Positions 1-64,000 of a stretch of 64,000 bases of DNA are shown here, one piece after another. Numbering within the stretch: the stretch's first letter is position 1; the number at the start of each line of letters is the position of its first letter. The stretch lies in assembly GCF_002501655.1 (NCBI RefSeq), contig NZ_DANY01000024.1; one strand, written 5' to 3'. The DNA is from Methanoculleus sp. UBA303 (lineage in GTDB: Archaea > Halobacteriota > Methanomicrobia > Methanomicrobiales > Methanoculleaceae). Below the pieces are notes generated by a model. The model saw only the letters and a list, made by a program, of their open reading frames with translations. It was not told the origin of the DNA and did no database searches. The translations under genes were made by a program, and so were the position numbers.

Positions 1-1647
1 TCGCTATTCCGATATCCAAACTTTTTCGGGACGATTCAAGGCTTCGTTAATCAGTTCCTAGCGATACCAGGTTACAGGTCTGAATTTGAAAAGTCAATTG
101 TCGCAATTGATAACGATCGCTTTTTTTCGGAATTAAAGAGACTTTATTCAAGGGACTTCCGTCTTCAGAAATGGATGGAACCCAGAGGCGGAATAAGCAC
201 TCTGGGTAATTACTGGCTTCACCCTGAGACTTTGAAAGTTGGGAAAAATCTAGATGCACCAATAAGTAATCTACGTGAGGATACGCCTACATATCAAAGA
301 ATAAACAATATCCGAATGGATGTGTTAGAAAGAGGTTTTCTCAGCTTTAATGATGCATATTCTATTGCGTTAAGATATCTAAATTCCATTCCAGAAATTT
401 GTCAGGCATTTCAAGATCGCTTTTGCATGTTTTTCCTTGACGAATCTCAGGACACAAATGAGCATCAGTTCCAAGTATTAGATGCCGTTTTTCAACCAGA
501 AAAGATCATGGTTCAGCGCATAGGTGACCCCAATCAGGCTATTTTCAATTCAGATAAAGGGAACAGTATTGTCTGGCAACCAAAATCTCCACTTCACTTT
601 TCAGATTCCCAACGCTATGGCAATACTATTTCAAGATTACTAAGTTCTGTCCGAGTTCAGGATAATATTACTCTAAAGGCCTGTCAATCAAGAAACACTC
701 ACGCTCCCCAGATAATCACTTTTTCACCCGGTGAGGAGCAGCAAGTCCTCCGCGTCTTTGCAGAACTGATCCATAAATATGCAATACCTGAAGATCCGTA
801 TTATGCAATCGGATGGATAGGGAAGGATAACACCGCTGAAGGGAAATTATGTATTCCAATGTACTTTCCCCAATTTAAAAGATTCCAGAAATCTTCCAGC
901 AGGCAATTTTCTAATATGATTTCTTATACCGCTTACGCAATCCATATAGTGAATTTTGAGTGCGTAAAGTGCTTTTTTGAAATCATTCTACAAGGGATCG
1001 CTCACGCTCTCGATGATACCGGGATTAAAGTAGAGGGATCCGGCCGTTCTTATACTCCGCATGCTGTTGAGAGATATTGGAAGCATCAGGATGAAAAGAG
1101 TTATACTAAGTTTCGTTCTCAAATTGCCGATAGTTACCTTAGGGCTCTCAATTCACATCTAAACGCTATTGAGCTTAGGGATTCGGTAAATGCAATCATT
1201 ATGCCCATTTGGTCGATAGACGGAGACGAAGAAGAGACTTTTCTTTTCAGTGACACCATCGATTTCACAACCCAACCCGATACAAAAGAACCAATCAACC
1301 GGTTTATTTCAGATAATGGGACTGTCATTAATGTCGGGACAGTTCACTCTGTTAAAGGCGAAACGCATGCCGCAACGCTATACCTAGAGACAGATTATTA
1401 TGGGGAAACAGATGCAAAGCGGTTGATTAACTTCCTAAAGGGTAAACGGCCCTCGAGTGAACTAAAAAAGGAACGTCACATACAGAACCTAAAAATTGCT
1501 CACGTTGCCTTTAGTCGCCCAAAACACCTGCTAGCCTTTGGATGCCAAGTATCAAACACTATTGGACATGAAAAAGAATTGAAGAATAATGGGTGGGAGA
1601 TTCATTCTGTATCAGAGCTGATTAAGGAAAAAGAGGTGCTGGAATGA
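1..1647 (+). CDS. gajB: UvrD/SF1A helicase, Gabija GajB-like (5' end outside window)
   Basis: Frame 1 is open from base 1 (SLFRYPNFFGTIQGFVNQFLAIP...), so the track start at 175 is internal. Walker B FLDESQDT, motif III QRIGDPNQAI, and C-terminal TVHSVKGETH and HVAFSRP. Short length and the PNFxGTIQxF segment resemble GajB. The partner gajA is not visible. Confidence 0.65.
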   Translation, partial: SLFRYPNFFGTIQGFVNQFLAIPGYRSEFEKSIVAIDNDRFFSELKRLYSRDFRLQKWMEPRGGISTLGNYWLHPETLKVGKNLDAPISNLREDTPTYQRINNIRMDVLERGFLSFNDAYSIALRYLNSIPEICQAFQDRFCMFFLDESQDTNEHQFQVLDAVFQPEKIMVQRIGDPNQAIFNSDKGNSIVWQPKSPLHFSDSQRYGNTISRLLSSVRVQDNITLKACQSRNTHAPQIITFSPGEEQQVLRVFAELIHKYAIPEDPYYAIGWIGKDNTAEGKLCIPMYFPQFKRFQKSSSRQFSNMISYTAYAIHIVNFECVKCFFEIILQGIAHALDDTGIKVEGSGRSYTPHAVERYWKHQDEKSYTKFRSQIADSYLRALNSHLNAIELRDSVNAIIMPIWSIDGDEEETFLFSDTIDFTTQPDTKEPINRFISDNGTVINVGTVHSVKGETHAATLYLETDYYGETDAKRLINFLKGKRPSSELKKERHIQNLKIAHVAFSRPKHLLAFGCQVSNTIGHEKELKNNGWEIHSVSELIKEKEVLE

Positions 1648-4628
1648 CCTTCACCGAAGCGAGCACCGTCGAGCAGATGATCCTCGACACCGTCACCCGG
1701 CAGCGGCGGAGCGAGCGGCCGGTCGTCCGGGAAAACCCTCCCGGCTGGGGCGGGTCTCTCGGCGGCGATCTCCACCCGGCCCGCTGGAAATACGTACCTC
1801 CCACGGAAATTCCTCGGCAGTGGGGCGACGTGATGGTGGAGTCGTGGCTGCGCGAGGCTCTTATCAACCTGAACCCCGAGATTGCTGCCGAGCCCGACCG
1901 GGTGGACGAGGTCATCTACAACCTCCGCGCCATCCTCCTCGCCGTACAGGCCGACGGCCTCGTCCGGGCAAACGAAAACTTCATGGCCTGGCTCCGGGGC
2001 GAGAAGACCATGCCCTTCGGGAAGAACGGGGAGCACGTCCCCGTGCGGCTCGTCGACGCCGCAAATCCGGCTAATAATCACCTTGTCGTCACCAACCAGT
2101 GGACCTACCAGGCCGGCTCGGTTGAGAAGCGGTTCGACGTGGTCTTTGTCATCAACGGACTCCCGCTGGTCATCGGCGAGGCAAAAACGCCCACCCGGAG
2201 CGCCGTGACCTGGTTCGACGGTGCCTTCCAGATCAACGAGATCTACGAAAAGCAGGTGCCGGCCATGTTCGTGCCGAACATCTTCTCCTTCGCCACCGAG
2301 GGCAAGGCCTACCGGTACGGCTCCATCAGAATGCCGATCGATCTCTGGGGGCCGTGGCGGACGGAGGAGAATGAGCCGGAAGGAATGCTTGTCGATGTGC
2401 GCCGGGCTGTCGAGAGCATGCTCCGGCCGGAGATGGTGCTCGACCTCCTGCAGTACTACACGCTCTTTGCTACCGATAAGAAGCACCGCCGGATCAAGAT
2501 CATCGCCCGGTATCAGCAGTTCTTCACCGCCAACCAGATCGTGGATCGCGTGGTGAAAGGCTATCCAAAGAAAGGACTCATCTGGCACTTTCAGGGCAGC
2601 GGTAAATCGCTCCTCATGGTCTTCGCAGCGCAGAAACTCCGCCTGCACCCGAAACTCGGCAACCCTACGGTGATGATCGTCGTTGACCGCATCGACCTCG
2701 ACACCCAGATCACCGCCACCTTCAGCGCTGCCGATATACCGAATATGGTGGGCGTCGCCACACGGCAGGAGTTGCAGACCCTCCTCGCCCAGGACGTTCG
2801 TAAAGTGCTCATCACCACCGTACACAAGTTCGCCGAGGCCGACGGAAGGCTGAACGAACGCTCGAACATCATCGTGATGGTGGACGAGGCGCACCGTACC
2901 CAGGAGGGAGACCTCGGCCGGAAGATGCGCGAGGCGCTGCCGAACGCATTCCTCTTCGGCCTCACCGGGACGCCCATCAACCGTGCCGACCGGAATACCT
3001 TCTGGGCCTTCGGCGCCGACGAAGACGAGATGGGCTACATGAGCCGTTACTCGTTCCAGGAGTCCATCCGCGACCGGGCAACCCTGCCTCTCCACTTCGA
3101 GGCTCCAGAGGTACGGCTGAAGGTCGACAAGGCGGCTATCGACGAAGCGTACCGGGAGGTCGCCGGCTCCTTGAACGAACAGGATCGCGACGACCTCGCC
3201 AAACGGGCAGCCAAGATGGCCGTGCTGGTGAAGAACCCCGAGCGTGTCCGCGCCGTGGTGAACCACATCGTCAGGCACTACCAGACCAAAGTGGAGCCGA
3301 ACAGCTTTAAGGCCCAGGTAGTTACCTTCGACCGCGAGTGTTGCGTGCTCTACAAGCAGGTGATGGACGAGTTAATCGATCCGGAAGCCAGCGCTATCGT
3401 GATGATCAGCCAGTCCGGCGACCCGCTCGAGTGGAAAGTCCATGCCCGGGATAAAGACGCCGAGGAGAAACTGCTCGACCGCTTCCGTGATCCGGCAGAT
3501 CCGTTGAAGTTCCTCATCGTGACCAGTAAACTGCTGACCGGTTTTGATGCACCCATCCTGCAGGCGATGTATCTCGATAAGCCGATGAGAGACCACAATC
3601 TCCTGCAGGCCATCTGCCGGACGAACCGCACATTCGGCCAAAAAAAGACTCACGGGCTCATCGTGGATTACATCGGCATCTTCGACGACGTGGCACAGGC
3701 GCTCGACTTCGATGAAAAGGTTGTGCAGCAGGTCATCACCAACATTGATGAATTGCGGAAAGCCCTGCCTATCCAGGTTCAGAAATGCCTCGCATTCTTC
3801 CCGGGAGTGGACCGAACCGTGAGCACCTTCGAAGGGCTCATGGCCGCGCAGCAATGCCTGCCGAACAACGATATCCGCGACAGGTTCGCGGCGGAGTATT
3901 CAGTACTGAGCACAATCTGGGAGGCACTCTCGCCCGATCCCGTGCTCGGCCCGTACGAGAAAGACTTCAGGTGGCTCACGCAGGTCTATGAATCCGTGAA
4001 ACCGCCAAGCGGCCACGGCAAATTGCTGTGGCATGCCCTCGGCGCGAAGACTGTCGAGCTGATCAACCAGAACGTCCATGTGGAGTCGGTGCGGGATGAC
4101 GTCGAGACGCTGGTGCTGGATGCGCAGGTGCTCCACGAGATCCTCAATGATACCAACCCGGGGAAGAAGGCCCGCGAGATCGAGATCAAACTCGTTGCCC
4201 GTCTCCGCAAGCATGCAAACAATCCGGCATTCATCGAACTGGGCGAGCGATTGGAGAGGATCAAGGAACGCCACGAGCAGGGCTTCATCACCAGCCTGGA
4301 GTTCCTGAAAGCGATTCTTGAAGTGGCCAGGGACGTGGTCGAGGCCGAGCGAAAGGTCGACCCGGAAGAAGAACGCGACCAGGCCAAGGAAGCGCTCACC
4401 GAACTCTTCAACGAGGCAAAAAGCAATGGAACGCATATCATCGTCGAGCGCATCGTCACCGATATCGACGAGATCGTGCGGAAGGTACGTTTCCCGGACT
4501 GGCAGCACACTTCACAGGGCGAGCGGCTTGTTCAGAAGGAGCTCCGGCGTACTCTTCTCAAGTACAAACTTCACACCGACCAGGAGCTCTTCGATCGGGC
4601 TTACGCCTACATTCGGGAGTATTACTAA
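1644..4628 (+). CDS. hsdR: Type I restriction enzyme R subunit
   Basis: Nuclease motif FDVVFVINGLPLVIGEAK, Walker A HFQGSGKS, DEAH box, TGTP, LLTGFDAP and QAICRTNR; 994 aa. Confidence 0.97.
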   Translation: MTFTEASTVEQMILDTVTRQRRSERPVVRENPPGWGGSLGGDLHPARWKYVPPTEIPRQWGDVMVESWLREALINLNPEIAAEPDRVDEVIYNLRAILLAVQADGLVRANENFMAWLRGEKTMPFGKNGEHVPVRLVDAANPANNHLVVTNQWTYQAGSVEKRFDVVFVINGLPLVIGEAKTPTRSAVTWFDGAFQINEIYEKQVPAMFVPNIFSFATEGKAYRYGSIRMPIDLWGPWRTEENEPEGMLVDVRRAVESMLRPEMVLDLLQYYTLFATDKKHRRIKIIARYQQFFTANQIVDRVVKGYPKKGLIWHFQGSGKSLLMVFAAQKLRLHPKLGNPTVMIVVDRIDLDTQITATFSAADIPNMVGVATRQELQTLLAQDVRKVLITTVHKFAEADGRLNERSNIIVMVDEAHRTQEGDLGRKMREALPNAFLFGLTGTPINRADRNTFWAFGADEDEMGYMSRYSFQESIRDRATLPLHFEAPEVRLKVDKAAIDEAYREVAGSLNEQDRDDLAKRAAKMAVLVKNPERVRAVVNHIVRHYQTKVEPNSFKAQVVTFDRECCVLYKQVMDELIDPEASAIVMISQSGDPLEWKVHARDKDAEEKLLDRFRDPADPLKFLIVTSKLLTGFDAPILQAMYLDKPMRDHNLLQAICRTNRTFGQKKTHGLIVDYIGIFDDVAQALDFDEKVVQQVITNIDELRKALPIQVQKCLAFFPGVDRTVSTFEGLMAAQQCLPNNDIRDRFAAEYSVLSTIWEALSPDPVLGPYEKDFRWLTQVYESVKPPSGHGKLLWHALGAKTVELINQNVHVESVRDDVETLVLDAQVLHEILNDTNPGKKAREIEIKLVARLRKHANNPAFIELGERLERIKERHEQGFITSLEFLKAILEVARDVVEAERKVDPEEERDQAKEALTELFNEAKSNGTHIIVERIVTDIDEIVRKVRFPDWQHTSQGERLVQKELRRTLLKYKLHTDQELFDRAYAYIREYY

Positions 4629-4682
4629 CTCCTCGAGCATAATCGAAATCCTCATAGGCTGTCAGCGCAATTCGGTAATTAA

Positions 4683-7316
4683 ATGAAGAGAGAGGCTTCG
4701 GACGCTAGCAAAAAAAGTTTTCGTGATATTCAGGGAGAGGTGTCCAGCTATATTGATGAAATTGGTTCCGAGAAACAGTCTGTGGAACAGGAATTAATAT
4801 GTCTTTATGCAAATGTCGAAAACTCTTTTGAAAATGCCCAAAATCAAATAGAACAAATTAATAACTGTCTGTCTAGTGATGAGATTGAGCTAGAGGAATT
4901 GATTAGGTCACGTTTAGGAATTGCAACATCTTCTGTTGCAAATGCTATTGAATCTCTTAGTAATATGAATCATCAAATCAAATATCGATACAATCAACTC
5001 ATTCTTCCAGTTTTGCTCTTAATAGGATGTGTATTCACAATTTCGCTTTTTGGAAATATCGTTGATACATTGCCCCTTTTGGGAATCAGCATAATAGGGT
5101 TCTCTCTCCTTCATTTAATAATCTCAATAGTCATAGGTTATTCTCTTTTTTTGATGTGGAAATCATATCAGTCCGTTGAGAATTCTTTAGACGATTCATT
5201 TGAATCATTGAGTAAGAACAAATTATTAATCACGCAGCAGAATTGGAAAGTTAATAGAAGACAAGTCCAGACGCAAAAATTTACAAACACGAAACCATTT
5301 TTCACACAGGCAAGTAGAGTGATGGATACCCTGATTGTTAACGTTGGGAAATCATTACCCCTCATCTCACAAGCGTTCGATGAATTGACTCTTTTGACGA
5401 GATATCGCACTTTAGTTGAGAACTTCAGGATTGCACTCAATTATTACGGATTATGTAGAAATCCCGATTTTTTCAATACATTAAAGCAATTTGCACCGGC
5501 AGATGTTCAAATAATCGATGATGAAGGTATTTGGGAAAGATCGATAGTTGATGAGATAATCATCCAATTGAGGAGCGAGGGAGTCAAAGCCTCTCAAAAT
5601 TTGATATTGCTGCTGTTTTACGAACACAATGGACAGGATACGAAAAAAATATTCAGGGAAATTCTCAATTCCCACAACGACCTCCATGCGCTTTCACAAA
5701 TATTGATTAATAACAGAAGAATTGTCGACCCACCTCCATATTACCAATATCAACCAGACGACGTTGTCAGGATATTGGCGTCTATTGATACATTTGATCT
5801 GACCGAAATCAACAGAATAGTTTCCAATAAAATCAGGCAGATGGATTATATTAATAGTTACATTGGTTTTCTTGTAAGCAATGGAATAAATCTACAATTC
5901 AAGCCTACTCTTCGATATATAATTGATGAGCAAAAGGTTCAAACTGATAACTTTGCAATTCAAGTTATTGATTTAGCATACAAAATAGGCACGGATGCAT
6001 TAAGCGAGATTTACTCGTTACCTGAGGAATATTGCCACGGCTTTGCAAATGCATCCATTTCGTTAAAATTTAATAATGAGTTGTCGATGAGGAGGCCTGC
6101 ATGCCAAAGATCGGCTGACGATATGACAACATCGATTATTCGGGCATATTATGAAAAATCAAATGACTTCAATAGGGCTGAACCGGTTCTGCTCATAGAA
6201 TTGATACAAGATCTTGAGTTGATTGAATTAGAATATTCAAAACGGAACTCTGATGACTTTAAATTCCTCAAATCTGAACTTAATGAAGGCAAATGGTTCG
6301 ATAGTAGCGGATCGTATTTAAAAAAGTTCATTGAGACATCTGCCGAGGAGATTAAAGAAAAAATTTCTAAAATTGAAAAATTCTCAATATTGCAGGATTT
6401 ATTGAGAGATAATTTCCAAAACGCCGACATCGATTCAATCGAAAAAGCTATTGATGCTCAAATCTTTGGGGCATATATAATCATGTTTGATTCAAGATGC
6501 GGAAATTTGAGAGAGTTGGTAGATTCTCTATCCATTAGAGATTTAGAATCACAAGACCCTGATAAAAAGTGGGGGTATAAGTCTCACGATCAAATCAAAC
6601 AAATTGAAAGAAAATATGGTGTAACTCCAAAGTATGATTTTATCAATTTCTCCCGAAGCACTCGTATTGGCGTGTTAGAAGAGAATGAAAGTTTTTCTGA
6701 TTTTGAAAAAAACATCTTAAGCGATTTGAAACTATTACTCCGTATATCACATCCCAATTTGGATAGCGAGAAGTTTGATATAGGATTAGTCATTCACAGA
6801 ATCACTCTATCGAAATATTGTCTTGGTTTATTAGACGACAATGACATCTCAGATATTGTGACAATAAAAAATCTTGATTTTGCAAATTACATCTCAAAAC
6901 TTGCTTCTGATCATGTACCCCCAGAAAAACAGGCAAGCGTATTGAGATTTGAAGAGAAAGTCGATCTATTCCAAACAATTAATTACAAATCGATTTATGA
7001 GATAATTAGGTCTGAAAACGACGACTTAAAAACAAAAGAAAAGAAAATTCTGACTAGAGACGACTTAAAAGAAGATATTTTAGATGCATTAGAGAGCAAT
7101 CTAGGGGTAAATGAGTTTAGAGCATTGGCCTTTGACTTAAACAAAAGAATTTCAAAGGAACAAGTATCCAAAGTTGTTGAGAATGTGCTATATGATCGGT
7201 ATATCCAGGAACCTGGCTTGATACGAAATGCCCGGATTCGTGCAAAAATTCAGTCTGAGAGATTTGCTGATTCTTTTGAAAAGTTATCTTTACTCTATGA
7301 GTTACAAAAACGTTGA
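4683..7316 (+). CDS. Hypothetical 877-aa protein: N-terminal coiled coil, two predicted TM helices, large soluble C-terminal region
   Basis: Long AT-rich ORF with hydrophobic stretches LILPVLLLIGCVFTISLFG and LPLLGISIIGFSLLHLIISIVIGYSLFLMW. No catalytic motif recognised. Confidence 0.85.
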   Translation: MKREASDASKKSFRDIQGEVSSYIDEIGSEKQSVEQELICLYANVENSFENAQNQIEQINNCLSSDEIELEELIRSRLGIATSSVANAIESLSNMNHQIKYRYNQLILPVLLLIGCVFTISLFGNIVDTLPLLGISIIGFSLLHLIISIVIGYSLFLMWKSYQSVENSLDDSFESLSKNKLLITQQNWKVNRRQVQTQKFTNTKPFFTQASRVMDTLIVNVGKSLPLISQAFDELTLLTRYRTLVENFRIALNYYGLCRNPDFFNTLKQFAPADVQIIDDEGIWERSIVDEIIIQLRSEGVKASQNLILLLFYEHNGQDTKKIFREILNSHNDLHALSQILINNRRIVDPPPYYQYQPDDVVRILASIDTFDLTEINRIVSNKIRQMDYINSYIGFLVSNGINLQFKPTLRYIIDEQKVQTDNFAIQVIDLAYKIGTDALSEIYSLPEEYCHGFANASISLKFNNELSMRRPACQRSADDMTTSIIRAYYEKSNDFNRAEPVLLIELIQDLELIELEYSKRNSDDFKFLKSELNEGKWFDSSGSYLKKFIETSAEEIKEKISKIEKFSILQDLLRDNFQNADIDSIEKAIDAQIFGAYIIMFDSRCGNLRELVDSLSIRDLESQDPDKKWGYKSHDQIKQIERKYGVTPKYDFINFSRSTRIGVLEENESFSDFEKNILSDLKLLLRISHPNLDSEKFDIGLVIHRITLSKYCLGLLDDNDISDIVTIKNLDFANYISKLASDHVPPEKQASVLRFEEKVDLFQTINYKSIYEIIRSENDDLKTKEKKILTRDDLKEDILDALESNLGVNEFRALAFDLNKRISKEQVSKVVENVLYDRYIQEPGLIRNARIRAKIQSERFADSFEKLSLLYELQKR

Positions 7317-7336
7317 AAAGCCATAACTGAAAAGAC

Positions 7337-10300
7337 CTACCGAACATCCGTCCAAGCAAGAAGCGTGTTTCGTTGACTGCGCTCCAGAGCATCTTTCGCT
7401 TCGCCGACCGCCTCCACTTTGATGTTGATCCGGATCGTGTTATCCGTTGAGATCTCCTCAGTGAGGAGGTGGTTTATCGGGAAGAACTCCCGGATCTCCG
7501 ACCGGATTTTATGGCCGGAGCAGATCAACTGGACGTTGTTCCGTTCGAGGATCGACCAGATCGGCTCCCAGAGGTAGTATGCGCCGGTAGACCCGAACGG
7601 GTTGTCGACTATCAGCACCTTTGCAGTTTTCTCGTAGATTCCGCTGACGACAATGTGCCTGATGAAAGACATGAGAATGACGAAGAAGATGATGTATATC
7701 GCGTTCTCCTGTCCCTCAGATGCCTTAATCATGTCCCATGCCTGGAAGTCCCGGGAGCCGCGGTCTATCTTGCGTATCTTTACGCGGACTCTTCCCATAT
7801 CCATGACCCGGCTCACCAGCTGCTTTGGCCGTAAGTGATCGACGAGGTCGTCCTGCCCTATCTTCCCGCTCTCGATGCTCCGGCTGAGGTCCTGAATATA
7901 CCGGCGCATCTCGACCTCTGCCTCGGCTTCCGGATAGGTGCACTGGGCGAAATTGATTCGCACCATATCGTAATCTTTACCATCGAGATCTATCTTCGAC
8001 ATCCCGGGGAAGTCCTTGAGATATTGCTGGTAAAGCATCGCCACCCCGAGCGCCTGTTTTACGACCTTCTCTTCAATCCCTTTGAACACTTCTATCTGCT
8101 TTCCGATCATCTCGACCTTCGAGCGTATGCTAGCGGAATATTTCTCCAGGTCGCTATGGGCGGACTCTGCCTCACCGAGAGTCTCGGCAGTCCTGAACTT
8201 CAGTTTGAGCGTATCTTTAAAGGCGGGTGCTACAGCAATTCCCGTGATATTATGGACGCAGGCCTCTTTTGCAGAGGTGACCTGTACTTTCCCGTTCCGG
8301 ACACTCTTCTCCCCGCTCCCCAGCTCCTCTCTGAGAGCACGGTGTCCCCTGAGGTCCCCGGCAGGGAGTACATCGCGGTTCGCAAAACCATGAGCACCGT
8401 CCAGGACCCGGTATTCGGTCAGGTTGTCCTGCAGTTCGACAAGTTCCTGCTCCTTCTCCCGCCCGGCAACCTTCAGTTTTTCGATACCATAGCCGACCGT
8501 TGCAACCTCCCTTTCCTTTGCGGCCAGTTCCTCCTCTATCTGCGATGCATCGACGAGCAGAGGGTCAGGAACGTATGCATTGGGAGCATGGAGATGATAA
8601 TCGTCGATCATCTTCGTAAACTCAAGGTGGAGGCGATAGCACTCCTCATACACCTTCGTAAACCGACCTTCGGCACCCTTCAGTTCTTCTTGGAGGTCGT
8701 GGATACCACTCTCGAGCTGCTCTATATACCCGTCCGAGTACGGCTGTTTCGGGTCGGCAGACCCAATCTCTTCCAGGGATATGCCCATGAGCCGTATATC
8801 CTCTTTGTACCCGGCAACGTCTACCCGGTTTCTTCGTATCCCATCTTCGAGTTCCTCCAGACCGCCCGCTGTTTCATCGAGCGCTCCCTTTGCAGCCCGG
8901 TACTCCGAGCGTACCCACTCGATGTCCCGACCACTGAGAGGTTCGACGCGTACTTCCGCGTAGGTCTCGTACTCTTCAAGCTCCCGTTTCAGTCCGACCA
9001 GATGTTTGCTCAGCTGCATGACGGACTCACTCTTTGCAGACTCCTTAAGATTGAGCCCGGATAACACTGCATCCATCTTTCGCAGTGCATCAACCAGCTC
9101 CCTCTCCCTCTGAAGTTCACTCGTCAGATCTTTGCCAACCGTCTCCTTCTGCTTCGTGACATCCAGCCATTCTTTCAGCAAGTCGAGTTTCTTCGCGAAC
9201 ACCTCACGTTGCCGCTGTTTTTCAGTCAGGTCATCCTGCTTTTCAGCAAGGGTTGTTTTATCTTCTCTAATCGCTGCTGCGACTGCCTTGAGCTGTTGCA
9301 GGTACTCTTCCCTCAGACGGGCGTGGTCCGCCAGTTCTTCTCCCTTTGCAAACTCGTTGGGATCCGGATAGCGGTGGATGAACTGCTGTACGAGACCAAG
9401 GTCCTCCGCTATAGCCGTAACCGACTCTTCACGCTGGGTGATCTCCGCATCGACTGTCGCGCTCTCCGTTTTTAAGCGCTCAATAACCCTGTTCCGGGTG
9501 AGGACATCGATGGCGTGATCGGCGTTGCGATGGGGGATGAATACATCCCCAAGCGACAAAACCCTGCTCTCCCGCAGAGAATTGAAACTGACCAGGATGA
9601 CTGGAGAGTCCTGGACCTCGACGGGGAGGGCGTACGGGTTGCGGACGACCTCTTTGAAGTGCTGGTCGAGGAGGAGTACCGCCTTCGGCAGCCAGGGTGC
9701 AACCTCCAGGACATCTGCCGCCTTCACCTCGGGAAGACCCTTGAGGTACTCGGCACCGCTCATGACAGAAGGATACCGGCCTTTCAGGGCGTCGAGAGCC
9801 CGCACGAAACCATCGCTCAGGGGAAAGCCGTACTTCTGGACGGTTTCCAGCTCCTGATGCAGCGCCTTCAGTTTCAACTTGAGGACTGTCAGCGCATCTC
9901 TCCCGAGATTGGTCTCCGCCTGAAGGTAATCACGACAGGAGTGGACGCCATCTTTCCCGCAAGCTCTGACGACCTCCAGCACACTCCTCTTCTCCTCCTC
10001 AAAGAGTGCGATCTCATGCCGGATGCGGTCGATCATCTGCTCCTCACCCTGGATCTTTACCTTCAGGACATCCTCATCCTTCATCTTCACTGAGAGTGCG
10101 TCCTTGAGCGCATCGATCGCAGCAAAGAGGAGAGTACACGCCTGCTCCACCTCGTCGATATGTGCTGCAGTCGCATCGAGATGGTCCTCCAGAAGGAGGC
10201 TGCCGGAAACCTGGGGAAAACTCTTATCCCGATCAGACAACTCTTTTTCCCGCCGTCCCAGGTCTGAGACGGTTTTGCGGCACTCGGCGGCCCGCTTTTG

Positions 10301-11734
10301 AGCATCGCCGATTTGATACTGTATCTTCCCGCGGCTCTCCCGGTGCTCCCCGATCTCCGATCGAAGCCGACCAACTTCGCCCTCTTCCTCCTGCCTGCGT
10401 CCCTCTGTCCGGGCAACTTCGGAGGTAAAATAAGAGAAAAGCGTCTTCCCGAGAGGGTTGAGTTTGTTGAAGATCTCCTCGTAGGCGAGCTTTGTATTCT
10501 CCATCCTCGCCTCCATCTCCCGGATATCAGCCTCAAGGCCCTTGATCCTAAGGAACTTGTTCACCGCACGGCTAAAGGCAAGTGTGTGCTTCCGGTTGAG
10601 GCTCTCCCTTTCGAGGCCGTCTCTCTCCGTCTTCGCCTCTTCCCACCTGTTCCGGCTGAGGTTTACCCGCACATTGAACTTCTTCAGCCGCATCCTCTCG
10701 CGATCGCAGCACAGGGCTGTGTGGCGTGCCTCTTCAGTCCTGATTGCCTCAAAGACTTCACCGATCTCCTCACCCTTTCGAAATACCGCTGCTTCGTATC
10801 CCTTATACTGCGACGCAGCCCGGTCTCGTGCCTCTTCATACACCTGGTACGCTCTGACCAGGCGATCGTTTGCACCGCTCAATGCACCGATCTCCGATAG
10901 CAATTTTTCATAGTCCCGGAGGTGGTTTTGTTCCTCCTGTAATTGCTTGAGTGCTTCCTGAGACTGATACAGCGCATCGGCGAGTGATTCGATGCTGGAC
11001 GCCTCCGTCTCTCCGCCATAATTGAGCCGTTGCCTATCCCGCAGGCAGACATCGATAGTATCGATCAACAGGCCTTCGATGAGTGCTCTTGAGGATTTGT
11101 AACTCCCGAAGTAGGTCTTGAGGTGGTTTTCACGCTTGTTGATATCCTTGATCAAGCCCCACTCGGACTCCAGAAGGTAATAGGCCTTAAGCCACTCCAG
11201 GTACTCCCATTTCTTCTCCGTGATCCGGATCGCGTACTCCGATGCTTTTTCCCGGAGCATGGCGTGCGTCTTGGCATAGTCCTGGACATCGAATTCGTCG
11301 CTCTCCCACGAACACAGGGGCATGCGGTGGATATCGTAATCGTTCCCCTTGCTATAAAGGTGGATGTAATTGAAATACTTGATATCGCTGCGCGGGGCAT
11401 CTTCATCCGTGCTTGACCGCTTCTTCGCGCAGAAACCGGTCAGCAGGTATTTTTCACCCGCAACGCTATCATCCAGCTCCCACTCTGCAAGAACATGCGT
11501 CGTCCGGTTCTCGTCGCCTCCCGAAAACATATCTCGAAACGGCCTCTTCTGTTCGAGGGCGGTGTTCGGGAGGACACACTGTAAAAGCAGCATCAGAAGA
11601 ACAGACTTACCCCCGCCGTTCACCAGTTCATACGTCGCGTTGAAACCGTTAAACGGCATCCGGAAGTCCTCGTATATGCCTTTCCCCTCGTTAAACTGGG
11701 CGTTAACAACCCTGACGTGCCGCAGTTTAGGCAT
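7337..11734 (-). CDS. jetC: Wadjet SMC ATPase JetC (type III-like), 1465 aa
   Basis: Real start MPKLRHVRVVN at 11734 overlaps the jetB stop. Walker A NGGGKS, long coiled coils, signature ASEGQ, Walker B/D-loop LIVDNPFG. Confidence 0.92.
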   Translation of the reverse strand: MPKLRHVRVVNAQFNEGKGIYEDFRMPFNGFNATYELVNGGGKSVLLMLLLQCVLPNTALEQKRPFRDMFSGGDENRTTHVLAEWELDDSVAGEKYLLTGFCAKKRSSTDEDAPRSDIKYFNYIHLYSKGNDYDIHRMPLCSWESDEFDVQDYAKTHAMLREKASEYAIRITEKKWEYLEWLKAYYLLESEWGLIKDINKRENHLKTYFGSYKSSRALIEGLLIDTIDVCLRDRQRLNYGGETEASSIESLADALYQSQEALKQLQEEQNHLRDYEKLLSEIGALSGANDRLVRAYQVYEEARDRAASQYKGYEAAVFRKGEEIGEVFEAIRTEEARHTALCCDRERMRLKKFNVRVNLSRNRWEEAKTERDGLERESLNRKHTLAFSRAVNKFLRIKGLEADIREMEARMENTKLAYEEIFNKLNPLGKTLFSYFTSEVARTEGRRQEEEGEVGRLRSEIGEHRESRGKIQYQIGDAQKRAAECRKTVSDLGRREKELSDRDKSFPQVSGSLLLEDHLDATAAHIDEVEQACTLLFAAIDALKDALSVKMKDEDVLKVKIQGEEQMIDRIRHEIALFEEEKRSVLEVVRACGKDGVHSCRDYLQAETNLGRDALTVLKLKLKALHQELETVQKYGFPLSDGFVRALDALKGRYPSVMSGAEYLKGLPEVKAADVLEVAPWLPKAVLLLDQHFKEVVRNPYALPVEVQDSPVILVSFNSLRESRVLSLGDVFIPHRNADHAIDVLTRNRVIERLKTESATVDAEITQREESVTAIAEDLGLVQQFIHRYPDPNEFAKGEELADHARLREEYLQQLKAVAAAIREDKTTLAEKQDDLTEKQRQREVFAKKLDLLKEWLDVTKQKETVGKDLTSELQRERELVDALRKMDAVLSGLNLKESAKSESVMQLSKHLVGLKRELEEYETYAEVRVEPLSGRDIEWVRSEYRAAKGALDETAGGLEELEDGIRRNRVDVAGYKEDIRLMGISLEEIGSADPKQPYSDGYIEQLESGIHDLQEELKGAEGRFTKVYEECYRLHLEFTKMIDDYHLHAPNAYVPDPLLVDASQIEEELAAKEREVATVGYGIEKLKVAGREKEQELVELQDNLTEYRVLDGAHGFANRDVLPAGDLRGHRALREELGSGEKSVRNGKVQVTSAKEACVHNITGIAVAPAFKDTLKLKFRTAETLGEAESAHSDLEKYSASIRSKVEMIGKQIEVFKGIEEKVVKQALGVAMLYQQYLKDFPGMSKIDLDGKDYDMVRINFAQCTYPEAEAEVEMRRYIQDLSRSIESGKIGQDDLVDHLRPKQLVSRVMDMGRVRVKIRKIDRGSRDFQAWDMIKASEGQENAIYIIFFVILMSFIRHIVVSGIYEKTAKVLIVDNPFGSTGAYYLWEPIWSILERNNVQLICSGHKIRSEIREFFPINHLLTEEISTDNTIRINIKVEAVGEAKDALERSQRNTLLAWTDVR

Positions 11735-12473
11735 CTTCACAAGCCTCCTGACGCGAAAGCGAATCGATGAAATCGGAGATCTCCGACTGGACGTCGCTCC
11801 GGTTGTAGGCCACCGCGATGATCGCTTTGCAGCGGTCGGTGAGGTAGATCGCGTTGTCGTGCTCCTCAACCAGCCCCTGTTTCCGCATAAACTTGACCGT
11901 TTCGTTGACCAGGGTCATCTTCGAACCTACTCCTCGCTGCTTTATCTCATCGGAATCATCTTTGAACTCGGTCTTAGGAAGGCTGGTCCAGAGATCGTAA
12001 ATGATCTTGAAATTGAAATGATACTGCTCGCTGATGCTCTCGAGGTCCTCGAGGCCTGCCATCGCCTTCACCTTGGTCTCGACGGATTCGAGAAGACGGT
12101 CTTTGGGGAGTTTCAGGCGGAACGTCTCGTATACCGCCTCCCGATGAAACTCCGTCACGAGGACATGCATGATAAAAAACGCAGTGTACATCTCAGGGTT
12201 ATTGAACCCCTTGCCGAGCTCATTCTTGATCTCGGTGTTCGAGAGGCCTAAGACCCGGTTGTTGACACCCGGACTTAGATATAATGCATCTTTATACTCG
12301 CAGACAAGCAACCCCAGCTTTTCAGTAAAGAGGTCAAGCGCATCTCTGACTTCAGCATCCTGATCGTACCGGATGAACTCCTTGGGATGCTCACTCCTCA
12401 CCACCGAACCCGTCTCGAGCATGCAGGAGAGTAGATCCATGGCAATCTCAAGATTCTCACGTTTATATTCCAT
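11727..12473 (-). CDS. jetB: Wadjet JetB (KITE subunit, DUF6063-like)
   Basis: 248-aa winged-helix-type protein between jetA and jetC, overlapping both. Start MEYKREN at 12473. Confidence 0.8.
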   Translation of the reverse strand: MEYKRENLEIAMDLLSCMLETGSVVRSEHPKEFIRYDQDAEVRDALDLFTEKLGLLVCEYKDALYLSPGVNNRVLGLSNTEIKNELGKGFNNPEMYTAFFIMHVLVTEFHREAVYETFRLKLPKDRLLESVETKVKAMAGLEDLESISEQYHFNFKIIYDLWTSLPKTEFKDDSDEIKQRGVGSKMTLVNETVKFMRKQGLVEEHDNAIYLTDRCKAIIAVAYNRSDVQSEISDFIDSLSRQEACEDA

Positions 12474-14040
12474 ATTTTCCCTCACCCAAAAACCTGATCT
12501 GCGAGATATACGCGTTGCCGGTCATCCCGATGGGGATCCGATCGGTCGGCTCGGCACGCACCCGGATGACCCGGTACGGAAAGTGCACCGCATCAGATGC
12601 AGCAATAAGAGCCTCCTCAACTGGTTCGCGCCTGACCGGCGACTCACGGTGGTCCGAGAGGTCAAAGACTGTCTCATACGGGTCCCGGATCTCAGCAGCC
12701 TCCGGCTTGCCCGCATGCAAGATCACCTCAGCTCCGCTATTCAGTTCGATGAGAAACGGAATGAGATCGACATTTTCTAGCCCTTCCTCCCCCAGTCTGC
12801 GGCCTATCTCCTCAAGGTACGCAGTAAGGTCAAGGTCTCCGCTCTCGGCCAGGGACGTTAAGAGAATATCCGCGTACACCCTGAAGTTGCCTGCCTGACG
12901 CTCTTTAACGACCTCGTCGATCAATTTTCGGTCGGTCCATTCATTTTTCGTGCGAGTTCCGGCGGTATCGTCTTTCTTACCCGTGACTGCCTGAGGCTCG
13001 AAGATCCTGAGCAGGCTGAACGATCTCTTCAGTGTGGGGAGCAGCAATGGGCGCATCTCCACGATATGTGCATCGTTCGGGAGATTGGCACGGACACGGT
13101 TCTCCAGCGCCTCCTGGAACTGGTACCGCTTCTCAAATAATGAATTAACTCTGATGCGACAGATCCGTTCGTACTCCCGGGGAAAGTCGGTATAGTCCTT
13201 CAAAAGGCCGTTGTGGAGGTCATACCCGTGCTCGAGTTCCACCATGATCTGTTTTATCACAATGAAGTCTTCCTCTTTTCCAAGATATTCGGGATTTGCG
13301 GCAATCTTCTCCCGGCTTTTTCTCAGACCGGCGAGGCTGCTCCGCACCTGGGCAAAGAGTTCATGCTCCTGTTTGAGCTGGGAGAGCACCTCATGGGTAT
13401 ACTTCTCAAAGTCCTCGATCACATCGGGACTACCATACAGCAGTCTATCCAGAAGGTCCTCTTTTTTCCGTTTTTTCTGCTGGACTTTCAGGTTGAGGTC
13501 GCGTATCGTTTCCAGGGCGTTTCGAAAAGAACCACTCTCGATCTGTTTCTTAAAGAGGATCAGGCTGACCGATACTCTGGACTCTTCAGGGAGTTCCTTT
13601 ATACTAATCATGAAATCGAGGCCTTCATTGGTAATACGGTAAGCCCGTTCCCTCCTGTCGTACTCGACCAGGTTAATGTAATAGTCTACTTGGTTTTTCC
13701 GCACCGGGTCAGGATACTGAAAATGATAGAGCATCCCCTGATTGTCGGTCTCAAGCAACTCAAGGACCGCCCGGGAAACAGCCCGGCAGTCAAACTCTCT
13801 GCCGGGGTACATTGCACCCATCGTCTTCTCAACGTGCTCTTCAATCTCATCGACCGGTACCGCCCGTCCTAAAAGCCGTCCTTTCTCTATGAGCAGGGTC
13901 AACATGTCCAGCGCCAGATAAGGCACGTTGTAATCCATCTTTTGGATATTCGGAGAGTTAAATATCTTGAAAAACGGATAGAAGCATTTCAAGTTGTCCA
14001 TACGCTTGTTAATCTCTTTGAAACGCTCAATATATTCCAA
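12463..14040 (-). CDS. jetA: Wadjet JetA (kleisin)
   Basis: 525 aa with N-terminal wHTH-like region and central coiled coil; position in the jetD-A-B-C operon; YRITNEGLDF-type segment. Confidence 0.8.
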   Translation of the reverse strand: MEYIERFKEINKRMDNLKCFYPFFKIFNSPNIQKMDYNVPYLALDMLTLLIEKGRLLGRAVPVDEIEEHVEKTMGAMYPGREFDCRAVSRAVLELLETDNQGMLYHFQYPDPVRKNQVDYYINLVEYDRRERAYRITNEGLDFMISIKELPEESRVSVSLILFKKQIESGSFRNALETIRDLNLKVQQKKRKKEDLLDRLLYGSPDVIEDFEKYTHEVLSQLKQEHELFAQVRSSLAGLRKSREKIAANPEYLGKEEDFIVIKQIMVELEHGYDLHNGLLKDYTDFPREYERICRIRVNSLFEKRYQFQEALENRVRANLPNDAHIVEMRPLLLPTLKRSFSLLRIFEPQAVTGKKDDTAGTRTKNEWTDRKLIDEVVKERQAGNFRVYADILLTSLAESGDLDLTAYLEEIGRRLGEEGLENVDLIPFLIELNSGAEVILHAGKPEAAEIRDPYETVFDLSDHRESPVRREPVEEALIAASDAVHFPYRVIRVRAEPTDRIPIGMTGNAYISQIRFLGEGKYGI

Positions 14041-15112
14041 AGTGCCCCACGCTCCTTATATCTGTCTTATTCAGGACCTCCTGCGGAAGGTACTTCTGCT
14101 CCTGAATGATTCTCCTAATCGCCGCACCGGCGCTCTGGTCAAAGAAGTCGATGAATGGGGATAAAGAGACTGTCTTAATATTGCGGGAACGCCGCAATGG
14201 CTGCGCCTTCTCAGCCCCGACTTTCGATAAAAGATAGGTGTATAGGGAGACGGTCGGCTTGATATCATATTCCAGATAGCGCTCCCGGAGCCGGTTGTAG
14301 ATATAGATGCCCTCCTGGTCGATATCGCCAAAATAGAAGTACTCATCTTCAGGTGTTCCCCCGATTGTTTGCATGTACTCAAACTTCTTTAGAATGGCAT
14401 TCCCCTCACCATAAACGACGAGATGAACTCCTGCAATTCCGCCCGACATCACTGCATTCTGCAACGTCCAAAAAGTATCCTTATTCTCTACGATGAGCAC
14501 CGACCTTTGAGAAACGCCCTCATGTGCATAGAAGTTTTTCTGTATTGAGACAAAAGGTTCAAAGACACGCTTCGCCTTTATGTCGCGGAGGGTGAGTTTC
14601 AGGTTCCGGAGGATGATATCGCCGTCAACGGACGCCTCCCTGGGCATGGTGATCGCCTTTTCGTCACCGAACAGGAGATACGACCTCTCGTTTGCCGTCA
14701 GCTCTTCGGAGTCGCACTGGCGTATCAGGTCATTGATTCTCAGTATGTACTCGCGGTCCCTGGCATAGTGCTCGCTGTGCGTTGCATAATAGTCGATATC
14801 GATAGGAGGGGAGAGGGACAATAGCTCGTCTAGGTGCTCTCTTGAGAGCGAGGCACCATCTTCTGCGATAGATTCTCTGGCTATGGTGTACCTGTTCGGA
14901 AGCCGCCCGTACTGTTGGAGAGGTATTGCATTCTTCAACGGCTTCAGGACGCCAAGGTCAATATACATCCGGATAACATCTATGAACTGTTTTTGCTGCT
15001 CAGGATCTGCAAAAAGGGATATTCCATCTGCTTTGAGAGCAGCGTCTATATCGCTGATATGAACCCTCTTATTCTTATGCCGGAGAAGAATCGTTCGTAA
15101 TAATTCTTCCAT
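14027..15112 (-). CDS. jetD: Wadjet JetD TOPRIM nuclease (DUF2220-like)
   Basis: TOPRIM motifs VLIVENKDTF and YFGDIDQEG, plus NERSYLLFGDEK; first gene of the overlapping four-gene operon. Confidence 0.9.
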   Translation of the reverse strand: MEELLRTILLRHKNKRVHISDIDAALKADGISLFADPEQQKQFIDVIRMYIDLGVLKPLKNAIPLQQYGRLPNRYTIARESIAEDGASLSREHLDELLSLSPPIDIDYYATHSEHYARDREYILRINDLIRQCDSEELTANERSYLLFGDEKAITMPREASVDGDIILRNLKLTLRDIKAKRVFEPFVSIQKNFYAHEGVSQRSVLIVENKDTFWTLQNAVMSGGIAGVHLVVYGEGNAILKKFEYMQTIGGTPEDEYFYFGDIDQEGIYIYNRLRERYLEYDIKPTVSLYTYLLSKVGAEKAQPLRRSRNIKTVSLSPFIDFFDQSAGAAIRRIIQEQKYLPQEVLNKTDIRSVGHFGIY

Positions 15113-15210
15113 GTCCTCAACGAGTCATATTCGTGTAGGTTTACATAACCCATTCGATTTGGCCACCGGAAAGTTAGAACATCATTATGGAGATTGCAAT
15201 CATTCTTTCC

Positions 15211-15588
15211 TTAATACCCCCGCCTCTCCGGAATCACCCCTCGCACCCCGCCCCGCGGATCCTCCATATCCCCGGCATACCGTGGGATGACGTGCACGTG
15301 CAGGTGCATCACCGTCTGCCCGGCAGCCTCGCCGACGTTCACGCCGATGTTGTAGCCGTCGGGACGGAACCGCTCGTCGAGGAGCCGTTTCGCCTCCCGC
15401 ACGAGCGCCAGCAGTGCGACCTGCTCTTCGTCCGTCGCCTCGAAGAAGCCGGCGACGTGCCGGAACGGGATGACCAGCAGGTGGCCGGGGCTCACCGGAT
15501 ACTTGTCATAGCGGGCGTAGCAGAGATCGCTCGCGAGCGCGATCTCCTCGGGGCGAGGATTGCAGAACGGACAGGTCAGATCGCCCAT
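15211..15588 (-). CDS. HIT family nucleotide hydrolase
   Basis: Start MGDLTCPFC at 15588; YPVSPGHLLVIPFRH; histidine triad HLHVHVIP; 125 aa. Confidence 0.93.
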   Translation of the reverse strand: MGDLTCPFCNPRPEEIALASDLCYARYDKYPVSPGHLLVIPFRHVAGFFEATDEEQVALLALVREAKRLLDERFRPDGYNIGVNVGEAAGQTVMHLHVHVIPRYAGDMEDPRGGVRGVIPERRGY

Positions 15589-16726
15589 GCCGCGTACCCC
15601 CGGACATCGGTTAAGTAGGTGCAGGTCTCGACGAGGCGCTCGAACGCCGCATCCTGCCAGCCGCTTTGCAGCCCCTGCGTGCCGAGAAGCGAGACCCCGA
15701 TCTCCCGCTCGAACGGGCGTGGTGCGTGGTCGTGGAGCAGGTCCCAGTAGTCGGTAATACATTCCCGCCGGGACTCCAGGAGTAAACGGCCGGGAATCCG
15801 GTCACGCTTGTCGGCGTTGACCGGCCCGAGGGCAGGGAGGAGGTTCCAGAGGTCGTTGTTCTTCCAGACCGAGAAGGGGAGGACGTGGTCGATATGCATC
15901 GCGTCCGGCGACTGTATTGATCTCCCCGACCAGACACAGGTCAGCCGCCCCTCCTCCGCGAAGACCGAGCGGTAGATGCCGCGTGCATCCGCGATCGCCC
16001 GCTCCGTCGTCGGCGTCCTCGCGAGCAGGGAGAGCATGCACTCCTCGGTGACGGTCCCGGTCTTGTCCGCCGCCGCGGTGAACGCCGCCCACTTCTTCAG
16101 CAGGCACTCTTCGCCGGAGATGAAACTTCCGAAGTACTCGAAGATCGTGCAGAGGTCGCGGGAGAGGGAGAACCGGCCGGCGTTCTCGATCAGGTAGAGC
16201 CGGTCGACCGGGCGGCCCTTCGGCAGCCGGTACAGCGGCCGGGGGCAGTCGAAGACCGAGTAGTGCTCCTTCGACTGCGAATACCCGAGGTGCTTCATCG
16301 GCATTGCGGTGATGGTGCTCCGGATCTCCTTCACCAGCGTCCGCAGCGCCGGCTGGATCTCCTCCGGGATCGAGCCGCGGGTATAGTCATTGTAGAAGAC
16401 CGATACCCCGCCCCGGTCGCGGTAGTAATCGATGACCGGCATGAAGGACTTCCGGAACGAGACAACCTTCCCGGCGTTCTGGTCAGGCGTCTCCCCGTTC
16501 TTCTGCGGGATGAACGTCGCTGCCGCGAAGATCGGGTAGTAGTAGAGCAGCCACTTCTCGACGAGCAGCCCGAGGGGAACGAGACCGCATCGCCGTCATC
16601 CTCCCAGAGATGCGGGTACTGCTGGCAGACCTCGATGACGCCCCGGAGGAGGGCGTACTTGTAGGTCGCGTCGGCACTATCCCGCTCGATGATGGTATTG
16701 ATCTTTCGGTATTCGGCGAGATCCAT
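15576..16726 (-). pseudogene. HNH endonuclease split by a 1-bp deletion (or sequencing error)
   Basis: The N-terminal ORF (MDLAEYRKINTIIERDSADATYKYALLRG...VSFP) and the C-terminal ORF (...CVWSG...HIDHVLPFSVWKNNDLWNLLP...VNADKRD) join into one 383-aa protein (FPLGLLVEKWLLYYYP) if one base is added to the G4 run at 16574-16577. Confidence 0.85.
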
Positions 16727-17044
16727 GCTGCTCCAGGAAGAGATCGGGGAATGGGAAGATATGGGTGCCGGCTTTCGTTCAGCAGCGCCACCAGGATAGG
16801 GTTATCCCGCCGGAATCGTTCCGTATAGAACGATCTCTGCTCCCCGGTTTCACCAGCACAAGCAGTCTCACGCTCAAGGAGTCACCGGCTATCTTCCATC
16901 CATACTGCCGCTCCCGCCCGAATGGAGAAGGGCAGCCATATCAGGTACCGGGCGGGAGGGTAATTTTCGCTACCGATAGTAGGCCGTATAGCAGTCGTTA
17001 CAGATCGGCTTGATCTTCGTTGTGCCGCGTTTGGTTCCACACTT

Positions 17045-17509
17045 CTATCCTTTCAGCATGCCTTCCCGATAGGGTTCATACCAGTCGAATACAGTATTCT
17101 TTGTTGATTCGTACCCGCCGTCCAGGTACATCGCCCCGATGATCGCCTCGAGTGTCTCGGCGATGACCGTAGGCTCTTCGTTCTGCTTCTGAGCTTTGGC
17201 ACCCAGTCCAACACAGATCTCGTTCTGCAGATCAAAACGTCTTCCCAATTCGGCAAGAAACGGTCGGCTTTCAATAGTGCTTTTCTCAATTGTGATATCG
17301 CCTTTGGTTTGGTACCCCGATCGCATAAGGAGATCGCACAGTATTGCTTTCAGCACCGCGTCACCCAGTGTCCGGAGAGCATCCTGATCTTTGCATGCTT
17401 TCTGTTGCTGCCTCTCTTCATTTGCTCGTGAAGGATGGAGTAAGGCACGACGCAACAGATCTTCGTCTCTGAAAGAGTAATTGATCTTTTTTTCGAGATC
17501 GGATTCCAT
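17045..17509 (-). CDS. Ribonuclease III catalytic-domain protein without dsRBD
   Basis: INYSFRDEDLLRRALLHPS, QDALRTLGDAVL (cf. NERLEFLGDAVL), IAETLEAIIGAMYLDGG; 154 aa. Confidence 0.88.
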   Translation of the reverse strand: MESDLEKKINYSFRDEDLLRRALLHPSRANEERQQQKACKDQDALRTLGDAVLKAILCDLLMRSGYQTKGDITIEKSTIESRPFLAELGRRFDLQNEICVGLGAKAQKQNEEPTVIAETLEAIIGAMYLDGGYESTKNTVFDWYEPYREGMLKG

Positions 17510-17608
17510 ATAGACCCAATATTGGGTAATAATACAATAAATATATCTATTTCCGAAACATAGCCCAGATATCCCTCGGTTCTCCGTTCATCACAAGCAT
17601 TGCAGCAT

Positions 17609-18355
17609 TCAGTACGTACCAGCCACACGTTTCTTCTCGTAGCCTTCAACCTGCTGCGACGCGTAGCTGAAAAGCGCCGTCTCCACATCCGCCGGCAGCC
17701 ACATACCCTCCTCCCGAAGCCCGGACTCCGTATAGCATGGCGGATGCGGACAGGCAATCCCATCCCGGTTCAGCGTCTGAGCGATATGGTTGAGAATCGC
17801 AACCCAGGTGCCGTACTCTCTCGGCCAGCCCTCCTGGGAAGAAGGGATCGTCCAGCGGTTTCCGGATTGGCTAACAGAGAGGTCAAGGAGTTGGTAGCGG
17901 TGAAGAGTTCGATCGTCCCCTCTCCCAAACGTCCGGACGAGCCGCGTATCGAGGGCTCCGAAGACCTGCGGTACCGCAAAGTGGAGGATTTTACTACAGT
18001 ACGTCGGTCCGAAACCGCGAATCTGGGACTCGAGGATACAGACCGCGTTCTCCGGCTCTCTCGATAGCCAGCACGCCGGCGTATCGTCGACGTAGAGCGT
18101 TACCTTAAGAGAACTCCGGCAGGAGATCCCTTTTTTATTCGGAAGTTTTCCCCACTCAGCCACCTGCAGCAGGTGATCCCGGTTGATTGCATACCGCTTT
18201 GCCGCAGCCGAGATCTCCCGCTCTAGGCGGAAGAGATCAGGGAACCCTTTCTTCCAGGTATCCCCTTCCCAGATGTATGACCGGTAGAGGTTGGGCATAT
18301 CCTGTTCCTGAAGGAATGTGCTGATCACACTGTACTGAGATGACGAGAGGGGCAT
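17609..18355 (-). CDS. HhH / OGG-fold DNA glycosylase-like protein, paralogue A
   Basis: HhH-like IRGFGPTYCSK followed by FGALDTR (candidate catalytic Asp) and C-terminal ADVETALF. Start set at MPLSSS (18355) by alignment with paralogue B. Confidence 0.6.
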   Translation of the reverse strand: MPLSSSQYSVISTFLQEQDMPNLYRSYIWEGDTWKKGFPDLFRLEREISAAAKRYAINRDHLLQVAEWGKLPNKKGISCRSSLKVTLYVDDTPACWLSREPENAVCILESQIRGFGPTYCSKILHFAVPQVFGALDTRLVRTFGRGDDRTLHRYQLLDLSVSQSGNRWTIPSSQEGWPREYGTWVAILNHIAQTLNRDGIACPHPPCYTESGLREEGMWLPADVETALFSYASQQVEGYEKKRVAGTY

Positions 18356-18636
18356 GTGAATGGTCTCAAGGTGAGTTTGGGCGCTGGAACAATAATAAGG
18401 GATGATATTCGGGTTCCGGTTCGCCACCAGACCATTCCGAGAGCACGCTTTGGTAAACCTGGTTTTTCAGGAGATCTCCAGGTGGCGGTGAGTGAATGAA
18501 ACATGGCAGATTAATATAGTCGCAGCATCCTGATAGACAGTTAAGAGTTGCCGTAACGTGAAACCGGGGGCGAGACGCTCTCCATCGACCCTCCAAAACC
18601 CCACACACGAACAACGGCATTCAAGGAAAACCTTCC

Positions 18637-20799
18637 ATGACGACCCCGTACCCTCCGTCCAAACGTGATGACCTCGCGAGGTTCTACGTCCTGATCGACG
18701 AACTCAAAGACCGTCTCGGAGGATATCGCTATCTGTCCCGATGCCACGATCGGATGGACTGGCCGAGACGAGGGGTCTACTTCTTCTTCGAGCCCGGTGA
18801 AGTCCGCTTCGATGGGACGGCGTTGCGGGTCGTCCGTGTAGGAACGCATGCCATAGCCACGAATACGGGTACCCGGCTCTGGCGGCGCCTCGCCACGCAC
18901 CGTGGAACCAGGAGCGGCGGCGGAAATCATCGCGGTTCGGTCTTTCGAAAACTCGTCGGCGCTGCGCTGATACACCGGGGAGACTATCCCGCCTCTGCTA
19001 CGGCACTGTGGGGAATCGGCAACACAACCCGGCGGGAGGCTCATGAGAGAGAGTGGATTGTCGAGCGGGACGTCAGCGAGTACATCGGGAGGATGCCGTT
19101 CCTCTGGCTCCCGGTTGATGACGAACCCGGACCGGAAAGCGATCGTAAGGTCATTGAAAAGAACGCGATCGCACTGCTCAGTGCGGTTCACGGAAGCCCA
19201 GACCATCCCTCCGAGACCTGGCTAGGACACGCATGCCCCCATCCGGACATGCGTGCATCCGCCCTCTGGAACTCGGATCACGTGCGGGAGCCCTACGACC
19301 CGGCATTCCTTGACCTATTTGAGGGATATGTCTCGTCCGTGGCATCCAGTGGATCTCCGCTTTCAGATGAGAGTCTTGAAATCGTCACGCAGCGACACCG
19401 AAGCATGGACGATGAACAGCACGCAGATCACCTCTGGCTTGCCACAGTCACCCTCCGCTCTGATACATTCAAGTACCCGAACAATGACCCCGAGAAGAAC
19501 CGAGCGAAGAACGAAGACCGGTTCACCGCTCTCACCCGGATCATCACCGACCTCGCGGCGAGCTATTCCGGACCGGGAGTCGTCGTGTTTCCCGGCGGGT
19601 ATTTCCATTCAGGCACTGATGAGGTCGATGCGCAGGAGAACTCTTACCTGCAGGCAATGGTGGACAGGGTTGCAGGCCTGCTGAATGCTCTGCCACATCA
19701 TCCAGCCCCGATCTATGCAACTATTGGCATTGACGGCAAGGTTGACGTTCAAGAGGGAGACTCATACCGGTACGATCGGAACCAGGTGGGCATCGCCGTC
19801 ACGCGGGACGGGCTTGTCGCATTTGCAAAGAAATTTTATCCAACGGATGATCGCGAAAAGAATCTGGTCGATCTTGCTGAAAGTTACTCCTCACGCGAAA
19901 CGGCACTCGGGCAACGATGGGATCGCGTGTTTTCGATCGGCAAGCAGGGATTCTACCTTGCCATTTGTAACGATATCAAGGGACTGCCCGCGATAGAAAA
20001 GCCAGATGGTGTCGCGTATATCCTGAATCTGGTTCATGGCTGTTATCGACCGGGTGAAGGCCCTAAATGTACTTATTTCGTTCGAATGGGATTTGGGGGT
20101 GCATCCAGGTCCTGGAAATGCCCGGTCTTCGGTACAGTTGTCTTCTTCCAACGTGACATTGCAGAGAAGTGGCGACCAGGCATGTACTACCGGACATGGG
20201 ACAAGATGCCCATACAATGCACAACCGATGAAAACAGCACCATGCCCGAGCATACTCTCGATTTGATAGCATTGGCGGACGGCTATGCCCGCGTTGATGT
20301 ATACGATCTTGACACACTACCCGCACAGGCGGCCATCACATCCGAAATATGCAGAGAGAGATCGAAGATTCCGGTGAGGTCATCGACGCCGCAAGTCCGT
20401 GAACCCGATTCAATCCTCGATGAGCGCTATAACCGGCTTCTCTCGGCACTGACACAGGTCTTCGGAAACACTGTCATGGAACAGAAGACGAAGAACACTA
20501 TCCGTGGAAAGAATGTGATCGGATATCCCGGAAAACAGCAGATCGACATGATATCGTTGTTTAAACCGGGAAAACAGAGCGGGAACGGCATAAGATTCCG
20601 TATGTACACCCATCTCATTGCGGCACATCTCAATACTGGTGAGAAAACAATTGCAGCTTTGCTCCCACAAAATTCAGTGTACGGAGAGGAGCGGGAGAAC
20701 CCGCATATTGGAGAGATCTTCCAGGAAGGTTCTTTTAAAACTGAAGGCGAGGTAGAGGCATTTCTAACCGGCGTTCAAGAGCTGCATGGCAGAGGTTGA
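18637..20799 (+). CDS. Fusion protein: GIY-YIG-like nuclease + carbon-nitrogen hydrolase (nitrilase) fold + unknown C-terminal domain
   Basis: N-terminus RRGVYFFFE...VVRVGTHA...LWRRLATHRG...IEKNAIALLS. Middle VVVFPGGYF, RNQVGIAVTRDG, AKKFYP, FYLAICNDI. 720 aa. Confidence 0.6.
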   Translation: MTTPYPPSKRDDLARFYVLIDELKDRLGGYRYLSRCHDRMDWPRRGVYFFFEPGEVRFDGTALRVVRVGTHAIATNTGTRLWRRLATHRGTRSGGGNHRGSVFRKLVGAALIHRGDYPASATALWGIGNTTRREAHEREWIVERDVSEYIGRMPFLWLPVDDEPGPESDRKVIEKNAIALLSAVHGSPDHPSETWLGHACPHPDMRASALWNSDHVREPYDPAFLDLFEGYVSSVASSGSPLSDESLEIVTQRHRSMDDEQHADHLWLATVTLRSDTFKYPNNDPEKNRAKNEDRFTALTRIITDLAASYSGPGVVVFPGGYFHSGTDEVDAQENSYLQAMVDRVAGLLNALPHHPAPIYATIGIDGKVDVQEGDSYRYDRNQVGIAVTRDGLVAFAKKFYPTDDREKNLVDLAESYSSRETALGQRWDRVFSIGKQGFYLAICNDIKGLPAIEKPDGVAYILNLVHGCYRPGEGPKCTYFVRMGFGGASRSWKCPVFGTVVFFQRDIAEKWRPGMYYRTWDKMPIQCTTDENSTMPEHTLDLIALADGYARVDVYDLDTLPAQAAITSEICRERSKIPVRSSTPQVREPDSILDERYNRLLSALTQVFGNTVMEQKTKNTIRGKNVIGYPGKQQIDMISLFKPGKQSGNGIRFRMYTHLIAAHLNTGEKTIAALLPQNSVYGEERENPHIGEIFQEGSFKTEGEVEAFLTGVQELHGRG

Positions 20800-20813
20800 T
20801 CCCTCACAGTAAC

Positions 20814-21692
20814 CTATTCAACGGTGTCGCTCTCAAGCAGCCCGCTCACACAGGCAATGTACCTCCCGGCATCGGTTATGTGAACAGTGAATCGTCTGCC
20901 CATCCAGATGCGAGTGATGTAGCCTGCAGTTTCCAACTTGTGCAGGTACTTCCGGTTCGTCCTGTTGAGGAGCTCCCGGTTCAGCGAACTTGAAACATAT
21001 TCGCCGCTCTTGTTCTCCTTATCGGGCAGATGCTTGTAGCCTTCGATCCCTTTCTTCTGGAAAAGGGTGAAGAGGTCTTTGCTGGTCATTCCTTGCTCCC
21101 GCCGGTAGAGTTCGACAAGCAGCAGCTGACACTCGGCGTCCGGCATCATGATAGAGAAGTTGTACAGCGGTTCGACCCGTCCGGTCTTCACAATACTCAG
21201 ACCGTGATCTGCCTCGAGCGCGGCATCGTCGCCAGTTGCATAGCGGTCAGCATGCACATAGTACGCCGTAACCCCGTGCACCATCGCCGCCATGGTGACG
21301 GCCACCGATGTCATCCTGCCGCAGGCTGACATATTGATGAGGATCTCGTTCCCCTGCCGCTTCTCTTTCACAATCAGGGACGAGACGACCCGGAGCACGT
21401 CGAGGATGTCGAACATATTGCAGTAGGTGACTTCCGGATGGACGCCCGCCGCCAGCAACCCTTCACAGACTTTCTTCGTATAGTGACGCTGCTTCTCCAG
21501 CATCTGCTCGTCCAGATCGGCGGTGTCCGGGACAACAATGACGTACGCCCGCTCGGCCCGATAGGTATTGAACGGCTGTACTGCCCGGTCGATCTCATGC
21601 CCGAGCGGGATCAGGTGAACCCGCTCGTTCAGGCCGTCGGGCCGGGGAGGCTTGATCGGATCGGAAGTCTTCACAATAGTCACAATAGTCAC
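20814..21692 (-). CDS. CARF-like + winged-HTH transcriptional regulator (DUF6293/Csa3-like)
   Basis: Rossmann-like N-terminus RVHLIPLGHEIDR...INMSACGRMTSVA and C-terminal wHTH YLHKLETAGYITRIWMGRRFTVHITDAG. Confidence 0.75.
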   Translation of the reverse strand: MTIVTIVKTSDPIKPPRPDGLNERVHLIPLGHEIDRAVQPFNTYRAERAYVIVVPDTADLDEQMLEKQRHYTKKVCEGLLAAGVHPEVTYCNMFDILDVLRVVSSLIVKEKRQGNEILINMSACGRMTSVAVTMAAMVHGVTAYYVHADRYATGDDAALEADHGLSIVKTGRVEPLYNFSIMMPDAECQLLLVELYRREQGMTSKDLFTLFQKKGIEGYKHLPDKENKSGEYVSSSLNRELLNRTNRKYLHKLETAGYITRIWMGRRFTVHITDAGRYIACVSGLLESDTVE

Positions 21693-21774
21693 GTGAATTT
21701 ATTAAAGGTTCCCCTGTGCGTATACAGCAATGGGACAGGGCGATGGGGAGCTCTGCTCGCACGAGGAACCAGAA

Positions 21775-22509
21775 ATGAACGGACATACCATCAAAGCACC
21801 GGTAAGAGAGCGGATCGACAACCTGATCAAGACCTGTGACTTCGCAGATCTCTACCGCACGTACGCATGGAAACGGGATCGCTGGCAGAATGGATTCCCG
21901 GATATCTGCCGGCTCGAGCATGAGATCGGCGACGCGGCCAGAGCAGGAACACTCTCCGAAGACCACCTGAAAGCGATCGCGCGGTGGGGCGGCCTGCCGA
22001 GCATCGAGCGGATTAAAGCGCCCACCCCGATCCAGATCGCGCTCTTTGAGGATGGAAACGTCGCCCGATGGGCAGAAGACAATCCAGAGAACGCCATCCG
22101 CATACTCGCCGGTCAGATCCGGGGGTTCGGCCCCACCTATACCAGCAAGCTCCTGCGGTTCGCAGCACCGGAACTCTTCGGGGCTATCGACACCCGGATC
22201 GTCCGGGTTTTCGGAATAGGAGACACCGCATCCGACGACCTGCGCCTTCTCGACCTGACTGCAACGCCCGTCGACGGACGCTGGGCGATCCTCTCCGGTC
22301 AGCAGGGCTGGCCGGATGAGTATAGAATGTGGATCGCCATTCTGACCTATGCAGCGGCGCAGCTCAATGCAGCAGGCAAACTGTGCCCCCACCCAGACGC
22401 TTGCGTCGATTCAGGACTTCGCGAGCGTGGGATCTGGCAGAACGCTGATGTGGAGATGGCATTCTTTAATTACGCTTCGGAGAATATCCAGAACATAAGG
22501 AGGAACTGA
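21775..22509 (+). CDS. HhH / OGG-fold DNA glycosylase-like protein, paralogue B
   Basis: IRGFGPTYTSK, FGAIDTR, ADVEMAFF; aligns end to end with paralogue A. ATG at 21775 is preceded by GAGGA. Confidence 0.6.
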   Translation: MNGHTIKAPVRERIDNLIKTCDFADLYRTYAWKRDRWQNGFPDICRLEHEIGDAARAGTLSEDHLKAIARWGGLPSIERIKAPTPIQIALFEDGNVARWAEDNPENAIRILAGQIRGFGPTYTSKLLRFAAPELFGAIDTRIVRVFGIGDTASDDLRLLDLTATPVDGRWAILSGQQGWPDEYRMWIAILTYAAAQLNAAGKLCPHPDACVDSGLRERGIWQNADVEMAFFNYASENIQNIRRN

Positions 22510-22510
22510 A

Positions 22511-23821
22511 ATGAATACCCCTGAAGACCGCTCACGGGAAGCAAATGAGCTGAGGAAAACTGGGAGATGCAACGATGCCCTGGAGATCTATCGTGAGCTC
22601 TGGGACGGCCAGTATCACAACGGATATACTGCTGCAGGCCTGCTGCACTGTCTCCGAAAGCTACACCGTATCAACGAGGCGATGACTTTCGCCGACGAGA
22701 TCGCCGCGCGGTACCCCGATCTCAACTGGGTAAACCTTGAGGTCGCGTGGGCATACGTCGACTACATCAAGGAGATCGCAGAGGACGGAGCTTCCGTCCC
22801 GGTGCTCCACGCCTGCGGAGAGAGGGTTCTCTCCAGAAACCCGCCCCCACAACCGGTGAACCATATCGCCTTCACCATTATGAAACCGGCAAAAGACGCC
22901 AAGGACTGGAATACACTGGCAGCATGGATGTCCCGGGTCGATCCGTCGCTGCTCAGCCCGGCGGGGATGAAGCTCCCCGACGGCAAAGAAGGCTGGAGTT
23001 ACCTTGCCCGGTGGTATCACTACCGGAACATGGGTCTCATCGGCACCGGGCGAGCGCAAGAGGCCCTTCCCCTCTGCCGTGAAGCGATCGAGAAGTTTCC
23101 GAACCAGTACAAATTCTTTGCATACGACCTCGCCAGGGCGTATGCGGGCATCGGTGCGTACGAAAAGGCAGCAGAGACATTTGACGAACTCTGCCGGAAT
23201 GTCCGGCCGGACTTCTACCACCTCTTTGATTATGGAAAGGTTGTCCACCAGCTCGGCCGCCCGGAAGAAGCATTGGGACTGATGGCCCGGGCTGCGAAGG
23301 CAGGGCAACGCCCGGAGTTCATGGTCGGATACTTCATGGATATGGGTGACATCTTCAAGCAGGTCGGCCGCCTGGACGCAGCTCGCGACCACTATACGCT
23401 GGCAACAGCCCTGCGGATGCGAAATTCGTGGTCCATCCCTGCTGAATTGCAGCAGCGCCTCGATGAGAACGCCATCGCTTCGATCGAGGATTCCGTCGAG
23501 GAACTCACCTATCGGTGCAGTCGCCACTGGAGCGACTGCGAAACCGAACCGAGTCCCATAACGACGCAGTATGAGCGGGAAAAACCACTTGAGGAGGGAA
23601 TCACCGGCACGATCTATCTCGGCCATCCAGAGCGCGAGTATTTCTTCATCAACCCGCCGGGCACTGACGGATACATTGGATTCAAGAACGAGCTCACCTG
23701 GGCACCTGAAGACCGGAGCCAGGTTGTATTCGATGTGGTTCCATCGTTTAACCGGAAGAAGAACGAGTGGGCTGCAAAGGCGGCGAACGTCCGACCGACA
23801 GACAATACCCCAGCAAAGTGA
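22511..23821 (+). CDS. TPR-repeat protein with C-terminal cold-shock/OB-like domain
   Basis: Repeated helical TPR-like units (ALPLCREAIEKFP, YDLARAYAGIGAYEKAAETF, YGKVVHQLGRPEEAL). C-terminal GTIYL...YFFI...VVFDVVPS...AKAANVR resembles a CSD. Confidence 0.75.
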   Translation: MNTPEDRSREANELRKTGRCNDALEIYRELWDGQYHNGYTAAGLLHCLRKLHRINEAMTFADEIAARYPDLNWVNLEVAWAYVDYIKEIAEDGASVPVLHACGERVLSRNPPPQPVNHIAFTIMKPAKDAKDWNTLAAWMSRVDPSLLSPAGMKLPDGKEGWSYLARWYHYRNMGLIGTGRAQEALPLCREAIEKFPNQYKFFAYDLARAYAGIGAYEKAAETFDELCRNVRPDFYHLFDYGKVVHQLGRPEEALGLMARAAKAGQRPEFMVGYFMDMGDIFKQVGRLDAARDHYTLATALRMRNSWSIPAELQQRLDENAIASIEDSVEELTYRCSRHWSDCETEPSPITTQYEREKPLEEGITGTIYLGHPEREYFFINPPGTDGYIGFKNELTWAPEDRSQVVFDVVPSFNRKKNEWAAKAANVRPTDNTPAK

Positions 23822-23851
23822 GGAGAACACAATAACAGGAGGGCATTTGAG

Positions 23852-24259
23852 ATGGAGATAACTGTCATCGCCAGATTTGGGGTAGGCGATATCGACACCT
23901 ATGAGATCTCACCGGCAGTCTTGGAGATAGTCGTAGATCCAGAACGAGGCGGGGTTGTGGAAGACATACTCCTCCGTCACTCCACTTTAGGGAACTTTCG
24001 GTACGCTGCAGAACCACCTCTCGGAAGATTCCAAATTACAGTAGGTCAGCATAGCGACCTTGACCGCATCGAAGAGGCACTGGTGGAGATCGCAACGCTG
24101 GAAGGCGATGGAGTTCCCTTTAACTTCAGCAACACCTATGCCATACGGGATCTCATCCGGGAACTGCAGCAGCAGCGAGAGGAGATGATCGTGAGAAAAG
24201 AGACTGACACGATCGAAGACGAGATCGCGACAGGAATTTACGGCGACGAGTATTACTGA
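23852..24259 (+). CDS. Hypothetical acidic protein, 135 aa
   Basis: GGAGG RBS-like motif upstream, co-oriented 30 bp after the TPR gene; no motif recognised. Confidence 0.7.
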   Translation: MEITVIARFGVGDIDTYEISPAVLEIVVDPERGGVVEDILLRHSTLGNFRYAAEPPLGRFQITVGQHSDLDRIEEALVEIATLEGDGVPFNFSNTYAIRDLIRELQQQREEMIVRKETDTIEDEIATGIYGDEYY

Positions 24260-24277
24260 GTGCCGCTTTCAGGGTAC

Positions 24278-27200
24278 TCAAAACAGAGTGCACCTATTTG
24301 ATGTTTTTTCAGAACCGATCACAGTTTTTAGATCAGCGATATGGTCTGTAGTAAAATAAACTGTTACCCGCCCCTTTGCAAGAACGATCTCCAATGCATT
24401 TCCTTCCATCCTTTCAAACAATGCTCTCATCAAATCACGTGACGCATTCGCATATTGGAACATTGCACTATGGTTAGGGCACAGCGCCAGATAGTTCTCA
24501 CGATGGCGTTTCTTCAGGTCAGTCAGAAATTCAACCTTCTCCACATAGTAAGTCCCATCGTCAAGCTGAAAGGGGAGCGGTTTTTTACAGATCTGACAGA
24601 TCATCACCCCATCACGATCTGTATAGTGGTCGCGAAGATATTGCTCAGCCTCTAACTTGACCTCTTCTCGGCCAATAGAGACAGAACGTTCTCGTGTTTC
24701 AGTGATCCGATCTTGAGCCATAGTGGCCTGTTGCGCAACACGTGCGGCTCTGAAGTCCGGGTTACGGGACTCATGTTCAGGGAGCTCATTCGTCCAAGGA
24801 GAACGCTGCTCTGCCAGGGGCTGATCAACAGCCAATCCTGGGCTATAAACGGGTCTGGTAGTTCCTTTGAAATCCACTGCATCACTACTCTGGCCGAACT
24901 CACCAACGATCACTCCGTCGCTTGCGGCGTGATGTGTCTGAGCACCCCCTTCACTGGAAGGAGCTGTCGTGGGTACTCCCTTCAAAGGTGATGGACTGAC
25001 AGGCGCTATATCCTCCGGAAATAAGCCAGGTTCCCTCGACAACTCAGGTTCGAGAGAGAGAGTGTTTCCGTCTTCTCCCAAGGAATCAATCCACTCCCTG
25101 ACCTCATCCGGAACTTTTAGATTTTCTTTCTTAATTCTCCATTCCCAATCGTTTTCGCCAAGGACAACTTCAACCCGGTTAGATAATTCGATGTAAGCGT
25201 GATTTGGCATTAAGCAACGGGCAATAGCCCAGGCAACAGAGTTTTTGACGTGACCACCTGAGCTGTTTGAAATAAGCAGTCTGCCCGAATCTATATCCAA
25301 GTACGCATCACAGGGTTTTTCTATCGCGATTTCCCCTAGGCGATAAACCACATTTAGTTCATCAGTCAGACATTCAGTCGTTTTCAGGAATGACTTGAGT
25401 GTTTTCCTCTCCAGCAGTCTCTTGTAATCATCCGGAAACTTTTCAAAGATCCAGGTAGCGACGAGAATTTTTGCCGAATCGGTCAGAAAATCAGGTTCTT
25501 CTTTATTTCGACGTCCACTATTTCCCACCACTGAATAGGTTACTGCATCTGAGAGATATCGAAGTCCGAAAGCCTGAAAAAATACCCCCCAATCCGCAGA
25601 AGAACCTTTTGGAGGATGCCATATCAGGTGGACGCCACTGCTTTGAAATATTTCTTTCAGTTCCCCATCGCCCGGAATAAATACAGATTCTGGAGATTCA
25701 AAGGTAGAATTCTGCGTCAATATTTTCGCTTCATGTTTGAACCCATCCCACCACGCGGGACGTTTCTCTTCAGCCATTGCACAGACAGGACGCACTTCCC
25801 GGTAGATGTTGGTCAGAATCTTTTCGATCCTCTGCTTTTCACCATCTAATTCACCCTGAAGAGACAGCCACCGCCGAGCGAAACATTCGGTGTCAACATC
25901 CTTTTTAACTGAGAGCGCATCTACAAAAAAACCCTTAAGTTTTGGGTAATGTTTTTCGAGGTAGAAGAACTCATCACCCAGCATCTCGCTGCGATCACTC
26001 CAGATGACTTCATTGATCGAAGCCCAGCGGGGCGCTGTTGCTTCCGCAGGTATGAAAAAGAGATTGCCTACCTTGAACCGTTTGATTATATCAGAATCTA
26101 GATCCAAAGAGGCGAGATATCGGTACACTCTTTCCGCGAACTCCGGGGATCCAGATCCTTTTTGCGACTGTTCTTCTAGGATGGCGACTAATTCTCCGGC
26201 GTTTACTTGATCTCTGATACCCAGTAGCTTAATCACACTTTTAGGAAGAGTCCCTCTAAAATAGGGAACAGAATCGCTAAAAATTTCTCGAATGTTCTCG
26301 AAATGGAGAAACGCTTCATCGGGACGGGTATAGCCTTTTGCCGTAGGCAGCCAAGGAGTATTTTTTAGCGATACAAGGAGTTCTGAATCGTAATTTGATT
26401 TTCTCCGAGAATAGTAAAAGTACGTGACCGTGGCTTTTAACCAAGGCATCGTTTCATTTTGGTGATTTAGCCAATTGATTAAACCTTGTGAAAATTTGAC
26501 TTTCCCTGCTTCGTCAAGCGTGTGGAAGCGATTTAATAATTCAAAAGGTCGCCAATTGGATATTTTTCTTCCACTTGTGGAATTATTATCACGTACACAT
26601 TCTCTTTCGTATACTGTCAGTGGACTAGATTCAAGATCTTCATTTTTTCGAGCTGGAGGATAGCGCGTAACCCCCACTTTATCCCACAGTTTTTCAATCC
26701 CATCCGGTAGACCAGTTACATCGTCACTGCAAATATAACGGTTTGAAAGTGAGACAAGGTGTTGCCTATCCTCTGTTGTCGCAAAGACGTTTTGCCATCC
26801 AGTTTCAGGGTCTAATGCTTCTGGCGTTACTAGGACCTGGATCCCAGGCAGGGCTTTTGCTTCCGACAGCAGCATCTTCCTGTTATCCGAGAGCAATACC
26901 GGAATATCCTTGAAATCAATCTCCTCCACTTCGGCAAACTGTGAGAGAAAAATGGTTACAGATACGAGCTCATCTTCTGATAGATATTTATACCCTATTT
27001 TAAGCGAGTCCAGAATATCAACTGCGCAATTTGCTTTTGAGAAGGGCTTAATTCTCAAAATTTTGGTCATCCAGTCGCAGATCTGTTTGTCGTTTTTTAT
27101 TTTGCTGTAAAAATCCTTATGCAGAAAGGCCAGTGTTACACAGGTGCACTCAGGGACATCCCTCAGTGCTTTCTCACAGTCCTCATCGCATTCGAAATAA

Positions 27201-28735
27201 ATTGGTTGCTCCCTGTCACAGGACCAGCGTGTTCCATTTTCCATCTCTATCGGGACAATCGGACAACCTGCCAAACCGGCTTCTGAAATAGAGGTAGACG
27301 AGAGATACTGGTAACTCTCTAGTAGCCAATCTAGGCTGTGCTGCTCAACCCAACCCCTGTCCAGAAAGCACTGTCTGACAATACCAGACGTATAATGTCT
27401 GACGCCAATATGTTCCAGTTGTTTTTTGTACGCCTCAATACTCTCCAGGACAAGCCGGTTAGCTAATAGTGCATCTGGATACGCCTTTGCCGAAAGCAAA
27501 GAGCGAAAATTCTTTCCTGCGGTCAAGGTCTCGGATGGCTTACATCTCTTCCCATCAGGTTCGGTCAGGATGACTTCTCGATCTTTGAGCGTATCCTGAA
27601 TCGATTCTACAACCGGTTTAAAGAACGCCACGTGTGACTCAAGGGGAATAAAACGATATATTATCTCACCAAATTCGGTGATGTCCAGACATTTCTCAAA
27701 CGCTTCAACAAAAACTGCAGGAATGCAATCCCGAAGCCATTGGTTCCAGGGTTCATCCTCATGGATAGCCTCGCGGGAACTTGGCAGGAGGAAATCAGCG
27801 TTGAGTAGAAATGGCAGGCCTGTATCTTCACGTACAGGGAGGTAGGCAAAAACCTTGCCGGCACTTTTAGTCTCGCTGTTTAGCGGGAACGCAATCGAGA
27901 CAGATCTATTTTCAATCCCTTTCCTCTTTTCCGGGTTAATATCTGCTGGTTTGTCAAAAGATTGGGTGTGTAAAATGAATTCTTGAGTATAAGCAAAAGA
28001 CTCACCTTGATCTTTCCCTTCAACCAGAACTTGAACCAGTGGTGTATTGGTATCATCTTTCCGTATCGAGCGTTTGTAGCCAGATTCTGTTTCTATGACA
28101 ATTTCTTTCAGTTTCGAAAGGAAAAGAATAGTTACCGGATCGATTTCTTGGAGCATTTTCGCGATATGCTCGTAGGAAAAGTGCGGTTTGCTGAGCGGCA
28201 GGATGATCGTAGTTCCTGATCCGCTGAGGTTTCTAGGAGCTTCGTCGATCCACCGGGGTACGATATATCCCAGTCCGGTTATCTCATTGTGCTCCGGTAA
28301 GCAGAATCTGTAGCCATTGGAGAAAATATGAGGGTTTGTTGTCACACGGAAGACGGACTTAAAGCCAATTCCCTTCTCGCCGATATACCCCTGAACTTTG
28401 GTTTTGGTTGACTCACCTACCTTGCAGATAGCATCGACATTTTCAGGGGAAAAGCCAACCTCGTTGTTTTGAATGATCATCGCCCCGTCTGATCCGGGAG
28501 TGCCCATTGGATCAGATCTTACCAATCGAAAGGAAAGGGATGGTTTCAGTGCAGTATATGCGTTATCTTCCGCATTCTGGATTAACTCAAAGATGAAATG
28601 AGTATCCTTGTTATACAGGTCTCCTGCAAGGATCTTGATCGAGTTATAGAGGCTATCCCTGACGCGCGGCACACTGCTTGCTGCCTCGAACTCCCCACGT
28701 ATTTGTGCGATATGATTCCATGGATCTAAAACCAT
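24278..28735 (-). CDS. Sacsin/HSP90-like (GHKL) ATPase with long helical body and C-terminal HNH-like domain (Tiamat-like architecture)
   Basis: GHKL motifs FELIQNAEDN, NNEVGFS, IGEKGIGFKSVF. C-terminal CQICK...YYVEKVEF...NYLALCPNHSAMF. Start could be 28735, 28750 or 28837. Confidence 0.8.
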   Translation of the reverse strand: MVLDPWNHIAQIRGEFEAASSVPRVRDSLYNSIKILAGDLYNKDTHFIFELIQNAEDNAYTALKPSLSFRLVRSDPMGTPGSDGAMIIQNNEVGFSPENVDAICKVGESTKTKVQGYIGEKGIGFKSVFRVTTNPHIFSNGYRFCLPEHNEITGLGYIVPRWIDEAPRNLSGSGTTIILPLSKPHFSYEHIAKMLQEIDPVTILFLSKLKEIVIETESGYKRSIRKDDTNTPLVQVLVEGKDQGESFAYTQEFILHTQSFDKPADINPEKRKGIENRSVSIAFPLNSETKSAGKVFAYLPVREDTGLPFLLNADFLLPSSREAIHEDEPWNQWLRDCIPAVFVEAFEKCLDITEFGEIIYRFIPLESHVAFFKPVVESIQDTLKDREVILTEPDGKRCKPSETLTAGKNFRSLLSAKAYPDALLANRLVLESIEAYKKQLEHIGVRHYTSGIVRQCFLDRGWVEQHSLDWLLESYQYLSSTSISEAGLAGCPIVPIEMENGTRWSCDREQPIYFECDEDCEKALRDVPECTCVTLAFLHKDFYSKIKNDKQICDWMTKILRIKPFSKANCAVDILDSLKIGYKYLSEDELVSVTIFLSQFAEVEEIDFKDIPVLLSDNRKMLLSEAKALPGIQVLVTPEALDPETGWQNVFATTEDRQHLVSLSNRYICSDDVTGLPDGIEKLWDKVGVTRYPPARKNEDLESSPLTVYERECVRDNNSTSGRKISNWRPFELLNRFHTLDEAGKVKFSQGLINWLNHQNETMPWLKATVTYFYYSRRKSNYDSELLVSLKNTPWLPTAKGYTRPDEAFLHFENIREIFSDSVPYFRGTLPKSVIKLLGIRDQVNAGELVAILEEQSQKGSGSPEFAERVYRYLASLDLDSDIIKRFKVGNLFFIPAEATAPRWASINEVIWSDRSEMLGDEFFYLEKHYPKLKGFFVDALSVKKDVDTECFARRWLSLQGELDGEKQRIEKILTNIYREVRPVCAMAEEKRPAWWDGFKHEAKILTQNSTFESPESVFIPGDGELKEIFQSSGVHLIWHPPKGSSADWGVFFQAFGLRYLSDAVTYSVVGNSGRRNKEEPDFLTDSAKILVATWIFEKFPDDYKRLLERKTLKSFLKTTECLTDELNVVYRLGEIAIEKPCDAYLDIDSGRLLISNSSGGHVKNSVAWAIARCLMPNHAYIELSNRVEVVLGENDWEWRIKKENLKVPDEVREWIDSLGEDGNTLSLEPELSREPGLFPEDIAPVSPSPLKGVPTTAPSSEGGAQTHHAASDGVIVGEFGQSSDAVDFKGTTRPVYSPGLAVDQPLAEQRSPWTNELPEHESRNPDFRAARVAQQATMAQDRITETRERSVSIGREEVKLEAEQYLRDHYTDRDGVMICQICKKPLPFQLDDGTYYVEKVEFLTDLKKRHRENYLALCPNHSAMFQYANASRDLMRALFERMEGNALEIVLAKGRVTVYFTTDHIADLKTVIGSEKTSNRCTLF

Positions 28736-28849
28736 TCTCTCAACTCCCATTGTCCGCCAGATTATGAGTTCAACACGTTCGTTCCCAGAAACTGTTTTCC
28801 AACTCGAAGCTCCCGGTTGCGGTGCGGACGTTCTCACCCATGCAGCACA

Positions 28850-31800
28850 TCACCTTACCAGAACAGTCCCGAACATCACCGGAGTTGCGTGAATATCACC
28901 ACTGCTTGCAGTTTGTTGGAGACCTTTCATACGCCGGTTGAAATCAGCGTTAGCCCTCGCCAGCTCACTCCGTTTCATCAATAGGATCTTCTCGTTTGCG
29001 TTTCCCCGAATCTGATCCTCAATAGCCTTACATCGTGCCTGGTGGCTCACCATCAGGCTCTGGATGCGGTATTCAACCTGCTGACGGTTTTCAGCAATGT
29101 GATTCGACCGTGCGGCAGTCCACCGGGTGTAATGTCGGCCGTCCAGATCTTCAAATTCAGACGGATCAGGTAGTATAGCATTTTCGATGTCCGTTGCAGA
29201 CTCCAAAATTGACAGCAGTACCTCTTCAATGGCTGGTTCAGAGGCGACCGGGACAAGTAACTCATCCGGGTTCACACCCTGCTTCTTCCAGCGATATAGT
29301 CCGAAAAGATAGTTCCCGGGTGGCACCTCTGCATTCTGCACGGAGAGAGCAGTGTAAACTACCTGATTAGGTTGTAGAAAATGGGCAGCCTGCCTCACCA
29401 GGGGATGCACTACTGATAGATACACAACCTTTGTCTGTTCTGCCGCTGCCTCCTGATCAAAGGTGACGGACAAGGTAGGCTGATCGCCCTTGAGCCACCC
29501 CTCCCATTCTCGAGCGACTGGTTCGGATGAGCGGGGTAGACGTTTGAAATCTTCGAGCAGTCGGCCTCTGGCTTCCATGTTGAGTCTTAAAGTCTTGATA
29601 GCCCTCTCTCCGAGCAGGTGTTCCGTTTCTGTGCCGAGGATGTCTGCAATATAGCAGGATACACACCGCTGAATCGCTTCCGGAGATAACCAGTAACTGT
29701 CAGCCTCCTCGATCTCCTGAAGCCAGGTATGGTTCGGTATATTCAGTCCAACCAGTTCGGCCTGCCTCGTTTCAAGTTCCTGTTCCTCCTCAATCCGGCG
29801 AATACTGTTATCTGCAAGCTGACGAAGTCTACTTTCGCGTTCCTCTAGAGTTAGGGTAAATCTCTCGGCAATTTCATGAATCTCCTGGGTTATCTCTCCA
29901 AGAATCTCTTCATTCCCGCCAACAGAATGCTGGAAAACACCGATGCGCCATAGGCAGCGCTCATAGATATCGGCATCAATAGTACCGGGTGTAACGAAGT
30001 TAACGATGGCAACAGTCTCGCTTTTCTGCCCGTAGCGATCGATGCGACCAATACGCTGTTCGATTCGCATGGGATTCCAGGGCAGGTCATAATTGATAAG
30101 GAAATCACAGAATTGGAAGTCGAGACCTTCACAGCCCACCTCAGAAGACAGGAGAAGATCGATGGCCAGGGGGTCTTCCTTGGGTAAAGCAAACCGACGG
30201 CGCAGATCGGCGCGTTCCTCATCTCGCACACTCCCATGAATAAGTCCGTAGCGCAGTTCCGTGCGTTCCACGTACTCGGCCAGGTAGGCCAATGTGTGGC
30301 GGAATGTGCTAAAAACGAGAATTTTGTTGTTGGATAACTTACTCTTCTCCGTAATAATTCTGACAAATGCTTCGACCTTTGGATCGGAAGGGTCTAAGTT
30401 ATGAGATTTCTCCAGCAGAGCCTTGATGTCTGTCCGCAACTGATCGATGGAGCTGAAATCGGGCTCATCGTCGCTGTCACTCACCTCCATAAACTCAAGG
30501 CCGTTGAGGTGCCCGCTCAGCATGTCTTCGAGGAGTGGAGCCAATCCATAAAGGCAACTCGCTGCTTGCCGGCGAACTGTTGTCATCATAAATTTTACAT
30601 TCTGCTGATCATGACTGAACGCCAGAGCCGTTTCGATTATGTCGAGGAAACTGTCGTGAAATTCCTTTTGTGCAGCAGTAAATTCGACCGTCACGGTTTC
30701 GGGCTTACGCGTGGTGAACTCTCCGATATCGCGCCGACGTGTTCGATTAATCAATGAACTAAATGTGTATAATTCTTCAATTGACCGGGTCAACTGGATT
30801 CTATCGATATCTGTGAGCGAATTTTCCCGCAGGCGATCATAAATGCCCTGAAATACCGCTGATTCTCGCAGGAACTGTCGACCCCATGGGGTCTGGGCCA
30901 CCGCTTTAAGACTGATAAGGGCGTTATCCTGCCAACCGTCCGATCCTCTGCGGCAATGTTGCACCGCTTCTGTAATATAACGGTTCGGCTCCGCCATGCG
31001 GTCATAACTGACGGAGTCAATTATCAGATCAGGCCTCAGTACATTGAGCAGGGTATAAAGATCGCGGCTATTCAATTGAACCGGTGTTGCGGTGAGGAAA
31101 ACAACAGCTTCGGCATGGTCACAGAAATAGCGTATTCCCTCATGCAGGTAAGTATCCGGGTTTCGAATATGGTGAGCCTCGTCAACAATAACCAGATCAA
31201 ACTTCGGTGGCGGATCCAACGATAGCAAACTCTGATGCTTTCGCCGGCCAGGCTCCTGTGGGCCGGACAAAAGTTTTTGATCGAAAAGTGAAAATGGCAG
31301 AATGGCCTTAGCGTACTGTTCAGGCCATTCTCCCTCGAGGTGAGTTTCATGAAGACAGTGTCTGAGCAGTTTGCCATCTAACGCGGTGAAGCGTTCGTCA
31401 AAGCGCTTCATCTCCACATACCACTTCCGTTCAGCGACCAGAGCACGGGGACAGATGATCAGAACTGATGACAGGTCCATTCTTGCTTGCAGTTCCTTCA
31501 TTATGAGTCCCGCTTCGATGGTCTTGCCGACACCCACTTCATCGGCGATCAATAGGCGTGGACGATCGGATCGGATCATCTTCAAAACCGGCCGATATTG
31601 GTAAGGGACAAACTGGACTCGACCTGAACGTAAGGAAAGGAGATGCGTGGTTGAGGGTGACAGAAGTTGAATACTTGTCAGATAAGCCTGCACTTCGTTG
31701 GATGTGAGCACCCTGCGTTCATCTGTAACCTCAGAGACCGCTTGTAACTGGCTTTCGTAGTAGGTGGCTGGGCTAGAATCTTGAAAAACACGATAACGAC

Positions 31801-32437
31801 ACTCACCAAACCCCGGGAGCACTTCAATCACCGGCATCACTTTTTCCGGGTTTGAACGCAGGGTAACAAGATCGCCCTTTTGGAACAGCGAAGCAGGGGA
31901 GGGAGGATTACTCACATTAGTAGCGTGAGTTTCGGAATGTTCACTTGGGCAGGACAACGCATGGGATGGCAGGCAATGTGCCTGGATAATGCCATCATTG
32001 GCTCTTGCCATCGAAGTAACCGCTGCCGCTTTCACTCCTTCTACAGCTTCCAGGGAAACATCCAAAGCCTCAACCATCATCAGAAGGCGACCAAGAGTAT
32101 CTGCATCCCGATATCTTTCGCTGTCTGGCATCGCATCTGAAGACAGATGAGCCCATCTATTACGCACAGTCTGAAGTTCCTTTACCCAGGTTCGACCTTC
32201 ACGGGGCAAGGAAAACATCCTGGAAAGTTCGTACCAGTTCTGATCCAGCACCCTCAGCAGTGCAGCAAAATCAAGCTGTCGGAGCGACGTATAACCCTGC
32301 TCCTGTATGAATCTCTGCTGCTGAAAACTTAGGCATTCCATAACATTCTGCTGCCACCAGTCTGGAGATAGATCCGGCAATCTCGAGTTGAGAAACCGGG
32401 ATAACTCCACTGTTGCTATTTGGATGAGGTTGTTCAA
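28850..32437 (-). CDS. Swt1-like HEPN domain fused to SNF2/RapA-like helicase
   Basis: HEPN RxxxxH motif RNRWAH. SNF2 motifs LIADEVGVGKT, IVDEAHH, LTATP, SEVGCEGLDFQ, YDLPWNPMRIEQRIGRIDR. Likely TTG start at 32437 after an AGGGGAGG RBS. Confidence 0.88.
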   Translation of the reverse strand: MNNLIQIATVELSRFLNSRLPDLSPDWWQQNVMECLSFQQQRFIQEQGYTSLRQLDFAALLRVLDQNWYELSRMFSLPREGRTWVKELQTVRNRWAHLSSDAMPDSERYRDADTLGRLLMMVEALDVSLEAVEGVKAAAVTSMARANDGIIQAHCLPSHALSCPSEHSETHATNVSNPPSPASLFQKGDLVTLRSNPEKVMPVIEVLPGFGECRYRVFQDSSPATYYESQLQAVSEVTDERRVLTSNEVQAYLTSIQLLSPSTTHLLSLRSGRVQFVPYQYRPVLKMIRSDRPRLLIADEVGVGKTIEAGLIMKELQARMDLSSVLIICPRALVAERKWYVEMKRFDERFTALDGKLLRHCLHETHLEGEWPEQYAKAILPFSLFDQKLLSGPQEPGRRKHQSLLSLDPPPKFDLVIVDEAHHIRNPDTYLHEGIRYFCDHAEAVVFLTATPVQLNSRDLYTLLNVLRPDLIIDSVSYDRMAEPNRYITEAVQHCRRGSDGWQDNALISLKAVAQTPWGRQFLRESAVFQGIYDRLRENSLTDIDRIQLTRSIEELYTFSSLINRTRRRDIGEFTTRKPETVTVEFTAAQKEFHDSFLDIIETALAFSHDQQNVKFMMTTVRRQAASCLYGLAPLLEDMLSGHLNGLEFMEVSDSDDEPDFSSIDQLRTDIKALLEKSHNLDPSDPKVEAFVRIITEKSKLSNNKILVFSTFRHTLAYLAEYVERTELRYGLIHGSVRDEERADLRRRFALPKEDPLAIDLLLSSEVGCEGLDFQFCDFLINYDLPWNPMRIEQRIGRIDRYGQKSETVAIVNFVTPGTIDADIYERCLWRIGVFQHSVGGNEEILGEITQEIHEIAERFTLTLEERESRLRQLADNSIRRIEEEQELETRQAELVGLNIPNHTWLQEIEEADSYWLSPEAIQRCVSCYIADILGTETEHLLGERAIKTLRLNMEARGRLLEDFKRLPRSSEPVAREWEGWLKGDQPTLSVTFDQEAAAEQTKVVYLSVVHPLVRQAAHFLQPNQVVYTALSVQNAEVPPGNYLFGLYRWKKQGVNPDELLVPVASEPAIEEVLLSILESATDIENAILPDPSEFEDLDGRHYTRWTAARSNHIAENRQQVEYRIQSLMVSHQARCKAIEDQIRGNANEKILLMKRSELARANADFNRRMKGLQQTASSGDIHATPVMFGTVLVR

Positions 32438-33515
32438 AGTTTCCTCCCCTCTTAACCGATTATAGAGCATTTTCGCCTTTGATACAACTACCAATTGTGC
32501 AAAATACGAGATCTATCACCGGTAATCAACAAAGACCATGATCTACGCTAGACGCTTCCCTAGTATTTCCTCTGACCAATCCTCAAACCACTTTTCCATC
32601 CATGCTCTGGATCATCTGATTTTTGCCTAAGTTTATCAACCGTGTTGAGGATTGAAATGATCAAGCCGCTATATATCTCTAGTATTGATTGAAACTATCT
32701 AAATATTCCGGAAAGTAAAAAATCTCTTCTTAAAATTAAGATTCGATGTCAATCAGCTCGTTAGTGAAACCATCTGGATCTCTACGAGGGTCAGGAGGTG
32801 AAACATCGGAACTATCTCTCCAAAAGCACCACATACGACACCTGCTCGTGCCAGCTCAAGTGCCACGACCGTCCAGCGAGATCTACTACGTCACGTTCTT
32901 CCGCGATGCGGTCTGGATCACAAGCTACCAGGACAATGCTATCCGCCAACGGTCGAGACCAGGGCAGATGGCATCCCGGAGCTCAGGTGAGAGGGAGCGC
33001 CCTCTCTCCGCACTGGAAAATGGCTATTTTTGGTTATTGCCCAGTTTTGAGGCCAGTTTCAGAGGGTGGATCTCGGCGGAATTATAACCCGGAGCATAGC
33101 GCCCGGGTTCCTGAAATACAGAGGAAACATCGAGATATAATAGCCGTATGGGGGACAGTAATTTTGAGGAGGTGGAATCTACGCCTCGCCTCGAGATCGG
33201 CCATCTTTGAGCGCCTATAGGCGTCTGTGAGGGTGGTTCTTCCGGTGGATGCGGCTGGGAGTGCAGGTATATATGGATTGCTTAACCGGAACAGCCGCGA
33301 GCATGCCCGGCCCTGAGCCGGTGATGCGAGCGGCGGGCTGGAGCAGCCGTCACGCTGCGAGGCCGTGCCGAGCGAGTGGGGGCGTCCGAGATCCCGTACG
33401 CCGGGAAGAACCAGGGCGATGTTCTGCAGCGACCACTGGGAGCAAAGAAGCTCGCCCGGCTGCTCCCGCCCTCGAAAACGGAGAGGCCTCCTCCCCGCCC
33501 CGGTATTGGAGCACT

Positions 33516-34067
33516 CTAGAGATAGTCGCTGAGACACGTGCCCTCCGGCGCCCTCGGCTGCTGCATCCGATGCAGTGCACGCCGGGCAACGCACCGCACG
33601 CCCTCATCCGGTTCGGTCTCCAGAAGCGCTGTGATTGCCTCTTCGATAACCGGATGGCGTTCCGTGATGCACCACCCGCCGAGCCGGGAGACTGCGGCAG
33701 ACCGCACAGCGGGGTCGGGATCCTGCAGCGCCTGCAGGATGCATGTCAGTGCCGCGGGCTGCCGAGTAAATTTGAGCCCGTAGAGCACTCTGATGCGATC
33801 GTCCGGATCGCCGCTCTGCAGCAGGCCGACGAGCGGCGCTACCGCCTGCTCACTGCGGGACGAGCCCAGGGTCATCGCCAGCTGCACCCGCACGCGGGCG
33901 CTGCTCTCGGTGGCCAGGGCGTCGGTGAGCGCCGCGATCACCTCCGGCCGGTTTTGGATCTTGCCGAACCGTGCTTTCGCCTCGGCATACCGCACCTCCG
34001 GATCGGGGTCGTGGAGGTTTTCGAGGGAGAACCGGTGGCGGCTCAGAATACTGCTGCTCGGGTACAT
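33516..34067 (-). CDS. HEAT/PBS-lyase repeat protein
   Basis: Repeats of the type DPDPEVR, ESSARVRVQLAMTLG, DPDPAVRSAAVSRLG; start MYPSSS at 34067. Confidence 0.8.
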   Translation of the reverse strand: MYPSSSILSRHRFSLENLHDPDPEVRYAEAKARFGKIQNRPEVIAALTDALATESSARVRVQLAMTLGSSRSEQAVAPLVGLLQSGDPDDRIRVLYGLKFTRQPAALTCILQALQDPDPAVRSAAVSRLGGWCITERHPVIEEAITALLETEPDEGVRCVARRALHRMQQPRAPEGTCLSDYL

Positions 34068-34192
34068 CGACGCACGTCCTTGCACGGCCACGATCGATCG
34101 CCTGATCCGGCGGTGCGTTCGGGCTCGGCCGCCGGAGATCAATCGGATGGGTGCCTAGACTCTTCTCAGCCCGGGGGTATATCAATACTGCC

Positions 34193-34393
34193 TCATTGAC
34201 CTGAAGAAACCCTTGCTGATGGCAGGCTCCCGGGGGGAGGCTGGGTGCTTGTACTCAGGTGAAGATTTCGCACGATCCATTCAACCTGATCACGCATCTT
34301 CGCATACGATTCAGCATATGGCAGACCCGTTGTGGATCTCTTCCCGGCGGTAGGATCCGGTTTCGGATTCAGGTTTTCTGCCGGAGTATTCAC
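34193..34393 (-). CDS. Possible small protein, 66 aa
   Basis: GTG start preceded by GGTGA-like motifs inside the repeat block; protein-like core YAESYAKMRDQVEWIVRNL. Confidence 0.3.
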   Translation of the reverse strand: MNTPAENLNPKPDPTAGKRSTTGLPYAESYAKMRDQVEWIVRNLHLSTSTQPPPGSLPSARVSSGQ

Positions 34394-34591
34394 TGTACCT
34401 ATTCACCTGTACCTATTCAAGTGAGTATTCACCCTGTTATGTGCCTGCCGAACACCTTAAAATATTCAGCATATGGCATACCTTTTTTCGGATCTTTTGG
34501 GGGGGTATGATTCAGGGTTCCATTCAGGTTTTTCAGCATGTATATTCAGGGTTCCATTCAGATTTTTCAGCATGTATATTCAGATTTTTCA
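34387..34591. repeat. Short tandem/phased repeats (TATTCA x4; 34-bp unit x2 plus partial)
   Basis: TATTCA at 34387, 34400, 34414, 34426. ATTCAGGGTTCCATTCAG(G/A)TTTTTCAGCATGTAT at 34510-34543 and 34544-34577, partial copy at 34578-34591. Confidence 0.9.
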
Positions 34592-34846
34592 CGCTGGCAG
34601 GCACAGAGGGCGATGCCGACATGACCCGGGTGCGCATACCGGTTCTCACTCCGGCACACGGAATGTCCGTCGTTCGAGCATTGCAGCCGCCAGCGGGGAC
34701 ATCTGCAGGCCGAGACGCTCTTTTGGCGGGCTAAAAGGGTAACGTCGTCTCTCCGGGATACACCACTCCGGATCAGGTACACCCTGCCGTAGCCTGAACA
34801 AGAGAGTCCTTCTCCGGGCCGCTTTCGCGTCTGGTGCGGCACTGCT

Positions 34847-35014
34847 GGTAACGTTATCCGGGTTGCATCAGCTGCTCACTCGTGCTGTGCGCACGGCAGC
34901 GGTAACGTTACCGATAACGTTACCGATAACGTTACCCTTCGATTAATACCTATTAATCGAAACATTCCCGATAACGTTACCTTTAGATTAATACCCACTA
35001 ATCAAAACATTCCC
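34847..35014. repeat. TAACGTTA palindrome array with 45-bp tandem duplication
   Basis: TAACGTTA at 34849, 34903, 34915, 34927, 34972. 45-bp units at 34925-34969 and 34970-35014 (40/45 identical). Perfect 11-bp inverted repeat at 34938-34961. Confidence 0.92.
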
Positions 35015-35211
35015 GGCCTGGAGCCGACCGAGAACCGACGGCCGGCGTCGTGACGGCATTTGCGAGGCTGTGGGGAACTGGGGCGATCTCAGGGAGATCG
35101 CGGATATGAATGCCTGCACCGGAGCAGACGATCGCCCCGTCACCGGGACGTTGGCTTCAGCTCGCCCCCTCTCGATCCCCCCTGCGGAGGCGGGCTCCTC
35201 TCTCGCCGGGA

Positions 35212-35520
35212 TCACGGCAGGGGAGCCGCCGGCCCATACTGGGCGATGGCGGTCTCCCGGACTCGCCAGAACGAGGAACGCTTGCCTCGCTTCTGCTCCA
35301 GCCAGCCGTCGGAATAGAGCTTCCGGAAGGTGCCGACCGTAAACCCGGGGATCGCCCTCGCCTCCCTGAAGGTGAAGGGGAGGGTGCCGAATCGGGCGAT
35401 CAGGTCGCGGAGGAACTCCACCTTGTAGGCACCCCCGCCCCGGAAGGCAGTCCGCATCAGCAGCCACCCCCGGGAGCGATCTTCGCGAGGTTGGCCGGAT
35501 CGATCTCCACCAACCGCCAT
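35212..35520 (-). CDS. Small winged-helix-like DNA-binding protein
   Basis: Basic 102-aa ORF; FTFREARAIPGFTVGTFRKLYSDGWLEQ...FWRVR looks like a wHTH; divergent from 35811. Confidence 0.5.
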   Translation of the reverse strand: MAVGGDRSGQPREDRSRGWLLMRTAFRGGGAYKVEFLRDLIARFGTLPFTFREARAIPGFTVGTFRKLYSDGWLEQKRGKRSSFWRVRETAIAQYGPAAPLP

Positions 35521-35810
35521 TTACCGGTTCTGATAAGCGTTTCAGCGACTTTTCTGTGCAGATCTGGCAGATGTTCCAGCTGCTCTCGAGTGATGATCTG
35601 GATACTCATACTCATCCATGAAACGTCACATTTTCCTCAGATAAATTCGATTTTGGACGATTCTTAGGCAGTTTTATCCAGAACGGGGCAGGATCCTGGA
35701 CGAACGAATCCAGAGTCTTTATCAATCCGGACGATCAGATCCCTCTCCTGACACGGGAGCCCCTCCACCGTCCAGGTGGGGGTGCCCTCCCGGACGGCAG
35801 GAGAAGATCG

Positions 35811-36920
35811 ATGCCCGGCGAAACCAGCCTCACGAATAATAGGATTGCAGTACAGAATGCTTCCCGAGCGCGCCGCCATGCGGCCAGGGAAATCGAAATC
35901 ATCCGCCACCTGCTCGCCAACCCGGAGCTCACCACCCTCGAGATCGCCGCCCTCTGTGGGTTTGGCGCCCTCCCGGACGGTGGCCGCGACAACGTCCGGC
36001 GCCAGATGGATCAACTGGAGGGGGAGGGATATCTGGAGGTCGAGGAGCGGCTGCAGTCGGAGACCCGGCGGGTGGGCTACTACTGGATCCGACGCGATAT
36101 CGGCGTCATCCGCGACCTCGCTGCCCGTAGAGAGTATCAGAACTACGCCGACGCGTTCCGGGAGAGCGGCTGGGTGCGGGACATGATACTCGATCAGGGG
36201 ATCGATTTCGACCTCGGGGACTGCCGGGAGGACGCGAGGGAGATGCTCCGGGTCTCCCGCCGGTTCTTCGACTACTGCCTCCACAACCCGGTCAGAGACG
36301 ACGATATTCTCGACTGGACAGCCCGGATCGAGTTCCCGGTTCCCTCGGCGCTCTGGTTCTCAGAACGATTCGACGTCGAGGAGGCACATCAGCCACGGCC
36401 GCACCTGATCTACGACCTCTTCACCTTCTGCATGTTCGCCGATCAGATCGAGACTCCCCTCGACCTGGAGTCCTACGTCTTTCTCACGACAATGGCGAGG
36501 AAAGCCGCCTGCTACCGGCAGACGGCGCGGGGGTACCGGACGTCCGTCGCGGTCATCGACGCGATCCTCGCCGTCCGGGACGCCTGCGATGAGAACGAGG
36601 GCGCCTTCCCCGAGGCCCTGGCCGAGAATCTCGACACGTACGAGGAGTTCCGACGGGTGTTTCTGCGCACGAAACAGCCCCTGCCCGAGCTGCGAGAGGA
36701 GCTGGATGAGACCTACAATGCGATCGCCGCCGACCTCGGTCTCGCGACCGTCCGGGGTGAATGCGAGATTGCATTCGAGGATTTCCGGATCGATGCCCCC
36801 GACGGTGTCGTCATCACCTACAAGGATATCCTGGCGATCGTCGAGCGGGAGTACGATGCGGTGTTTGACGAGATCGAGCGGGAGAATGCCGCTGCCGCCG
36901 ACCAAAAAGAGAAACCGTGA
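35811..36920 (+). CDS. N-terminal winged-HTH protein with acidic helical C-terminus, 369 aa
   Basis: EIIRHLLANPELTTLEIA...NVRRQMDQLEGEGYLEV...YYWI wHTH pattern; host-like codon usage; converges on the integrase. Confidence 0.7.
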   Translation: MPGETSLTNNRIAVQNASRARRHAAREIEIIRHLLANPELTTLEIAALCGFGALPDGGRDNVRRQMDQLEGEGYLEVEERLQSETRRVGYYWIRRDIGVIRDLAARREYQNYADAFRESGWVRDMILDQGIDFDLGDCREDAREMLRVSRRFFDYCLHNPVRDDDILDWTARIEFPVPSALWFSERFDVEEAHQPRPHLIYDLFTFCMFADQIETPLDLESYVFLTTMARKAACYRQTARGYRTSVAVIDAILAVRDACDENEGAFPEALAENLDTYEEFRRVFLRTKQPLPELREELDETYNAIAADLGLATVRGECEIAFEDFRIDAPDGVVITYKDILAIVEREYDAVFDEIERENAAAADQKEKP

Positions 36921-36932
36921 GCGAGCAGGCGC

Positions 36933-38156
36933 TCACCGCGCCTCGCCCAGCCGCTGCTCGATCATGCTCCAGACCGCCTTGAACTCAGGGGTCTGCTCGA
37001 TCTCGCGGCGGACGCCCTCCAGGCCGATCCGGACCTCGTCGGAGAGCGGCTGGCCGCACTGCATGCAGAACTGGTGCGTGGGGGCGTTGATCGTCATGCA
37101 GTTTGCGCACTGGTGGGCGGTCATCGACCCGGTCTGCCGCTCCTCCTCCCGCCGGATCCCCATCCGGGTCAGGATCTCGGTGTCGATGTCCCGGTTGGTC
37201 AGGTGCATGTAGGTGTCGAGCATCGTCGTGTTGACATCGCCCCACATCACCTGCTTGATGATCGACTCGTTGTAGTTGCTCCGGACCATCTCGGTGATCC
37301 GGGAGTGGCGGAAGAGGTGCGGGGTGACGTGCTTCGGCACCCCAGCCCGGTGAGCGATCTTCCGGAGTTGCGCCGCCACCCCGGCGTAGCGCAGCGGGCG
37401 CCGCTGCTGGGAGAGGAAGACCAGCGCCTCGCCGGCCGGCTCGAAGGGGTAGTCGTTCCGCCAGGTGGCCAGATAGGAGGCGGTGGCGATCAGCCGGACG
37501 TAGCGGGGTTTCTCAGTCTTGACGTCGACGTTGACCACCACCCCGTAGTTGTCGAAGAGGACCTGCTCCCAGGTGAGCTCTCCCACCTCCTTGACCCGGA
37601 ACCCGCCCTCGTAGAGCAGCGAGACTATTGCCCGGTCACGGGACGACTGGCACACTCCGATCATCGCCAGGACGTGATCCTCGGTGAGGAGCTGCTCGGC
37701 GGTCTTGGTCATCTTGTCGGTGCGGGGGACTTTAATCTGCTTAACCTTGTCGCGGGGCACCCGGGAGAGGTCGTTCTCGATCAGCCAGAGGTAGAACCGC
37801 TTCAGGAAATTCAGAAAATCCCGCATCGTGTTCTGCCGGTAGGGGTGGCCGTCGACCCGGTGGTTCCGTAGGGCCTCGATCCCGCGGTAGAGATCGTAGA
37901 TCGAGTTCTCGGCATAGGGGCCGATGAACTGCCGCAGGCTGACCAGAGTGTAGGTGATCTTGTTCGCCCGCGAGGTGCCGATGCCTTTCGATGCCCGGAT
38001 CTCGGTGATAAAGTCCCGGATCAGGTCGGCATCTTGCGCCGTGAGGGTGCCCTGCTCCACTCCCCGGCGTAGGGAGTTCTCGGCGTATTCGGGCTTAATG
38101 TTGTGGAATGCGCGATCGTGGACAGTCGGTGCTTTTGATCGTGATTTTACTGGCAT
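36933..38156 (-). CDS. Tyrosine recombinase/integrase with C-terminal zinc ribbon
   Basis: RDRAIVSLLYEGGFRVKE (R), KTEKPR (K), HLFRHSR (HxxR), MWGD and TYMH (Y); C-terminal CANC...CMQC. Confidence 0.95.
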   Translation of the reverse strand: MPVKSRSKAPTVHDRAFHNIKPEYAENSLRRGVEQGTLTAQDADLIRDFITEIRASKGIGTSRANKITYTLVSLRQFIGPYAENSIYDLYRGIEALRNHRVDGHPYRQNTMRDFLNFLKRFYLWLIENDLSRVPRDKVKQIKVPRTDKMTKTAEQLLTEDHVLAMIGVCQSSRDRAIVSLLYEGGFRVKEVGELTWEQVLFDNYGVVVNVDVKTEKPRYVRLIATASYLATWRNDYPFEPAGEALVFLSQQRRPLRYAGVAAQLRKIAHRAGVPKHVTPHLFRHSRITEMVRSNYNESIIKQVMWGDVNTTMLDTYMHLTNRDIDTEILTRMGIRREEERQTGSMTAHQCANCMTINAPTHQFCMQCGQPLSDEVRIGLEGVRREIEQTPEFKAVWSMIEQRLGEAR

Positions 38157-38178
38157 AAAACAGTCTTTTTGCCGCGTA

Positions 38179-38186
38179 CTTATAAG
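38179..38186 (-). promoter_or_regulatory. Probable TATA box of the integrase gene
   Basis: CTTATAAG lies 23-30 nt upstream of the integrase ATG, the canonical archaeal spacing for a leaderless mRNA. Confidence 0.55.
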
Positions 38187-38219
38187 CGTGACGGCAGGGC
38201 TTTTGACCTCAGGAAAGGA

Positions 38220-38294
38220 TGCTGCTAAGGGGATTCGAACCCCTGTCGTAGGAGTGAGAGTCCTACATGATTGGCCGGTCTACACTATAGCAGC
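38220..38294 (-). tRNA. tRNA-Glu(CTC)
   Basis: GCTGCTA acceptor stem, anticodon arm GTAGGA-CTCTCAC-TCCTAC, T-loop GTTCGAATC. Confidence 0.97.
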
Positions 38295-38483
38295 GCATGC
38301 ACACCATTGTGCTCTAAATTATTAGAGCTCATTTTACTTAAACCTATTCCAGGCCGTCCTCTCTCCGCTCCTGCTGGGAACCGGCTAATTGGAGCCTGAT
38401 CCGGGTTCGGATCTCCTCTCCGCTCCACGATTTCCATCACAGACACCAATAAGTAGCTTCCCAGCATACGTGTACCGGCAGCA

Positions 38484-39599
38484 ATGAGCAGTGTCGAAGA
38501 GCAGATACGGGAACTTGAGGACGAGCTCAAAAACACCCCGTACAACAAGGCGACCTCCAAGCATATCGGCCGCCTCAAGGCGAAACTCGCGAAGATCCGT
38601 GACGACGCAGTAACCCGGGCCATGGCCTCCTCCGGAGGGGGTGAAGGGTACTCCGTAAAGAAGTCGGGAGACGCCACTGTTGTTCTGGTCGGCTTCCCGT
38701 CCGTTGGAAAAAGCACGCTGCTCAACCAGCTCACCGGCACTAACCTGAGTGAGACGGCGGCCTATGCCTTCACGACCGTCTCCGTGATCCCGGGCTCGAT
38801 GGAGCACCGGGGTGCAAAGATCCAGATTCTGGATATCCCCGGCCTGATCGCCGGTGCTGCCATGGGCAAAGGGCGCGGAAAAGAGGTGATCGCCGTCGTG
38901 CGGAGCGCCGACCTGATCCTCATCCTGCTCGATGTCTTCAACGAGAGGCATGCGGATGTTCTCCTCCGCGAGCTCCACGACGCCGGTATCCGGATCAACC
39001 GACGAAAACCCGATATCACCATAAAAAAGGCCGCAAACGGTGGTATCCGGCTGAACACCGTCGGCGCCACCGACCTTGATATCGAGGATGTCCGCTCAAT
39101 CCTCGCAGAGAGCAAGATCGTCAACGCCGATGTCCTGCTCCGCGGCGGAGCAACTCAGGACGACCTCATCGACGCCATGATCGGCAACCGTGTCTACGTT
39201 CCTGCGTTCATCGCGGTCAACAAGGTCGATCTGGTGAGCGAGAATACAAGGGCAGAGATCGAGGGTGAGTTGACCGGGCGGTTCGGCGAGCCGCCCATCA
39301 TGATATCGGCGCACAGCGGGTACCATGTTGAAGACCTCAAAGACGCCATATTCGATAACCTGGAGTTCATGCGGGTCTATTTAAAGCCCCTCGGCGGACC
39401 TGCGGATATGGACGAGCCGCTGATCATCCGGAGCCCCGCCACGGTCGAGGATGTCTGCAACCGCCTTCACCGGGAATTCGCGGATAAGTTCCGGTACGCA
39501 AAAGTCTGGGGCGAATCAGCCAAGCATGACGCACAGCGTGTCGGAATAACCCACACGCTCGCGGACGGGGACGTCCTCTCCATCGTCACCCGCCGCTGA
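38484..39599 (+). CDS. DRG/Obg-family GTPase with TGS domain
   Basis: GFPSVGKST, AFTT, DIPG, NKVD; C-terminal TGS (VWGESAKH...VGITHTLADGD). Confidence 0.95.
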   Translation: MSSVEEQIRELEDELKNTPYNKATSKHIGRLKAKLAKIRDDAVTRAMASSGGGEGYSVKKSGDATVVLVGFPSVGKSTLLNQLTGTNLSETAAYAFTTVSVIPGSMEHRGAKIQILDIPGLIAGAAMGKGRGKEVIAVVRSADLILILLDVFNERHADVLLRELHDAGIRINRRKPDITIKKAANGGIRLNTVGATDLDIEDVRSILAESKIVNADVLLRGGATQDDLIDAMIGNRVYVPAFIAVNKVDLVSENTRAEIEGELTGRFGEPPIMISAHSGYHVEDLKDAIFDNLEFMRVYLKPLGGPADMDEPLIIRSPATVEDVCNRLHREFADKFRYAKVWGESAKHDAQRVGITHTLADGDVLSIVTRR

Positions 39600-40701
39600 T
39601 CACTTTTTCAAGGACCGGGAGAGGAGCATCGGTCTTTATGGCCGTTCCGGAGTAGTGCGCGCGGCTTGCCCGGTATCCGAGGGCCGAGAGGCGCTCGATG
39701 ACGGTCCCGATGCCGCCGGGGGAGACCCGCAGCGATTTTGCGATGACGTGGTAGTCGTAGTGACTCGATGTCTCCAGTTCCAGGCGACAGGTCTCAAGCA
39801 GCCGCGCGATCCGTGAGCCCGTCCCGGCCGTGACCGCGGTGAGCGCCTCCTGCATCTCCAGAAGTGTGCGGTCGTCGTTGATGCCCCCTGTCCAGAGGGG
39901 GCCGACCGGCACGAGGTCCGCGCCGCAGAGTGCGCACTCCTCCGGTTCAGGGAGCATCCCCGCCTGCTCTGAGCGGTAAAAGCAGTGCGGGCACTGCATC
40001 ACGTAGCCGAGCCGCGCAAGCGTCCGGTCGGCCGCCGCCGCCCCGTCCCGGAGTCTGAGGTGCAGGCGGTGAAAGTGCTCGTGCGCGTAACAGAAGAGGG
40101 GTTCGACGCCCCGGTCATACTTGATCACCTCGCGCACAACAAATCCTAGAAGCGTCCGGAGGCCGACCTCGGCGTGGTATTCGGTGTTTCGGGGACGGGA
40201 GAAGTAGCGGCGCATACCGGCTTTCAGGTGCGCTCCACAGAGGGGCGCGGTGTCGGTGGCGGTGACGAAGAGGTAGGGCCCGGCGCTCCGGGCCGCAGAA
40301 TCGACGAACGGTGCCGGTGTCCCGAATGGGTCGAGGTCGACGGCATCGAACTTTCTGCTGCTCATAAGAGCGTTCGCGTCCTCCCTGGTGATCTCGGCGG
40401 TGAGGCCCAGCGCCTCCACGTTCTGCCGGATCAGGTTGACCGCCGTTGCGCTACGGTCGTTGATCGTCACCGGTATGCCGACTTCATGTGCCACCCGGAG
40501 TCCCCGGACACCGGATGCTCCCATAGCGTCAAGGTAACTCCCCGGCCGCAGGACGGAGAGCAGGAGGACGGTAGCGTCCCGGTTCAACTCCATGCGCGAG
40601 TTGTAAAAGACCGGGCCGCTTCCCGGCGGGAACTGGAGGTGAGGATCCTGCCTCGGCACAAAAAACCGGGTCTTTCCTTCAGTAACCTCAACAACGTCCA
40701 T
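39586..40701 (-). CDS. trm1: tRNA (guanine-26-N2,N2)-dimethyltransferase
   Basis: VFYNSRMELNRD, DAMGASGVRGLR, DLDPFGTP, VTATD. Confidence 0.95.
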   Translation of the reverse strand: MDVVEVTEGKTRFFVPRQDPHLQFPPGSGPVFYNSRMELNRDATVLLLSVLRPGSYLDAMGASGVRGLRVAHEVGIPVTINDRSATAVNLIRQNVEALGLTAEITREDANALMSSRKFDAVDLDPFGTPAPFVDSAARSAGPYLFVTATDTAPLCGAHLKAGMRRYFSRPRNTEYHAEVGLRTLLGFVVREVIKYDRGVEPLFCYAHEHFHRLHLRLRDGAAAADRTLARLGYVMQCPHCFYRSEQAGMLPEPEECALCGADLVPVGPLWTGGINDDRTLLEMQEALTAVTAGTGSRIARLLETCRLELETSSHYDYHVIAKSLRVSPGGIGTVIERLSALGYRASRAHYSGTAIKTDAPLPVLEKVISGG

Positions 40702-40770
40702 GCTTCTGGAAAAGGTGGATGCTCGATACCCTTATACCTTCTCATGAGTAATACTCTTACTCCGATGTAT

Positions 40771-40845
40771 GGGCTTGTGGCCTAGCCCGGACATGGCGTC
40801 AGCCTCCTAAGCTGAATGTCGGGGGTTCGAATCCCCCCAAGCCCG
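40771..40845 (+). tRNA. tRNA-Arg(CCT)
   Basis: GGGCTTG/CAAGCCC acceptor stem, anticodon arm TCAGC-CTCCTAA-GCTGA, GGTTCGAATCC. Confidence 0.97.
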
Positions 40846-40919
40846 TTGTTTTTCAAATGCCGCCTTTCGGCTGACCCTCTGGTTATTTATCTTCACCGCT
40901 TCAACCTACCTCTTCAAGA

Positions 40920-41759
40920 ATGAGCGCCTCCGCCTTCGTCAGGATTACCCGCCCGCATAACGCCGTCGTTGCCGGCCTTACGGCGCTCCTCGGGTACCTC
41001 ATCGCCACAGGAACCCTCACGCCGCCGTCGCTCCTGCTTGCCGTGGTCGTCGTGCTCATCACCGCCGGCGGGAACGTAATAAACGACATCTATGACGTCG
41101 AGATCGACCGGATCAACCGGCCGGACCGGCCCATACCGTCAGGAGAGATCAGCCTCTCCGGTGCAAAGATGTACACAGTGGCGCTCTTTGCCGGCGGGAT
41201 TGCCTTTGCGACCCTGACGACGGCGCTCTGCCTTGCAATCGCCCTCATCAACTCGGTTATTCTGGTCGCCTACGCCATCTGGCTGAAACGGATCCCTGGC
41301 CTGGGCAACGTGGCTGTCGCTTACCTGGCTGCCAGCGTATTCCTCTTCGGCGGGGCGTTTGCGGGCATCGGAGGACTCGTCCAGAACATATCGCTTGCGG
41401 CGATTACGTTCCTTGCCACCGTCGCGAGGGAGGTCTTGAAAGACGCAGAGGATGTGGACGGGGATGCGGCAGGGGGGGCACGCACCCTCCCGATGATCAT
41501 CGGTATCCGGCGGGCAGGAATGCTGGCGTTCGCCTGTGCCTGCGGTGCCGTGCTCGCAAGCATACTCCCCGTCGGCGACTGGTGGGGTCCCTTCTACCTG
41601 ACCGCCATAGCCGTCGTGGATATCGTCATCCTCTTCGGGGCCTCCCGGGGCCTCTGGTGCACGACATCGGACTGTGTCCGGGGGTCCGGTGCGACGTCGA
41701 TCCTGCGGACGGGAATGTTCGCCGCCCTCGCAGTGTTTGCGGTTGCCGCGGTAATATAA
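40920..41759 (+). CDS. Digeranylgeranylglyceryl phosphate synthase (UbiA family)
   Basis: NDIYDVEIDRINRPDRPIPSG and REVLKDAEDVDGD aspartate motifs; multiple TM helices. Confidence 0.93.
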   Translation: MSASAFVRITRPHNAVVAGLTALLGYLIATGTLTPPSLLLAVVVVLITAGGNVINDIYDVEIDRINRPDRPIPSGEISLSGAKMYTVALFAGGIAFATLTTALCLAIALINSVILVAYAIWLKRIPGLGNVAVAYLAASVFLFGGAFAGIGGLVQNISLAAITFLATVAREVLKDAEDVDGDAAGGARTLPMIIGIRRAGMLAFACACGAVLASILPVGDWWGPFYLTAIAVVDIVILFGASRGLWCTTSDCVRGSGATSILRTGMFAALAVFAVAAVI

Positions 41760-41929
41760 CCGAAACTCCGCCTGCTGAAGTGTCCTATCGAGACCCCCGT
41801 GGCAGATCCAGATTCGCCCCTGTGTCCTCATCGGCCGGGGCAAATGACCAACACCGCCTCGCGGCATTGAAAAATGCCACTGATAATTTTATCTGGTTAC
41901 GGGCCGAGCTGTTATCCCGGGAGATCTTC

Positions 41930-42340
41930 ATGAAAATTTACCGGCACGGGGACACATACATAGCACCGAAAGGTTCCTTTTTTGACGGAAACGTGAAGAT
42001 AGATGGGAACTTCATCACCCCTGCGGAGACGCACATCTGGGGCAACATAATAGTTGGCGGCTGCCTTGAACTCGGGCCACACTCAACGGTCGGCGGTTAC
42101 GTCGAGGCGGAGAGCATCGTCATCGGCCACGATGTCAGGATCAAAGGGCCGCTTCATGTCCTGGAGACCGCCACCGTCTGCGATAACGCGTGCCTCCACT
42201 CCATCCGGGCGGGAGGGAACATCACCCTCCGGCCGGGCGTCAGGGTCGGTGATGTGAACAGCGCCGAGACGATCTTCGTCTATGGAAAGGTCACCAGTGA
42301 GCGGTTATTCGGCAGGGCCGTGAAAGTCTACGGGATCTGA
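41930..42340 (+). CDS. Bactofilin-like / polymer-forming beta-helix protein
   Basis: Repeating GNV/GNI/VGG beta-helix pattern; start MKIYRHG at 41930. Confidence 0.7.
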   Translation: MKIYRHGDTYIAPKGSFFDGNVKIDGNFITPAETHIWGNIIVGGCLELGPHSTVGGYVEAESIVIGHDVRIKGPLHVLETATVCDNACLHSIRAGGNITLRPGVRVGDVNSAETIFVYGKVTSERLFGRAVKVYGI

Positions 42341-43009
42341 TGGCAGCTCGATGCCGAGCAGGGCGGCATCCCTCACCGCGGTCCAGTCCGCGATCGTCTC
42401 CACGCACCCGTCTTTTAAGTTCACAACACCGAGAGCAGTAAGCCCTATCCGGTCACCCATATCGATCCCGTCCTTCACCTCCATGAGGCAGCCGACGCCG
42501 ATGATCGCCCGCGGGCGATACTTTTTGACCATCCGCTTTATGAACGTCGAGCCCGGGACGATGAAGACGCGATACCCGATACCCTCCAGCCACGCTGCAT
42601 TCTCACCGACCGAACAGCGGCCGCATTTCCGGCATTTCAGGCCTTCCGGCGTCAGGTGTGCCGGACACTGCGCCGACCGCAGGCACTGGGGCAGGAAGAC
42701 CGCTCGCTGCTCCACCGGTGTCTCGGCGAAGGCCTTTGAGTTCATGGTGTTCCTGAGCGTTATGAAGAACGTTATGAGATCCTTGTCATCCAGCCCGAGG
42801 AGTTTGCAGAATGCTTTCACCAGCCCCTCCAGGAGGACCATACCGGGTATCAGGATCCGCGGGAGGTAAAACTTTCCTCTCGTGATCGAGGCGGTGGCGA
42901 TGATTGCGAGGGCTACCGCCGCAAGCAGCATACCGAGGATGAGGAAGAACGTAACCTCGCCGATGAGGGTCATCAGCCCGACCCAGATCCCGGAGTCGAA
43001 GAACGTCAC
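42305..43009 (-). CDS. DUF116 domain membrane protein
   Basis: N-terminal TM helices; FLPQCLR, CRKCGRC, IVPGST, GVGC, GC motifs. Confidence 0.85.
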   Translation of the reverse strand: MTFFDSGIWVGLMTLIGEVTFFLILGMLLAAVALAIIATASITRGKFYLPRILIPGMVLLEGLVKAFCKLLGLDDKDLITFFITLRNTMNSKAFAETPVEQRAVFLPQCLRSAQCPAHLTPEGLKCRKCGRCSVGENAAWLEGIGYRVFIVPGSTFIKRMVKKYRPRAIIGVGCLMEVKDGIDMGDRIGLTALGVVNLKDGCVETIADWTAVRDAALLGIELPSDPVDFHGPAE

Positions 43010-43011
43010 GG

Positions 43012-44088
43012 TCAGGCCCCCTGCCCCCGGCGATGAGCCGGATTCCCGACCAGCCGGAACGATTCGCTATACGGCGGCCGGAGCACCCCGATCTCGGTGA
43101 TGATCGCATCGACGAGGTCGAGGGGGGTGGCGTCGAAGGCGTAGTTGAGCACGTTCACGCTGTCGGGCGCGAGCTGCCGGTCGCCGCAGTACGCGAGTTC
43201 GGCCCGGTCCCGCTCCTCGACAGTGATCTCCGACTCCGTCCGGGCAAGGTCGAACGTGGAGAGGGGTGCCGCGACATAGAACGGTATCCCATGGTGGCGG
43301 GCGGCAACGGCGTGCATGTAGGTCCCGATCTTGTTGAAGACCGCGTCCTTTGTTATCCGGTCCGCGCCGACGATGACGAGGTCGATCGCTCCCTTCCGCA
43401 TAAGGTATGCGGCCGAAGAGTCGGGGATGAGGGTCACGTCGATACCGTCCCGGGCGAGTTCCCAGCAGGTGAGCCGGGACCCCTGGTTCAGCGGCCGGGT
43501 CTCGCAGGCGATCACCCGTACGTCCTTTCCGGCCGCAACCGCCGACCGAATGACCCCGAGCGCCGTTCCCCAGCACCGGCAGGCGAGCGCTCCCGCGTTG
43601 CAGTGGGTGAGCGCCGTGCACGCGGTCGGGAAGAGTTCTTCGCCGAACGCACCGAGCCTCCGGCAGGTCAGTTCGTCCTCTTCGGCGACGGCGTTTGCTT
43701 CCGCGACCGCGAGCGCCTTCGCCTCCACGACCGATGCGGCCATTGCAACCTTCCTTGCCACGCGGTCGATCCCCCAGGCGAGGTTCACCGCGGTCGGGCG
43801 AGTGCTCCTGAGCAGGTCCGCGGCCCGCCCGACATCTGCGAGGAACCGGCCGAGATCCGCCTCGGTGCTCCGGACGGCCGCGAGCGCCACGCCCATCGCA
43901 CCGGCGATGCCGAGCGCCGGTGCCCCCCGGACCTCAAGCCTCCTGATCGCCCGGGCGAGGTCCTCGACGGTGGTGCACCGCATCTGCTCGCACCTGCCGG
44001 GGAGGAGGGTCTGGTCGATGTAGACGATGCTCCCGGTCTCTCTCTCCCAGGCGATGGTGCAGAGTTCTTCTCTCTCCGGCATGCTCAT
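43012..44088 (-). CDS. mtnA: Methylthioribose-1-phosphate isomerase (eIF-2B-like family)
   Basis: VRGAPALG, THCNAGALA, ETRPLNQGSRLT, VGADRI, NKIGTY. Confidence 0.88.
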   Translation of the reverse strand: MSMPEREELCTIAWERETGSIVYIDQTLLPGRCEQMRCTTVEDLARAIRRLEVRGAPALGIAGAMGVALAAVRSTEADLGRFLADVGRAADLLRSTRPTAVNLAWGIDRVARKVAMAASVVEAKALAVAEANAVAEEDELTCRRLGAFGEELFPTACTALTHCNAGALACRCWGTALGVIRSAVAAGKDVRVIACETRPLNQGSRLTCWELARDGIDVTLIPDSSAAYLMRKGAIDLVIVGADRITKDAVFNKIGTYMHAVAARHHGIPFYVAAPLSTFDLARTESEITVEERDRAELAYCGDRQLAPDSVNVLNYAFDATPLDLVDAIITEIGVLRPPYSESFRLVGNPAHRRGQGA

Positions 44089-45359
44089 CCCACCCTGACT
44101 GCGTCGAGATACGCCCGCATCGCCGCCGCCCCGCCCATGGCGACCGAGTCCGGTATATCCCTCGGCGCGGTGGCAGTCCCCGCCACGTAGATCCCGGGCT
44201 TCACCGTGAGAACGGGACCGGTCTTCTGGTCGGCAACGCTGAAGAACCCGGTCTCATCTTGCGGGATGCCGAGCATCCGGCCGATCGCCTCCGCTCCTCC
44301 GGCAGGTTCAAGCCCAACGGAGAGCACCACCAGGTCCGGGTGAAACGTCTCCACCTCGCGTGTCTCGGTGTTCTCCGCGATCATCATCAGGTGGTCGTTC
44401 TCCTCAAGCACCTCGCCCGGGAACCCGCGGACGAACCTGACCCCAAGACTCCTCGCCCGCTCGTAATACTCCTCGTAACCCTTGCCGTATGCCCGGACGT
44501 CGTTATAGAATATAGTGACCTCGATACCGGGATTCTTCTCGCGGATGAGCATGGCGTTCTTCATCGCATACATGCAGCAGACCCCCGAGCAGTAAGGGCG
44601 GCCGGCGGCGATGTCCCGGGAGCCGACGCACTGTACGAACGCTATGCTCCGGGGCTGTTTGCCGTTCGAGAGGCGCTTCAGGTTACCGCCCGTCGGGCCG
44701 CTTGCGTTGATCATCCGCTCAAACTCAAGGCTCGTGATCACGTCGGGGATGGTGAGGTAGCGGAAGTGCGCCTTGTTTCGGGCATCAAACGTCCGGTAGC
44801 CGGTCGCGACAATGATGCTTGCTGCCGGGATATCGATCACTCGCTCCTCATCTTCGGCGAGGATCGCCTCCTTGCCGCAGACGTCGTAGCAGAGGCCGCA
44901 CTCGATGCAGTGCTCTTTGTCCTTGATGACGATATCCGGGACTGCCTGGGCATGGGGTTTATAGATCGCCTTCCGGACCCCGATGCCGGCATCGAACTGG
45001 TTGTAGACCTCCACCGGGCAGATCCCTGTGCAGTCCCCACACCCGTTGCACTCGCTCTCGATGATATACCGGGGATGCTTCCTGATCCGGATCCGGAAGT
45101 TCCCCACCTCTCCCTCGACCGACTCGACCTCTGAGCAGGTGTGGATCGTGACGTTTGGGTGCCGGGCCACCTCCACCATCTTCGGCGAGAGGATGCACAT
45201 CGAGCAGTCGTTGGTCGGGAACGTCTTGTCGAGTTGGGCCATATGCCCGCCGATGGTCGGTTCGCGCTCGATGAGGTGCACGTGGATGTTGTGGTCGGCG
45301 AGGTCGAGCGCTGCCTGGATGCCGGCAACCCCGGCGCCGATGACCGCGACGTCAGCCAT
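44085..45359 (-). CDS. hdrA: Heterodisulfide reductase subunit A family flavoprotein (short form, 424 aa)
   Basis: GAGVAG FAD motif, LDKTFPTNDCSMCILSP, two ferredoxin CxxCxxCxxxC motifs, QCVGSRD, CSGVCCMYAMK. Confidence 0.92.
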   Translation of the reverse strand: MADVAVIGAGVAGIQAALDLADHNIHVHLIEREPTIGGHMAQLDKTFPTNDCSMCILSPKMVEVARHPNVTIHTCSEVESVEGEVGNFRIRIRKHPRYIIESECNGCGDCTGICPVEVYNQFDAGIGVRKAIYKPHAQAVPDIVIKDKEHCIECGLCYDVCGKEAILAEDEERVIDIPAASIIVATGYRTFDARNKAHFRYLTIPDVITSLEFERMINASGPTGGNLKRLSNGKQPRSIAFVQCVGSRDIAAGRPYCSGVCCMYAMKNAMLIREKNPGIEVTIFYNDVRAYGKGYEEYYERARSLGVRFVRGFPGEVLEENDHLMMIAENTETREVETFHPDLVVLSVGLEPAGGAEAIGRMLGIPQDETGFFSVADQKTGPVLTVKPGIYVAGTATAPRDIPDSVAMGGAAAMRAYLDAVRVG

Positions 45360-45843
45360 GGCGGTACCTGCCTGCGAGTTTGACGTATTCGCGCGCGTTG
45401 TGGGCGATGCCCTCCTGCTGCTCGGGTGTCGTCTCCCTGACCACTTTACCGGGCACGCCGAGGACCAGCGAGTGCGGCGGGATCTCCTTCCCTTCGGTGA
45501 CCACGGCGCCGGCGCCGATGATGGAGCCTTCCCCCACCACCGCGCCGTTCAGGACGACGGCGCCCATCCCGACGAGCACCCGATCACGGATGGTGCAGCC
45601 GTGCAGTATGGCGCCGTGGCCGACCGAGACCTCCGACCCGATACTGACCGGGAACCCGGGCGTGGTGTGGACGACGGCGTTGTCCTGGATGTTTGAGCCC
45701 GCTCCCACCGTGATTGTATCCCTGTCGGCCCGGACAACGGCGCCGAACCATATGCTCACATCGTCGGCGAGCGTCACGTCTCCGATGACTGTTGCGTTCT
45801 CCGCAGTAAAGACGCGGTCCCCCACAACTGATCCGCTCTCCAT
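45352..45843 (-). CDS. Gamma carbonic anhydrase-like hexapeptide repeat protein
   Basis: IWFGAVVRAD, NIQDNAVVH, VGHGAILHGC. Confidence 0.92.
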   Translation of the reverse strand: MESGSVVGDRVFTAENATVIGDVTLADDVSIWFGAVVRADRDTITVGAGSNIQDNAVVHTTPGFPVSIGSEVSVGHGAILHGCTIRDRVLVGMGAVVLNGAVVGEGSIIGAGAVVTEGKEIPPHSLVLGVPGKVVRETTPEQQEGIAHNAREYVKLAGRYRHG

Positions 45844-46058
45844 AGTATGTCTACTATTAGTCACGGCGATACAAAATGCTCTCCCTTGATGGCAGGGGAG
45901 GGGCTATATGCTCCCGGTCAGCGGGCCGGTGGGGCCCCGGGGGGAAGGGGAGATCGCTCCGGAGCCGGGCACCGGGTGCGCGGGCGCCCAGACCGGGATG
46001 CCCGCGGCATCCCGGGCCGATCACTACCCATAAAACCCCCCACAGCAAACCCCTCCTG

Positions 46059-46517
46059 ATGAGAGTCATGGTCGGGGGGACGTTCGATCCCCTCCATGCC
46101 GGGCACAGGAAACTCCTCTCCCGTTCCTTTGAACTGGCAGGGCCTGACGGTGAAGTGATCATCGGGCTGACGACCGATGAGTTTGCCGGAGCAAAGGTGC
46201 ACCCCGTCCGCCCGTACCAGGAGCGGCTCGCAAACGTCGCGTCTTTCATCAGGGAACGCGGCTACACTGCAGCCTGGAAGGTCGAGCCGCTCTCCGACCG
46301 CTACGGCAGTGCTCTTGACACGGACTTCGACATACTCGTCGTCTCCGAGGAGACCTTCCCGGTCGCCGTAGAGATCAACGAACTCCGGCGGAAGCGGGGA
46401 AGAAGAAGAGTGGATCTCCACGAGATATCATGTGTCCTTGCCGAAGACGGCCGGCGGATATCGAGCACACGGATCTGCCGGGGAGAGATCGACCGGCACG
46501 GACGCCTGATCAGATGA
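46059..46517 (+). CDS. coaD: Phosphopantetheine adenylyltransferase (archaeal)
   Basis: MRVMVGGTFDPLHAGH, GLTTD, VVSEET, ISSTRI. Confidence 0.92.
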   Translation: MRVMVGGTFDPLHAGHRKLLSRSFELAGPDGEVIIGLTTDEFAGAKVHPVRPYQERLANVASFIRERGYTAAWKVEPLSDRYGSALDTDFDILVVSEETFPVAVEINELRRKRGRRRVDLHEISCVLAEDGRRISSTRICRGEIDRHGRLIR

Positions 46518-46977
46518 TGTAGTTTGCTATATCATCCTTGATCAGCCAGTCGCAGTAGAGGCAGTGCAGCCCTTTTTCGAGCACCTCGAAGGTGCTCTCC
46601 ACCGGCTCGCTCGTGTTCGTGATGCAGCCGGGGTTCGGGCACCTGACAACGCCTTTGAGGACCTTCGGGATCTTCACACCCTTCTTCTCCACCACCTGGT
46701 AGTCCCGGATGATGTTGATCTTAGCCTGCGGTGCAATCAGGGCGATCCGATCAACCTCCTCTTTGCAGAGTTCCCGGTTCTCTATCTTGACAATATCCTT
46801 CTTCCCGAGCCTCTTACTCTCGACGTTTGTCGCAATGCTCAGGCACTCCCGGGTCGACCCGGTGATGCCGAGTATCCGCAGAACGTTGAGCGCCTCACCT
46901 GCCGTGATGTGGTCGATGACGGTGCCGTTCCTGATAGGGCTGACGAGCAGCCCCCCTGACGGGTCTTTTCTGCTCAT
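46510..46977 (-). CDS. pyrI: Aspartate carbamoyltransferase regulatory subunit
   Basis: IRNGTVIDHI, KDIVKIE, CPNPGCITN, CLYC. Confidence 0.97.
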   Translation of the reverse strand: MSRKDPSGGLLVSPIRNGTVIDHITAGEALNVLRILGITGSTRECLSIATNVESKRLGKKDIVKIENRELCKEEVDRIALIAPQAKINIIRDYQVVEKKGVKIPKVLKGVVRCPNPGCITNTSEPVESTFEVLEKGLHCLYCDWLIKDDIANYII

Positions 46978-47870
46978 TTCATCACCTCGTGGAGGAGCGC
47001 CATCCTGACGGGCACACCGTTCCTTGCCTGCTCAAAGTAGCGTGCATGCGGCGTGCGGTCCACCGCCGGGTCGATCTCCCCGGCGCGTGGGAGGGGGTGG
47101 AGGATCATCATGTGTTCCTTGACGCCGGTAAGAAGATCGGGCGTGATCCGGTAACTGGACGCGACGTTGTAGTAGGACGCCGAGTCCGGGAACCGTTCGC
47201 GCTGGATCCTCGTGACATAGAGGACGTCGAGATCCCGGATCACTTCCTCGACATCCGCATGCTCGATCACCTCCGTGCCGCGCTCCCGGAGTTCGAGGGT
47301 GATATTCGCCGGCATCTCGAGCCCTCCTGGCGCGATCGTGTGGAGCGTGACGCCGTAGAGGGAGAGTGCAAGCGCCAGCGAGTGTGCGGTCCTCCCATAG
47401 CGCAGGTCCCCGAGGAGCCCGACGCTGATTCCGTCGATCGGCATCGACTGCCTGATGGTGTAGAGGTCGAGCAGCGTCTGGCTCGGGTGCTGCCCCGCGC
47501 CGTCGCCGGCGTTGATGACCGGCACCGTGGCGAACTCGCTTGCCAGCCGCGCGGCCCCCTCCTTTGGGTGGCGGAGCACGATGGCGTCCGCATAACCGCT
47601 CAACACCCTGATGGTGTCTGCGAGCGTCTCTCCCTTGACAATGGAACTTGCCTCGACCGAATCGACGCTGATCCACCTTCCGCCGAGCCGCGCCATGGCC
47701 GTCGCAAACGACATCCGTGTCCGGGTGCTTGGTTCAAAGAAGAGGAGGGCTGCAAGTTTATCCTCAAGCATCCGGGGCCGGTACCCTCCGGTGTCAAACT
47801 CCCGTGCCCGGTCCAGCAGGTAATCGAGATCGCTCCTTTCAAAATCGCGGATAGAGATAATATGGTACAT
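46974..47870 (-). CDS. pyrB: Aspartate carbamoyltransferase catalytic subunit
   Basis: FFEPSTRTRMSF, HPSQTLLD, GDLRYGRT, HPLPR; start MYHIISI at 47870. Confidence 0.97.
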   Translation of the reverse strand: MYHIISIRDFERSDLDYLLDRAREFDTGGYRPRMLEDKLAALLFFEPSTRTRMSFATAMARLGGRWISVDSVEASSIVKGETLADTIRVLSGYADAIVLRHPKEGAARLASEFATVPVINAGDGAGQHPSQTLLDLYTIRQSMPIDGISVGLLGDLRYGRTAHSLALALSLYGVTLHTIAPGGLEMPANITLELRERGTEVIEHADVEEVIRDLDVLYVTRIQRERFPDSASYYNVASSYRITPDLLTGVKEHMMILHPLPRAGEIDPAVDRTPHARYFEQARNGVPVRMALLHEVMK

Positions 47871-48081
47871 CGTGTGGCTACCTTCCGGGGTTTTTAGTTC
47901 TGCTGGCGGGAGCGGCTCCCGAATCACCCTCCTCCCGCCGTGGTACGGATAAAACCCCTCTTCTCTCCTGAATACTGGTTCGCCCCGCACCCACTAATAC
48001 TTTTTTTCCGGACCCCCGGTCGACCCTCATGGGAACCTTTGTCTGGTTCGCCCGCCTCATACTACTTTGGGAGGAGATATC

Positions 48082-48267
48082 GTGTCCGAACCGAAGGAAG
48101 AGTATGCCCCGGAGGTTTGTTGCCACTGCGGGGGGCTTGGATGTCTGTACTGCAATAAAAAGGGCACCGTGATGGTGCCGCAACCCTCGCAGAAGTGCCA
48201 TCACTGCGACGGTGATTGCTGCATCTACTGCGGGTACACCGGGTGGGAACGCCCGCTGCGGGAGTGA
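48082..48267 (+). CDS. Cys-rich zinc-finger miniprotein, 61 aa
   Basis: GGAGGAG RBS before the GTG; two repeats of CxxCxGxx-CxYCxxxG. Confidence 0.75.
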   Translation: MSEPKEEYAPEVCCHCGGLGCLYCNKKGTVMVPQPSQKCHHCDGDCCIYCGYTGWERPLRE

Positions 48268-48635
48268 CCCCCTCTATCTGGCGGGGCTCGTCGGCGGCAT
48301 GATAAGGAGGACTCCCTCCGCACGGGGGAGGTGAGAGCGGCGCCCTTTCGTCAGGCTCACGTTCACCCCCCGCGGCGTACCCTCATGCCGGAGGCGGGTT
48401 AACATGACTGTATCGTATGCTGCGAGTCACTGTTACCGGCTGTACCCGACCGAGGGACAGAAGATTCTGATCGCCAGGGTTGGGGGAGGGTGAGCGCCCG
48501 GTCCCTGCAGCAGTCGATCGACCACCTTTCTCGTCTGTTCACGAATTACCTCAAGGGGTCTTCGCCGAAGAACGAATCCCATCATGTGCAATGGTATTAT
48601 AAAGGATGATACTGTTCTGGGCTGTGGTGAAGATC

Positions 48636-48929
48636 ATGATGTTTGTGGCTACTCTCGTACATTCGCCTGAACTCTGTCTTGCAAGGAAGGAATTTAGTCC
48701 TGAAACCAAGCTCTGGATTGATGGAATGGAGGATTCAGCGAAGAAACTCGGCGTAAAGGTTCACGGAGCGTATTCCTGTCCGACTGAGCATACATTCTAC
48801 TTTTTACTTGAATCAGACGATTTCAAGTCCATTACTGAATTCTTCTCGGGCATAATGCTTACCAATAATAATGGACGAATATCCCCCGTAAATCCCATTA
48901 AAGTATCTGCTGAAATTCTTATCAAGTGA
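48636..48929 (+). CDS. GYD/DUF3303-like ferredoxin-fold small protein
   Basis: TLVHSPELC, LGVKVHGAY...HTFYFLLESDD; GGTGA RBS; AT-richer than neighbours. Confidence 0.6.
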   Translation: MMFVATLVHSPELCLARKEFSPETKLWIDGMEDSAKKLGVKVHGAYSCPTEHTFYFLLESDDFKSITEFFSGIMLTNNNGRISPVNPIKVSAEILIK

Positions 48930-49122
48930 AGCAGGTTCTCCAGGTTGGAAAAAGAACGAATTTTATTTTTCACCCGCTTTCACTCTGTCCACACCCGGTC
49001 CCAATCACATTCTCCCGAATCAGCCCCGGTGATGGGTGATCTCTGGGTGCGGTGTCCCGATGCGGGTTCCGGTGGACCAAGAAGGAAAAATAGGAAGCCC
49101 CGCCCAGAAAGGGCGGGGCAGT

Positions 49123-49848
49123 TCACTTTCGTGCAATCGTGACGTAGCCGCTGTGGGCGACCCGGGTCGACGGGCGGGTTCCCCGGGCGGAGCGTGTCAG
49201 TTCCCGCTCCATGCACTCGTAGCAGTGGACGTCGCGGAAGAGCGGCGTTGCGGCATCGAGCGCGACGAACGTATGCTCGAGGAACGGTGTGTAGCATGCC
49301 AGGTAGCCGCCGGGCCGGAGGAGCGAGAAGGCGTGCTCCACGTGTGCCGGGGTTATCATCAGGTCCAGGTGGACGACGTCGAAGATACCGGTTGCCTCCA
49401 GTATATCGGCCGCGATCACCTCGACGTTCTCAAGGCGGGCGTTCCTGATGTTCCGCTCCGCGAGCCGGGCGAACTCCGGGCGCACCTCGTAGGTCTTCAC
49501 CTCGCGGGCGATATTCCCGAAGTAGATTGCGGCAACGCCGCTCCCGGTACCGGCGTCGAGGACAACGTCCTCGCGGTTCATCCCCGTGTAGGCGATCACG
49601 ATCCCGATATCCTTCGGGAGCATGGGTGCCCCGCTCCTCTTTGCGTGGACAAAGAAGTCGGTCGGCCGGGGGCGCAGGACCGTAAACGGGACGTCGAGGT
49701 GGGTCCTGATCTCGTCCCCGGGGTTCATACCTGCGAGCGCTCCACGGTCGATCATTCCCCGGTCGGTGGAGAACTGTCCCTCTTCTGCCTTCACGAAATA
49801 CTCGCGGTCCTCACCGACGAGCAGGAGGTACTCACCGGTCTCGATCAT
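49123..49848 (-). CDS. trmI: tRNA (adenine-N1)-methyltransferase
   Basis: PMLPKDIG, VLDAGTGSG, YEVRPEFA, HLD, HSGY. Confidence 0.92.
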   Translation of the reverse strand: MIETGEYLLLVGEDREYFVKAEEGQFSTDRGMIDRGALAGMNPGDEIRTHLDVPFTVLRPRPTDFFVHAKRSGAPMLPKDIGIVIAYTGMNREDVVLDAGTGSGVAAIYFGNIAREVKTYEVRPEFARLAERNIRNARLENVEVIAADILEATGIFDVVHLDLMITPAHVEHAFSLLRPGGYLACYTPFLEHTFVALDAATPLFRDVHCYECMERELTRSARGTRPSTRVAHSGYVTIARK

Positions 49849-50186
49849 TGTTGTGCGAGTCTCAGGATCGCTTCGGCGATGTCGCCGCGAGTCTCGATGA
49901 GGGTCGCCCTTGCAACCTCCCCGGCAACGCCGGTCTGGGATACGACGAGGGCAACGTCTTCGTCGGGGATCTCCGGGGCCGCCCCTTCAAACCGGGCCTC
50001 TCCGGTGAGCTGGTAGGTGGTGACCCCCTGCATGGTGGTTGCGACGACCTGGGCCTCGTCAAAGACGTAGTTGCCCGCGGGCGTGTAGATAACTACCTTC
50101 TCCACGCCCTCGATCTCCTCCATCTCCATGCCCATCTGCTTCATCATCTGTTTCATCTTTTTTGGGTTTACTTTGCCTGGAAACAT
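49845..50186 (-). CDS. nac: Nascent polypeptide-associated complex protein
   Basis: NPKKMKQMMKQMG, NAC domain, C-terminal UBA (GDIAEAI). Confidence 0.96.
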   Translation of the reverse strand: MFPGKVNPKKMKQMMKQMGMEMEEIEGVEKVVIYTPAGNYVFDEAQVVATTMQGVTTYQLTGEARFEGAAPEIPDEDVALVVSQTGVAGEVARATLIETRGDIAEAILRLAQQ

Positions 50187-50665
50187 TCGGATCCTCTCCC
50201 CTGTCGTACTTTTACCGCTACACCGTAATTAAATGCCAGCATCTCCCGGCCGGAGAGCAGGGCTGCGCCGGTGGCAAGGAGCACGTCGTCCCCGGTCACC
50301 ACCAGCACCTCGTCCCCTGCACGGATGCCGTCATCGGCGGCGACGACATGCTTTGCCATCGCATTCTTCCCATCCGCAATGAACGCTGCTACGTCCTCCT
50401 GTACCGCCACCCGGTAGGCCGGGGGAGCAAGGACGGCCGCGAGACGCGCCGCTCCGGCGACCCCGAGGGTCAGGCGGCCATCCTGTGCTCTGACAGTGGC
50501 AAGCCTCTCTTTTCCGAGCCGCACCTGGCGGATGCGCCCTGTCGTGGAGAACTGGAAGGTGCATTCATCGGGGAATACCGCAACTCCTGCCCCGGCGCCG
50601 AACTGGAAGTCAGCTATGACCCGGATCCGCTGAAGCAAACTGTCTTTTGAGTATTCGGTTGACAC
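50168..50665 (-). CDS. PUA domain protein (TgtA C-terminal-like)
   Basis: IADFQFGAGAG, GRIRQV, GKNAMAKHV, IRAGDEVLV; GTG start after AGGAG. Confidence 0.85.
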   Translation of the reverse strand: MSTEYSKDSLLQRIRVIADFQFGAGAGVAVFPDECTFQFSTTGRIRQVRLGKERLATVRAQDGRLTLGVAGAARLAAVLAPPAYRVAVQEDVAAFIADGKNAMAKHVVAADDGIRAGDEVLVVTGDDVLLATGAALLSGREMLAFNYGVAVKVRQGRGSECFQAK

Positions 50666-52013
50666 TATCAACAAACTCCTCTTCTCTATCGTGGGGAATA
50701 AACGCACCGGCCGCAATCCGATGTCCGCCGCCTGCGCCGCCCACCTCTGCCGACGCCTCGACGAGCGCCTCCTGCAGGTCGACTCCCCGGGCGAGCGCCC
50801 ACTCGTTGGTCCGCATCGAGACCTTGGTTACCTCCGGTTCGTCCACCATCGCGGCGAGCACCATGATCGGTTTTCTCCAGTTCAGTTTGGAGAGCGCCAT
50901 GCCCGCCCCGATCCCGACGATAGTGTCGGGGAACCGGTCGCCGGTGTGGACGTACTGGAGGTGCGAGAGCTCGGTCACCCCGGTATCAAGGATGTACTGG
51001 AGCAGGTCCCGGATGACCGAGCGGTGGTGAGCGAGCATGTACTCCGCCTCGCGGTAGGCGTCCCCGCGGTCCCCGCGGCAGATGCTCCCCCCGACCCTGG
51101 GCTTTGCCCACCGGCCGCAGGCGTTGAGCAGGGTGGCGTACTCGGAGGCGTTCCGGAGCGGTGTCCGTTCCGGCTCGTCGGGGAAGATGTAGGTCTCGGC
51201 GAGGAGGCGGTCGGTCTCCCTCCCGTGTGCGATGAGTTGCTGGGCAAGGGCGCTGATGATCGTGCGTCTGTCGTCGAACGGGAGTTCTTCCCAGACGAGC
51301 CAGCCTCCCCGGGACGACTTCAACTCGACGCCGAGCCTCTCAAGGAACCTGAGCGCCCCGCTCGTGCTGTTCGAGATCCCGTCGATGTAAGGGTCGTCGC
51401 AGTAGCCGAGGCAGACGTGGACGGGGCGGGTGGACGTCCCATAGCAGTTCAGGTCCGGCTTCTGCACGATGATGTTGCCATACTCCACGCCGTCCTGGAC
51501 GATATCGCGTGCCGGGCCGACCAGCCCGCAGTTCTCCCGGGCCATCATATCTCCGACGTTCCCGACCACGGCGAGCTTCGCGAGGTCGGTGCTCGCCGGA
51601 TCGATCGCTTTTGCGACCAGGTATGCTATGCCTGCGGCGCTCATCCGGGTAACGCCGTGGTCCAGGCAGTTCACCTGGGGGTAGGCTGTGGGGCAGGGCT
51701 GGCTGACGTGGTGGTCGAGGATCAGGACGTCGTCCGCACAGAGACCGTGCTCCGCGAGAAGGTTCTGCTGGCCGGCCCCGAGATCGGTGAAGAGTTTTAA
51801 GGAGTCGTCCTTCGGGATGTGGCGCATCGCCATCGGCTCGAGCTGGCGGACGAAGACCGAGTCGACCGGTATGCCCTCACGGATGAGCGCCTGCGCAAGG
51901 ATAGACTCCGTGCTGATGCCGTCGGCGTCGATGTGGGAGATGATCGTCACCGACTCCGCTTCGCAGATACTATCTGCCGCTCTCCGCAGATCGTTTTCGA
52001 GGCCCATCTCCAT
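50610..52013 (-). CDS. RecJ-like DHH/DHHA1 phosphoesterase
   Basis: SHIDADG, FTDLG, ILDHH, GGGHRIAAG. Confidence 0.92.
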   Translation of the reverse strand: MEMGLENDLRRAADSICEAESVTIISHIDADGISTESILAQALIREGIPVDSVFVRQLEPMAMRHIPKDDSLKLFTDLGAGQQNLLAEHGLCADDVLILDHHVSQPCPTAYPQVNCLDHGVTRMSAAGIAYLVAKAIDPASTDLAKLAVVGNVGDMMARENCGLVGPARDIVQDGVEYGNIIVQKPDLNCYGTSTRPVHVCLGYCDDPYIDGISNSTSGALRFLERLGVELKSSRGGWLVWEELPFDDRRTIISALAQQLIAHGRETDRLLAETYIFPDEPERTPLRNASEYATLLNACGRWAKPRVGGSICRGDRGDAYREAEYMLAHHRSVIRDLLQYILDTGVTELSHLQYVHTGDRFPDTIVGIGAGMALSKLNWRKPIMVLAAMVDEPEVTKVSMRTNEWALARGVDLQEALVEASAEVGGAGGGHRIAAGAFIPHDREEEFVDSVNRILKRQFASADPGHS

Positions 52014-52538
52014 AGTAGTGCGTCGCGGATATCAATAAACCATGCGAGCGTGAGGGGAAACGGGGAGTAGTCGAATCCCCCTCCATCTATCCTGCACCTT
52101 TGAGTGTGTGTGCACCTTTGAATGTGTGGTTTGAGTCTTCGAGTGACGGATTGCATAGTCTCCACTCCTCGGCGCTCATATTCCCTTCTATCGCATGTAC
52201 CTGTAAACAGATTTCAAGTGAATATCGCCCCGCAGGGGGGGTGGGGACAGGGGAGGAGGGTTGCTCCCCCCTCCGCGTCAGCCCCTTCCCCCAATGGCGA
52301 TGTCTCCACGGTCCACCGTACCGGGCTTTTGCCGGTCCCAGCCATTCTATCTAACGCAACCTGCGCTCATTACCTCTCTGGTTAGAGAAGGTTGCCACCT
52401 TCGACCATTCAACCTCTGTCGATGATCGTGCACACATCCTGCCCACACGCTGGCTAACTCCCCGCAAATCCCCTTCAAAAACTATCTAAGAAAGAAACGC
52501 CATAGCACCCATCAGGCAACCTTCCGGGAGGGGGACAG

Positions 52539-53942
52539 ATGACAGTAAACGAAATGCGGGAGTTTCTGGAGACCGGCGTGATCAGCGCCGGCCGGATGCG
52601 GGCGGTCGAAGAGAACGCAGCGGCGTTCGGTCTTTCCTCGCTTCTGATGATGGAGAGCGCCGGCCGGGCACTCGCGGATGCCGTCCTCGCCTATAACCCC
52701 TCCCGTGTCCTCGTCCTCTGCGGGAGGGGGAACAACGGCGGCGACGGAATGGTGGCAGCCCGGTACCTCCAGCACCTCGACGCGGTCGATGTCGTCTACC
52801 CGTACTGCGGCTCAATGACCCCGGAGGCCGCAGCCCAAGCATCCCTTCTCCGGCACTCCTCCGTTGCCCTCCATCCGGTCAGGTGCGCGGCCGACGTCGA
52901 GCCTCTCCGCCGCCTTTTTGAGGAAACAGAGATCATAATCGACGCTATGCTCGGGACCGGGGCCTCGGGCGCGGTGCGGGAACCGCTCGCGACCCTTGTT
53001 ACCCGGGCAAACGCAAGCCCGGCGCCGGTCGTCGCCGTCGATATACCCACTCCCGGCATCCGGGCGAGCCGGGTCATATCGTTCCACCGGCCCAAGGCGG
53101 AGGGCGCAGACGTCGCCGATATCGGCATCCCGATCGAGGCGGAGGTCTACACCGGCCCCGGCGACCTCACGCTCGTCCCGGCCCGGGCGCCCGGGGCCCA
53201 CAAGGGTGCCGGCGGAGAGGTGCTGGTGGTCGGGGGCGGGCCCTACCAGGGGGCGCCCTACATCGCGGCCATGGGAGCACTCCGCGCCGGGGCCGACATC
53301 GTGCGGATCGCCTCCCCCGCCTACATCCCTATGCCCGACCTGATCTACGAGCGCCTGGAAGGAGACGCGGTCACGAAAGATCACCTGGAGACGATCCTCC
53401 GCCTCGTCGATCGGGCTGACGTGGTCGTCTGCGGCATGGGCCTTGGGAAGGCGAGCCACGGTGTCGTGCTCGCCATCGCGGAGGCGGCAGAGAGAGCGGT
53501 CTTTGATGCCGATGCGCTCGCCAGCCCCCTGCCGGTAGCAAAGGAGACGATCTATACCCCACACGCCGGCGAGTTCGCCCGGATGACCGGGACCGAACCC
53601 CCGGCGGACCTCGTAGCGCGCGGCCGGTGCGTGAAGGCTGCCGCAACGACGGGGACCGTTCTGCTCAAAGGTCCGGTCGACGTCATCTCCGACGGGGCTC
53701 GGGTCAGGTTCAACCGGACCGGGACCCCGGCCATGACTGTCGGGGGGACGGGCGACCTGCTCGCCGGTGTCGCCGGAGCGCTCTTCTGCCACCTTCCGGC
53801 GTTCGAGACAGCCTGCGTAGCGGCGTACGCGAGCGGGAATGCCGGTATGCGGGCCGCAGAAGAGCGGGGGTGCGGTATGCTCGCCACCGATATGCTCGAC
53901 TACATCCCGGAAGAACTCTTCCGGCGGAGAGCGCCGGAGTAG
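52539..53942 (+). CDS. nnr: Bifunctional NAD(P)H-hydrate epimerase/dehydratase (YjeF)
   Basis: LMMESAG, GRGNNGGDG, IDAMLGTG, HKG..G, FDADAL, TPHAGEF, GGTGDLLAG. Confidence 0.95.
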   Translation: MTVNEMREFLETGVISAGRMRAVEENAAAFGLSSLLMMESAGRALADAVLAYNPSRVLVLCGRGNNGGDGMVAARYLQHLDAVDVVYPYCGSMTPEAAAQASLLRHSSVALHPVRCAADVEPLRRLFEETEIIIDAMLGTGASGAVREPLATLVTRANASPAPVVAVDIPTPGIRASRVISFHRPKAEGADVADIGIPIEAEVYTGPGDLTLVPARAPGAHKGAGGEVLVVGGGPYQGAPYIAAMGALRAGADIVRIASPAYIPMPDLIYERLEGDAVTKDHLETILRLVDRADVVVCGMGLGKASHGVVLAIAEAAERAVFDADALASPLPVAKETIYTPHAGEFARMTGTEPPADLVARGRCVKAAATTGTVLLKGPVDVISDGARVRFNRTGTPAMTVGGTGDLLAGVAGALFCHLPAFETACVAAYASGNAGMRAAEERGCGMLATDMLDYIPEELFRRRAPE

Positions 53943-54017
53943 CCTGCCGGCCCGCCCCACGGTGGCCCGGAGGCGCCCTCTTTTATCCCCAAAAGAACAG
54001 AAGATCTCTTGATATAC

Positions 54018-54512
54018 ATGAACAAGTCCGGCGAACATGGTGAAAGCCCGGTCTTCACCCACATAGAGAACGACCGCGCGCAGATGGTGGATATCTCGGG
54101 AAAGACCGAGGTCATCCGCGAAGCAGTTGCGAGCGGTAGAATCTACCTGCGGAGCGCGACGCTCCGCGCCATCCGGGAAGGAACCGCGGTCAAGGGCAAC
54201 GTGCTTGCGACCGCGCGGGTGGCGGCTACCCTCGCGGTGAAGGACACCCCACGCATCATTCCCATGTGCCACCCCATACCGCTCGGGGGCATCACCATTG
54301 ATTTTGAGGAGGGAGACGGCTACATCGAGGCGACCGCCCGCGTGAAGTCCCACGGGAGGACGGGTGTCGAGATGGAAGCCCTCACCGGTGTCTCCGTTGC
54401 TCTTCTCACCGTCTGGGACATGGTCAAGTCGGCGGAGAAAGACGAGAACGGGCAGTATCCGGTCACCAGGATCGATGCCATCCACGTCGTAGAGAAGCGG
54501 AAGGGGATCTAG
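54018..54512 (+). CDS. moaC: Cyclic pyranopterin monophosphate synthase
   Basis: MVDISGK, KGNVL, IPMCHP, TGVEMEALT, DMVKS. Confidence 0.96.
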   Translation: MNKSGEHGESPVFTHIENDRAQMVDISGKTEVIREAVASGRIYLRSATLRAIREGTAVKGNVLATARVAATLAVKDTPRIIPMCHPIPLGGITIDFEEGDGYIEATARVKSHGRTGVEMEALTGVSVALLTVWDMVKSAEKDENGQYPVTRIDAIHVVEKRKGI

Positions 54513-54641
54513 GTTCTCCTGCGGGCACGGCGCTGGGAAAAAGGAATTCTTTATTAACGCTCTCGTCAACCTGTTAGGAACCACGGGATACGTCCCGGAA
54601 AGGCATGTGGCGGAAACGCTGAACCTGAGGTGATCTGAAAA

Positions 54642-55232
54642 ATGGCGAAATCAATGTATGCCTACGTTCGGGAGGCATGGAAGCGGCCTGATAGGTCGGA
54701 AGTGAAAGGTCTCCTCTGGGAGCGCCTCCAGAAGTGGCGGCGCGAGGGGAGTGTCGTGCGTGTGGAGCATCCGACCCGGATCGACCGGGCCCGCTCGCTT
54801 GGCTACAAGGCCAAACAGGGGATCGTCGTTGTGCGGGTCAAGGTCCGCCGCGGCGGCCGGAGGAAGCCCCGGTACATCCGCGGGCGCAGAACCGCACGCA
54901 TGGGCATGCGCCGGATGACCCCGGCAAAGAGTCTGCAGCGTATGGCCGAAGAGCGTGCGTCCCGCAAGTTCCCGAACATGGAGGCCTTAAACTCCTACTG
55001 GGTCGGGGAGGACGGACGGTCCAGGTGGTTTGAGGTGATCCTGGTCGACGGTCATCACCCGTCGATCCGGAGCGACCGCAACCTCGCATGGCTGGCTGAC
55101 CCCGTTCACCGGGGTCGGGCAGAGCGCGGCAAGACCTCTGCCGGCATGAAGGGCCGCGGCATGCGGACGCGTGGGCGTGGGACCGAGAAGACCCGCCCGA
55201 GCATCCGTTCCAATGCAAACCGCGGCAAATAA
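54642..55232 (+). CDS. rpl15e: 50S ribosomal protein L15e
   Basis: [32 protein letters not shown]. Confidence 0.98.
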
Positions 55233-55263
55233 ATACCCCTTTTTTGCATACGGCCTGCCCACG

Positions 55264-55908
55264 ATGAAGATCACAGATGCCAGCGTATGTCCCTATCCTG
55301 ACGGTGACTCTACGCTTGCGCGGATGGCGCTCGAAGCAGCAGAACTCGGGTTCGATAGCATCGTAGCCATCGGCGAGGGGGGGCACCGGGTCCCCGGACT
55401 GGAGGTTCTCCGGGGTACCGTGATCAGTGCCTCGTCCCAGAAGGACGTCATCAGGCAGGTGCGCGGGCCCGTCGCCCGGCGTGCCGACGTGGTCTTTGTC
55501 AACGCAGGGGATACCTCCTTCAACCGGGCCATCGTCTCGGTGAAAGAGGTGCACGTCGTCAGGAACATCCATAACGCCCGGAGGAACGCCTTCGACCATG
55601 TCGCTGCACGGTCGGCAGCAGAGCATAGCGTGGCGGTGGACGTCTCGATGGCTCCCATCATACAGTACCGGGGGACCAGACGCCAGAGGGTGCTCCAGCG
55701 GTATGCGGACATCCTTTCGCTCCAACGGCGCTATGGCTTTCCGCTGACGATATCGTCGGGCGCATGCTCGATACTTGGGCAGCGGCCCGTCCGCGACGTC
55801 CGGGGCCTCTGCGCGCTCTTCGGCATGACCGGGGGGGAAGTGAGTGAGGCCCTCGGATCCATTGGCCGGCTTATTGAACCCGAGCGGCCTGTGAGGGTGG
55901 TCAGATGA
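55264..55908 (+). CDS. rnp3: Ribonuclease P protein subunit Rpp30
   Basis: PHP-like fold; position in the conserved operon; FDHVAARSAA...VAVD, LTISSGA. Confidence 0.88.
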   Translation: MKITDASVCPYPDGDSTLARMALEAAELGFDSIVAIGEGGHRVPGLEVLRGTVISASSQKDVIRQVRGPVARRADVVFVNAGDTSFNRAIVSVKEVHVVRNIHNARRNAFDHVAARSAAEHSVAVDVSMAPIIQYRGTRRQRVLQRYADILSLQRRYGFPLTISSGACSILGQRPVRDVRGLCALFGMTGGEVSEALGSIGRLIEPERPVRVVR

Positions 55909-56387
55909 AGCCAAGGCCCCCGGCGATGCGGACAAAGCGACGTTACATCCTGGCGCGGATCCTCCCTTACGGGATGAAGGTGGACCAGAAACAGGTGTAT
56001 CTCTCGGTCATCGAGGCCGCGACGTCCCTCTGGGGGGATGCGGCTACCGGTCTTGCGCAGCCGGCGGTGGTCTTCTGCGACGGCGGGTATGCGGTGGTCC
56101 GGTGCCGCCGGGGAACAGAGAAGGATATCGCCACCGCTCTTGCAACGGTCACCGCGATCGGGGACGAGCAGGCTGCACTCCGGACGGTCGCCACCTCCGG
56201 GACCATCCATGCACTACGGCGCCGGATAAAGCCGATCCGGCTCCTCTCCGAGACCGGGGAGATGAAGCTCGGGGAGAATTATTTTACGGTGTACCGCTAT
56301 CCCCGTCAAAAGGTTGATTTGGTTGAAAAAGGTATTAAGCATCAGATGTCATTGTTTTTCACCGAAGCCGATTTGGAGGAACGATAA
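55905..56387 (+). CDS. rnp2: Ribonuclease P protein subunit Pop5/Rpp14
   Basis: PPAMRTKRRYI, VVRCRRG, TSGTIHALRR. Confidence 0.92.
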   Translation: MKPRPPAMRTKRRYILARILPYGMKVDQKQVYLSVIEAATSLWGDAATGLAQPAVVFCDGGYAVVRCRRGTEKDIATALATVTAIGDEQAALRTVATSGTIHALRRRIKPIRLLSETGEMKLGENYFTVYRYPRQKVDLVEKGIKHQMSLFFTEADLEER

Positions 56388-57109
56388 TGCAACCACAATA
56401 TCAAATGGGATATGACCGGGCGATCACGGTATTCAGCCCGGACGGAAGGCTCTATCAGGTTGAGTACGCCAGAGAAGCAGTGAAACGGGGCACAACGGCC
56501 GTCGGCATCAAGTGCAGCGAAGGCGTCGTGCTGATTGTTGACAAAAGGGTGACGTCCCGTCTCCTCGAACCGGTGTCCATCGAGAAGATCTTCAAGATCG
56601 ACACGCACATCGGTGTGGCGTCCTCCGGTCTCGTCGGCGATGCGCGGTCCCTTGTGGATAGGGCACGGGTCGAGTCTCAGATCAACCGGGTCTCCTACAA
56701 CGAGCCCATCAACGTCGAGACCCTGGCCAAGAAACTCTGCGACCACATGCAGACGTACACCCAGTTCGGCGGTGCGCGCCCCTACGGAACTGCTCTCCTG
56801 ATTGCAGGGGTCAGCGACGGAGAGGCCCGGCTGTTTGAGACCGATCCAAGCGGCACGCTGCTCGAATACAAGGCGACCGGGATCGGCACAGGCCGGCCTG
56901 CGGTCATGAAGGTCTTCGAGGACGAGTACCAGGAAGAGGCGGACTTCACCGGCGCCATCAAACTCGGTATCAAGGCCCTGCACGCCGCAACAGAAGGCAA
57001 GCTGGATGTGAGCGCCATCGAGATCGGCGTTGTCTCCATCGCGACCCGGGAGTTCCGGAAGCTAGGGAAGGACGAAGTGAAGACCTACGTTGATCAGTTC
57101 GAAGAGTGA
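56387..57109 (+). CDS. psmA: Proteasome alpha subunit
   Basis: YDRAITVFSPDGRLYQVEYA, RPYG, TDPSG. Confidence 0.98.
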   Translation: MQPQYQMGYDRAITVFSPDGRLYQVEYAREAVKRGTTAVGIKCSEGVVLIVDKRVTSRLLEPVSIEKIFKIDTHIGVASSGLVGDARSLVDRARVESQINRVSYNEPINVETLAKKLCDHMQTYTQFGGARPYGTALLIAGVSDGEARLFETDPSGTLLEYKATGIGTGRPAVMKVFEDEYQEEADFTGAIKLGIKALHAATEGKLDVSAIEIGVVSIATREFRKLGKDEVKTYVDQFEE

Positions 57110-57121
57110 GCGTTACCATCC

Positions 57122-57826
57122 ATGATACCCCTGGACCAGGCCGTTGTAGCGCGGCTTGAGAGTTACGGAGAACGGTTTGAGGTGCTTGTCGACCCTGATC
57201 AGGCTATGCGTATCCGTCAGGGGGATGACGTCGAACTGGAGGAGGCGGTTGCAGCCGACTACGTCTTCTCGAACGCCGCTCATGCTGAGCGGGCCTCAGA
57301 CGAGGCCCTCCTGAAGGTCTTCAAGACGACCGAGTTCGAGCCGGTCGCACTCAGGATCATCCAGAAGGGCGAGATCCATCTCACCTCCGAACAGCGCCGC
57401 CACCTTATCGCCGAGAAGCGGAACCGTGTCGTCACGTTCATATCAAGGAACGCCGTCAACCCGCAGTCTGGTTTCCCTCACCCGCCGCAGCGTATCGAGC
57501 TTGCTATGGAAGAGGCGAGGGTGAACATCGACCCCTTCAAGTCCGTGGAGGAGCAGGTCAAAGAGGTAGTCAAGGCACTCCGCCCCCTTCTCCCCATACG
57601 GTTTGAGGAGGTCCGCATCGCTGTGAAGATCCCCGCGGATTATGCCGCGAAGGCCTACGGGGAGCTCCAGACAGCGGTGACGCTCGAGCAGAACGAGTGG
57701 CAGAAGGATGGTTCCTGGATTGCCGTCGTCAGAATTCCGGCGGGTATCCAGGAAGAGTTCTATGACCTGATCAATAAAATCTCCAAGGGGAATGCAGAGA
57801 CCCGGATTGTCGAACGCAAGTCGTGA
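57122..57826 (+). CDS. sdo1: Ribosome maturation protein SBDS/Sdo1
   Basis: RFEVLVDP, GEIHLT, PHPPQRIELAMEEA, LPIRFE. Confidence 0.96.
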   Translation: MIPLDQAVVARLESYGERFEVLVDPDQAMRIRQGDDVELEEAVAADYVFSNAAHAERASDEALLKVFKTTEFEPVALRIIQKGEIHLTSEQRRHLIAEKRNRVVTFISRNAVNPQSGFPHPPQRIELAMEEARVNIDPFKSVEEQVKEVVKALRPLLPIRFEEVRIAVKIPADYAAKAYGELQTAVTLEQNEWQKDGSWIAVVRIPAGIQEEFYDLINKISKGNAETRIVERKS

Positions 57827-57881
57827 GTAACTATATTAATCGACAGCACAAAAATTAGAGGACATACAAGAGGTACGCGAA

Positions 57882-58172
57882 ATGGCAAGTCGCAAACAGA
57901 GGGCCAAGGGCAGGGTAGTTGGAAGTGCCGGGCGTCTCGGCCCGAGGTACGGCCGGTTTATCCGGAAGAGAGTAAACCAGATTGAGCAGGTCTCCCGCGC
58001 ACGTCACGCCTGCCCCCGCTGCGACCAGGAATCGGTCCGGCGTGAAGGAACAGGTATCTGGACATGCCGCAAGTGCGGGTTTAAGTTTGCAGGTGGCAGC
58101 TACGTCCCGGAGACTCCGGCGATGCGCGTGGCTGTGAGGAGCATCGAGCGCTCGCTGCAGAGGGAGGGCTAA
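57882..58172 (+). CDS. rpl37ae: 50S ribosomal protein L37Ae
   Basis: GRLGPRYG, CPRC, TGIWTCRKC, FAGGSY. Confidence 0.97.
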   Translation: MASRKQRAKGRVVGSAGRLGPRYGRFIRKRVNQIEQVSRARHACPRCDQESVRREGTGIWTCRKCGFKFAGGSYVPETPAMRVAVRSIERSLQREG

Positions 58173-58178
58173 TCAGTC

Positions 58179-58310
58179 TTGGCTGCCTATAAGTGCGCTC
58201 GTTGTAAACAGAAAGTGGAGATCGATGTAAATATACGCTGTCCCTACTGCGGACACCGCATCCTCTTTAAGGAACGCGGAGCCGGAATAAAAGATCTGAA
58301 GGCTCGATGA
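58179..58310 (+). CDS. rpoP: DNA-directed RNA polymerase subunit P (Rpo12); too short for the ORF track
   Basis: TTG start; YKCARC...[14 protein letters not shown]; 43 aa; canonical position after rpl37ae. Confidence 0.93.
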
Positions 58311-58711
58311 CGGTCGTCACGACGTCACGCAAACCGCTCCCCGAGGTGCGCTCCCTCTCCCGGGATCTGGCGTTCGCGATCGGCGGGGAGTATATCACCC
58401 GTGGCAAGGCGGGCATGGGTGATCTCTTCTCCCTTGATGAGTCGATTGTGATCGTCTCCAAATCAGGTCCTCTTTTTCTCATTCAGGTCTTCTCGGACGT
58501 AGAACCAGTGGCGGAGATCTCCGTCAAGTCGTTTGCCGTCGAGAAGCGTGCCGGAGAGATTACCCGGGGGCTTTTCGTCTCGGACCGCCCCGTATACGAG
58601 GCGCTCAAGGATCAGCTCAACGTCGTTTTTGCCGGTGAAACTCTCTCGGAGCACCGTATCGTCTTCGACGGGACACAGCGGAAACGCTACACCCTGAAGG
58701 TTGTCCCGTGA
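58307..58711 (+). CDS. Brix/Imp4-like protein (short)
   Basis: VTTSRKP...RSLSRDLA...RGKAG; canonical operon position. Confidence 0.85.
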
Positions 58712-58953
58712 AGCATACGGCAGCGTTCCGGTTCACGACCGCCGATGCCCGTGCCCTCTACCTCTCCGTCTGTCAGGAGATGGGTGACGTGGGGGACCGG
58801 TCGTCCGCCCGAGTACGGCTCGCGGGGGACGATACGCTCATCCTCGAGGTGACTGCCGCCGACATACCGGCGCTCCGGGCGGCCCTCAACACCTGGCTGC
58901 GACTTATCAACATAGCAGTCGAGGTTCGGGAGATCGCCGTCCCATCCGGGTAA
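58708..58953 (+). CDS. pcc1: KEOPS complex subunit Pcc1
   Basis: AADIPALRAALNTWLRLI. Confidence 0.92.
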   Translation: MKHTAAFRFTTADARALYLSVCQEMGDVGDRSSARVRLAGDDTLILEVTAADIPALRAALNTWLRLINIAVEVREIAVPSG

Positions 58954-59052
58954 TGCCGGGGCGAGCCGATGGCAACCGTCCCTTTCCTGGTACCGCGGGT
59001 TTCCCCGGGAGCGGATCGTTCTCCTTCCCCGGGCACATGATGGGCCGGGAAT

Positions 59053-59106
59053 GGGCGTGACGAAGTTCTCTTTCCCGAACCCTCACATTTTATGGGTTCC
59101 ACGCCC
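59053..59106. repeat. Intergenic nested hairpin (REP-like)
   Basis: GGGCGTG (59053) pairs with CACGCCC (59100) and GAACCC (59077) pairs with GGGTTC (59094). Confidence 0.4.
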
Positions 59107-59199
59107 CTATCATGTAGAGAATGGACAGAGGGTCGGGAAGGCCCACTGTCCGCCACCCCAAATATTGTTACCCATCTCCGCCCCATTCAATGAGGATTG

Positions 59200-59571
59200 A
59201 TGAATATGGAAAATATTCCACCGAAAGTCCAGAACCAGCTGGCGATGCTCCAGCAGATGCAGCAGCAGCTGCAGACTGTAGTCTCACAGAAAGCACAGTA
59301 CGAACTGACGATCCGCGAAGCCAGGCGGGCGGTCGAGGATCTCGCTGACGTCTCTGAGGATGCGGCGGTCTTCATGAACGTCGGCAGCGTGATGATGCAG
59401 AAGAGCAGGGAACAGGTACTCGCCTCCTTAAACGAGCGCATCGAGACGCTCGAACTCCGGGTTAAGTCGCTCGAAAAGCAGGAGAAGGCCCTGCAGGGCA
59501 GGTTTGAGCAGTTGTCCTCACAGATCCGGGGAGCACTGGAAGGGAAACAGCAGCCTCCCGGCGCTACCTGA
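59200..59571 (+). CDS. pfdB: Prefoldin beta subunit
   Basis: IPPKVQNQL...QQQLQ, VFMNVGSVMM, LELRVKSLEKQE. Confidence 0.96.
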   Translation: MNMENIPPKVQNQLAMLQQMQQQLQTVVSQKAQYELTIREARRAVEDLADVSEDAAVFMNVGSVMMQKSREQVLASLNERIETLELRVKSLEKQEKALQGRFEQLSSQIRGALEGKQQPPGAT

Positions 59572-59613
59572 ACCCCGAATTCATTTTTGCTGAGTGAAAA
59601 AGGGGTGAGGTGT

Positions 59614-61173
59614 TCACTCATCCCGCTTTCTGTCATTCTTTCGTGTCCGGCATACGAGGTTGATCGCGTTGATCACCGCCTCGACCGATGCGAGGATGAT
59701 ATCGTCGCTTGAGGCGCTGGCATCAAAGACCCGGCCCCGCTCATCCTCGACGGCGATGGTGACGTGCCCCAGGGCATCGGTGCCCCCGGAGATTGCCTCG
59801 ATGTTGAACTCCTTGAGGTGAACCGGGGCCGGGATGATGCCGAGGATCGCTCGCACGGCCGCATCCACCGGCCCGTTGCCGACACTCGAGAAGATATGCT
59901 CAACTCCCTCGACGGTCGCCCTGACACTGGCTGTCGGGATAACGTGGTTGCCGGTCATAATGGCGACATCCTGGAGTATCAGGGTCTTCTCGTCGGGCGC
60001 AAGCTGCATGACGCTTCCGGCGATCTCGTAGAGGTCTGCATCCGTCACCCGCTTGCCCTTGCCGGCAATCCCCTTCACCCGCAGGACGATCTCGTCCAGC
60101 TGGGCATCGGCGGGCTCCATGTGCACCTCGGCGAGCATCTGCCTGACCGCATGCCTGCCGGCGTGTTTGCCGAGTTTCAGCCTGCGCCGGTGACCGACCA
60201 TCTCCGGCGTCATGATCCCGGGTTCGAACGTATCCGATCGGGTGATCACGCCGTGGGAGTGGATCCCGCTCTCGTGAGCAAAGGCGTTCTCGCCGACGAT
60301 CGGCTGTGTAGCGGGGATGCTCATTCCTGCGTAGCGCGAGACAAGCCTGGAGGTCTCGACAAGGCTCGTCGTCCTGATTCCGGTATCGATACCATAGATG
60401 GACGATAGGACCATTACAGTCTGCGCGAGGTCGGCGTTGCCCGCCCGCTCGCCGATGCCGTTCACCGTCACCTGCACCTGGGAGGCGCCGCTCTCGACCG
60501 CCGCGATGGTGTTTGCCACCGCAAGCCCGAAGTCGTTGTGACAGTGGACGTCGATAGGGCAGTTCACCTCCCGGTCGATCCGGGTGATGAGGTGTTTCAT
60601 GGCCGTCGGTGTGATCACCCCGACCGTGTCGGGGACGTTGATGATCGTGGCCCCGGCGTCCACCGCAGTGCGGTATACCTCTATCAGGTAATCCGGATCT
60701 GTTCTCGTGGCGTCCATGGCGGAGAACATGCACTGGCCGATATGGTCCCGGGCATACGCGATGATGTCGCCGGTGGCCTCAAGGACCTGCTCGCGGGTCT
60801 TTCTGATGGTGTACTCGCGCTGGACATCGGACGTCGGGATGAAGACATGGACCATATCGACGTCGCAGTCGATACACGCATCCACATCGGCCGCGAGCGA
60901 TCGCGCGAGGCCGCAGACCTGCGTATCCAGGCCAAGGCCCCTGATGGCCTTGACGATCTCACGCTCGGCATCGGAGGATGCGGGAAAGCCTGCTTCGATG
61001 GTGTGCACTCCGATCAGGGAGAGTTGCTCAGCAATACCGAGTTTCTCTTCACGCGTGAATGAGATGCCCGGTGTTTGTTCACCGTCGCGCAGTGTGGTGT
61101 CGAAAACAGTGACGTTACTTTTCGCACGGCTATCGGTGAAGAAGACAGTACGCTTCAGCGTTCCTGGGTGCAT
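59614..61173 (-). CDS. leuA: 2-isopropylmalate synthase
   Basis: [14 protein letters not shown] and CGLAR (LeuA-type rather than CimA EAGSA), [28 protein letters not shown]; exact start uncertain. Confidence 0.85.
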
Positions 61174-61305
61174 CAGCGTTTGTAGAGTTCATATTTACTC
61201 ATTATCGGAGGTTGTATATAAAGAATAACACCTGGAGCGTGCAGTGCCCGGAGGATTAGGCGAAATCTATAATAACAACTCCCGCTAACATTATTAGAGC
61301 AGAGA

Positions 61306-61412
61306 CCCGCCTTAACTCAGACTGGTAGAGTGCGCGGCTGTAGTATAGTCTTCGCTCTCGGGCGAACTGCGCGGCTACCGCGATGTCCCCGGTTCGAATC
61401 CGGGAGGCGGGA
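61306..61412 (+). tRNA. tRNA-Tyr(GTA) with 33-nt intron at the canonical 37/38 position (61344-61376)
   Basis: CCCGCCT/AGGCGGG acceptor stem; CGCGG-CTGTAG|intron|A-CCGCG anticodon arm; GGTTCGAATCC. Confidence 0.95.
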
Positions 61413-61430
61413 TCCTCATCAACAAAGAGT

Positions 61431-61503
61431 GCCCAGGTAGTGTAGTGGCCTATCATGACGGCCTGTCACGCCGTCGACACGGATTCGAATTCCGTCCTGG
61501 GCG
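61431..61503 (+). tRNA. tRNA-Asp(GTC)
   Basis: GCCCAGG/CCTGGGC acceptor stem; ACGGC-CTGTCAC-GCCGT anticodon arm. Confidence 0.97.
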
Positions 61504-61727
61504 TAATTTCCTCCCATTTTCCCTGAATGCAGCGGAGCGTATCTCCATCGCTGATGGAGGAGAAATTACTCCCTGACGGCCAGGAATACGCCGGGAAGTG
61601 CCGTAGGTTTGCCATAATCTCTAACTGCTACAATCCAGTAATTGGGATAATTGAAAGTTATTATATACCGGATTTTAATTTTATTTCTCAGATAAAATAT
61701 ATATACCTGAATGCAGTATCCGGTGTC

Positions 61728-61853
61728 ATGCACGATCTGGCAAAATGGATTGAGAGTGATCCCGTATTCCACACTCTGGGGACGCTCATCATCGGGACTG
61801 GTATTCTCGTTCTTGCAGGTTTGATACTATATACCTGCGGGTTTCTGATCTGA
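61728..61853 (+). CDS. Small single-TM membrane protein, 41 aa
   Basis: ATG about 25-30 nt downstream of an AATATATATA TATA-like tract; hydrophobic TLGTLIIGTGILVLAGLILYTCGFLI. Confidence 0.45.
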   Translation: MHDLAKWIESDPVFHTLGTLIIGTGILVLAGLILYTCGFLI

Positions 61854-62122
61854 CGGCGGATCGCGATCGCCGGGGTAGTGTGCTACGGCAGGCCCCGGCG
61901 GCCTGAAGTATTGTCATGCGACGGTGCCCTCTGCCCTTCTCCTGAAGTGTTATTCAGTCCTGTGCCACCGGGACCGGGGGTTCACCCTTGCGGCCCCTTA
62001 CCTGCATGAGGTGCCGAGGGCACCCTGCCCGCTGCTCGCCGCCTGAAGGCGAATGATCAACTCTTATTATAAATCCCCCTTAACGTGTGATACGAGCAGT
62101 TATGCTGCGGATGTGACATAAG

Positions 62123-62644
62123 ATGAACCACAATGTGCTACCAGAGGTTGGAGACGGTTGTTTGAACGGGCAGGTCCCTGACACTCTGCTGGCCGGGCTC
62201 TCCGATCCGGATAAGGCGGTGCGGGCGGAGGCTATGCACGGGCTCGCAGCGATTGGAAGACCGGCTGTACCTGCCTGTATTGCCTTACTACAGGACGGCG
62301 ACTGGAAGGTGCGCTACCGGGCGGCGGAGGCCCTTGGCCTGATCGGTGACGGTGAGGCGTATGCACCCCTCACTGCAGCCCTCGGCGACGGAAAAGACCA
62401 TGTCCGCTACATGGCGGCGAAGGGGCTCGGGCTGCTTGGCGATCCCCGGGCAGTTACGCGCCTTGGAGCCATGCAGCGCGACGAGAACGAGTTTGTGCGG
62501 CGGAGTGCTGCCGGTTCCCTCGGGAAGATCGGCGGCGAGGAGGCGATCGGGATGCTCCGTGCGGCTCTCAGGGACGAGGCGACCGAAGGCGTCCGTGCGG
62601 CGATCCATGCGGCGCTTCATGATGCGGGAGCGGATGGGGCTTAA
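62123..62644 (+). CDS. HEAT/PBS-lyase repeat protein
   Basis: Repeats WKVRYRAAEALG, DHVRYMAAKGLG, EFVRRSAAGSLG. Confidence 0.9.
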   Translation: MNHNVLPEVGDGCLNGQVPDTLLAGLSDPDKAVRAEAMHGLAAIGRPAVPACIALLQDGDWKVRYRAAEALGLIGDGEAYAPLTAALGDGKDHVRYMAAKGLGLLGDPRAVTRLGAMQRDENEFVRRSAAGSLGKIGGEEAIGMLRAALRDEATEGVRAAIHAALHDAGADGA

Positions 62645-62674
62645 CACTCTCCCCATACCCATCCATCCGTCGCA

Positions 62675-63403
62675 CTAAGGGCAGTCGTTTCTCACGACGA
62701 TAACGGTGATGTTGTCGGTGCCTGCCGCGTTCCTGGCGGCATCGATCAGTCTCCGGCATGCCGCGTCGGGCTCGCTCGCCATCACGATCTCCCGAATCAT
62801 GCTCTCCGGGACGTAGTCGTGGAGCCCGTCCGAGGTGATCACCAGGACCGCCCCGGCGATCTCCATGAGGTCGAGGTCGACCTGCACCCGTGTCTCAAGC
62901 CCGAGTGCCTGCGTCAGGATGTTCTTTCCCGGATAGAGCATCGCTTCGGCAGGGGAGAGTACTCCTGCGTCCACCAGACCCTGAACGTAACTCTGGTCGC
63001 GCGTATGCCAGACGGATGACGGTGTCACGATGTGAGTCCTGCTGTCGCCCACCGTGCCGATCCAGCACCTCCCTGACTCGCTGACGATCGCCGCCGAGAG
63101 CGTTGTTGCGGCGTTCAGGCGCATCTCCCGGTTGTAGGCGTACACTGCGGCGTTTACGCGCTGGAATGCATCTTCGAGCACTGCGGCAGGTCCGGCCTCA
63201 GAGAGGCCCTCGCCCGCAGCCTCTGCGAGGACCGCGACGGCCATCCTGCTCGCAACGTCTCCGCAGGCATGCCCACCGAGTCCGTCGGCGACGGCGAATA
63301 CATGATATCCGTCCACCCGACCCGCAAAATATGCATCCTCATTCCGTTCCCGCCCCCCGAGGTCGCTCATCGCTGCGTACCGGAGTCCTGACTCTCCCCT
63401 CAC
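62675..63403 (-). CDS. PP2C-family Ser/Thr protein phosphatase
   Basis: GGRERNEDA, VADGLGGH, VGDSR, NILTQALG, TSDGL, GTDNIT; start uncertain (63403 or 63472). Confidence 0.93.
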   Translation of the reverse strand: MRGESGLRYAAMSDLGGRERNEDAYFAGRVDGYHVFAVADGLGGHACGDVASRMAVAVLAEAAGEGLSEAGPAAVLEDAFQRVNAAVYAYNREMRLNAATTLSAAIVSESGRCWIGTVGDSRTHIVTPSSVWHTRDQSYVQGLVDAGVLSPAEAMLYPGKNILTQALGLETRVQVDLDLMEIAGAVLVITSDGLHDYVPESMIREIVMASEPDAACRRLIDAARNAAGTDNITVIVVRNDCP

Positions 63404-63475
63404 CTGCTCTGCACCCAGGAATCCTGGGGCGCCTGATCGAATATTCTTTTGGTGGCGGAACTTCCCGCCCATTAC

Positions 63476-64000
63476 TTAAGGAAACCCGCGATGCAGCCCG
63501 TTCTCCCTGGCGCAACCAATGGCATACCCGTACTCCCGCGCCGTGATCGGGCGCTGGAGCGCCGCAAGCACCGGGCTTCTCCCTCCCTCAGCCGCCCTCC
63601 ACGCCGGATGGTACTGGGCCATGATGTTCACGTAGGAGTCCCGCGAGATCTCCTCGGCGATGAACTGCATCACGATCTCGCTGTTTGCGAGGTTCCCCGG
63701 GAGCACCAGGTGACGGATGATCATGCCCCGCACCGCAAGACCATCTCTGACCACCAGGTCCCCGACCTGCCGGTGCATCTCCGCGAGCGCGGCCTGCATG
63801 CGGGCGGTGTAGTCGGGGGCATGGGAGAGTTCCCACGCCACATCGTCCCGTCCGTACTTCGCGTCCGGCATGTAGATGTCGATGACGCCGTCAAGGAGCC
63901 GGAGAGTCTCCACGGAGTCGTAGCCCCCGCTGTTGTAGACCAACGGGATATTGAGGCCGCGATCGGCGGCGATGGCGACCGCACGGAGGATCTGGGGGAC
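63476..64000 (-). CDS. Radical SAM protein, PflX-like (5' part outside window)
   Basis: PLVYNSGGYD, DIYMPDAKY, IIRHLVLP, VNIMAQYHP. Confidence 0.88.
   Translation of the reverse strand, partial: VPQILRAVAIAADRGLNIPLVYNSGGYDSVETLRLLDGVIDIYMPDAKYGRDDVAWELSHAPDYTARMQAALAEMHRQVGDLVVRDGLAVRGMIIRHLVLPGNLANSEIVMQFIAEEISRDSYVNIMAQYHPAWRAAEGGRSPVLAALQRPITAREYGYAIGCARENGLHRGFP

What the first reader, a model, noticed from the sequence alone, without database searches (positions are those of the whole stretch)
18637..20799. Three-domain fusion of a GIY-YIG-like nuclease with a nitrilase fold lacking the canonical catalytic Glu
Seen: residues ~1-235 have GIY-YIG hallmarks (GVY, RVG, RLxxH, helix Glu in IEKNA). 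Residues ~265-555 follow the CN-hydrolase pattern, with Lys (AKKFYP) and nucleophile Cys (AICND) kept but FPE replaced by FPG. A ~125-aa C-terminal domain is unrecognised. An in-frame Met at 19405 sits at the domain junction, and the 5' third looks GC-richer by eye, suggesting a recent fusion. Inference: the nitrilase fold may be a ligand or modified-base sensor gating the nuclease, or a non-canonical amidase.
Basis: partly seen in the sequence, partly recalled or inferred. Interest (0 to 1): 0.75.

Follow-up and report, generated by a model that had tools for sequence, protein, structure and literature searches.

The report
Defence nuclease fused to Glu-less nitrilase fold
A methanogen's defence island carries a real 720-residue gene that joins a putative DNA-cutting domain, already listed as an untested phage-defence candidate, to an unnamed branch of the nitrilase enzyme fold that keeps its reactive cysteine but has lost one catalytic glutamate; it most likely helps recognise and cut foreign, chemically modified DNA.

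Summary
ORF 18637-20799 (+) encodes 720 aa in three domains.

- **N-domain (res 11-236):** PADLOC PDC-M57B (E 3.7e-77) = Pfam GIY_YIG_3. My own profile and fold tests could not link it to canonical GIY-YIG domains.
- **Middle domain (res 266-560):** a nitrilase-superfamily fold (Foldseek prob 1.0; HHalign 95.7 %, E 9e-9). Lys399, Glu407 and Cys444 align with the catalytic Lys, second Glu and Cys. The first Glu position is Ala or Gly in all 78 relatives examined.
- **C-terminal domain:** confidently folded, mobile and unassigned.

The "recent fusion" idea fails. The fusion persists in homologues down to about 40 % identity, and they show the same GC gradient.

The nitrilase-like + C-terminal module recurs with swapped DNA-acting heads: GIY_YIG_3, a DUF7255-like putative nuclease, a weak AGOG-like head, and ScoMcrA_N. 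It also follows separate GIY_YIG_3 and DUF6884 genes. Recurring neighbours are a CARF-like wHTH regulator and OGG-like genes, always among defence genes. None of 24 sampled congeneric genomes has the full-length gene.

Best reading (about 50 %): a type IV-like, modification-sensing defence nuclease, a new variant of candidate PDC-M57. Whether the nitrilase-like pocket senses or catalyses is open.

The parts
18637..20799 (+). Whole ORF, 720 aa (P0001), including the TGA stop
   Evidence: The identical protein was called on 14 contigs.
18637..19356 (+). N-terminal domain (res 1-240): GIY_YIG_3 / PDC-M57B putative nuclease. Conserved Y48, R67, H71, H88, H98, R99, E139, E143, R170, E174.
   Evidence: PADLOC E 3.7e-77. 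Pfam tag PF26468 = GIY_YIG_3. Model pLDDT 91.5 with a beta-beta-alpha-alpha-(alpha)-beta-alpha core. Invariant columns.
19357..19431 (+). Acidic, low-confidence linker (res 241-265) containing the in-frame Met257 (ATG 19405-19407). The Met is not conserved.
   Evidence: Standalone module proteins start at the equivalent of L266/W267.
19432..20316 (+). Middle domain (res 266-560): divergent nitrilase-superfamily (CN-hydrolase) fold lacking catalytic Glu-1
   Evidence: Foldseek against PDB. HHalign 95.7 %, E 9.4e-9. 3 of 78 family members reach PF00795 weakly.
19591..19599 (+). P319-G320-G321: the 'FPGG' motif that replaces the canonical 'FPE'. The Glu-1 position is never acidic in the family.
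   Evidence: column 320 = Ala 55, Gly 22, one gap, of 78.
19831..19857 (+). K399 to E407: equivalents of the catalytic Lys and the second Glu (Lys + 8 spacing)
   Evidence: K 76/78, E 71/78.
19966..19974 (+). C444-N445-D446: nucleophile-elbow Cys and the invariant Asp at Cys + 2
   Evidence: C 77/78, D 78/78.
20035..20037 (+). H467: a family-specific, near-invariant His, candidate substitute general base
   Evidence: 76/78.
20413..20796 (+). C-terminal domain (res 593-720): an unassigned alpha/beta domain. It also occurs as a standalone protein and behind other domains.
   Evidence: Model pLDDT about 89. No family hits. Standalone P0223 and fusions P0251 and P0195.
20814..21692 (-). Convergent neighbour: CARF-like (HFX_2341_N) + winged-helix regulator. 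Recurrent partner of the module.
   Evidence: Pfam and PADLOC CARF3. Orthologues at 46-50 % identity sit next to module genes in L003, L027, L029 and L030.
17609..18427 (-). Divergent neighbour: OGG-like (PF21790) protein, paralogue 1
   Evidence: 27.3 bits, cut-off 27. 53 % identical to the L027 neighbour. An OGG-like gene also sits beside the module gene in L046.
21730..22509 (+). OGG-like paralogue 2 (44 % identical to paralogue 1), divergent from the regulator

Best explanation
P0001 is most likely a single-chain, modular anti-virus / anti-mobile-element nuclease of the modification-dependent (type IV-like) kind. It is a variant of the untested PADLOC candidate PDC-M57.

**Proposed roles**
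- The N-terminal GIY_YIG_3 domain is the DNA-cleaving effector.
- The nitrilase-like domain plus the C-terminal domain form a constant recognition or licensing module. Here it takes the place that the base-flipping DUF6884/YaaA domain holds in ordinary PDC-M57.
- The conserved Cys-Lys-Glu-Asp-His pocket would engage a chemical group on foreign DNA or a nucleotide-derived ligand. For this fold, an amide- or nitrile-type group is the natural guess.
- The adjacent CARF-like winged-helix regulator probably controls expression.
- The flanking OGG-like proteins probably contribute base-flipping recognition.

**Shown:** domain identities and fold, the state of the catalytic residues, the recurrent fusion and operon links, the defence-island setting, and the gene's accessory status.

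**Inferred:** nuclease activity, the target, the sensor role, and any regulation.
For: - **Head domain.** PDC-M57B hit at E 3.7e-77. PDC-M57A is DUF6884. 66 of 88 GIY_YIG_3 relatives carry DUF6884/YaaA. Pfam's authors describe that domain as a YaaA-like, probably base-flipping DNA binder (PMC11701544).
- **Split versions.** In L001, L002 and L028 the order is GIY_YIG_3 gene, DUF6884 gene, nitrilase-like + C-terminal gene. This is a Rosetta-stone link.
- **Head swapping.** The same module carries other heads. One is a DUF7255-like head with a 'DFF..IEFDESQHF' motif (P0010, P0011, P0121-P0124, L046). Another is an AGOG-like head, weak at E 0.005 (P0007). ScoMcrA_N precedes the nitrilase-like domain in P0271, P0272 and P0174, and P0132 has an unassigned N-extension, then the DUF7255-like head, then the nitrilase-like domain with no C-terminal domain.
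- **Recurring neighbours.** The CARF-wHTH regulator appears in 5 contexts and OGG-like genes in 3.
- **Setting.** The window holds GajB-like, type I REase, Wadjet JetABCD and TmtA + DrmD-like genes. Homologue loci carry BREX-like, Wadjet, AbiEii and HEPN/MNT genes and an integrase.
- **Accessory status.** The full-length gene is absent from all 24 sampled congeneric genomes.
- **Precedent.** END nucleases join a nuclease to an inactivated repair-enzyme fold that senses hypermodified DNA (PMC12191111).
- **Conserved pocket.**
Against: - No experiment exists for any member. PDCs are explicitly untested.
- The GIY-YIG assignment rests on a Pfam family name plus motif and topology. My HHalign and Foldseek tests were not significant.
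- No nitrilase-fold protein is known to read DNA.
- The middle domain is acidic (pI 5.5).
- Near-invariant Cys, Lys, Glu and His look more like catalysis than passive sensing.
- Many family members are standalone proteins of 260-300 aa whose contexts I could not inspect.
- The small ~130-aa partner present in 4 related loci is missing here.
Confidence: 0.5

Rival explanations
1. The nitrilase-like domain is an active, re-wired cysteine hydrolase or transferase. His467 or Asp446 would replace Glu-1 as the general base. It would chemically process a substrate, for example stripping or converting an amide- or nitrile-bearing DNA hypermodification, or hydrolysing a metabolite. It would then be a second enzymatic effector working with the nuclease, not a sensor.
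For: - Conservation across 78 diverse members is extreme: C444 77/78, D446 78/78, K399 76/78, E407 71/78, H467 76/78, R430 78/78.
- In the DRT1/UG5/DRT11 defence systems a nitrilase domain is required, and its Cys-to-Ala mutant abolishes defence (PMC13436386).
- The family is large and often standalone (1080 hits).
Against: - Glu-1 is regarded as essential in every characterised nitrilase-superfamily enzyme (established knowledge).
- Judging from the titles of the PDB entries hit, Glu-1 mutants of the Nesterenkonia amidase trap covalent adducts.
- No substrate can be proposed from the genomic context, and no modification-synthesis genes are linked.
- The geometry of H467 relative to C444 could not be checked.
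Confidence: 0.27
2. The nitrilase-like domain is mainly an oligomerisation scaffold. The alpha-beta-beta-alpha sandwiches of this superfamily dimerise or form spirals. The scaffold would bring two single-site nuclease heads together for double-strand cleavage, and the pocket would be vestigial.
For: - GIY-YIG nucleases have one active site and need dimers or tetramers to cut both strands (established knowledge).
- The domain stays constant while the nuclease heads are swapped.
- Glu-1 is lost.
Against: A vestigial pocket would not keep Cys, Lys, Glu, Asp, His and Arg at 91-100 % across members that are only 24-39 % identical (one at 58 %).
Confidence: 0.08
3. It is not a defence gene. It would be a DNA-repair or lesion-processing protein (nuclease + OGG-like glycosylases + amidase-like domain) that merely travels in a variable genomic island.
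For: - OGG-like neighbours.
- The DUF6884 member YfjM was pulled down on DNA lesions (PMC11701544).
- YaaA is linked to oxidative stress (same source).
Against: - The full-length gene is absent from all 24 sampled congeners.
- The window region it sits in (1-32 kb) has lower and patchier GC than the 36-64 kb part.
- It is always found among defence, toxin-antitoxin or integrase genes.
- Head swapping is typical of conflict systems.
Confidence: 0.1

Closest known systems
PADLOC phage-defence candidate PDC-M57 (A = DUF6884, B = GIY_YIG_3; Payne et al. 2024, bioRxiv 10.1101/2024.01.29.577857)
   Same: The N-terminal 236 residues are a strong PDC-M57B match (E 3.7e-77). Some relatives' loci (L001, L002, L028) contain the full A + B pair directly upstream of the nitrilase-like module. 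The defence-island setting is the same.
   Different: There is no DUF6884 partner in the window, and the genome has none above the Pfam cut-off. Instead the nuclease is fused to a nitrilase-like domain and a C-terminal domain that are not in PADLOC. PDC-M57 itself is untested.
END nucleases (PLD-type nuclease + inactivated EndoIII/OGG sensor; PMC12191111)
   Same: The logic is the same: a nuclease head joined to a re-purposed enzyme fold with an altered catalytic set, with modular head and sensor swapping and hypermodified phage DNA as target. OGG-like genes flank the gene here.
   Different: The folds differ in both halves (GIY_YIG_3 and nitrilase-like). The nucleophile Cys is retained here, whereas the END sensor domain is described as catalytically inactive. 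No functional data exist here.
Nitrilase superfamily / Pfam CN_hydrolase (PF00795): amidases, Nit2, NAD+ synthetase glutaminase domain, AmiF
   Same: The fold is the same, and the Lys, second Glu and nucleophile-elbow Cys (with Asp at Cys + 2) are in register.
   Different: The first catalytic Glu is replaced by Ala or Gly in the whole family. PF00795 does not detect the protein. A family-specific near-invariant His467 is present. The domain is fused to DNA-acting domains.
RT-nitrilase defence systems (DRT1/UG1, UG5/DRT11, UG6, UG29; PMC13436386)
   Same: A nitrilase-fold domain fused to, or encoded next to, a nucleic-acid enzyme in an anti-phage system. The Cys is needed for defence there, and the substrate is unknown there too.
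   Different: The partner there is a reverse transcriptase, not a nuclease. Those nitrilases are described as canonical CN-hydrolases with the usual catalytic residues. P0001 has no PADLOC DRT hit.
ScoMcrA-type type IV restriction enzymes
   Same: The ScoMcrA_N head domain (PF26345) is fused to relatives of both halves of this protein: to the nitrilase-like domain in P0271, P0272 and P0174, and to GIY_YIG_3 in P0088 and P0112.
   Different: P0001 itself has no ScoMcrA_N, SBD, SRA or HNH domain.

Membership tests
GIY-YIG nuclease superfamily | Significant sequence-profile match to a GIY-YIG family model | tested here: inconclusive
   The precomputed Pfam tag PF26468 is named GIY_YIG_3, but that model is absent from the local library. 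PF01541 does not detect the protein. HHalign against UvrC-type and MUG113 domains gave probabilities below 2 %. None of 89 relatives hits any canonical GIY-YIG Pfam model.
GIY-YIG nuclease superfamily | beta-beta-alpha-alpha-beta-alpha core carrying GIY...YIG strands, an Arg, a metal-binding Glu and an Asn | tested here: inconclusive
   The predicted topology fits: strands 46-56 and 63-70, helices 81-89 and 102-114, strand 154-159, helix 169-181. G46/Y48, R67/G69/H71 and E174 are conserved (G69 at least 90 %, the others invariant). Foldseek against the PDB found nothing (E > 5). The best BFVD hit is a phage GIY-YIG protein, but at E 0.9.
PADLOC candidate PDC-M57 | PDC-M57B (GIY_YIG_3) protein present | tested here: met
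   PDLC04714, E 3.7e-77, residues 11-236.
PADLOC candidate PDC-M57 | PDC-M57A (DUF6884) partner, adjacent or fused | tested here: not met
   No PDC-M57A or DUF6884 hit in P0001 or its neighbours. The genome has only sub-threshold DUF6884 matches elsewhere. The partner is present in the relatives' loci L001 and L028.
Nitrilase superfamily (CN_hydrolase) | alpha-beta-beta-alpha sandwich fold | tested here: met
   AlphaFold model with pLDDT 84. The 50 listed Foldseek PDB hits are all nitrilase-superfamily enzymes, prob 1.0, target-normalised TM-score about 0.5-0.6 for single-domain targets. HHalign 95.7 %, E 9.4e-9.
Nitrilase superfamily (CN_hydrolase) | Catalytic Glu-1 of the Glu-Lys-Cys triad | tested here: not met
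   FPE has become FPGG. The column is Ala 55, Gly 22 and one gap in 78 relatives.
Nitrilase superfamily (CN_hydrolase) | Catalytic Lys, second Glu and nucleophile Cys | tested here: met
   K399, E407 and C444 align to the template Lys, Glu and Cys. They are conserved in 76, 71 and 77 of 78 relatives.
Nitrilase superfamily (CN_hydrolase) | Match to Pfam PF00795 above the gathering score | tested here: not met
   No hit for P0001 or its middle domain, even at E <= 10. Only 3 of 78 relatives hit it, and weakly (best E 3.6e-5).
Type IV (modification-dependent) restriction enzymes / END-like nucleases | A nuclease domain joined to a modified-base reader, cutting only modified DNA | not testable with these tools
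   The architecture and fusion partners are compatible. Activity and specificity need biochemistry.

The most novel reading that the evidence does not exclude
The Glu-less nitrilase fold is a new class of modified-base reader. Its retained Cys/Lys/Glu(/His) pocket would capture, perhaps covalently, amide- or nitrile-bearing hypermodified bases in viral DNA. Examples are 7-cyano- or 7-amido-7-deazaguanine and carbamoylmethyl-adenine. Capture would license the fused nuclease head. That would make this the founding member of a nitrilase-based family of type IV restriction sensors in archaea and bacteria.
Probability: 0.15. Interest if true: 0.85.

Novelty: new variant of a known kind. Interest (0 to 1): 0.6.

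Why it matters
- **An unnamed family.** It defines a sizeable branch of the nitrilase superfamily: 1080 hits (E <= 0.001) among 50 %-identity cluster representatives for a profile that spans the DUF7255-like head, the nitrilase-like domain and the C-terminal domain; many of the 150 hits listed cover only the nitrilase-like part. In the members examined, the canonical first catalytic Glu is missing while the rest of the pocket is almost invariant. That poses a clear enzymological question: is this a new catalytic solution, or a ligand trap?
- **A link to DNA-directed immunity.** The domain is wired repeatedly to DNA-cutting or DNA-reading heads and to a CARF-like regulator, inside defence islands of archaea and of uncultured microbes. 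This suggests a new recognition module for foreign or modified DNA.
- **Possible uses if confirmed.** It would extend the catalogue of modification-dependent restriction systems, which are useful as reagents for detecting hypermodified DNA. It would also give the untested candidate PDC-M57 a mechanistic handle.
- **What is not new.** Nuclease-plus-sensor modularity, nitrilase domains in defence systems, and PDC-M57 itself are all already described.

Tried and rejected
- **Recent fusion:** rejected. The fusion is conserved down to about 40 % identity, and the GC gradient is reproduced in L027 and L005.
- **C-terminal domain as DUF5655-like:** HHalign against 18 DUF5655 domains gave a co-linear but non-significant alignment (E 0.17, prob 0.4 %). 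Not claimed.
- **N-domain against canonical GIY-YIG:** UvrC-type and MUG113 by HHalign, PDB and BFVD by Foldseek. None was significant.
- **First HHalign runs:** these used some wrongly oriented minus-strand loci. They were redone correctly, and only one search is relied on.
- **P0007's AGOG-like head against the window's OGG-like proteins:** no similarity by BLASTP.
- **The ~130-aa partner conserved in L003, L027, L029 and L030:** not present in the window (tblastn).
- **Operator motifs:** no shared operator-like motif or palindrome in the two divergent intergenic regions.
- **PDB sequence searches:** single-sequence and profile searches found nothing.
- **Literature:** searches for PDC-M57 and for CN_hydrolase + anti-phage gave nothing.
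- **Last homologue search (A4):** returned only 7 proteins, so contexts of the many standalone nitrilase-like proteins remain unseen.
Full report

The ORF 18637-20799 (+) runs ATG to TGA and encodes 720 aa. The identical protein was called on 14 contigs in the public collection, so the single reading frame is not an assembly accident.

Local Pfam and NCBIfam scans of the whole protein and of its three pieces return nothing.

**2. N-terminal domain (res 1-240)**

Residues 11-236 match PADLOC model PDC-M57B at E 3.7e-77. The precomputed Pfam tag on this protein and on hundreds of relatives is PF26468. Another tool names it GIY_YIG_3, and it is missing from the local Pfam copy.

The AlphaFold model is confident (pLDDT 91.5). 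It has a beta-hairpin, two helices, an inserted helix, a third strand and a helix carrying E174. That is the GIY-YIG order of elements.

My independent tests did not confirm clan membership:
- Foldseek against the PDB found nothing (E > 5).
- The best viral-library hit is a phage 'GIY-YIG domain-containing protein', but at E 0.9.
- HHalign against UvrC-type and MUG113 GIY-YIG domains from related genomes was not significant.

I therefore treat 'GIY-YIG-like nuclease' as probable, resting on Pfam curation plus motif and topology, and not as shown.

**3. Middle domain (res 266-560)**

A model built on 18 homologues has pLDDT 84. The 50 PDB matches listed are all nitrilase-superfamily enzymes at probability 1.0 and E about 1e-9. 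They include the NAD+ synthetase glutaminase domain, Nit2, Nesterenkonia amidase, AmiF and vanin.

I then compared two profiles: 78 relatives of this domain against 20 bona fide CN_hydrolase domains taken from this and related genomes. After I corrected a strand error in my first attempt, the result was 95.7 % probability and E 9.4e-9.

In that alignment:
- K399 pairs with the catalytic Lys.
- E407 pairs with the second Glu. The Lys + 8 spacing matches known amidases (my own knowledge).
- C444 pairs with the nucleophile Cys.
- The template's 'pE' has only 'FP-GG' opposite it.

Three of the 78 relatives also reach Pfam CN_hydrolase weakly.

Column counts across the 78 relatives:

| Position | Count |
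|---|---|
| Glu-1 position (320) | Ala 55, Gly 22, one gap, never acidic |
| K399 | 76 |
| E407 | 71 |
| C444 | 77 |
| D446 | 78 |
| R430 | 78 |
| H467 | 76 |
| E421 | 75 |
| Q383 | 76 |

The rest of the pocket is far too conserved to be a decayed site.

**4. C-terminal domain (res 593-720)**

It folds confidently (about 89 pLDDT) but matches no library. It is an independent module. It occurs alone (P0223, 132 aa) and behind unrelated sequences (P0251, P0195).

My guess that it is DUF5655-like gave a co-linear but non-significant HHalign result, so I do not claim it.

**5. The fusion is old and modular, not recent**

Full-length fusions exist at 56-64 % identity (P0002-P0004) and at about 40 % (P0008, P0012, P0014).

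The GC gradient is real (0.61, 0.535, 0.48). The same ordering appears in L027 and L005 against different genomic backgrounds, so it reflects what is encoded and not recent history.

Met257 lies in the linker but is not conserved. Standalone module proteins begin nine residues later.

The nitrilase-like + C-terminal module is rare, with about 18 clusters in 5.8 billion proteins. A profile of the module-containing proteins, which also covers the DUF7255-like head, finds 1080 cluster representatives at E <= 0.001. Many of the 150 listed match only the nitrilase-like part and are 260-300-aa proteins.

The module appears in several arrangements:

| Arrangement | Examples |
|---|---|
| Fused to GIY_YIG_3 | P0001-P0004, P0008, P0012, P0014 |
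| Behind a DUF7255-like head with the motif 'DFF..IEFDESQHF' (a Vsr-like nuclease by my reading of the motif only) | P0010, P0011, P0121-P0124, L046 |
| Behind a weak AGOG / HhH-glycosylase-like head | P0007 (E 0.005) |
| With the head domain of the type IV enzyme ScoMcrA (nitrilase-like domain only) | P0271, P0272, P0174 |
| Unassigned N-extension + DUF7255-like head + nitrilase-like domain, no C-terminal domain | P0132 |
| As the third gene after separate GIY_YIG_3 and DUF6884 genes | L001, L002, L028 |

Conversely, GIY_YIG_3 is normally fused to DUF6884/YaaA, in 66 of 88 relatives. DUF6884 is PDC-M57A. Pfam's authors describe it as a YaaA-like, probably base-flipping DNA binder (PMC11701544). 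It also weakly resembles DpdC (E 5e-5).

**6. Neighbourhood**

The window is a dense defence island: a GajB-like helicase, a type I REase, a complete type 3 Wadjet system, HNH, HIT and mini-RNase III genes, and TmtA plus a DrmD-like helicase. Its GC is lower and patchier than the right half of the window.

The convergent neighbour (20814-21692) is a CARF-like HFX_2341_N + winged-helix regulator. Orthologues at 46-50 % identity sit beside module genes in four other, unrelated contexts: L003/L004, L027, L029 and L030.

The two flanking OGG-like genes (PF21790) are 44 % identical to each other. They have a counterpart beside the closest homologue (L027, 47-53 % identity) and an OGG-like gene beside the module gene in a congeneric genome (L046).

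A ~130-aa partner found in four of those loci is absent here.

The host encodes McrA, so it is a methanogenic archaeon. The full-length gene is found in none of the 24 sampled congeneric genomes. It is an accessory gene, probably acquired horizontally.

**7. Mechanism**

Every partner ever fused to either half acts on or reads DNA. The variable-head / constant-module pattern is the signature of conflict systems.

The closest worked example is the END nuclease family. There a nuclease is joined to an inactivated EndoIII/OGG fold that senses hypermodified phage DNA (PMC12191111).

I therefore commit, at about 50 %, to a type IV-like, modification-sensing defence nuclease:
- GIY_YIG_3 cuts.
- The nitrilase-like + C-terminal module recognises or licenses.
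- The CARF-wHTH protein regulates.
- The OGG-like proteins assist recognition.

What the pocket does is open:
- **For a trap or reader:** Glu-1 is lost. Glu-1 mutants of the Nesterenkonia amidase trap covalent adducts, according to the titles of PDB entries among the hits.
- **For a re-wired hydrolase (about 27 %):** Cys, Lys, Glu, Asp and a new His are near-invariant. Nitrilase domains are required, through their Cys, in RT-nitrilase defence systems (PMC13436386).
- **Pure scaffold (about 8 %) and repair rather than defence (about 10 %):** both are less likely.
- **Mild evidence against a large DNA-binding surface:** the middle domain is acidic (pI 5.5).

**8. Novelty**

PDC-M57 is catalogued but untested (Payne et al. 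2024). Nitrilase domains in defence and nuclease + dead-enzyme sensors both have precedent.

I found no description of three things:
- the Glu-1-less nitrilase-like family;
- its fusion to nuclease heads;
- its recurrent CARF-like and OGG-like partners.

I rate it a new variant of a known kind, with moderate-to-high interest. Biochemistry is needed to decide between sensor and enzyme.

Noticed in passing
window 17609-18427 (-) and 21730-22509 (+): Two inverted OGG-like (PF21790) paralogues, 44 % identical, bracket the fusion gene and the regulator. Homologues sit next to module genes in L027 and L046. Whether they keep glycosylase catalytic residues was not examined.
   Followed up: partly
L003 5577-5999, L027 3863-4234, L029 6580-6999, L030 1937-2365: A conserved ~125-140-aa protein of unknown family (35-67 % identical to each other) is transcribed divergently from the CARF-like regulator in four module loci. 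In three of them it lies directly upstream of the module gene; in L027 it lies upstream of the OGG-like gene. It is missing from the window.
   Followed up: partly
window 22511-23821 (+) and 23852-24259 (+): A TPR + DUF7017 protein starts one base after the OGG-like paralogue 2 stop codon and is followed by a 135-aa orphan. It matches the PADLOC 'TPR fused to cold-shock-like domain' model and PDC-M16B. L030 also has a TPR gene two genes downstream of its module gene. This may be a separate candidate system.
   Followed up: no
window 24278-32494 (-): A very large TmtA-like protein (1519 aa, PADLOC E 2e-146) lies next to a DrmD/SNF2-like helicase (1214 aa).
   Followed up: no
window 7337-15112 (-): A complete type 3 Wadjet operon (JetD-JetA-JetB-JetC, PADLOC E down to 2e-214) in a methanogenic archaeon (McrA found in the genome).
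   Followed up: partly
window 17045-17509 (-): A 154-aa RNase III-domain-only protein (Pfam Ribonucleas_3_3, E 8e-22) inside the island.
   Followed up: no
L047 1495-1989 (-) (genome G010, same order): A 164-aa ORF consisting only of the C-terminal domain (49 % identical to res 571-719) sits beside an AlbA_2/HATPase_c_4-like gene. It is either a remnant of a decayed module gene or a standalone C-terminal-domain protein.
   Followed up: no
window 1-32000 versus 36000-64000: The left half (the defence island) has lower, patchy GC (0.42-0.57). The right half is uniform at 0.59-0.64. tRNA genes lie at 38220, 40770 and 61430.
   Followed up: no

What the first reader, a model, noticed from the sequence alone, without database searches (positions are those of the whole stretch)
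24278..32437. Two-gene module: Swt1-HEPN-SNF2 helicase plus sacsin/HSP90-like ATPase with HNH-like tail
Seen: two co-oriented very large genes (~1195 and ~1485 aa) about 115 bp apart, with similar intermediate base composition, in a defence island. Together they combine a putative RNase (intact HEPN RNRWAH), a dsDNA translocase (SNF2), a GHKL clamp ATPase and a putative DNase (CxxC...LCPNH; the usual first His appears replaced, EKVEF). Known: Tiamat is a single-gene HSP90-like ATPase defence protein, Swt1-HEPN occurs on ATPases of restriction-like systems, and SNF2 helicases occur in DISARM and Zorya. I do not recall this pairing as a named system. Inference: a translocase-activated dual RNase/DNase abortive or restriction-like system.
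Basis: partly seen in the sequence, partly recalled or inferred. Interest (0 to 1): 0.76.

Follow-up and report, generated by a model that had tools for sequence, protein, structure and literature searches.

The report
Two-gene Tiamat-like helicase-ATPase defence module
Two very large neighbouring genes in a methanogen's defence island are one copy of a widespread, mobile and experimentally untested gene pair, a DNA motor carrying an RNA-cutting domain plus a Tiamat-like ATPase with a dead nuclease finger, that most likely protects cells against viruses or plasmids.

Summary
Two co-oriented minus-strand genes occupy 24278-32494. The upstream protein (1214 aa) has a HEPN_Swt1 domain, a Tudor/KOW-like barrel and a RapA/DrmD-like SNF2 ATPase. 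The downstream protein (1519 aa) is a sacsin-type GHKL ATPase that matches PADLOC TmtA (Tiamat) at E 2e-146.

The pairing is not an accident of adjacency. Of the close SNF2 homologues with enough downstream DNA, 76 of 78 are followed directly by a TmtA-like gene. These copies span about ten bacterial phyla and Methanomicrobiales.

The "HNH-like tail" is a real McrA-type HNH fold, but both catalytic histidines are lost, so the proposed DNase arm is unsupported. This dead-HNH tail marks the SNF2-linked partners. Homologues without an SNF2 neighbour carry the canonical Tiamat NOV_C nuclease instead.

The HEPN domain has a conserved RNRWAH motif but is optional, present in 37 of 55 complete pairs.

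A preprint from October 2026 (Yuan et al.) already classifies HNH-like Tiamat-like proteins as Type IV-A and those with a helicase-nuclease neighbour as Type IV-B. This locus is therefore an archaeal member of a catalogued but untested kind.

The likely mechanism, which is inferred, is an ATP-gated sensor clamp plus a DNA translocase, with the HEPN RNase as effector.

The parts
28850..32494 (-). Gene 1: HEPN_Swt1 / Tudor-KOW-like barrel / SNF2 ATPase / RapA_C-like C-terminal region. The longest frame is 1214 aa; the probable ATG start is at 32470.
   Evidence: ORF and translation. Pfam HEPN_Swt1, SNF2-rel_dom and Helicase_C. PADLOC DrmD PDLC02623 at 4e-110. The closest solved relative is RapA, E 8e-36.
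32072..32407 (-). Swt1-type HEPN domain (residues 30-141). The Rx4H motif RNRWAH lies at residues 111-116 (nt 32147-32164).
   Evidence: Pfam PF18731, 60.2 bits against a cut-off of 27.5. The motif is kept in 20 of 22 HEPN-bearing homologues. The AF2 model is helical with pLDDT above 95.
31730..31882 (-). Small SH3-like (Tudor/KOW/chromo-like) beta-barrel (residues ~205-255) between the HEPN domain and the motor.
   Evidence: The AF2 model has pLDDT 89-95 here. Foldseek hits at probability 0.99-1.0 include NusG/Spt5 KOW, 53BP1 Tudor and the UvrD C-terminal Tudor bound to RNA polymerase. Residues G207, V236, F237, Y246, S248 and Q249 are invariant even in HEPN-less homologues.
30029..31558 (-). 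SNF2 ATPase core (residues 313-822), with Walker A GVGKT, DEAH, TATP and motif VI QRIGRIDRYGQ intact.
   Evidence: Pfam hits. Motif positions. These motifs are invariant across 17 homologues from many phyla.
28853..29797 (-). Conserved C-terminal region of the SNF2 protein (residues 900-1214), weakly RapA_C-like.
   Evidence: Pfam RapA_C at E 0.002 on the excised piece. It is 25-63% identical in all partnered homologues.
24278..28837 (-). Gene 2: Tiamat-like (TmtA-like) sacsin-type GHKL ATPase with a degenerate HNH tail. The longest frame is 1519 aa; the public gene call is 1485 aa from ATG 28735.
   Evidence: ORF and translation. PADLOC TmtA PDLC03972 at 2.4e-146 over residues 56-1251. Database gene call P0003.
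28187..28615 (-). Sacsin/Hsp90-type GHKL ATP-binding domain (residues ~75-217). It contains the motif I sequence ELIQNAEDN, with the presumed catalytic Glu84 and Mg-binding Asn88.
   Evidence: Pfam SACS at 6.4e-14, NCBIfam P_loop_sacsin at 69 bits against a cut-off of 50, and a weak match to HSP90 PRK14083. Human sacsin SRR structure 5v45 at E 2.6e-5. The motif residues are invariant in 23 homologues.
24653..25084 (-). Poorly conserved, probably flexible linker (residues ~1252-1395) between the TmtA-homologous core and the tail.
   Evidence: It lies outside the TmtA HMM match. The consensus is mostly 'x' in alignment A1. pLDDT is low in the modelled part.
24281..24670 (-). McrA-type HNH-like zinc-finger tail (residues ~1390-1519). 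CQIC lies at nt 24587-24598 and LCPNH at nt 24470-24484. The catalytic His positions are replaced.
   Evidence: The family profile hits the HNH domains of EcoKMcrA 6ghc (E 5.9e-8) and TagI 6ghs (E 4.4e-5). The AF2 model has pLDDT 84 and its top Foldseek hit is 6ghc at probability 0.99. PADLOC mREase_IV at E 2e-4.

Best explanation
The locus is an archaeal copy of a widespread, horizontally mobile two-gene module. It is best described as a two-component Tiamat-like system and probably corresponds to 'Type IV-B' of Yuan et al. 2026.

Gene 2 encodes a sacsin-type GHKL ATPase that is homologous to the anti-phage protein Tiamat along its ATPase and central regions. Its C-terminal PD-(D/E)xK nuclease has been replaced by a catalytically degenerate McrA-type HNH zinc finger. 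Gene 1 encodes its dedicated partner, a RapA/DrmD-like SNF2 double-stranded-DNA translocase. In this copy the partner also carries an N-terminal Swt1-type HEPN RNase domain and a Tudor/KOW-like barrel.

Shown here: the domain content, the near-obligate gene pairing, the strict link between the dead-HNH tail and the SNF2 partner, the conserved HEPN active-site motif, the patchy distribution, the inter-phylum and inter-domain transfer, and the defence-island location.

Inferred mechanism: the Tiamat-like protein acts as an ATP-gated sensor clamp on invader nucleic acid, with the dead HNH finger serving as a DNA-binding or docking module. It recruits or licenses the SNF2 motor. Clamp dimerisation would bring two HEPN domains together to form the composite RNase site. 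RNA cleavage would then stop the infection, probably in an abortive or dormancy-like manner. The module would not act as a DNA-cutting restriction enzyme.
For: Pairing, forward direction: among 80 loci retrieved with TmtA homologues, 47 have an SNF2 gene directly upstream on the same strand. These SNF2 genes are 53-72% identical to the window's. No other gene family is conserved around the pair.

Pairing, reverse direction: among loci retrieved with the SNF2 protein from metagenomes, 34 of 36 with at least 44% identity and at least 1.5 kb of downstream DNA are followed by a TmtA-like gene. Over both sets the figure is 76 of 78.

All three partner size classes hit the PADLOC TmtA models.

Tail versus partner: the tail HMM is present in 31 of 32 complete SNF2-linked partners. 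It is present in only 1 of 19 homologues without an SNF2 neighbour, and that one has an SNF2 remnant (Fisher p = 1e-11, not corrected for shared ancestry). Six of six homologues without an SNF2 neighbour that were tested carry NOV_C.

The tail is a McrA-like HNH fold lacking the catalytic histidines.

HEPN: RNRWAH is kept in 20 of 22 homologues. It is established knowledge that HEPN RNases need dimerisation and that GHKL ATPases dimerise on ATP binding; Yuan et al. restate the HEPN point.

Defence character: the island carries Gabija, type I R-M and Wadjet genes and ends at an integrase beside a tRNA. Only 1 of 37 genomes in the same genus has the pair. In the SNF2 tree the archaeal clade is sister to a Chloroflexota sequence with 100/100 support, and phyla are intermixed. 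Copies occur on rhizobial plasmids, one of them conjugative.

Literature: B. cereus Tiamat is a validated anti-phage ATPase and DNase, and helicase neighbours are common among Tiamat-like proteins.
Against: No experiment exists for any member of this pair.

Eighteen of 55 complete pairs lack HEPN and still have a dead HNH tail. The conserved core therefore has no recognisable nuclease, and HEPN cannot be the universal effector.

No trigger is known.

A direct interaction between the tail and the SNF2 protein is not supported by co-evolution. The Mantel correlation between SNF2 and tail distances is r = 0.16, against r = 0.45 for SNF2 and GHKL distances.

The held text of Yuan et al. does not say which helicase-nuclease defines Type IV-B, because the figure is not held. 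The equation with IV-B is therefore an inference.

Co-transcription is inferred only from the spacing of 114 nt here and 0-130 bp elsewhere.
Confidence: 0.6

Rival explanations
1. Restriction-like DNA degradation. The SNF2 motor translocates on foreign DNA, and the HNH-like tail is an unconventional but active DNase. The HEPN domain adds RNA cleavage where present.
For: The tail is homologous to the HNH domains of the type IV restriction enzymes EcoKMcrA and TagI. Some family members keep a His, or have a Tyr, at the general-base position, as in SHIV, GHIV and NYIV. Yuan et al. note that PacI cleaves DNA without canonical HNH residues. Canonical Tiamat is a DNase.
Against: In the window protein the McrA 'HH' pair is replaced by Lys-Val, and the metal-ligand His nine residues after the conserved Asn is Ser. 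That metal-ligand position is Phe, Ser, Ala or Cys in every homologue examined. No methyltransferase or other self/non-self marker is conserved beside the pair.
Confidence: 0.17
2. Nuclease-free core mechanism. The GHKL clamp and the RapA-like motor entrap, compact or strip replication or transcription machinery from invading DNA. The HEPN domain is an optional add-on.
For: Eighteen of 55 complete pairs have neither HEPN nor a competent HNH, yet they conserve both ATPases, the Tudor/KOW-like barrel and the zinc finger. The closest solved relative of the motor is RapA, which remodels RNA polymerase complexes. The barrel resembles RNA-polymerase-binding Tudor and KOW domains.
Against: In copies that have HEPN, its active-site motif appears to be under purifying selection, judged from conservation of the motif. 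Near-identical motors move between bacteria and archaea, which argues against docking on a host-specific RNA polymerase. HEPN-less copies may use a neighbouring nuclease, for example the RecB-like gene behind the Ensifer plasmid copy.
Confidence: 0.15
3. Two independent defence genes, a solo Tiamat and a DISARM-type DrmD remnant, that merely lie side by side in an island.
For: PADLOC treats TmtA as a single-gene system. The helicase's best PADLOC model is DrmD.
Against: Pairing is 76 of 78 across many phyla, with the same order, strand and 0-130 bp spacing. The helicase scores 322 bits against the DrmD cut-off of 610, and no DrmA, DrmB, DrmC or methylase is nearby. Partnered proteins lack the Tiamat nuclease that solo Tiamats keep.
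Confidence: 0.03
4. A housekeeping nucleic-acid surveillance or transcription-recycling function, RapA-like and sacsin-like, rather than defence.
For: The motor resembles RapA and the barrel has a Tudor/KOW-like fold. Eukaryotic sacsin and NO VEIN have non-defence roles.
Against: The pair is present in 1 of 37 genomes in the same genus. Its GC content is foreign to the host, and it sits inside an integrase-bounded island with four other defence systems. It is carried on plasmids, and one copy in the same order is a pseudogene.
Confidence: 0.05

Closest known systems
Tiamat (TmtA; Millman et al. 2022; biochemistry in Yuan et al., bioRxiv 10.64898/2026.09.30.754977)
   Same: Both have a sacsin/Hsp90-type GHKL ATPase followed by a long central region. 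PADLOC TmtA matches at E 2.4e-146 over residues 56-1251. The ATP-site motifs are conserved.
   Different: Canonical Tiamat is a single gene with a C-terminal NOV_C PD-(D/E)xK nuclease. Here that nuclease is absent and a dead McrA-type HNH finger stands in its place. The gene is almost always preceded by a dedicated SNF2 gene.
Tiamat-like Type IV-A / Type IV-B (Yuan et al. 2026 preprint; classification only, no experiments on this type)
   Same: [quoted passage not shown] Type IV-B is listed among neighbourhoods with a helicase fused to a nuclease, and Swi/Snf is among the associated helicase families. This matches what I find.
   Different: The held text does not name the IV-B helicase or nuclease, because the figure is not held.
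DISARM DrmD (SNF2 helicase of class 1 DISARM)
   Same: It is the best PADLOC model for gene 1 (PDLC02623, E 4e-110). Both have a RapA-like SNF2 architecture.
   Different: Gene 1 scores 322 bits, below the NCBIfam DrmD cut-off of 610. No DrmA, DrmB, DrmC or methylase lies nearby. DrmD has no HEPN domain.
Hma system (HmaA SNF2-NOV_C nickase, HmaB methylase, HmaC DUF499 ATPase; Payne et al. 2021; Liu et al. 2024, PMC11232893)
   Same: The same domain vocabulary appears in a different permutation. Hma has an SNF2 motor fused to the Tiamat-type NOV_C nuclease, and its operon includes a Swt1-family HEPN fused to the DUF499 ATPase (Anantharaman et al. 2013, PMC3710099). HmaA alone defends against T4 in an abortive-like way.
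   Different: Here the HEPN domain is on the SNF2 protein, the ATPase is GHKL rather than AAA+, there is no methylase and there is no NOV_C. The PADLOC HmaA hit is weak at 1.5e-38.
EcoKMcrA / TagI HNH domains (type IV restriction endonucleases; PDB 6ghc, 6ghs)
   Same: The tail shares the beta-beta-alpha-metal fold and the CxxC...CxxC/H zinc site. Profile E-values are 5.9e-8 and 4.4e-5, and the Foldseek probability is 0.99.
   Different: The general-base and metal-ligand histidines are replaced, and the McrA N-terminal 5mC-reading domain is absent.
E. coli RapA (RNA-polymerase-associated SWI2/SNF2 ATPase)
   Same: It is the closest solved relative of the motor (E 8e-36). There is a weak RapA_C match, and a Tudor-like barrel precedes the ATPase as in RapA.
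   Different: Gene 1 scores 189 bits against the RapA equivalog cut-off of 576. It carries a HEPN domain, sits in a mobile accessory island, and occurs in archaea as well as bacteria.

Membership tests
Tiamat (strict: GHKL + DUF3684 + NOV_C, single gene) | N-terminal sacsin/Hsp90-like GHKL ATPase with intact ATP-site motifs | tested here: met
   Pfam SACS at 6.4e-14, NCBIfam P_loop_sacsin at 69 bits against a cut-off of 50, and PADLOC TmtA at 2.4e-146. The residues of the ELIQNAEDN and GEKGIGFKS motifs are invariant in 23 homologues.
Tiamat (strict: GHKL + DUF3684 + NOV_C, single gene) | Central Tiamat-type region (DUF3684 and flanks) | tested here: inconclusive
   The PADLOC TmtA model aligns through residue 1251. 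Pfam gives no DUF3684 hit, even on the excised middle region at E up to 10.
Tiamat (strict: GHKL + DUF3684 + NOV_C, single gene) | C-terminal NOV_C / PD-(D/E)xK nuclease | tested here: not met
   There is no NOV_C hit. The C-terminus is a McrA-type HNH-like finger. NOV_C is found in six of six homologues without an SNF2 neighbour, which served as a positive control.
Tiamat (strict: GHKL + DUF3684 + NOV_C, single gene) | Acts as a single gene | not testable with these tools
   Synteny argues against it: 76 of 78 copies are paired with an SNF2 gene. Only genetics can decide.
Tiamat-like Type IV-A/IV-B (Yuan et al. 2026) | [quoted passage not shown] | tested here: met
   The family profile hits McrA HNH at E 5.9e-8 and Foldseek gives 6ghc at probability 0.99. 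McrA's His-His pair is replaced by Lys-Val, and the metal-ligand His by Ser.
Tiamat-like Type IV-A/IV-B (Yuan et al. 2026) | Neighbouring helicase fused to a nuclease domain (IV-B) | tested here: inconclusive
   A HEPN-SNF2 gene lies directly upstream. The paper's held text does not specify the IV-B helicase or nuclease, so identity with IV-B is inferred from my finding that HNH-tailed partners are almost always linked to an SNF2 gene.
DISARM | DrmD equivalog score | tested here: not met
   NF038317 scores 321.7 bits against a cut-off of 610.
DISARM | DrmA/DrmB (DUF1998 helicase pair), DrmC and a methyltransferase in the locus | tested here: not met
   Pfam and PADLOC scans of all flanking ORFs find none. 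No such family is conserved in 47 related loci.
Hma | SNF2 with C-terminal NOV_C nuclease, plus HmaB methylase and HmaC DUF499 ATPase | tested here: not met
   Gene 1 has no NOV_C, and there is no methylase or DUF499 neighbour. HmaA is only a secondary PADLOC hit.
HEPN RNase (Swt1-like family) | HEPN fold with Rx4-6H motif | tested here: met
   PF18731 scores 60.2 bits against a cut-off of 27.5. RNRWAH lies at residues 111-116 and is conserved in homologues. The model is helical with pLDDT above 95.
HEPN RNase (Swt1-like family) | RNase activity | not testable with these tools
   This needs a biochemical assay.
HNH endonuclease (McrA-like) | Beta-beta-alpha-metal fold with zinc-binding CxxC...CxxC/H | tested here: met
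   The cysteines of CQIC (residues 1414, 1417) and of LCPNH (residue 1453) are invariant, and a His or Cys follows the last one.
HNH endonuclease (McrA-like) | General-base His and metal-ligand His/Asn | tested here: not met
   The alignment to 6ghc shows Lys-Val in place of His-His, and Ser in place of the His that follows the second zinc pair.
RapA | RapA equivalog score | tested here: not met
   NF003426 scores 189 bits against a cut-off of 576.

The most novel reading that the evidence does not exclude
The conserved core is an SNF2 motor with a Tudor/KOW-like barrel plus a sacsin-type GHKL clamp with a dead HNH zinc finger. It could be a self-sufficient immune machine that needs no modification enzyme and works in both bacteria and archaea. 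ATP-driven clamp closure on invader DNA would license the motor and, where present, assemble the HEPN RNase dimer. On this reading it would be a prokaryotic counterpart of the sacsin-ATPase-plus-HEPN combination seen fused in animal sacsin. It would also be a reshuffling of the same parts used by Tiamat and Hma.
Probability: 0.25. Interest if true: 0.75.

Novelty: new member of a known kind. Interest (0 to 1): 0.5.

Why it matters
Tiamat is one of the least understood validated anti-phage proteins, and its relatives include plant NO VEIN and human sacsin. This pair is a natural split version in which the ATPase has lost its own nuclease and depends on a dedicated DNA motor. That makes it a good system for asking what the sacsin-type ATPase senses and how it signals.

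The pair occurs in many phyla and crosses the bacteria-archaea boundary with little change. It therefore probably works independently of host-specific factors and should transplant into laboratory hosts.

No member has been tested. A positive result would add a widespread two-gene system to the defence catalogues, which currently score only the TmtA half and mislabel the helicase as DrmD-like.

Tried and rejected
1. Tail-motor co-evolution. I suspected the dead-HNH tail is the SNF2-docking module and tracks the motor. A distance-matrix (Mantel) test on 55 pairs gave r = 0.16 for SNF2 against tail, and r = 0.45 for SNF2 against GHKL. For example, L011 has a 68%-identical motor but a 17%-identical tail. 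The idea that the tail tracks the motor is not supported. The three parts instead recombine.

2. A conserved third gene. ORF clustering over 80 loci found none outside lineage-specific synteny. The Poribacteria upstream genes are a polysaccharide exporter, RtcB and an IS605 transposase.

3. A split HEPN gene in the HEPN-less rhizobial plasmid copies. The small overlapping upstream gene is not HEPN (hhalign probability 1%). By eye it looks sigma-factor/HTH-like.

4. An att repeat for the island. The 3' end of tRNA-Glu is not repeated in this contig. A second identical copy is on contig C1.

5. Phage carriage. There is no TmtA-like match in 50,697 phage records.

6. Pfam on the excised tail, linker, barrel and middle region gave nothing significant. 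The tail was resolved only by a family profile and a fold search.

8. My recollection that HmaC is a GHKL ATPase was wrong. It is a DUF499 AAA+ ATPase.

Full report
**What is there**

The minus strand carries two long open frames. One runs 28850-32494 (1214 codons). It is followed, after 12 nt in the longest reading, by 24278-28837 (1519 codons).

The public gene call for the second protein starts at Met35 (nt 28735; 1485 aa). A GGGAG sits 8 nt upstream of that ATG, and the start leaves a 114-nt spacer. The first gene most likely starts at ATG 32470.

GC content is 0.50 and 0.46 for the two genes. The neighbouring island genes are at 0.56-0.60 and the core genome to the right of tRNA-Glu is at 0.615.

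The surroundings form a defence island. It carries GajB, HsdR, a type III Wadjet operon, an HNH protein, PDC-M57B, a CARF-like HFX_2341 protein and a TPR protein. It ends at a tyrosine integrase beside tRNA-Glu at 36933-38294. The host is an archaeon of the Methanomicrobiales; the closest named homologues come from Methanofollis, Methanocalculus and a Methanomicrobiales MAG.

**Gene 1**

Pfam finds HEPN_Swt1 (residues 30-141; 60 bits against a cut-off of 27.5), SNF2-rel_dom and Helicase_C. The Rx4H motif RNRWAH is at residues 111-116, and all SNF2 motor motifs are intact.

The best defence-library model is DrmD (E 4e-110). However, the NCBIfam DrmD and RapA equivalogs are both far below their cut-offs, at 322 against 610 and 189 against 576. 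The closest solved relative is RapA.

An AlphaFold2 model of residues 1-310 was built on 22 homologues and has mean pLDDT 80. It shows a helical HEPN domain with pLDDT above 95 and a small beta-barrel at residues ~205-255. That barrel matches KOW, Tudor and chromo folds, including the RNA-polymerase-binding Tudor domain of UvrD.

**Gene 2**

The N-terminus is a sacsin-type GHKL ATPase (Pfam SACS, NCBIfam P_loop_sacsin, human sacsin structure 5v45). PADLOC TmtA (Tiamat) matches residues 56-1251 at E 2.4e-146. There is no NOV_C domain, which is the PD-(D/E)xK nuclease of canonical Tiamat.

Pfam does not recognise it. A profile of 21 homologous tails hits the HNH domains of EcoKMcrA (6ghc, E 5.9e-8) and TagI (6ghs, E 4.4e-5). 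An AlphaFold2 model with pLDDT 84 has 6ghc as its top Foldseek match at probability 0.99, followed by other HNH proteins.

In the alignment to McrA, the His-His pair of McrA's EVHHVIP corresponds to Lys-Val in the window protein. The metal-ligand His of McrA's CPNCH corresponds to Ser, and the window's His in CPNH takes the place of the fourth zinc ligand. The metal-ligand position is non-catalytic in every homologue I looked at. The general-base position is His in a few, Tyr in many and aliphatic in the window's clade.

The tail is therefore a genuine but catalytically degenerate McrA-type HNH zinc finger. This agrees with the description of 'Type IV-A' Tiamat-like proteins in Yuan et al..

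**Is the pairing real?**

Forward test. I retrieved 80 genomic loci with a profile of TmtA homologues. In 47 of them an SNF2 gene 53-72% identical to the window's lies directly upstream on the same strand, ending 0-130 bp before the ATPase gene. The hosts include Desulfobacterota, Myxococcota, Bacteroidota, Acidobacteriota, Cloacimonadota, Chloroflexota, Poribacteria, Planctomycetota, Lentisphaerota, Nitrospirota, Pseudomonadota and Methanomicrobiales. No other gene family is conserved around the pair.

Reverse test. I retrieved 80 metagenomic loci with the SNF2 profile. Of the 36 with at least 44% identity and at least 1.5 kb of downstream DNA, 34 carry a sacsin-type ATPase gene next. Over both sets the figure is 76 of 78.

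The partners fall into three classes:
- long, about 1450-1550 aa, as in this window;
- short, about 1000-1250 aa, with a closely related ATPase domain;
- short, with an ATPase domain only 23-32% identical to the window's.

All three classes hit the TmtA models and nearly all end in the same zinc-finger tail.

Among complete TmtA homologues with room upstream, the tail is present in 31 of 32 partners linked to an SNF2 gene. It is present in 1 of 19 without an SNF2 neighbour, and that one retains an SNF2 remnant. Fisher's exact test gives p = 1e-11, but the loci are related, so this overstates the number of independent events. Six of six homologues without an SNF2 neighbour that I tested carry NOV_C.

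The pattern is clear. Solo Tiamat carries its own nuclease. The paired form has lost that nuclease and always has the motor.

**HEPN is optional**

In 37 of 55 complete pairs the motor carries HEPN. In 18, including all the Poribacteria and the rhizobial plasmid copies, it starts at the barrel. Where HEPN is present its motif is kept; R111, N112, W114 and H116 are at least 90% conserved.

**Mobility**

Only the window's genome among 37 in its genus has the pair. Three other genomes of the order have close copies, one of them with two in-frame stops.

In a maximum-likelihood tree of the motor, the two archaeal sequences form a clade (support 99/94) that is sister to a Chloroflexota sequence (100/100). 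Bacterial phyla are intermixed. Copies sit on rhizobial plasmids, one of them conjugative. None is found in phage records.

**Mechanism**

Nothing has been measured for this pair, so the following is inference. Established knowledge gives four starting points:
- GHKL ATPases dimerise on ATP binding.
- HEPN RNases need a dimer to form their active site.
- SNF2 enzymes translocate on double-stranded DNA.
- B. cereus Tiamat needs its ATPase for defence and cuts DNA with its NOV_C domain.

The most economical model has the Tiamat-like protein as the sensor clamp, with the dead HNH finger retained for DNA binding or docking. The clamp works with its dedicated motor, and in HEPN-bearing copies clamp closure assembles the RNase that halts infection.

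Two facts weaken this model. A third of pairs have no recognisable nuclease at all. In addition, the tail does not co-evolve with the motor. A nuclease-free core mechanism, or an unconventional HNH activity, therefore remain live rivals.

The near-identity of motors across the bacteria-archaea divide argues against dependence on a host-specific partner such as RNA polymerase, despite the RapA-like features.

**Comparison with what is known**

The ATPase fails the strict Tiamat definition because it has no NOV_C domain. It fits the Tiamat-like Type IV-A description, and with its helicase-nuclease neighbour probably fits Type IV-B, in the October 2026 preprint of Yuan et al.. The held text does not name the IV-B helicase. 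My synteny makes the Swi/Snf-HEPN assignment likely, at about 85% in my estimate.

The pair is not DISARM and not Hma. Hma, Tiamat and this pair do permute the same parts: SNF2, NOV_C, Swt1-HEPN and an ATPase. Anantharaman et al. 2013 had already listed a Swt1-HEPN fusion to a SWI2/SNF2 ATPase, without the partner.

Earlier notes of this scan describe the same pair in at least seven other genomes, with the same general reading. They are not independent evidence. I reached my reading before seeing them.

**Verdict**

The two-gene-module interpretation is supported. The DNase arm is not supported, and the 'unnamed' status is overtaken by a preprint.

This is an archaeal member of a widespread, catalogued but experimentally untested kind. 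It has moderate interest, mainly as a tractable entry point into how sacsin-type ATPases work.

Noticed in passing
window 1-38294: The whole left part of the window is one defence island. It carries a GajB-like UvrD helicase (175-1647), HsdR (1644-4628), an 877-aa orphan (4683-7316), type III Wadjet jetDABC (7337-15112), an HNH_4 protein (15576-16442), an RNase III-like protein (17045-17509), two OGG-like proteins, a PDC-M57B fusion (18637-20799), a CARF-like HFX_2341 protein (20814-21692) and a TPR protein (22511-23821). It ends at an integrase (36933-38156) beside tRNA-Glu (38220-38294).
   Followed up: partly
window 38220-38247; own genome contig C1:47331-47358: The 28-nt 3' end of tRNA-Glu(CTC) is not repeated elsewhere on this contig, so no att repeat was found. 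An identical copy lies on contig C1. It may be a second tRNA-Glu gene or the other end of a split island.
   Followed up: partly
L170:6280-6834, L171:6405-6935, L172:6306-6836 (rhizobial plasmids): The HEPN-less plasmid copies of the pair are preceded by a conserved 176-185-aa gene that overlaps the SNF2 start by 4 bp in the two Rhizobium copies (by 20 bp in the Ensifer copy). It is not HEPN. By eye it looks like a sigma-70-region-4/HTH-type regulator. It may be a lineage-specific regulator of the module.
   Followed up: partly
L170:13147-16536 (Ensifer adhaerens conjugative plasmid): A 1129-aa protein with PD-(D/E)xK, RNase H-like and SF1 (Upf1-like) helicase domains lies 12 bp behind the HEPN-less pair. 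It could supply a nuclease in trans or be a separate defence gene. It is absent from the two Rhizobium copies.
   Followed up: partly
L036, L047 (Poribacteria); L006: Some loci carry two Tiamat-like genes per motor. In L036 and L047 the order is SNF2, partner, partner, and both partners have the tail. In L006 a 1000-aa tail-bearing paralogue lies upstream of the pair. This suggests partner duplication or exchange.
   Followed up: no
G041:C1:108196-111750 and G041:C7:78829-81945 (genome of the same order): One related methanogen has a 65%-identical SNF2 copy with two in-frame TAA stops, probably a pseudogene. It also has a second, 39%-identical HEPN-less copy.
   Followed up: no
L145, L134 (metagenome contigs): Two much more distant SNF2 genes, about 32% identical to the window's, are also followed about 1 kb downstream by a sacsin-like ATPase gene. 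In L145 that gene has a weak tail-HMM hit. The association may therefore extend beyond the clade studied.
   Followed up: no
window 24278-32494, compared with animal sacsin and the Hma system: A sacsin-type ATPase and a HEPN domain are fused in animal sacsin and split across two genes here. Hma combines SNF2 with NOV_C and Swt1-HEPN with an AAA+ ATPase. The same parts recur in different permutations, which hints at a shared functional logic.
   Followed up: partly
window 32620-32760: An AT-rich stretch upstream of the SNF2 gene contains a TATATA element near 32672. It could be an archaeal promoter. This was not tested because the promoter tool covers only bacterial sigma-70 sites.
   Followed up: no
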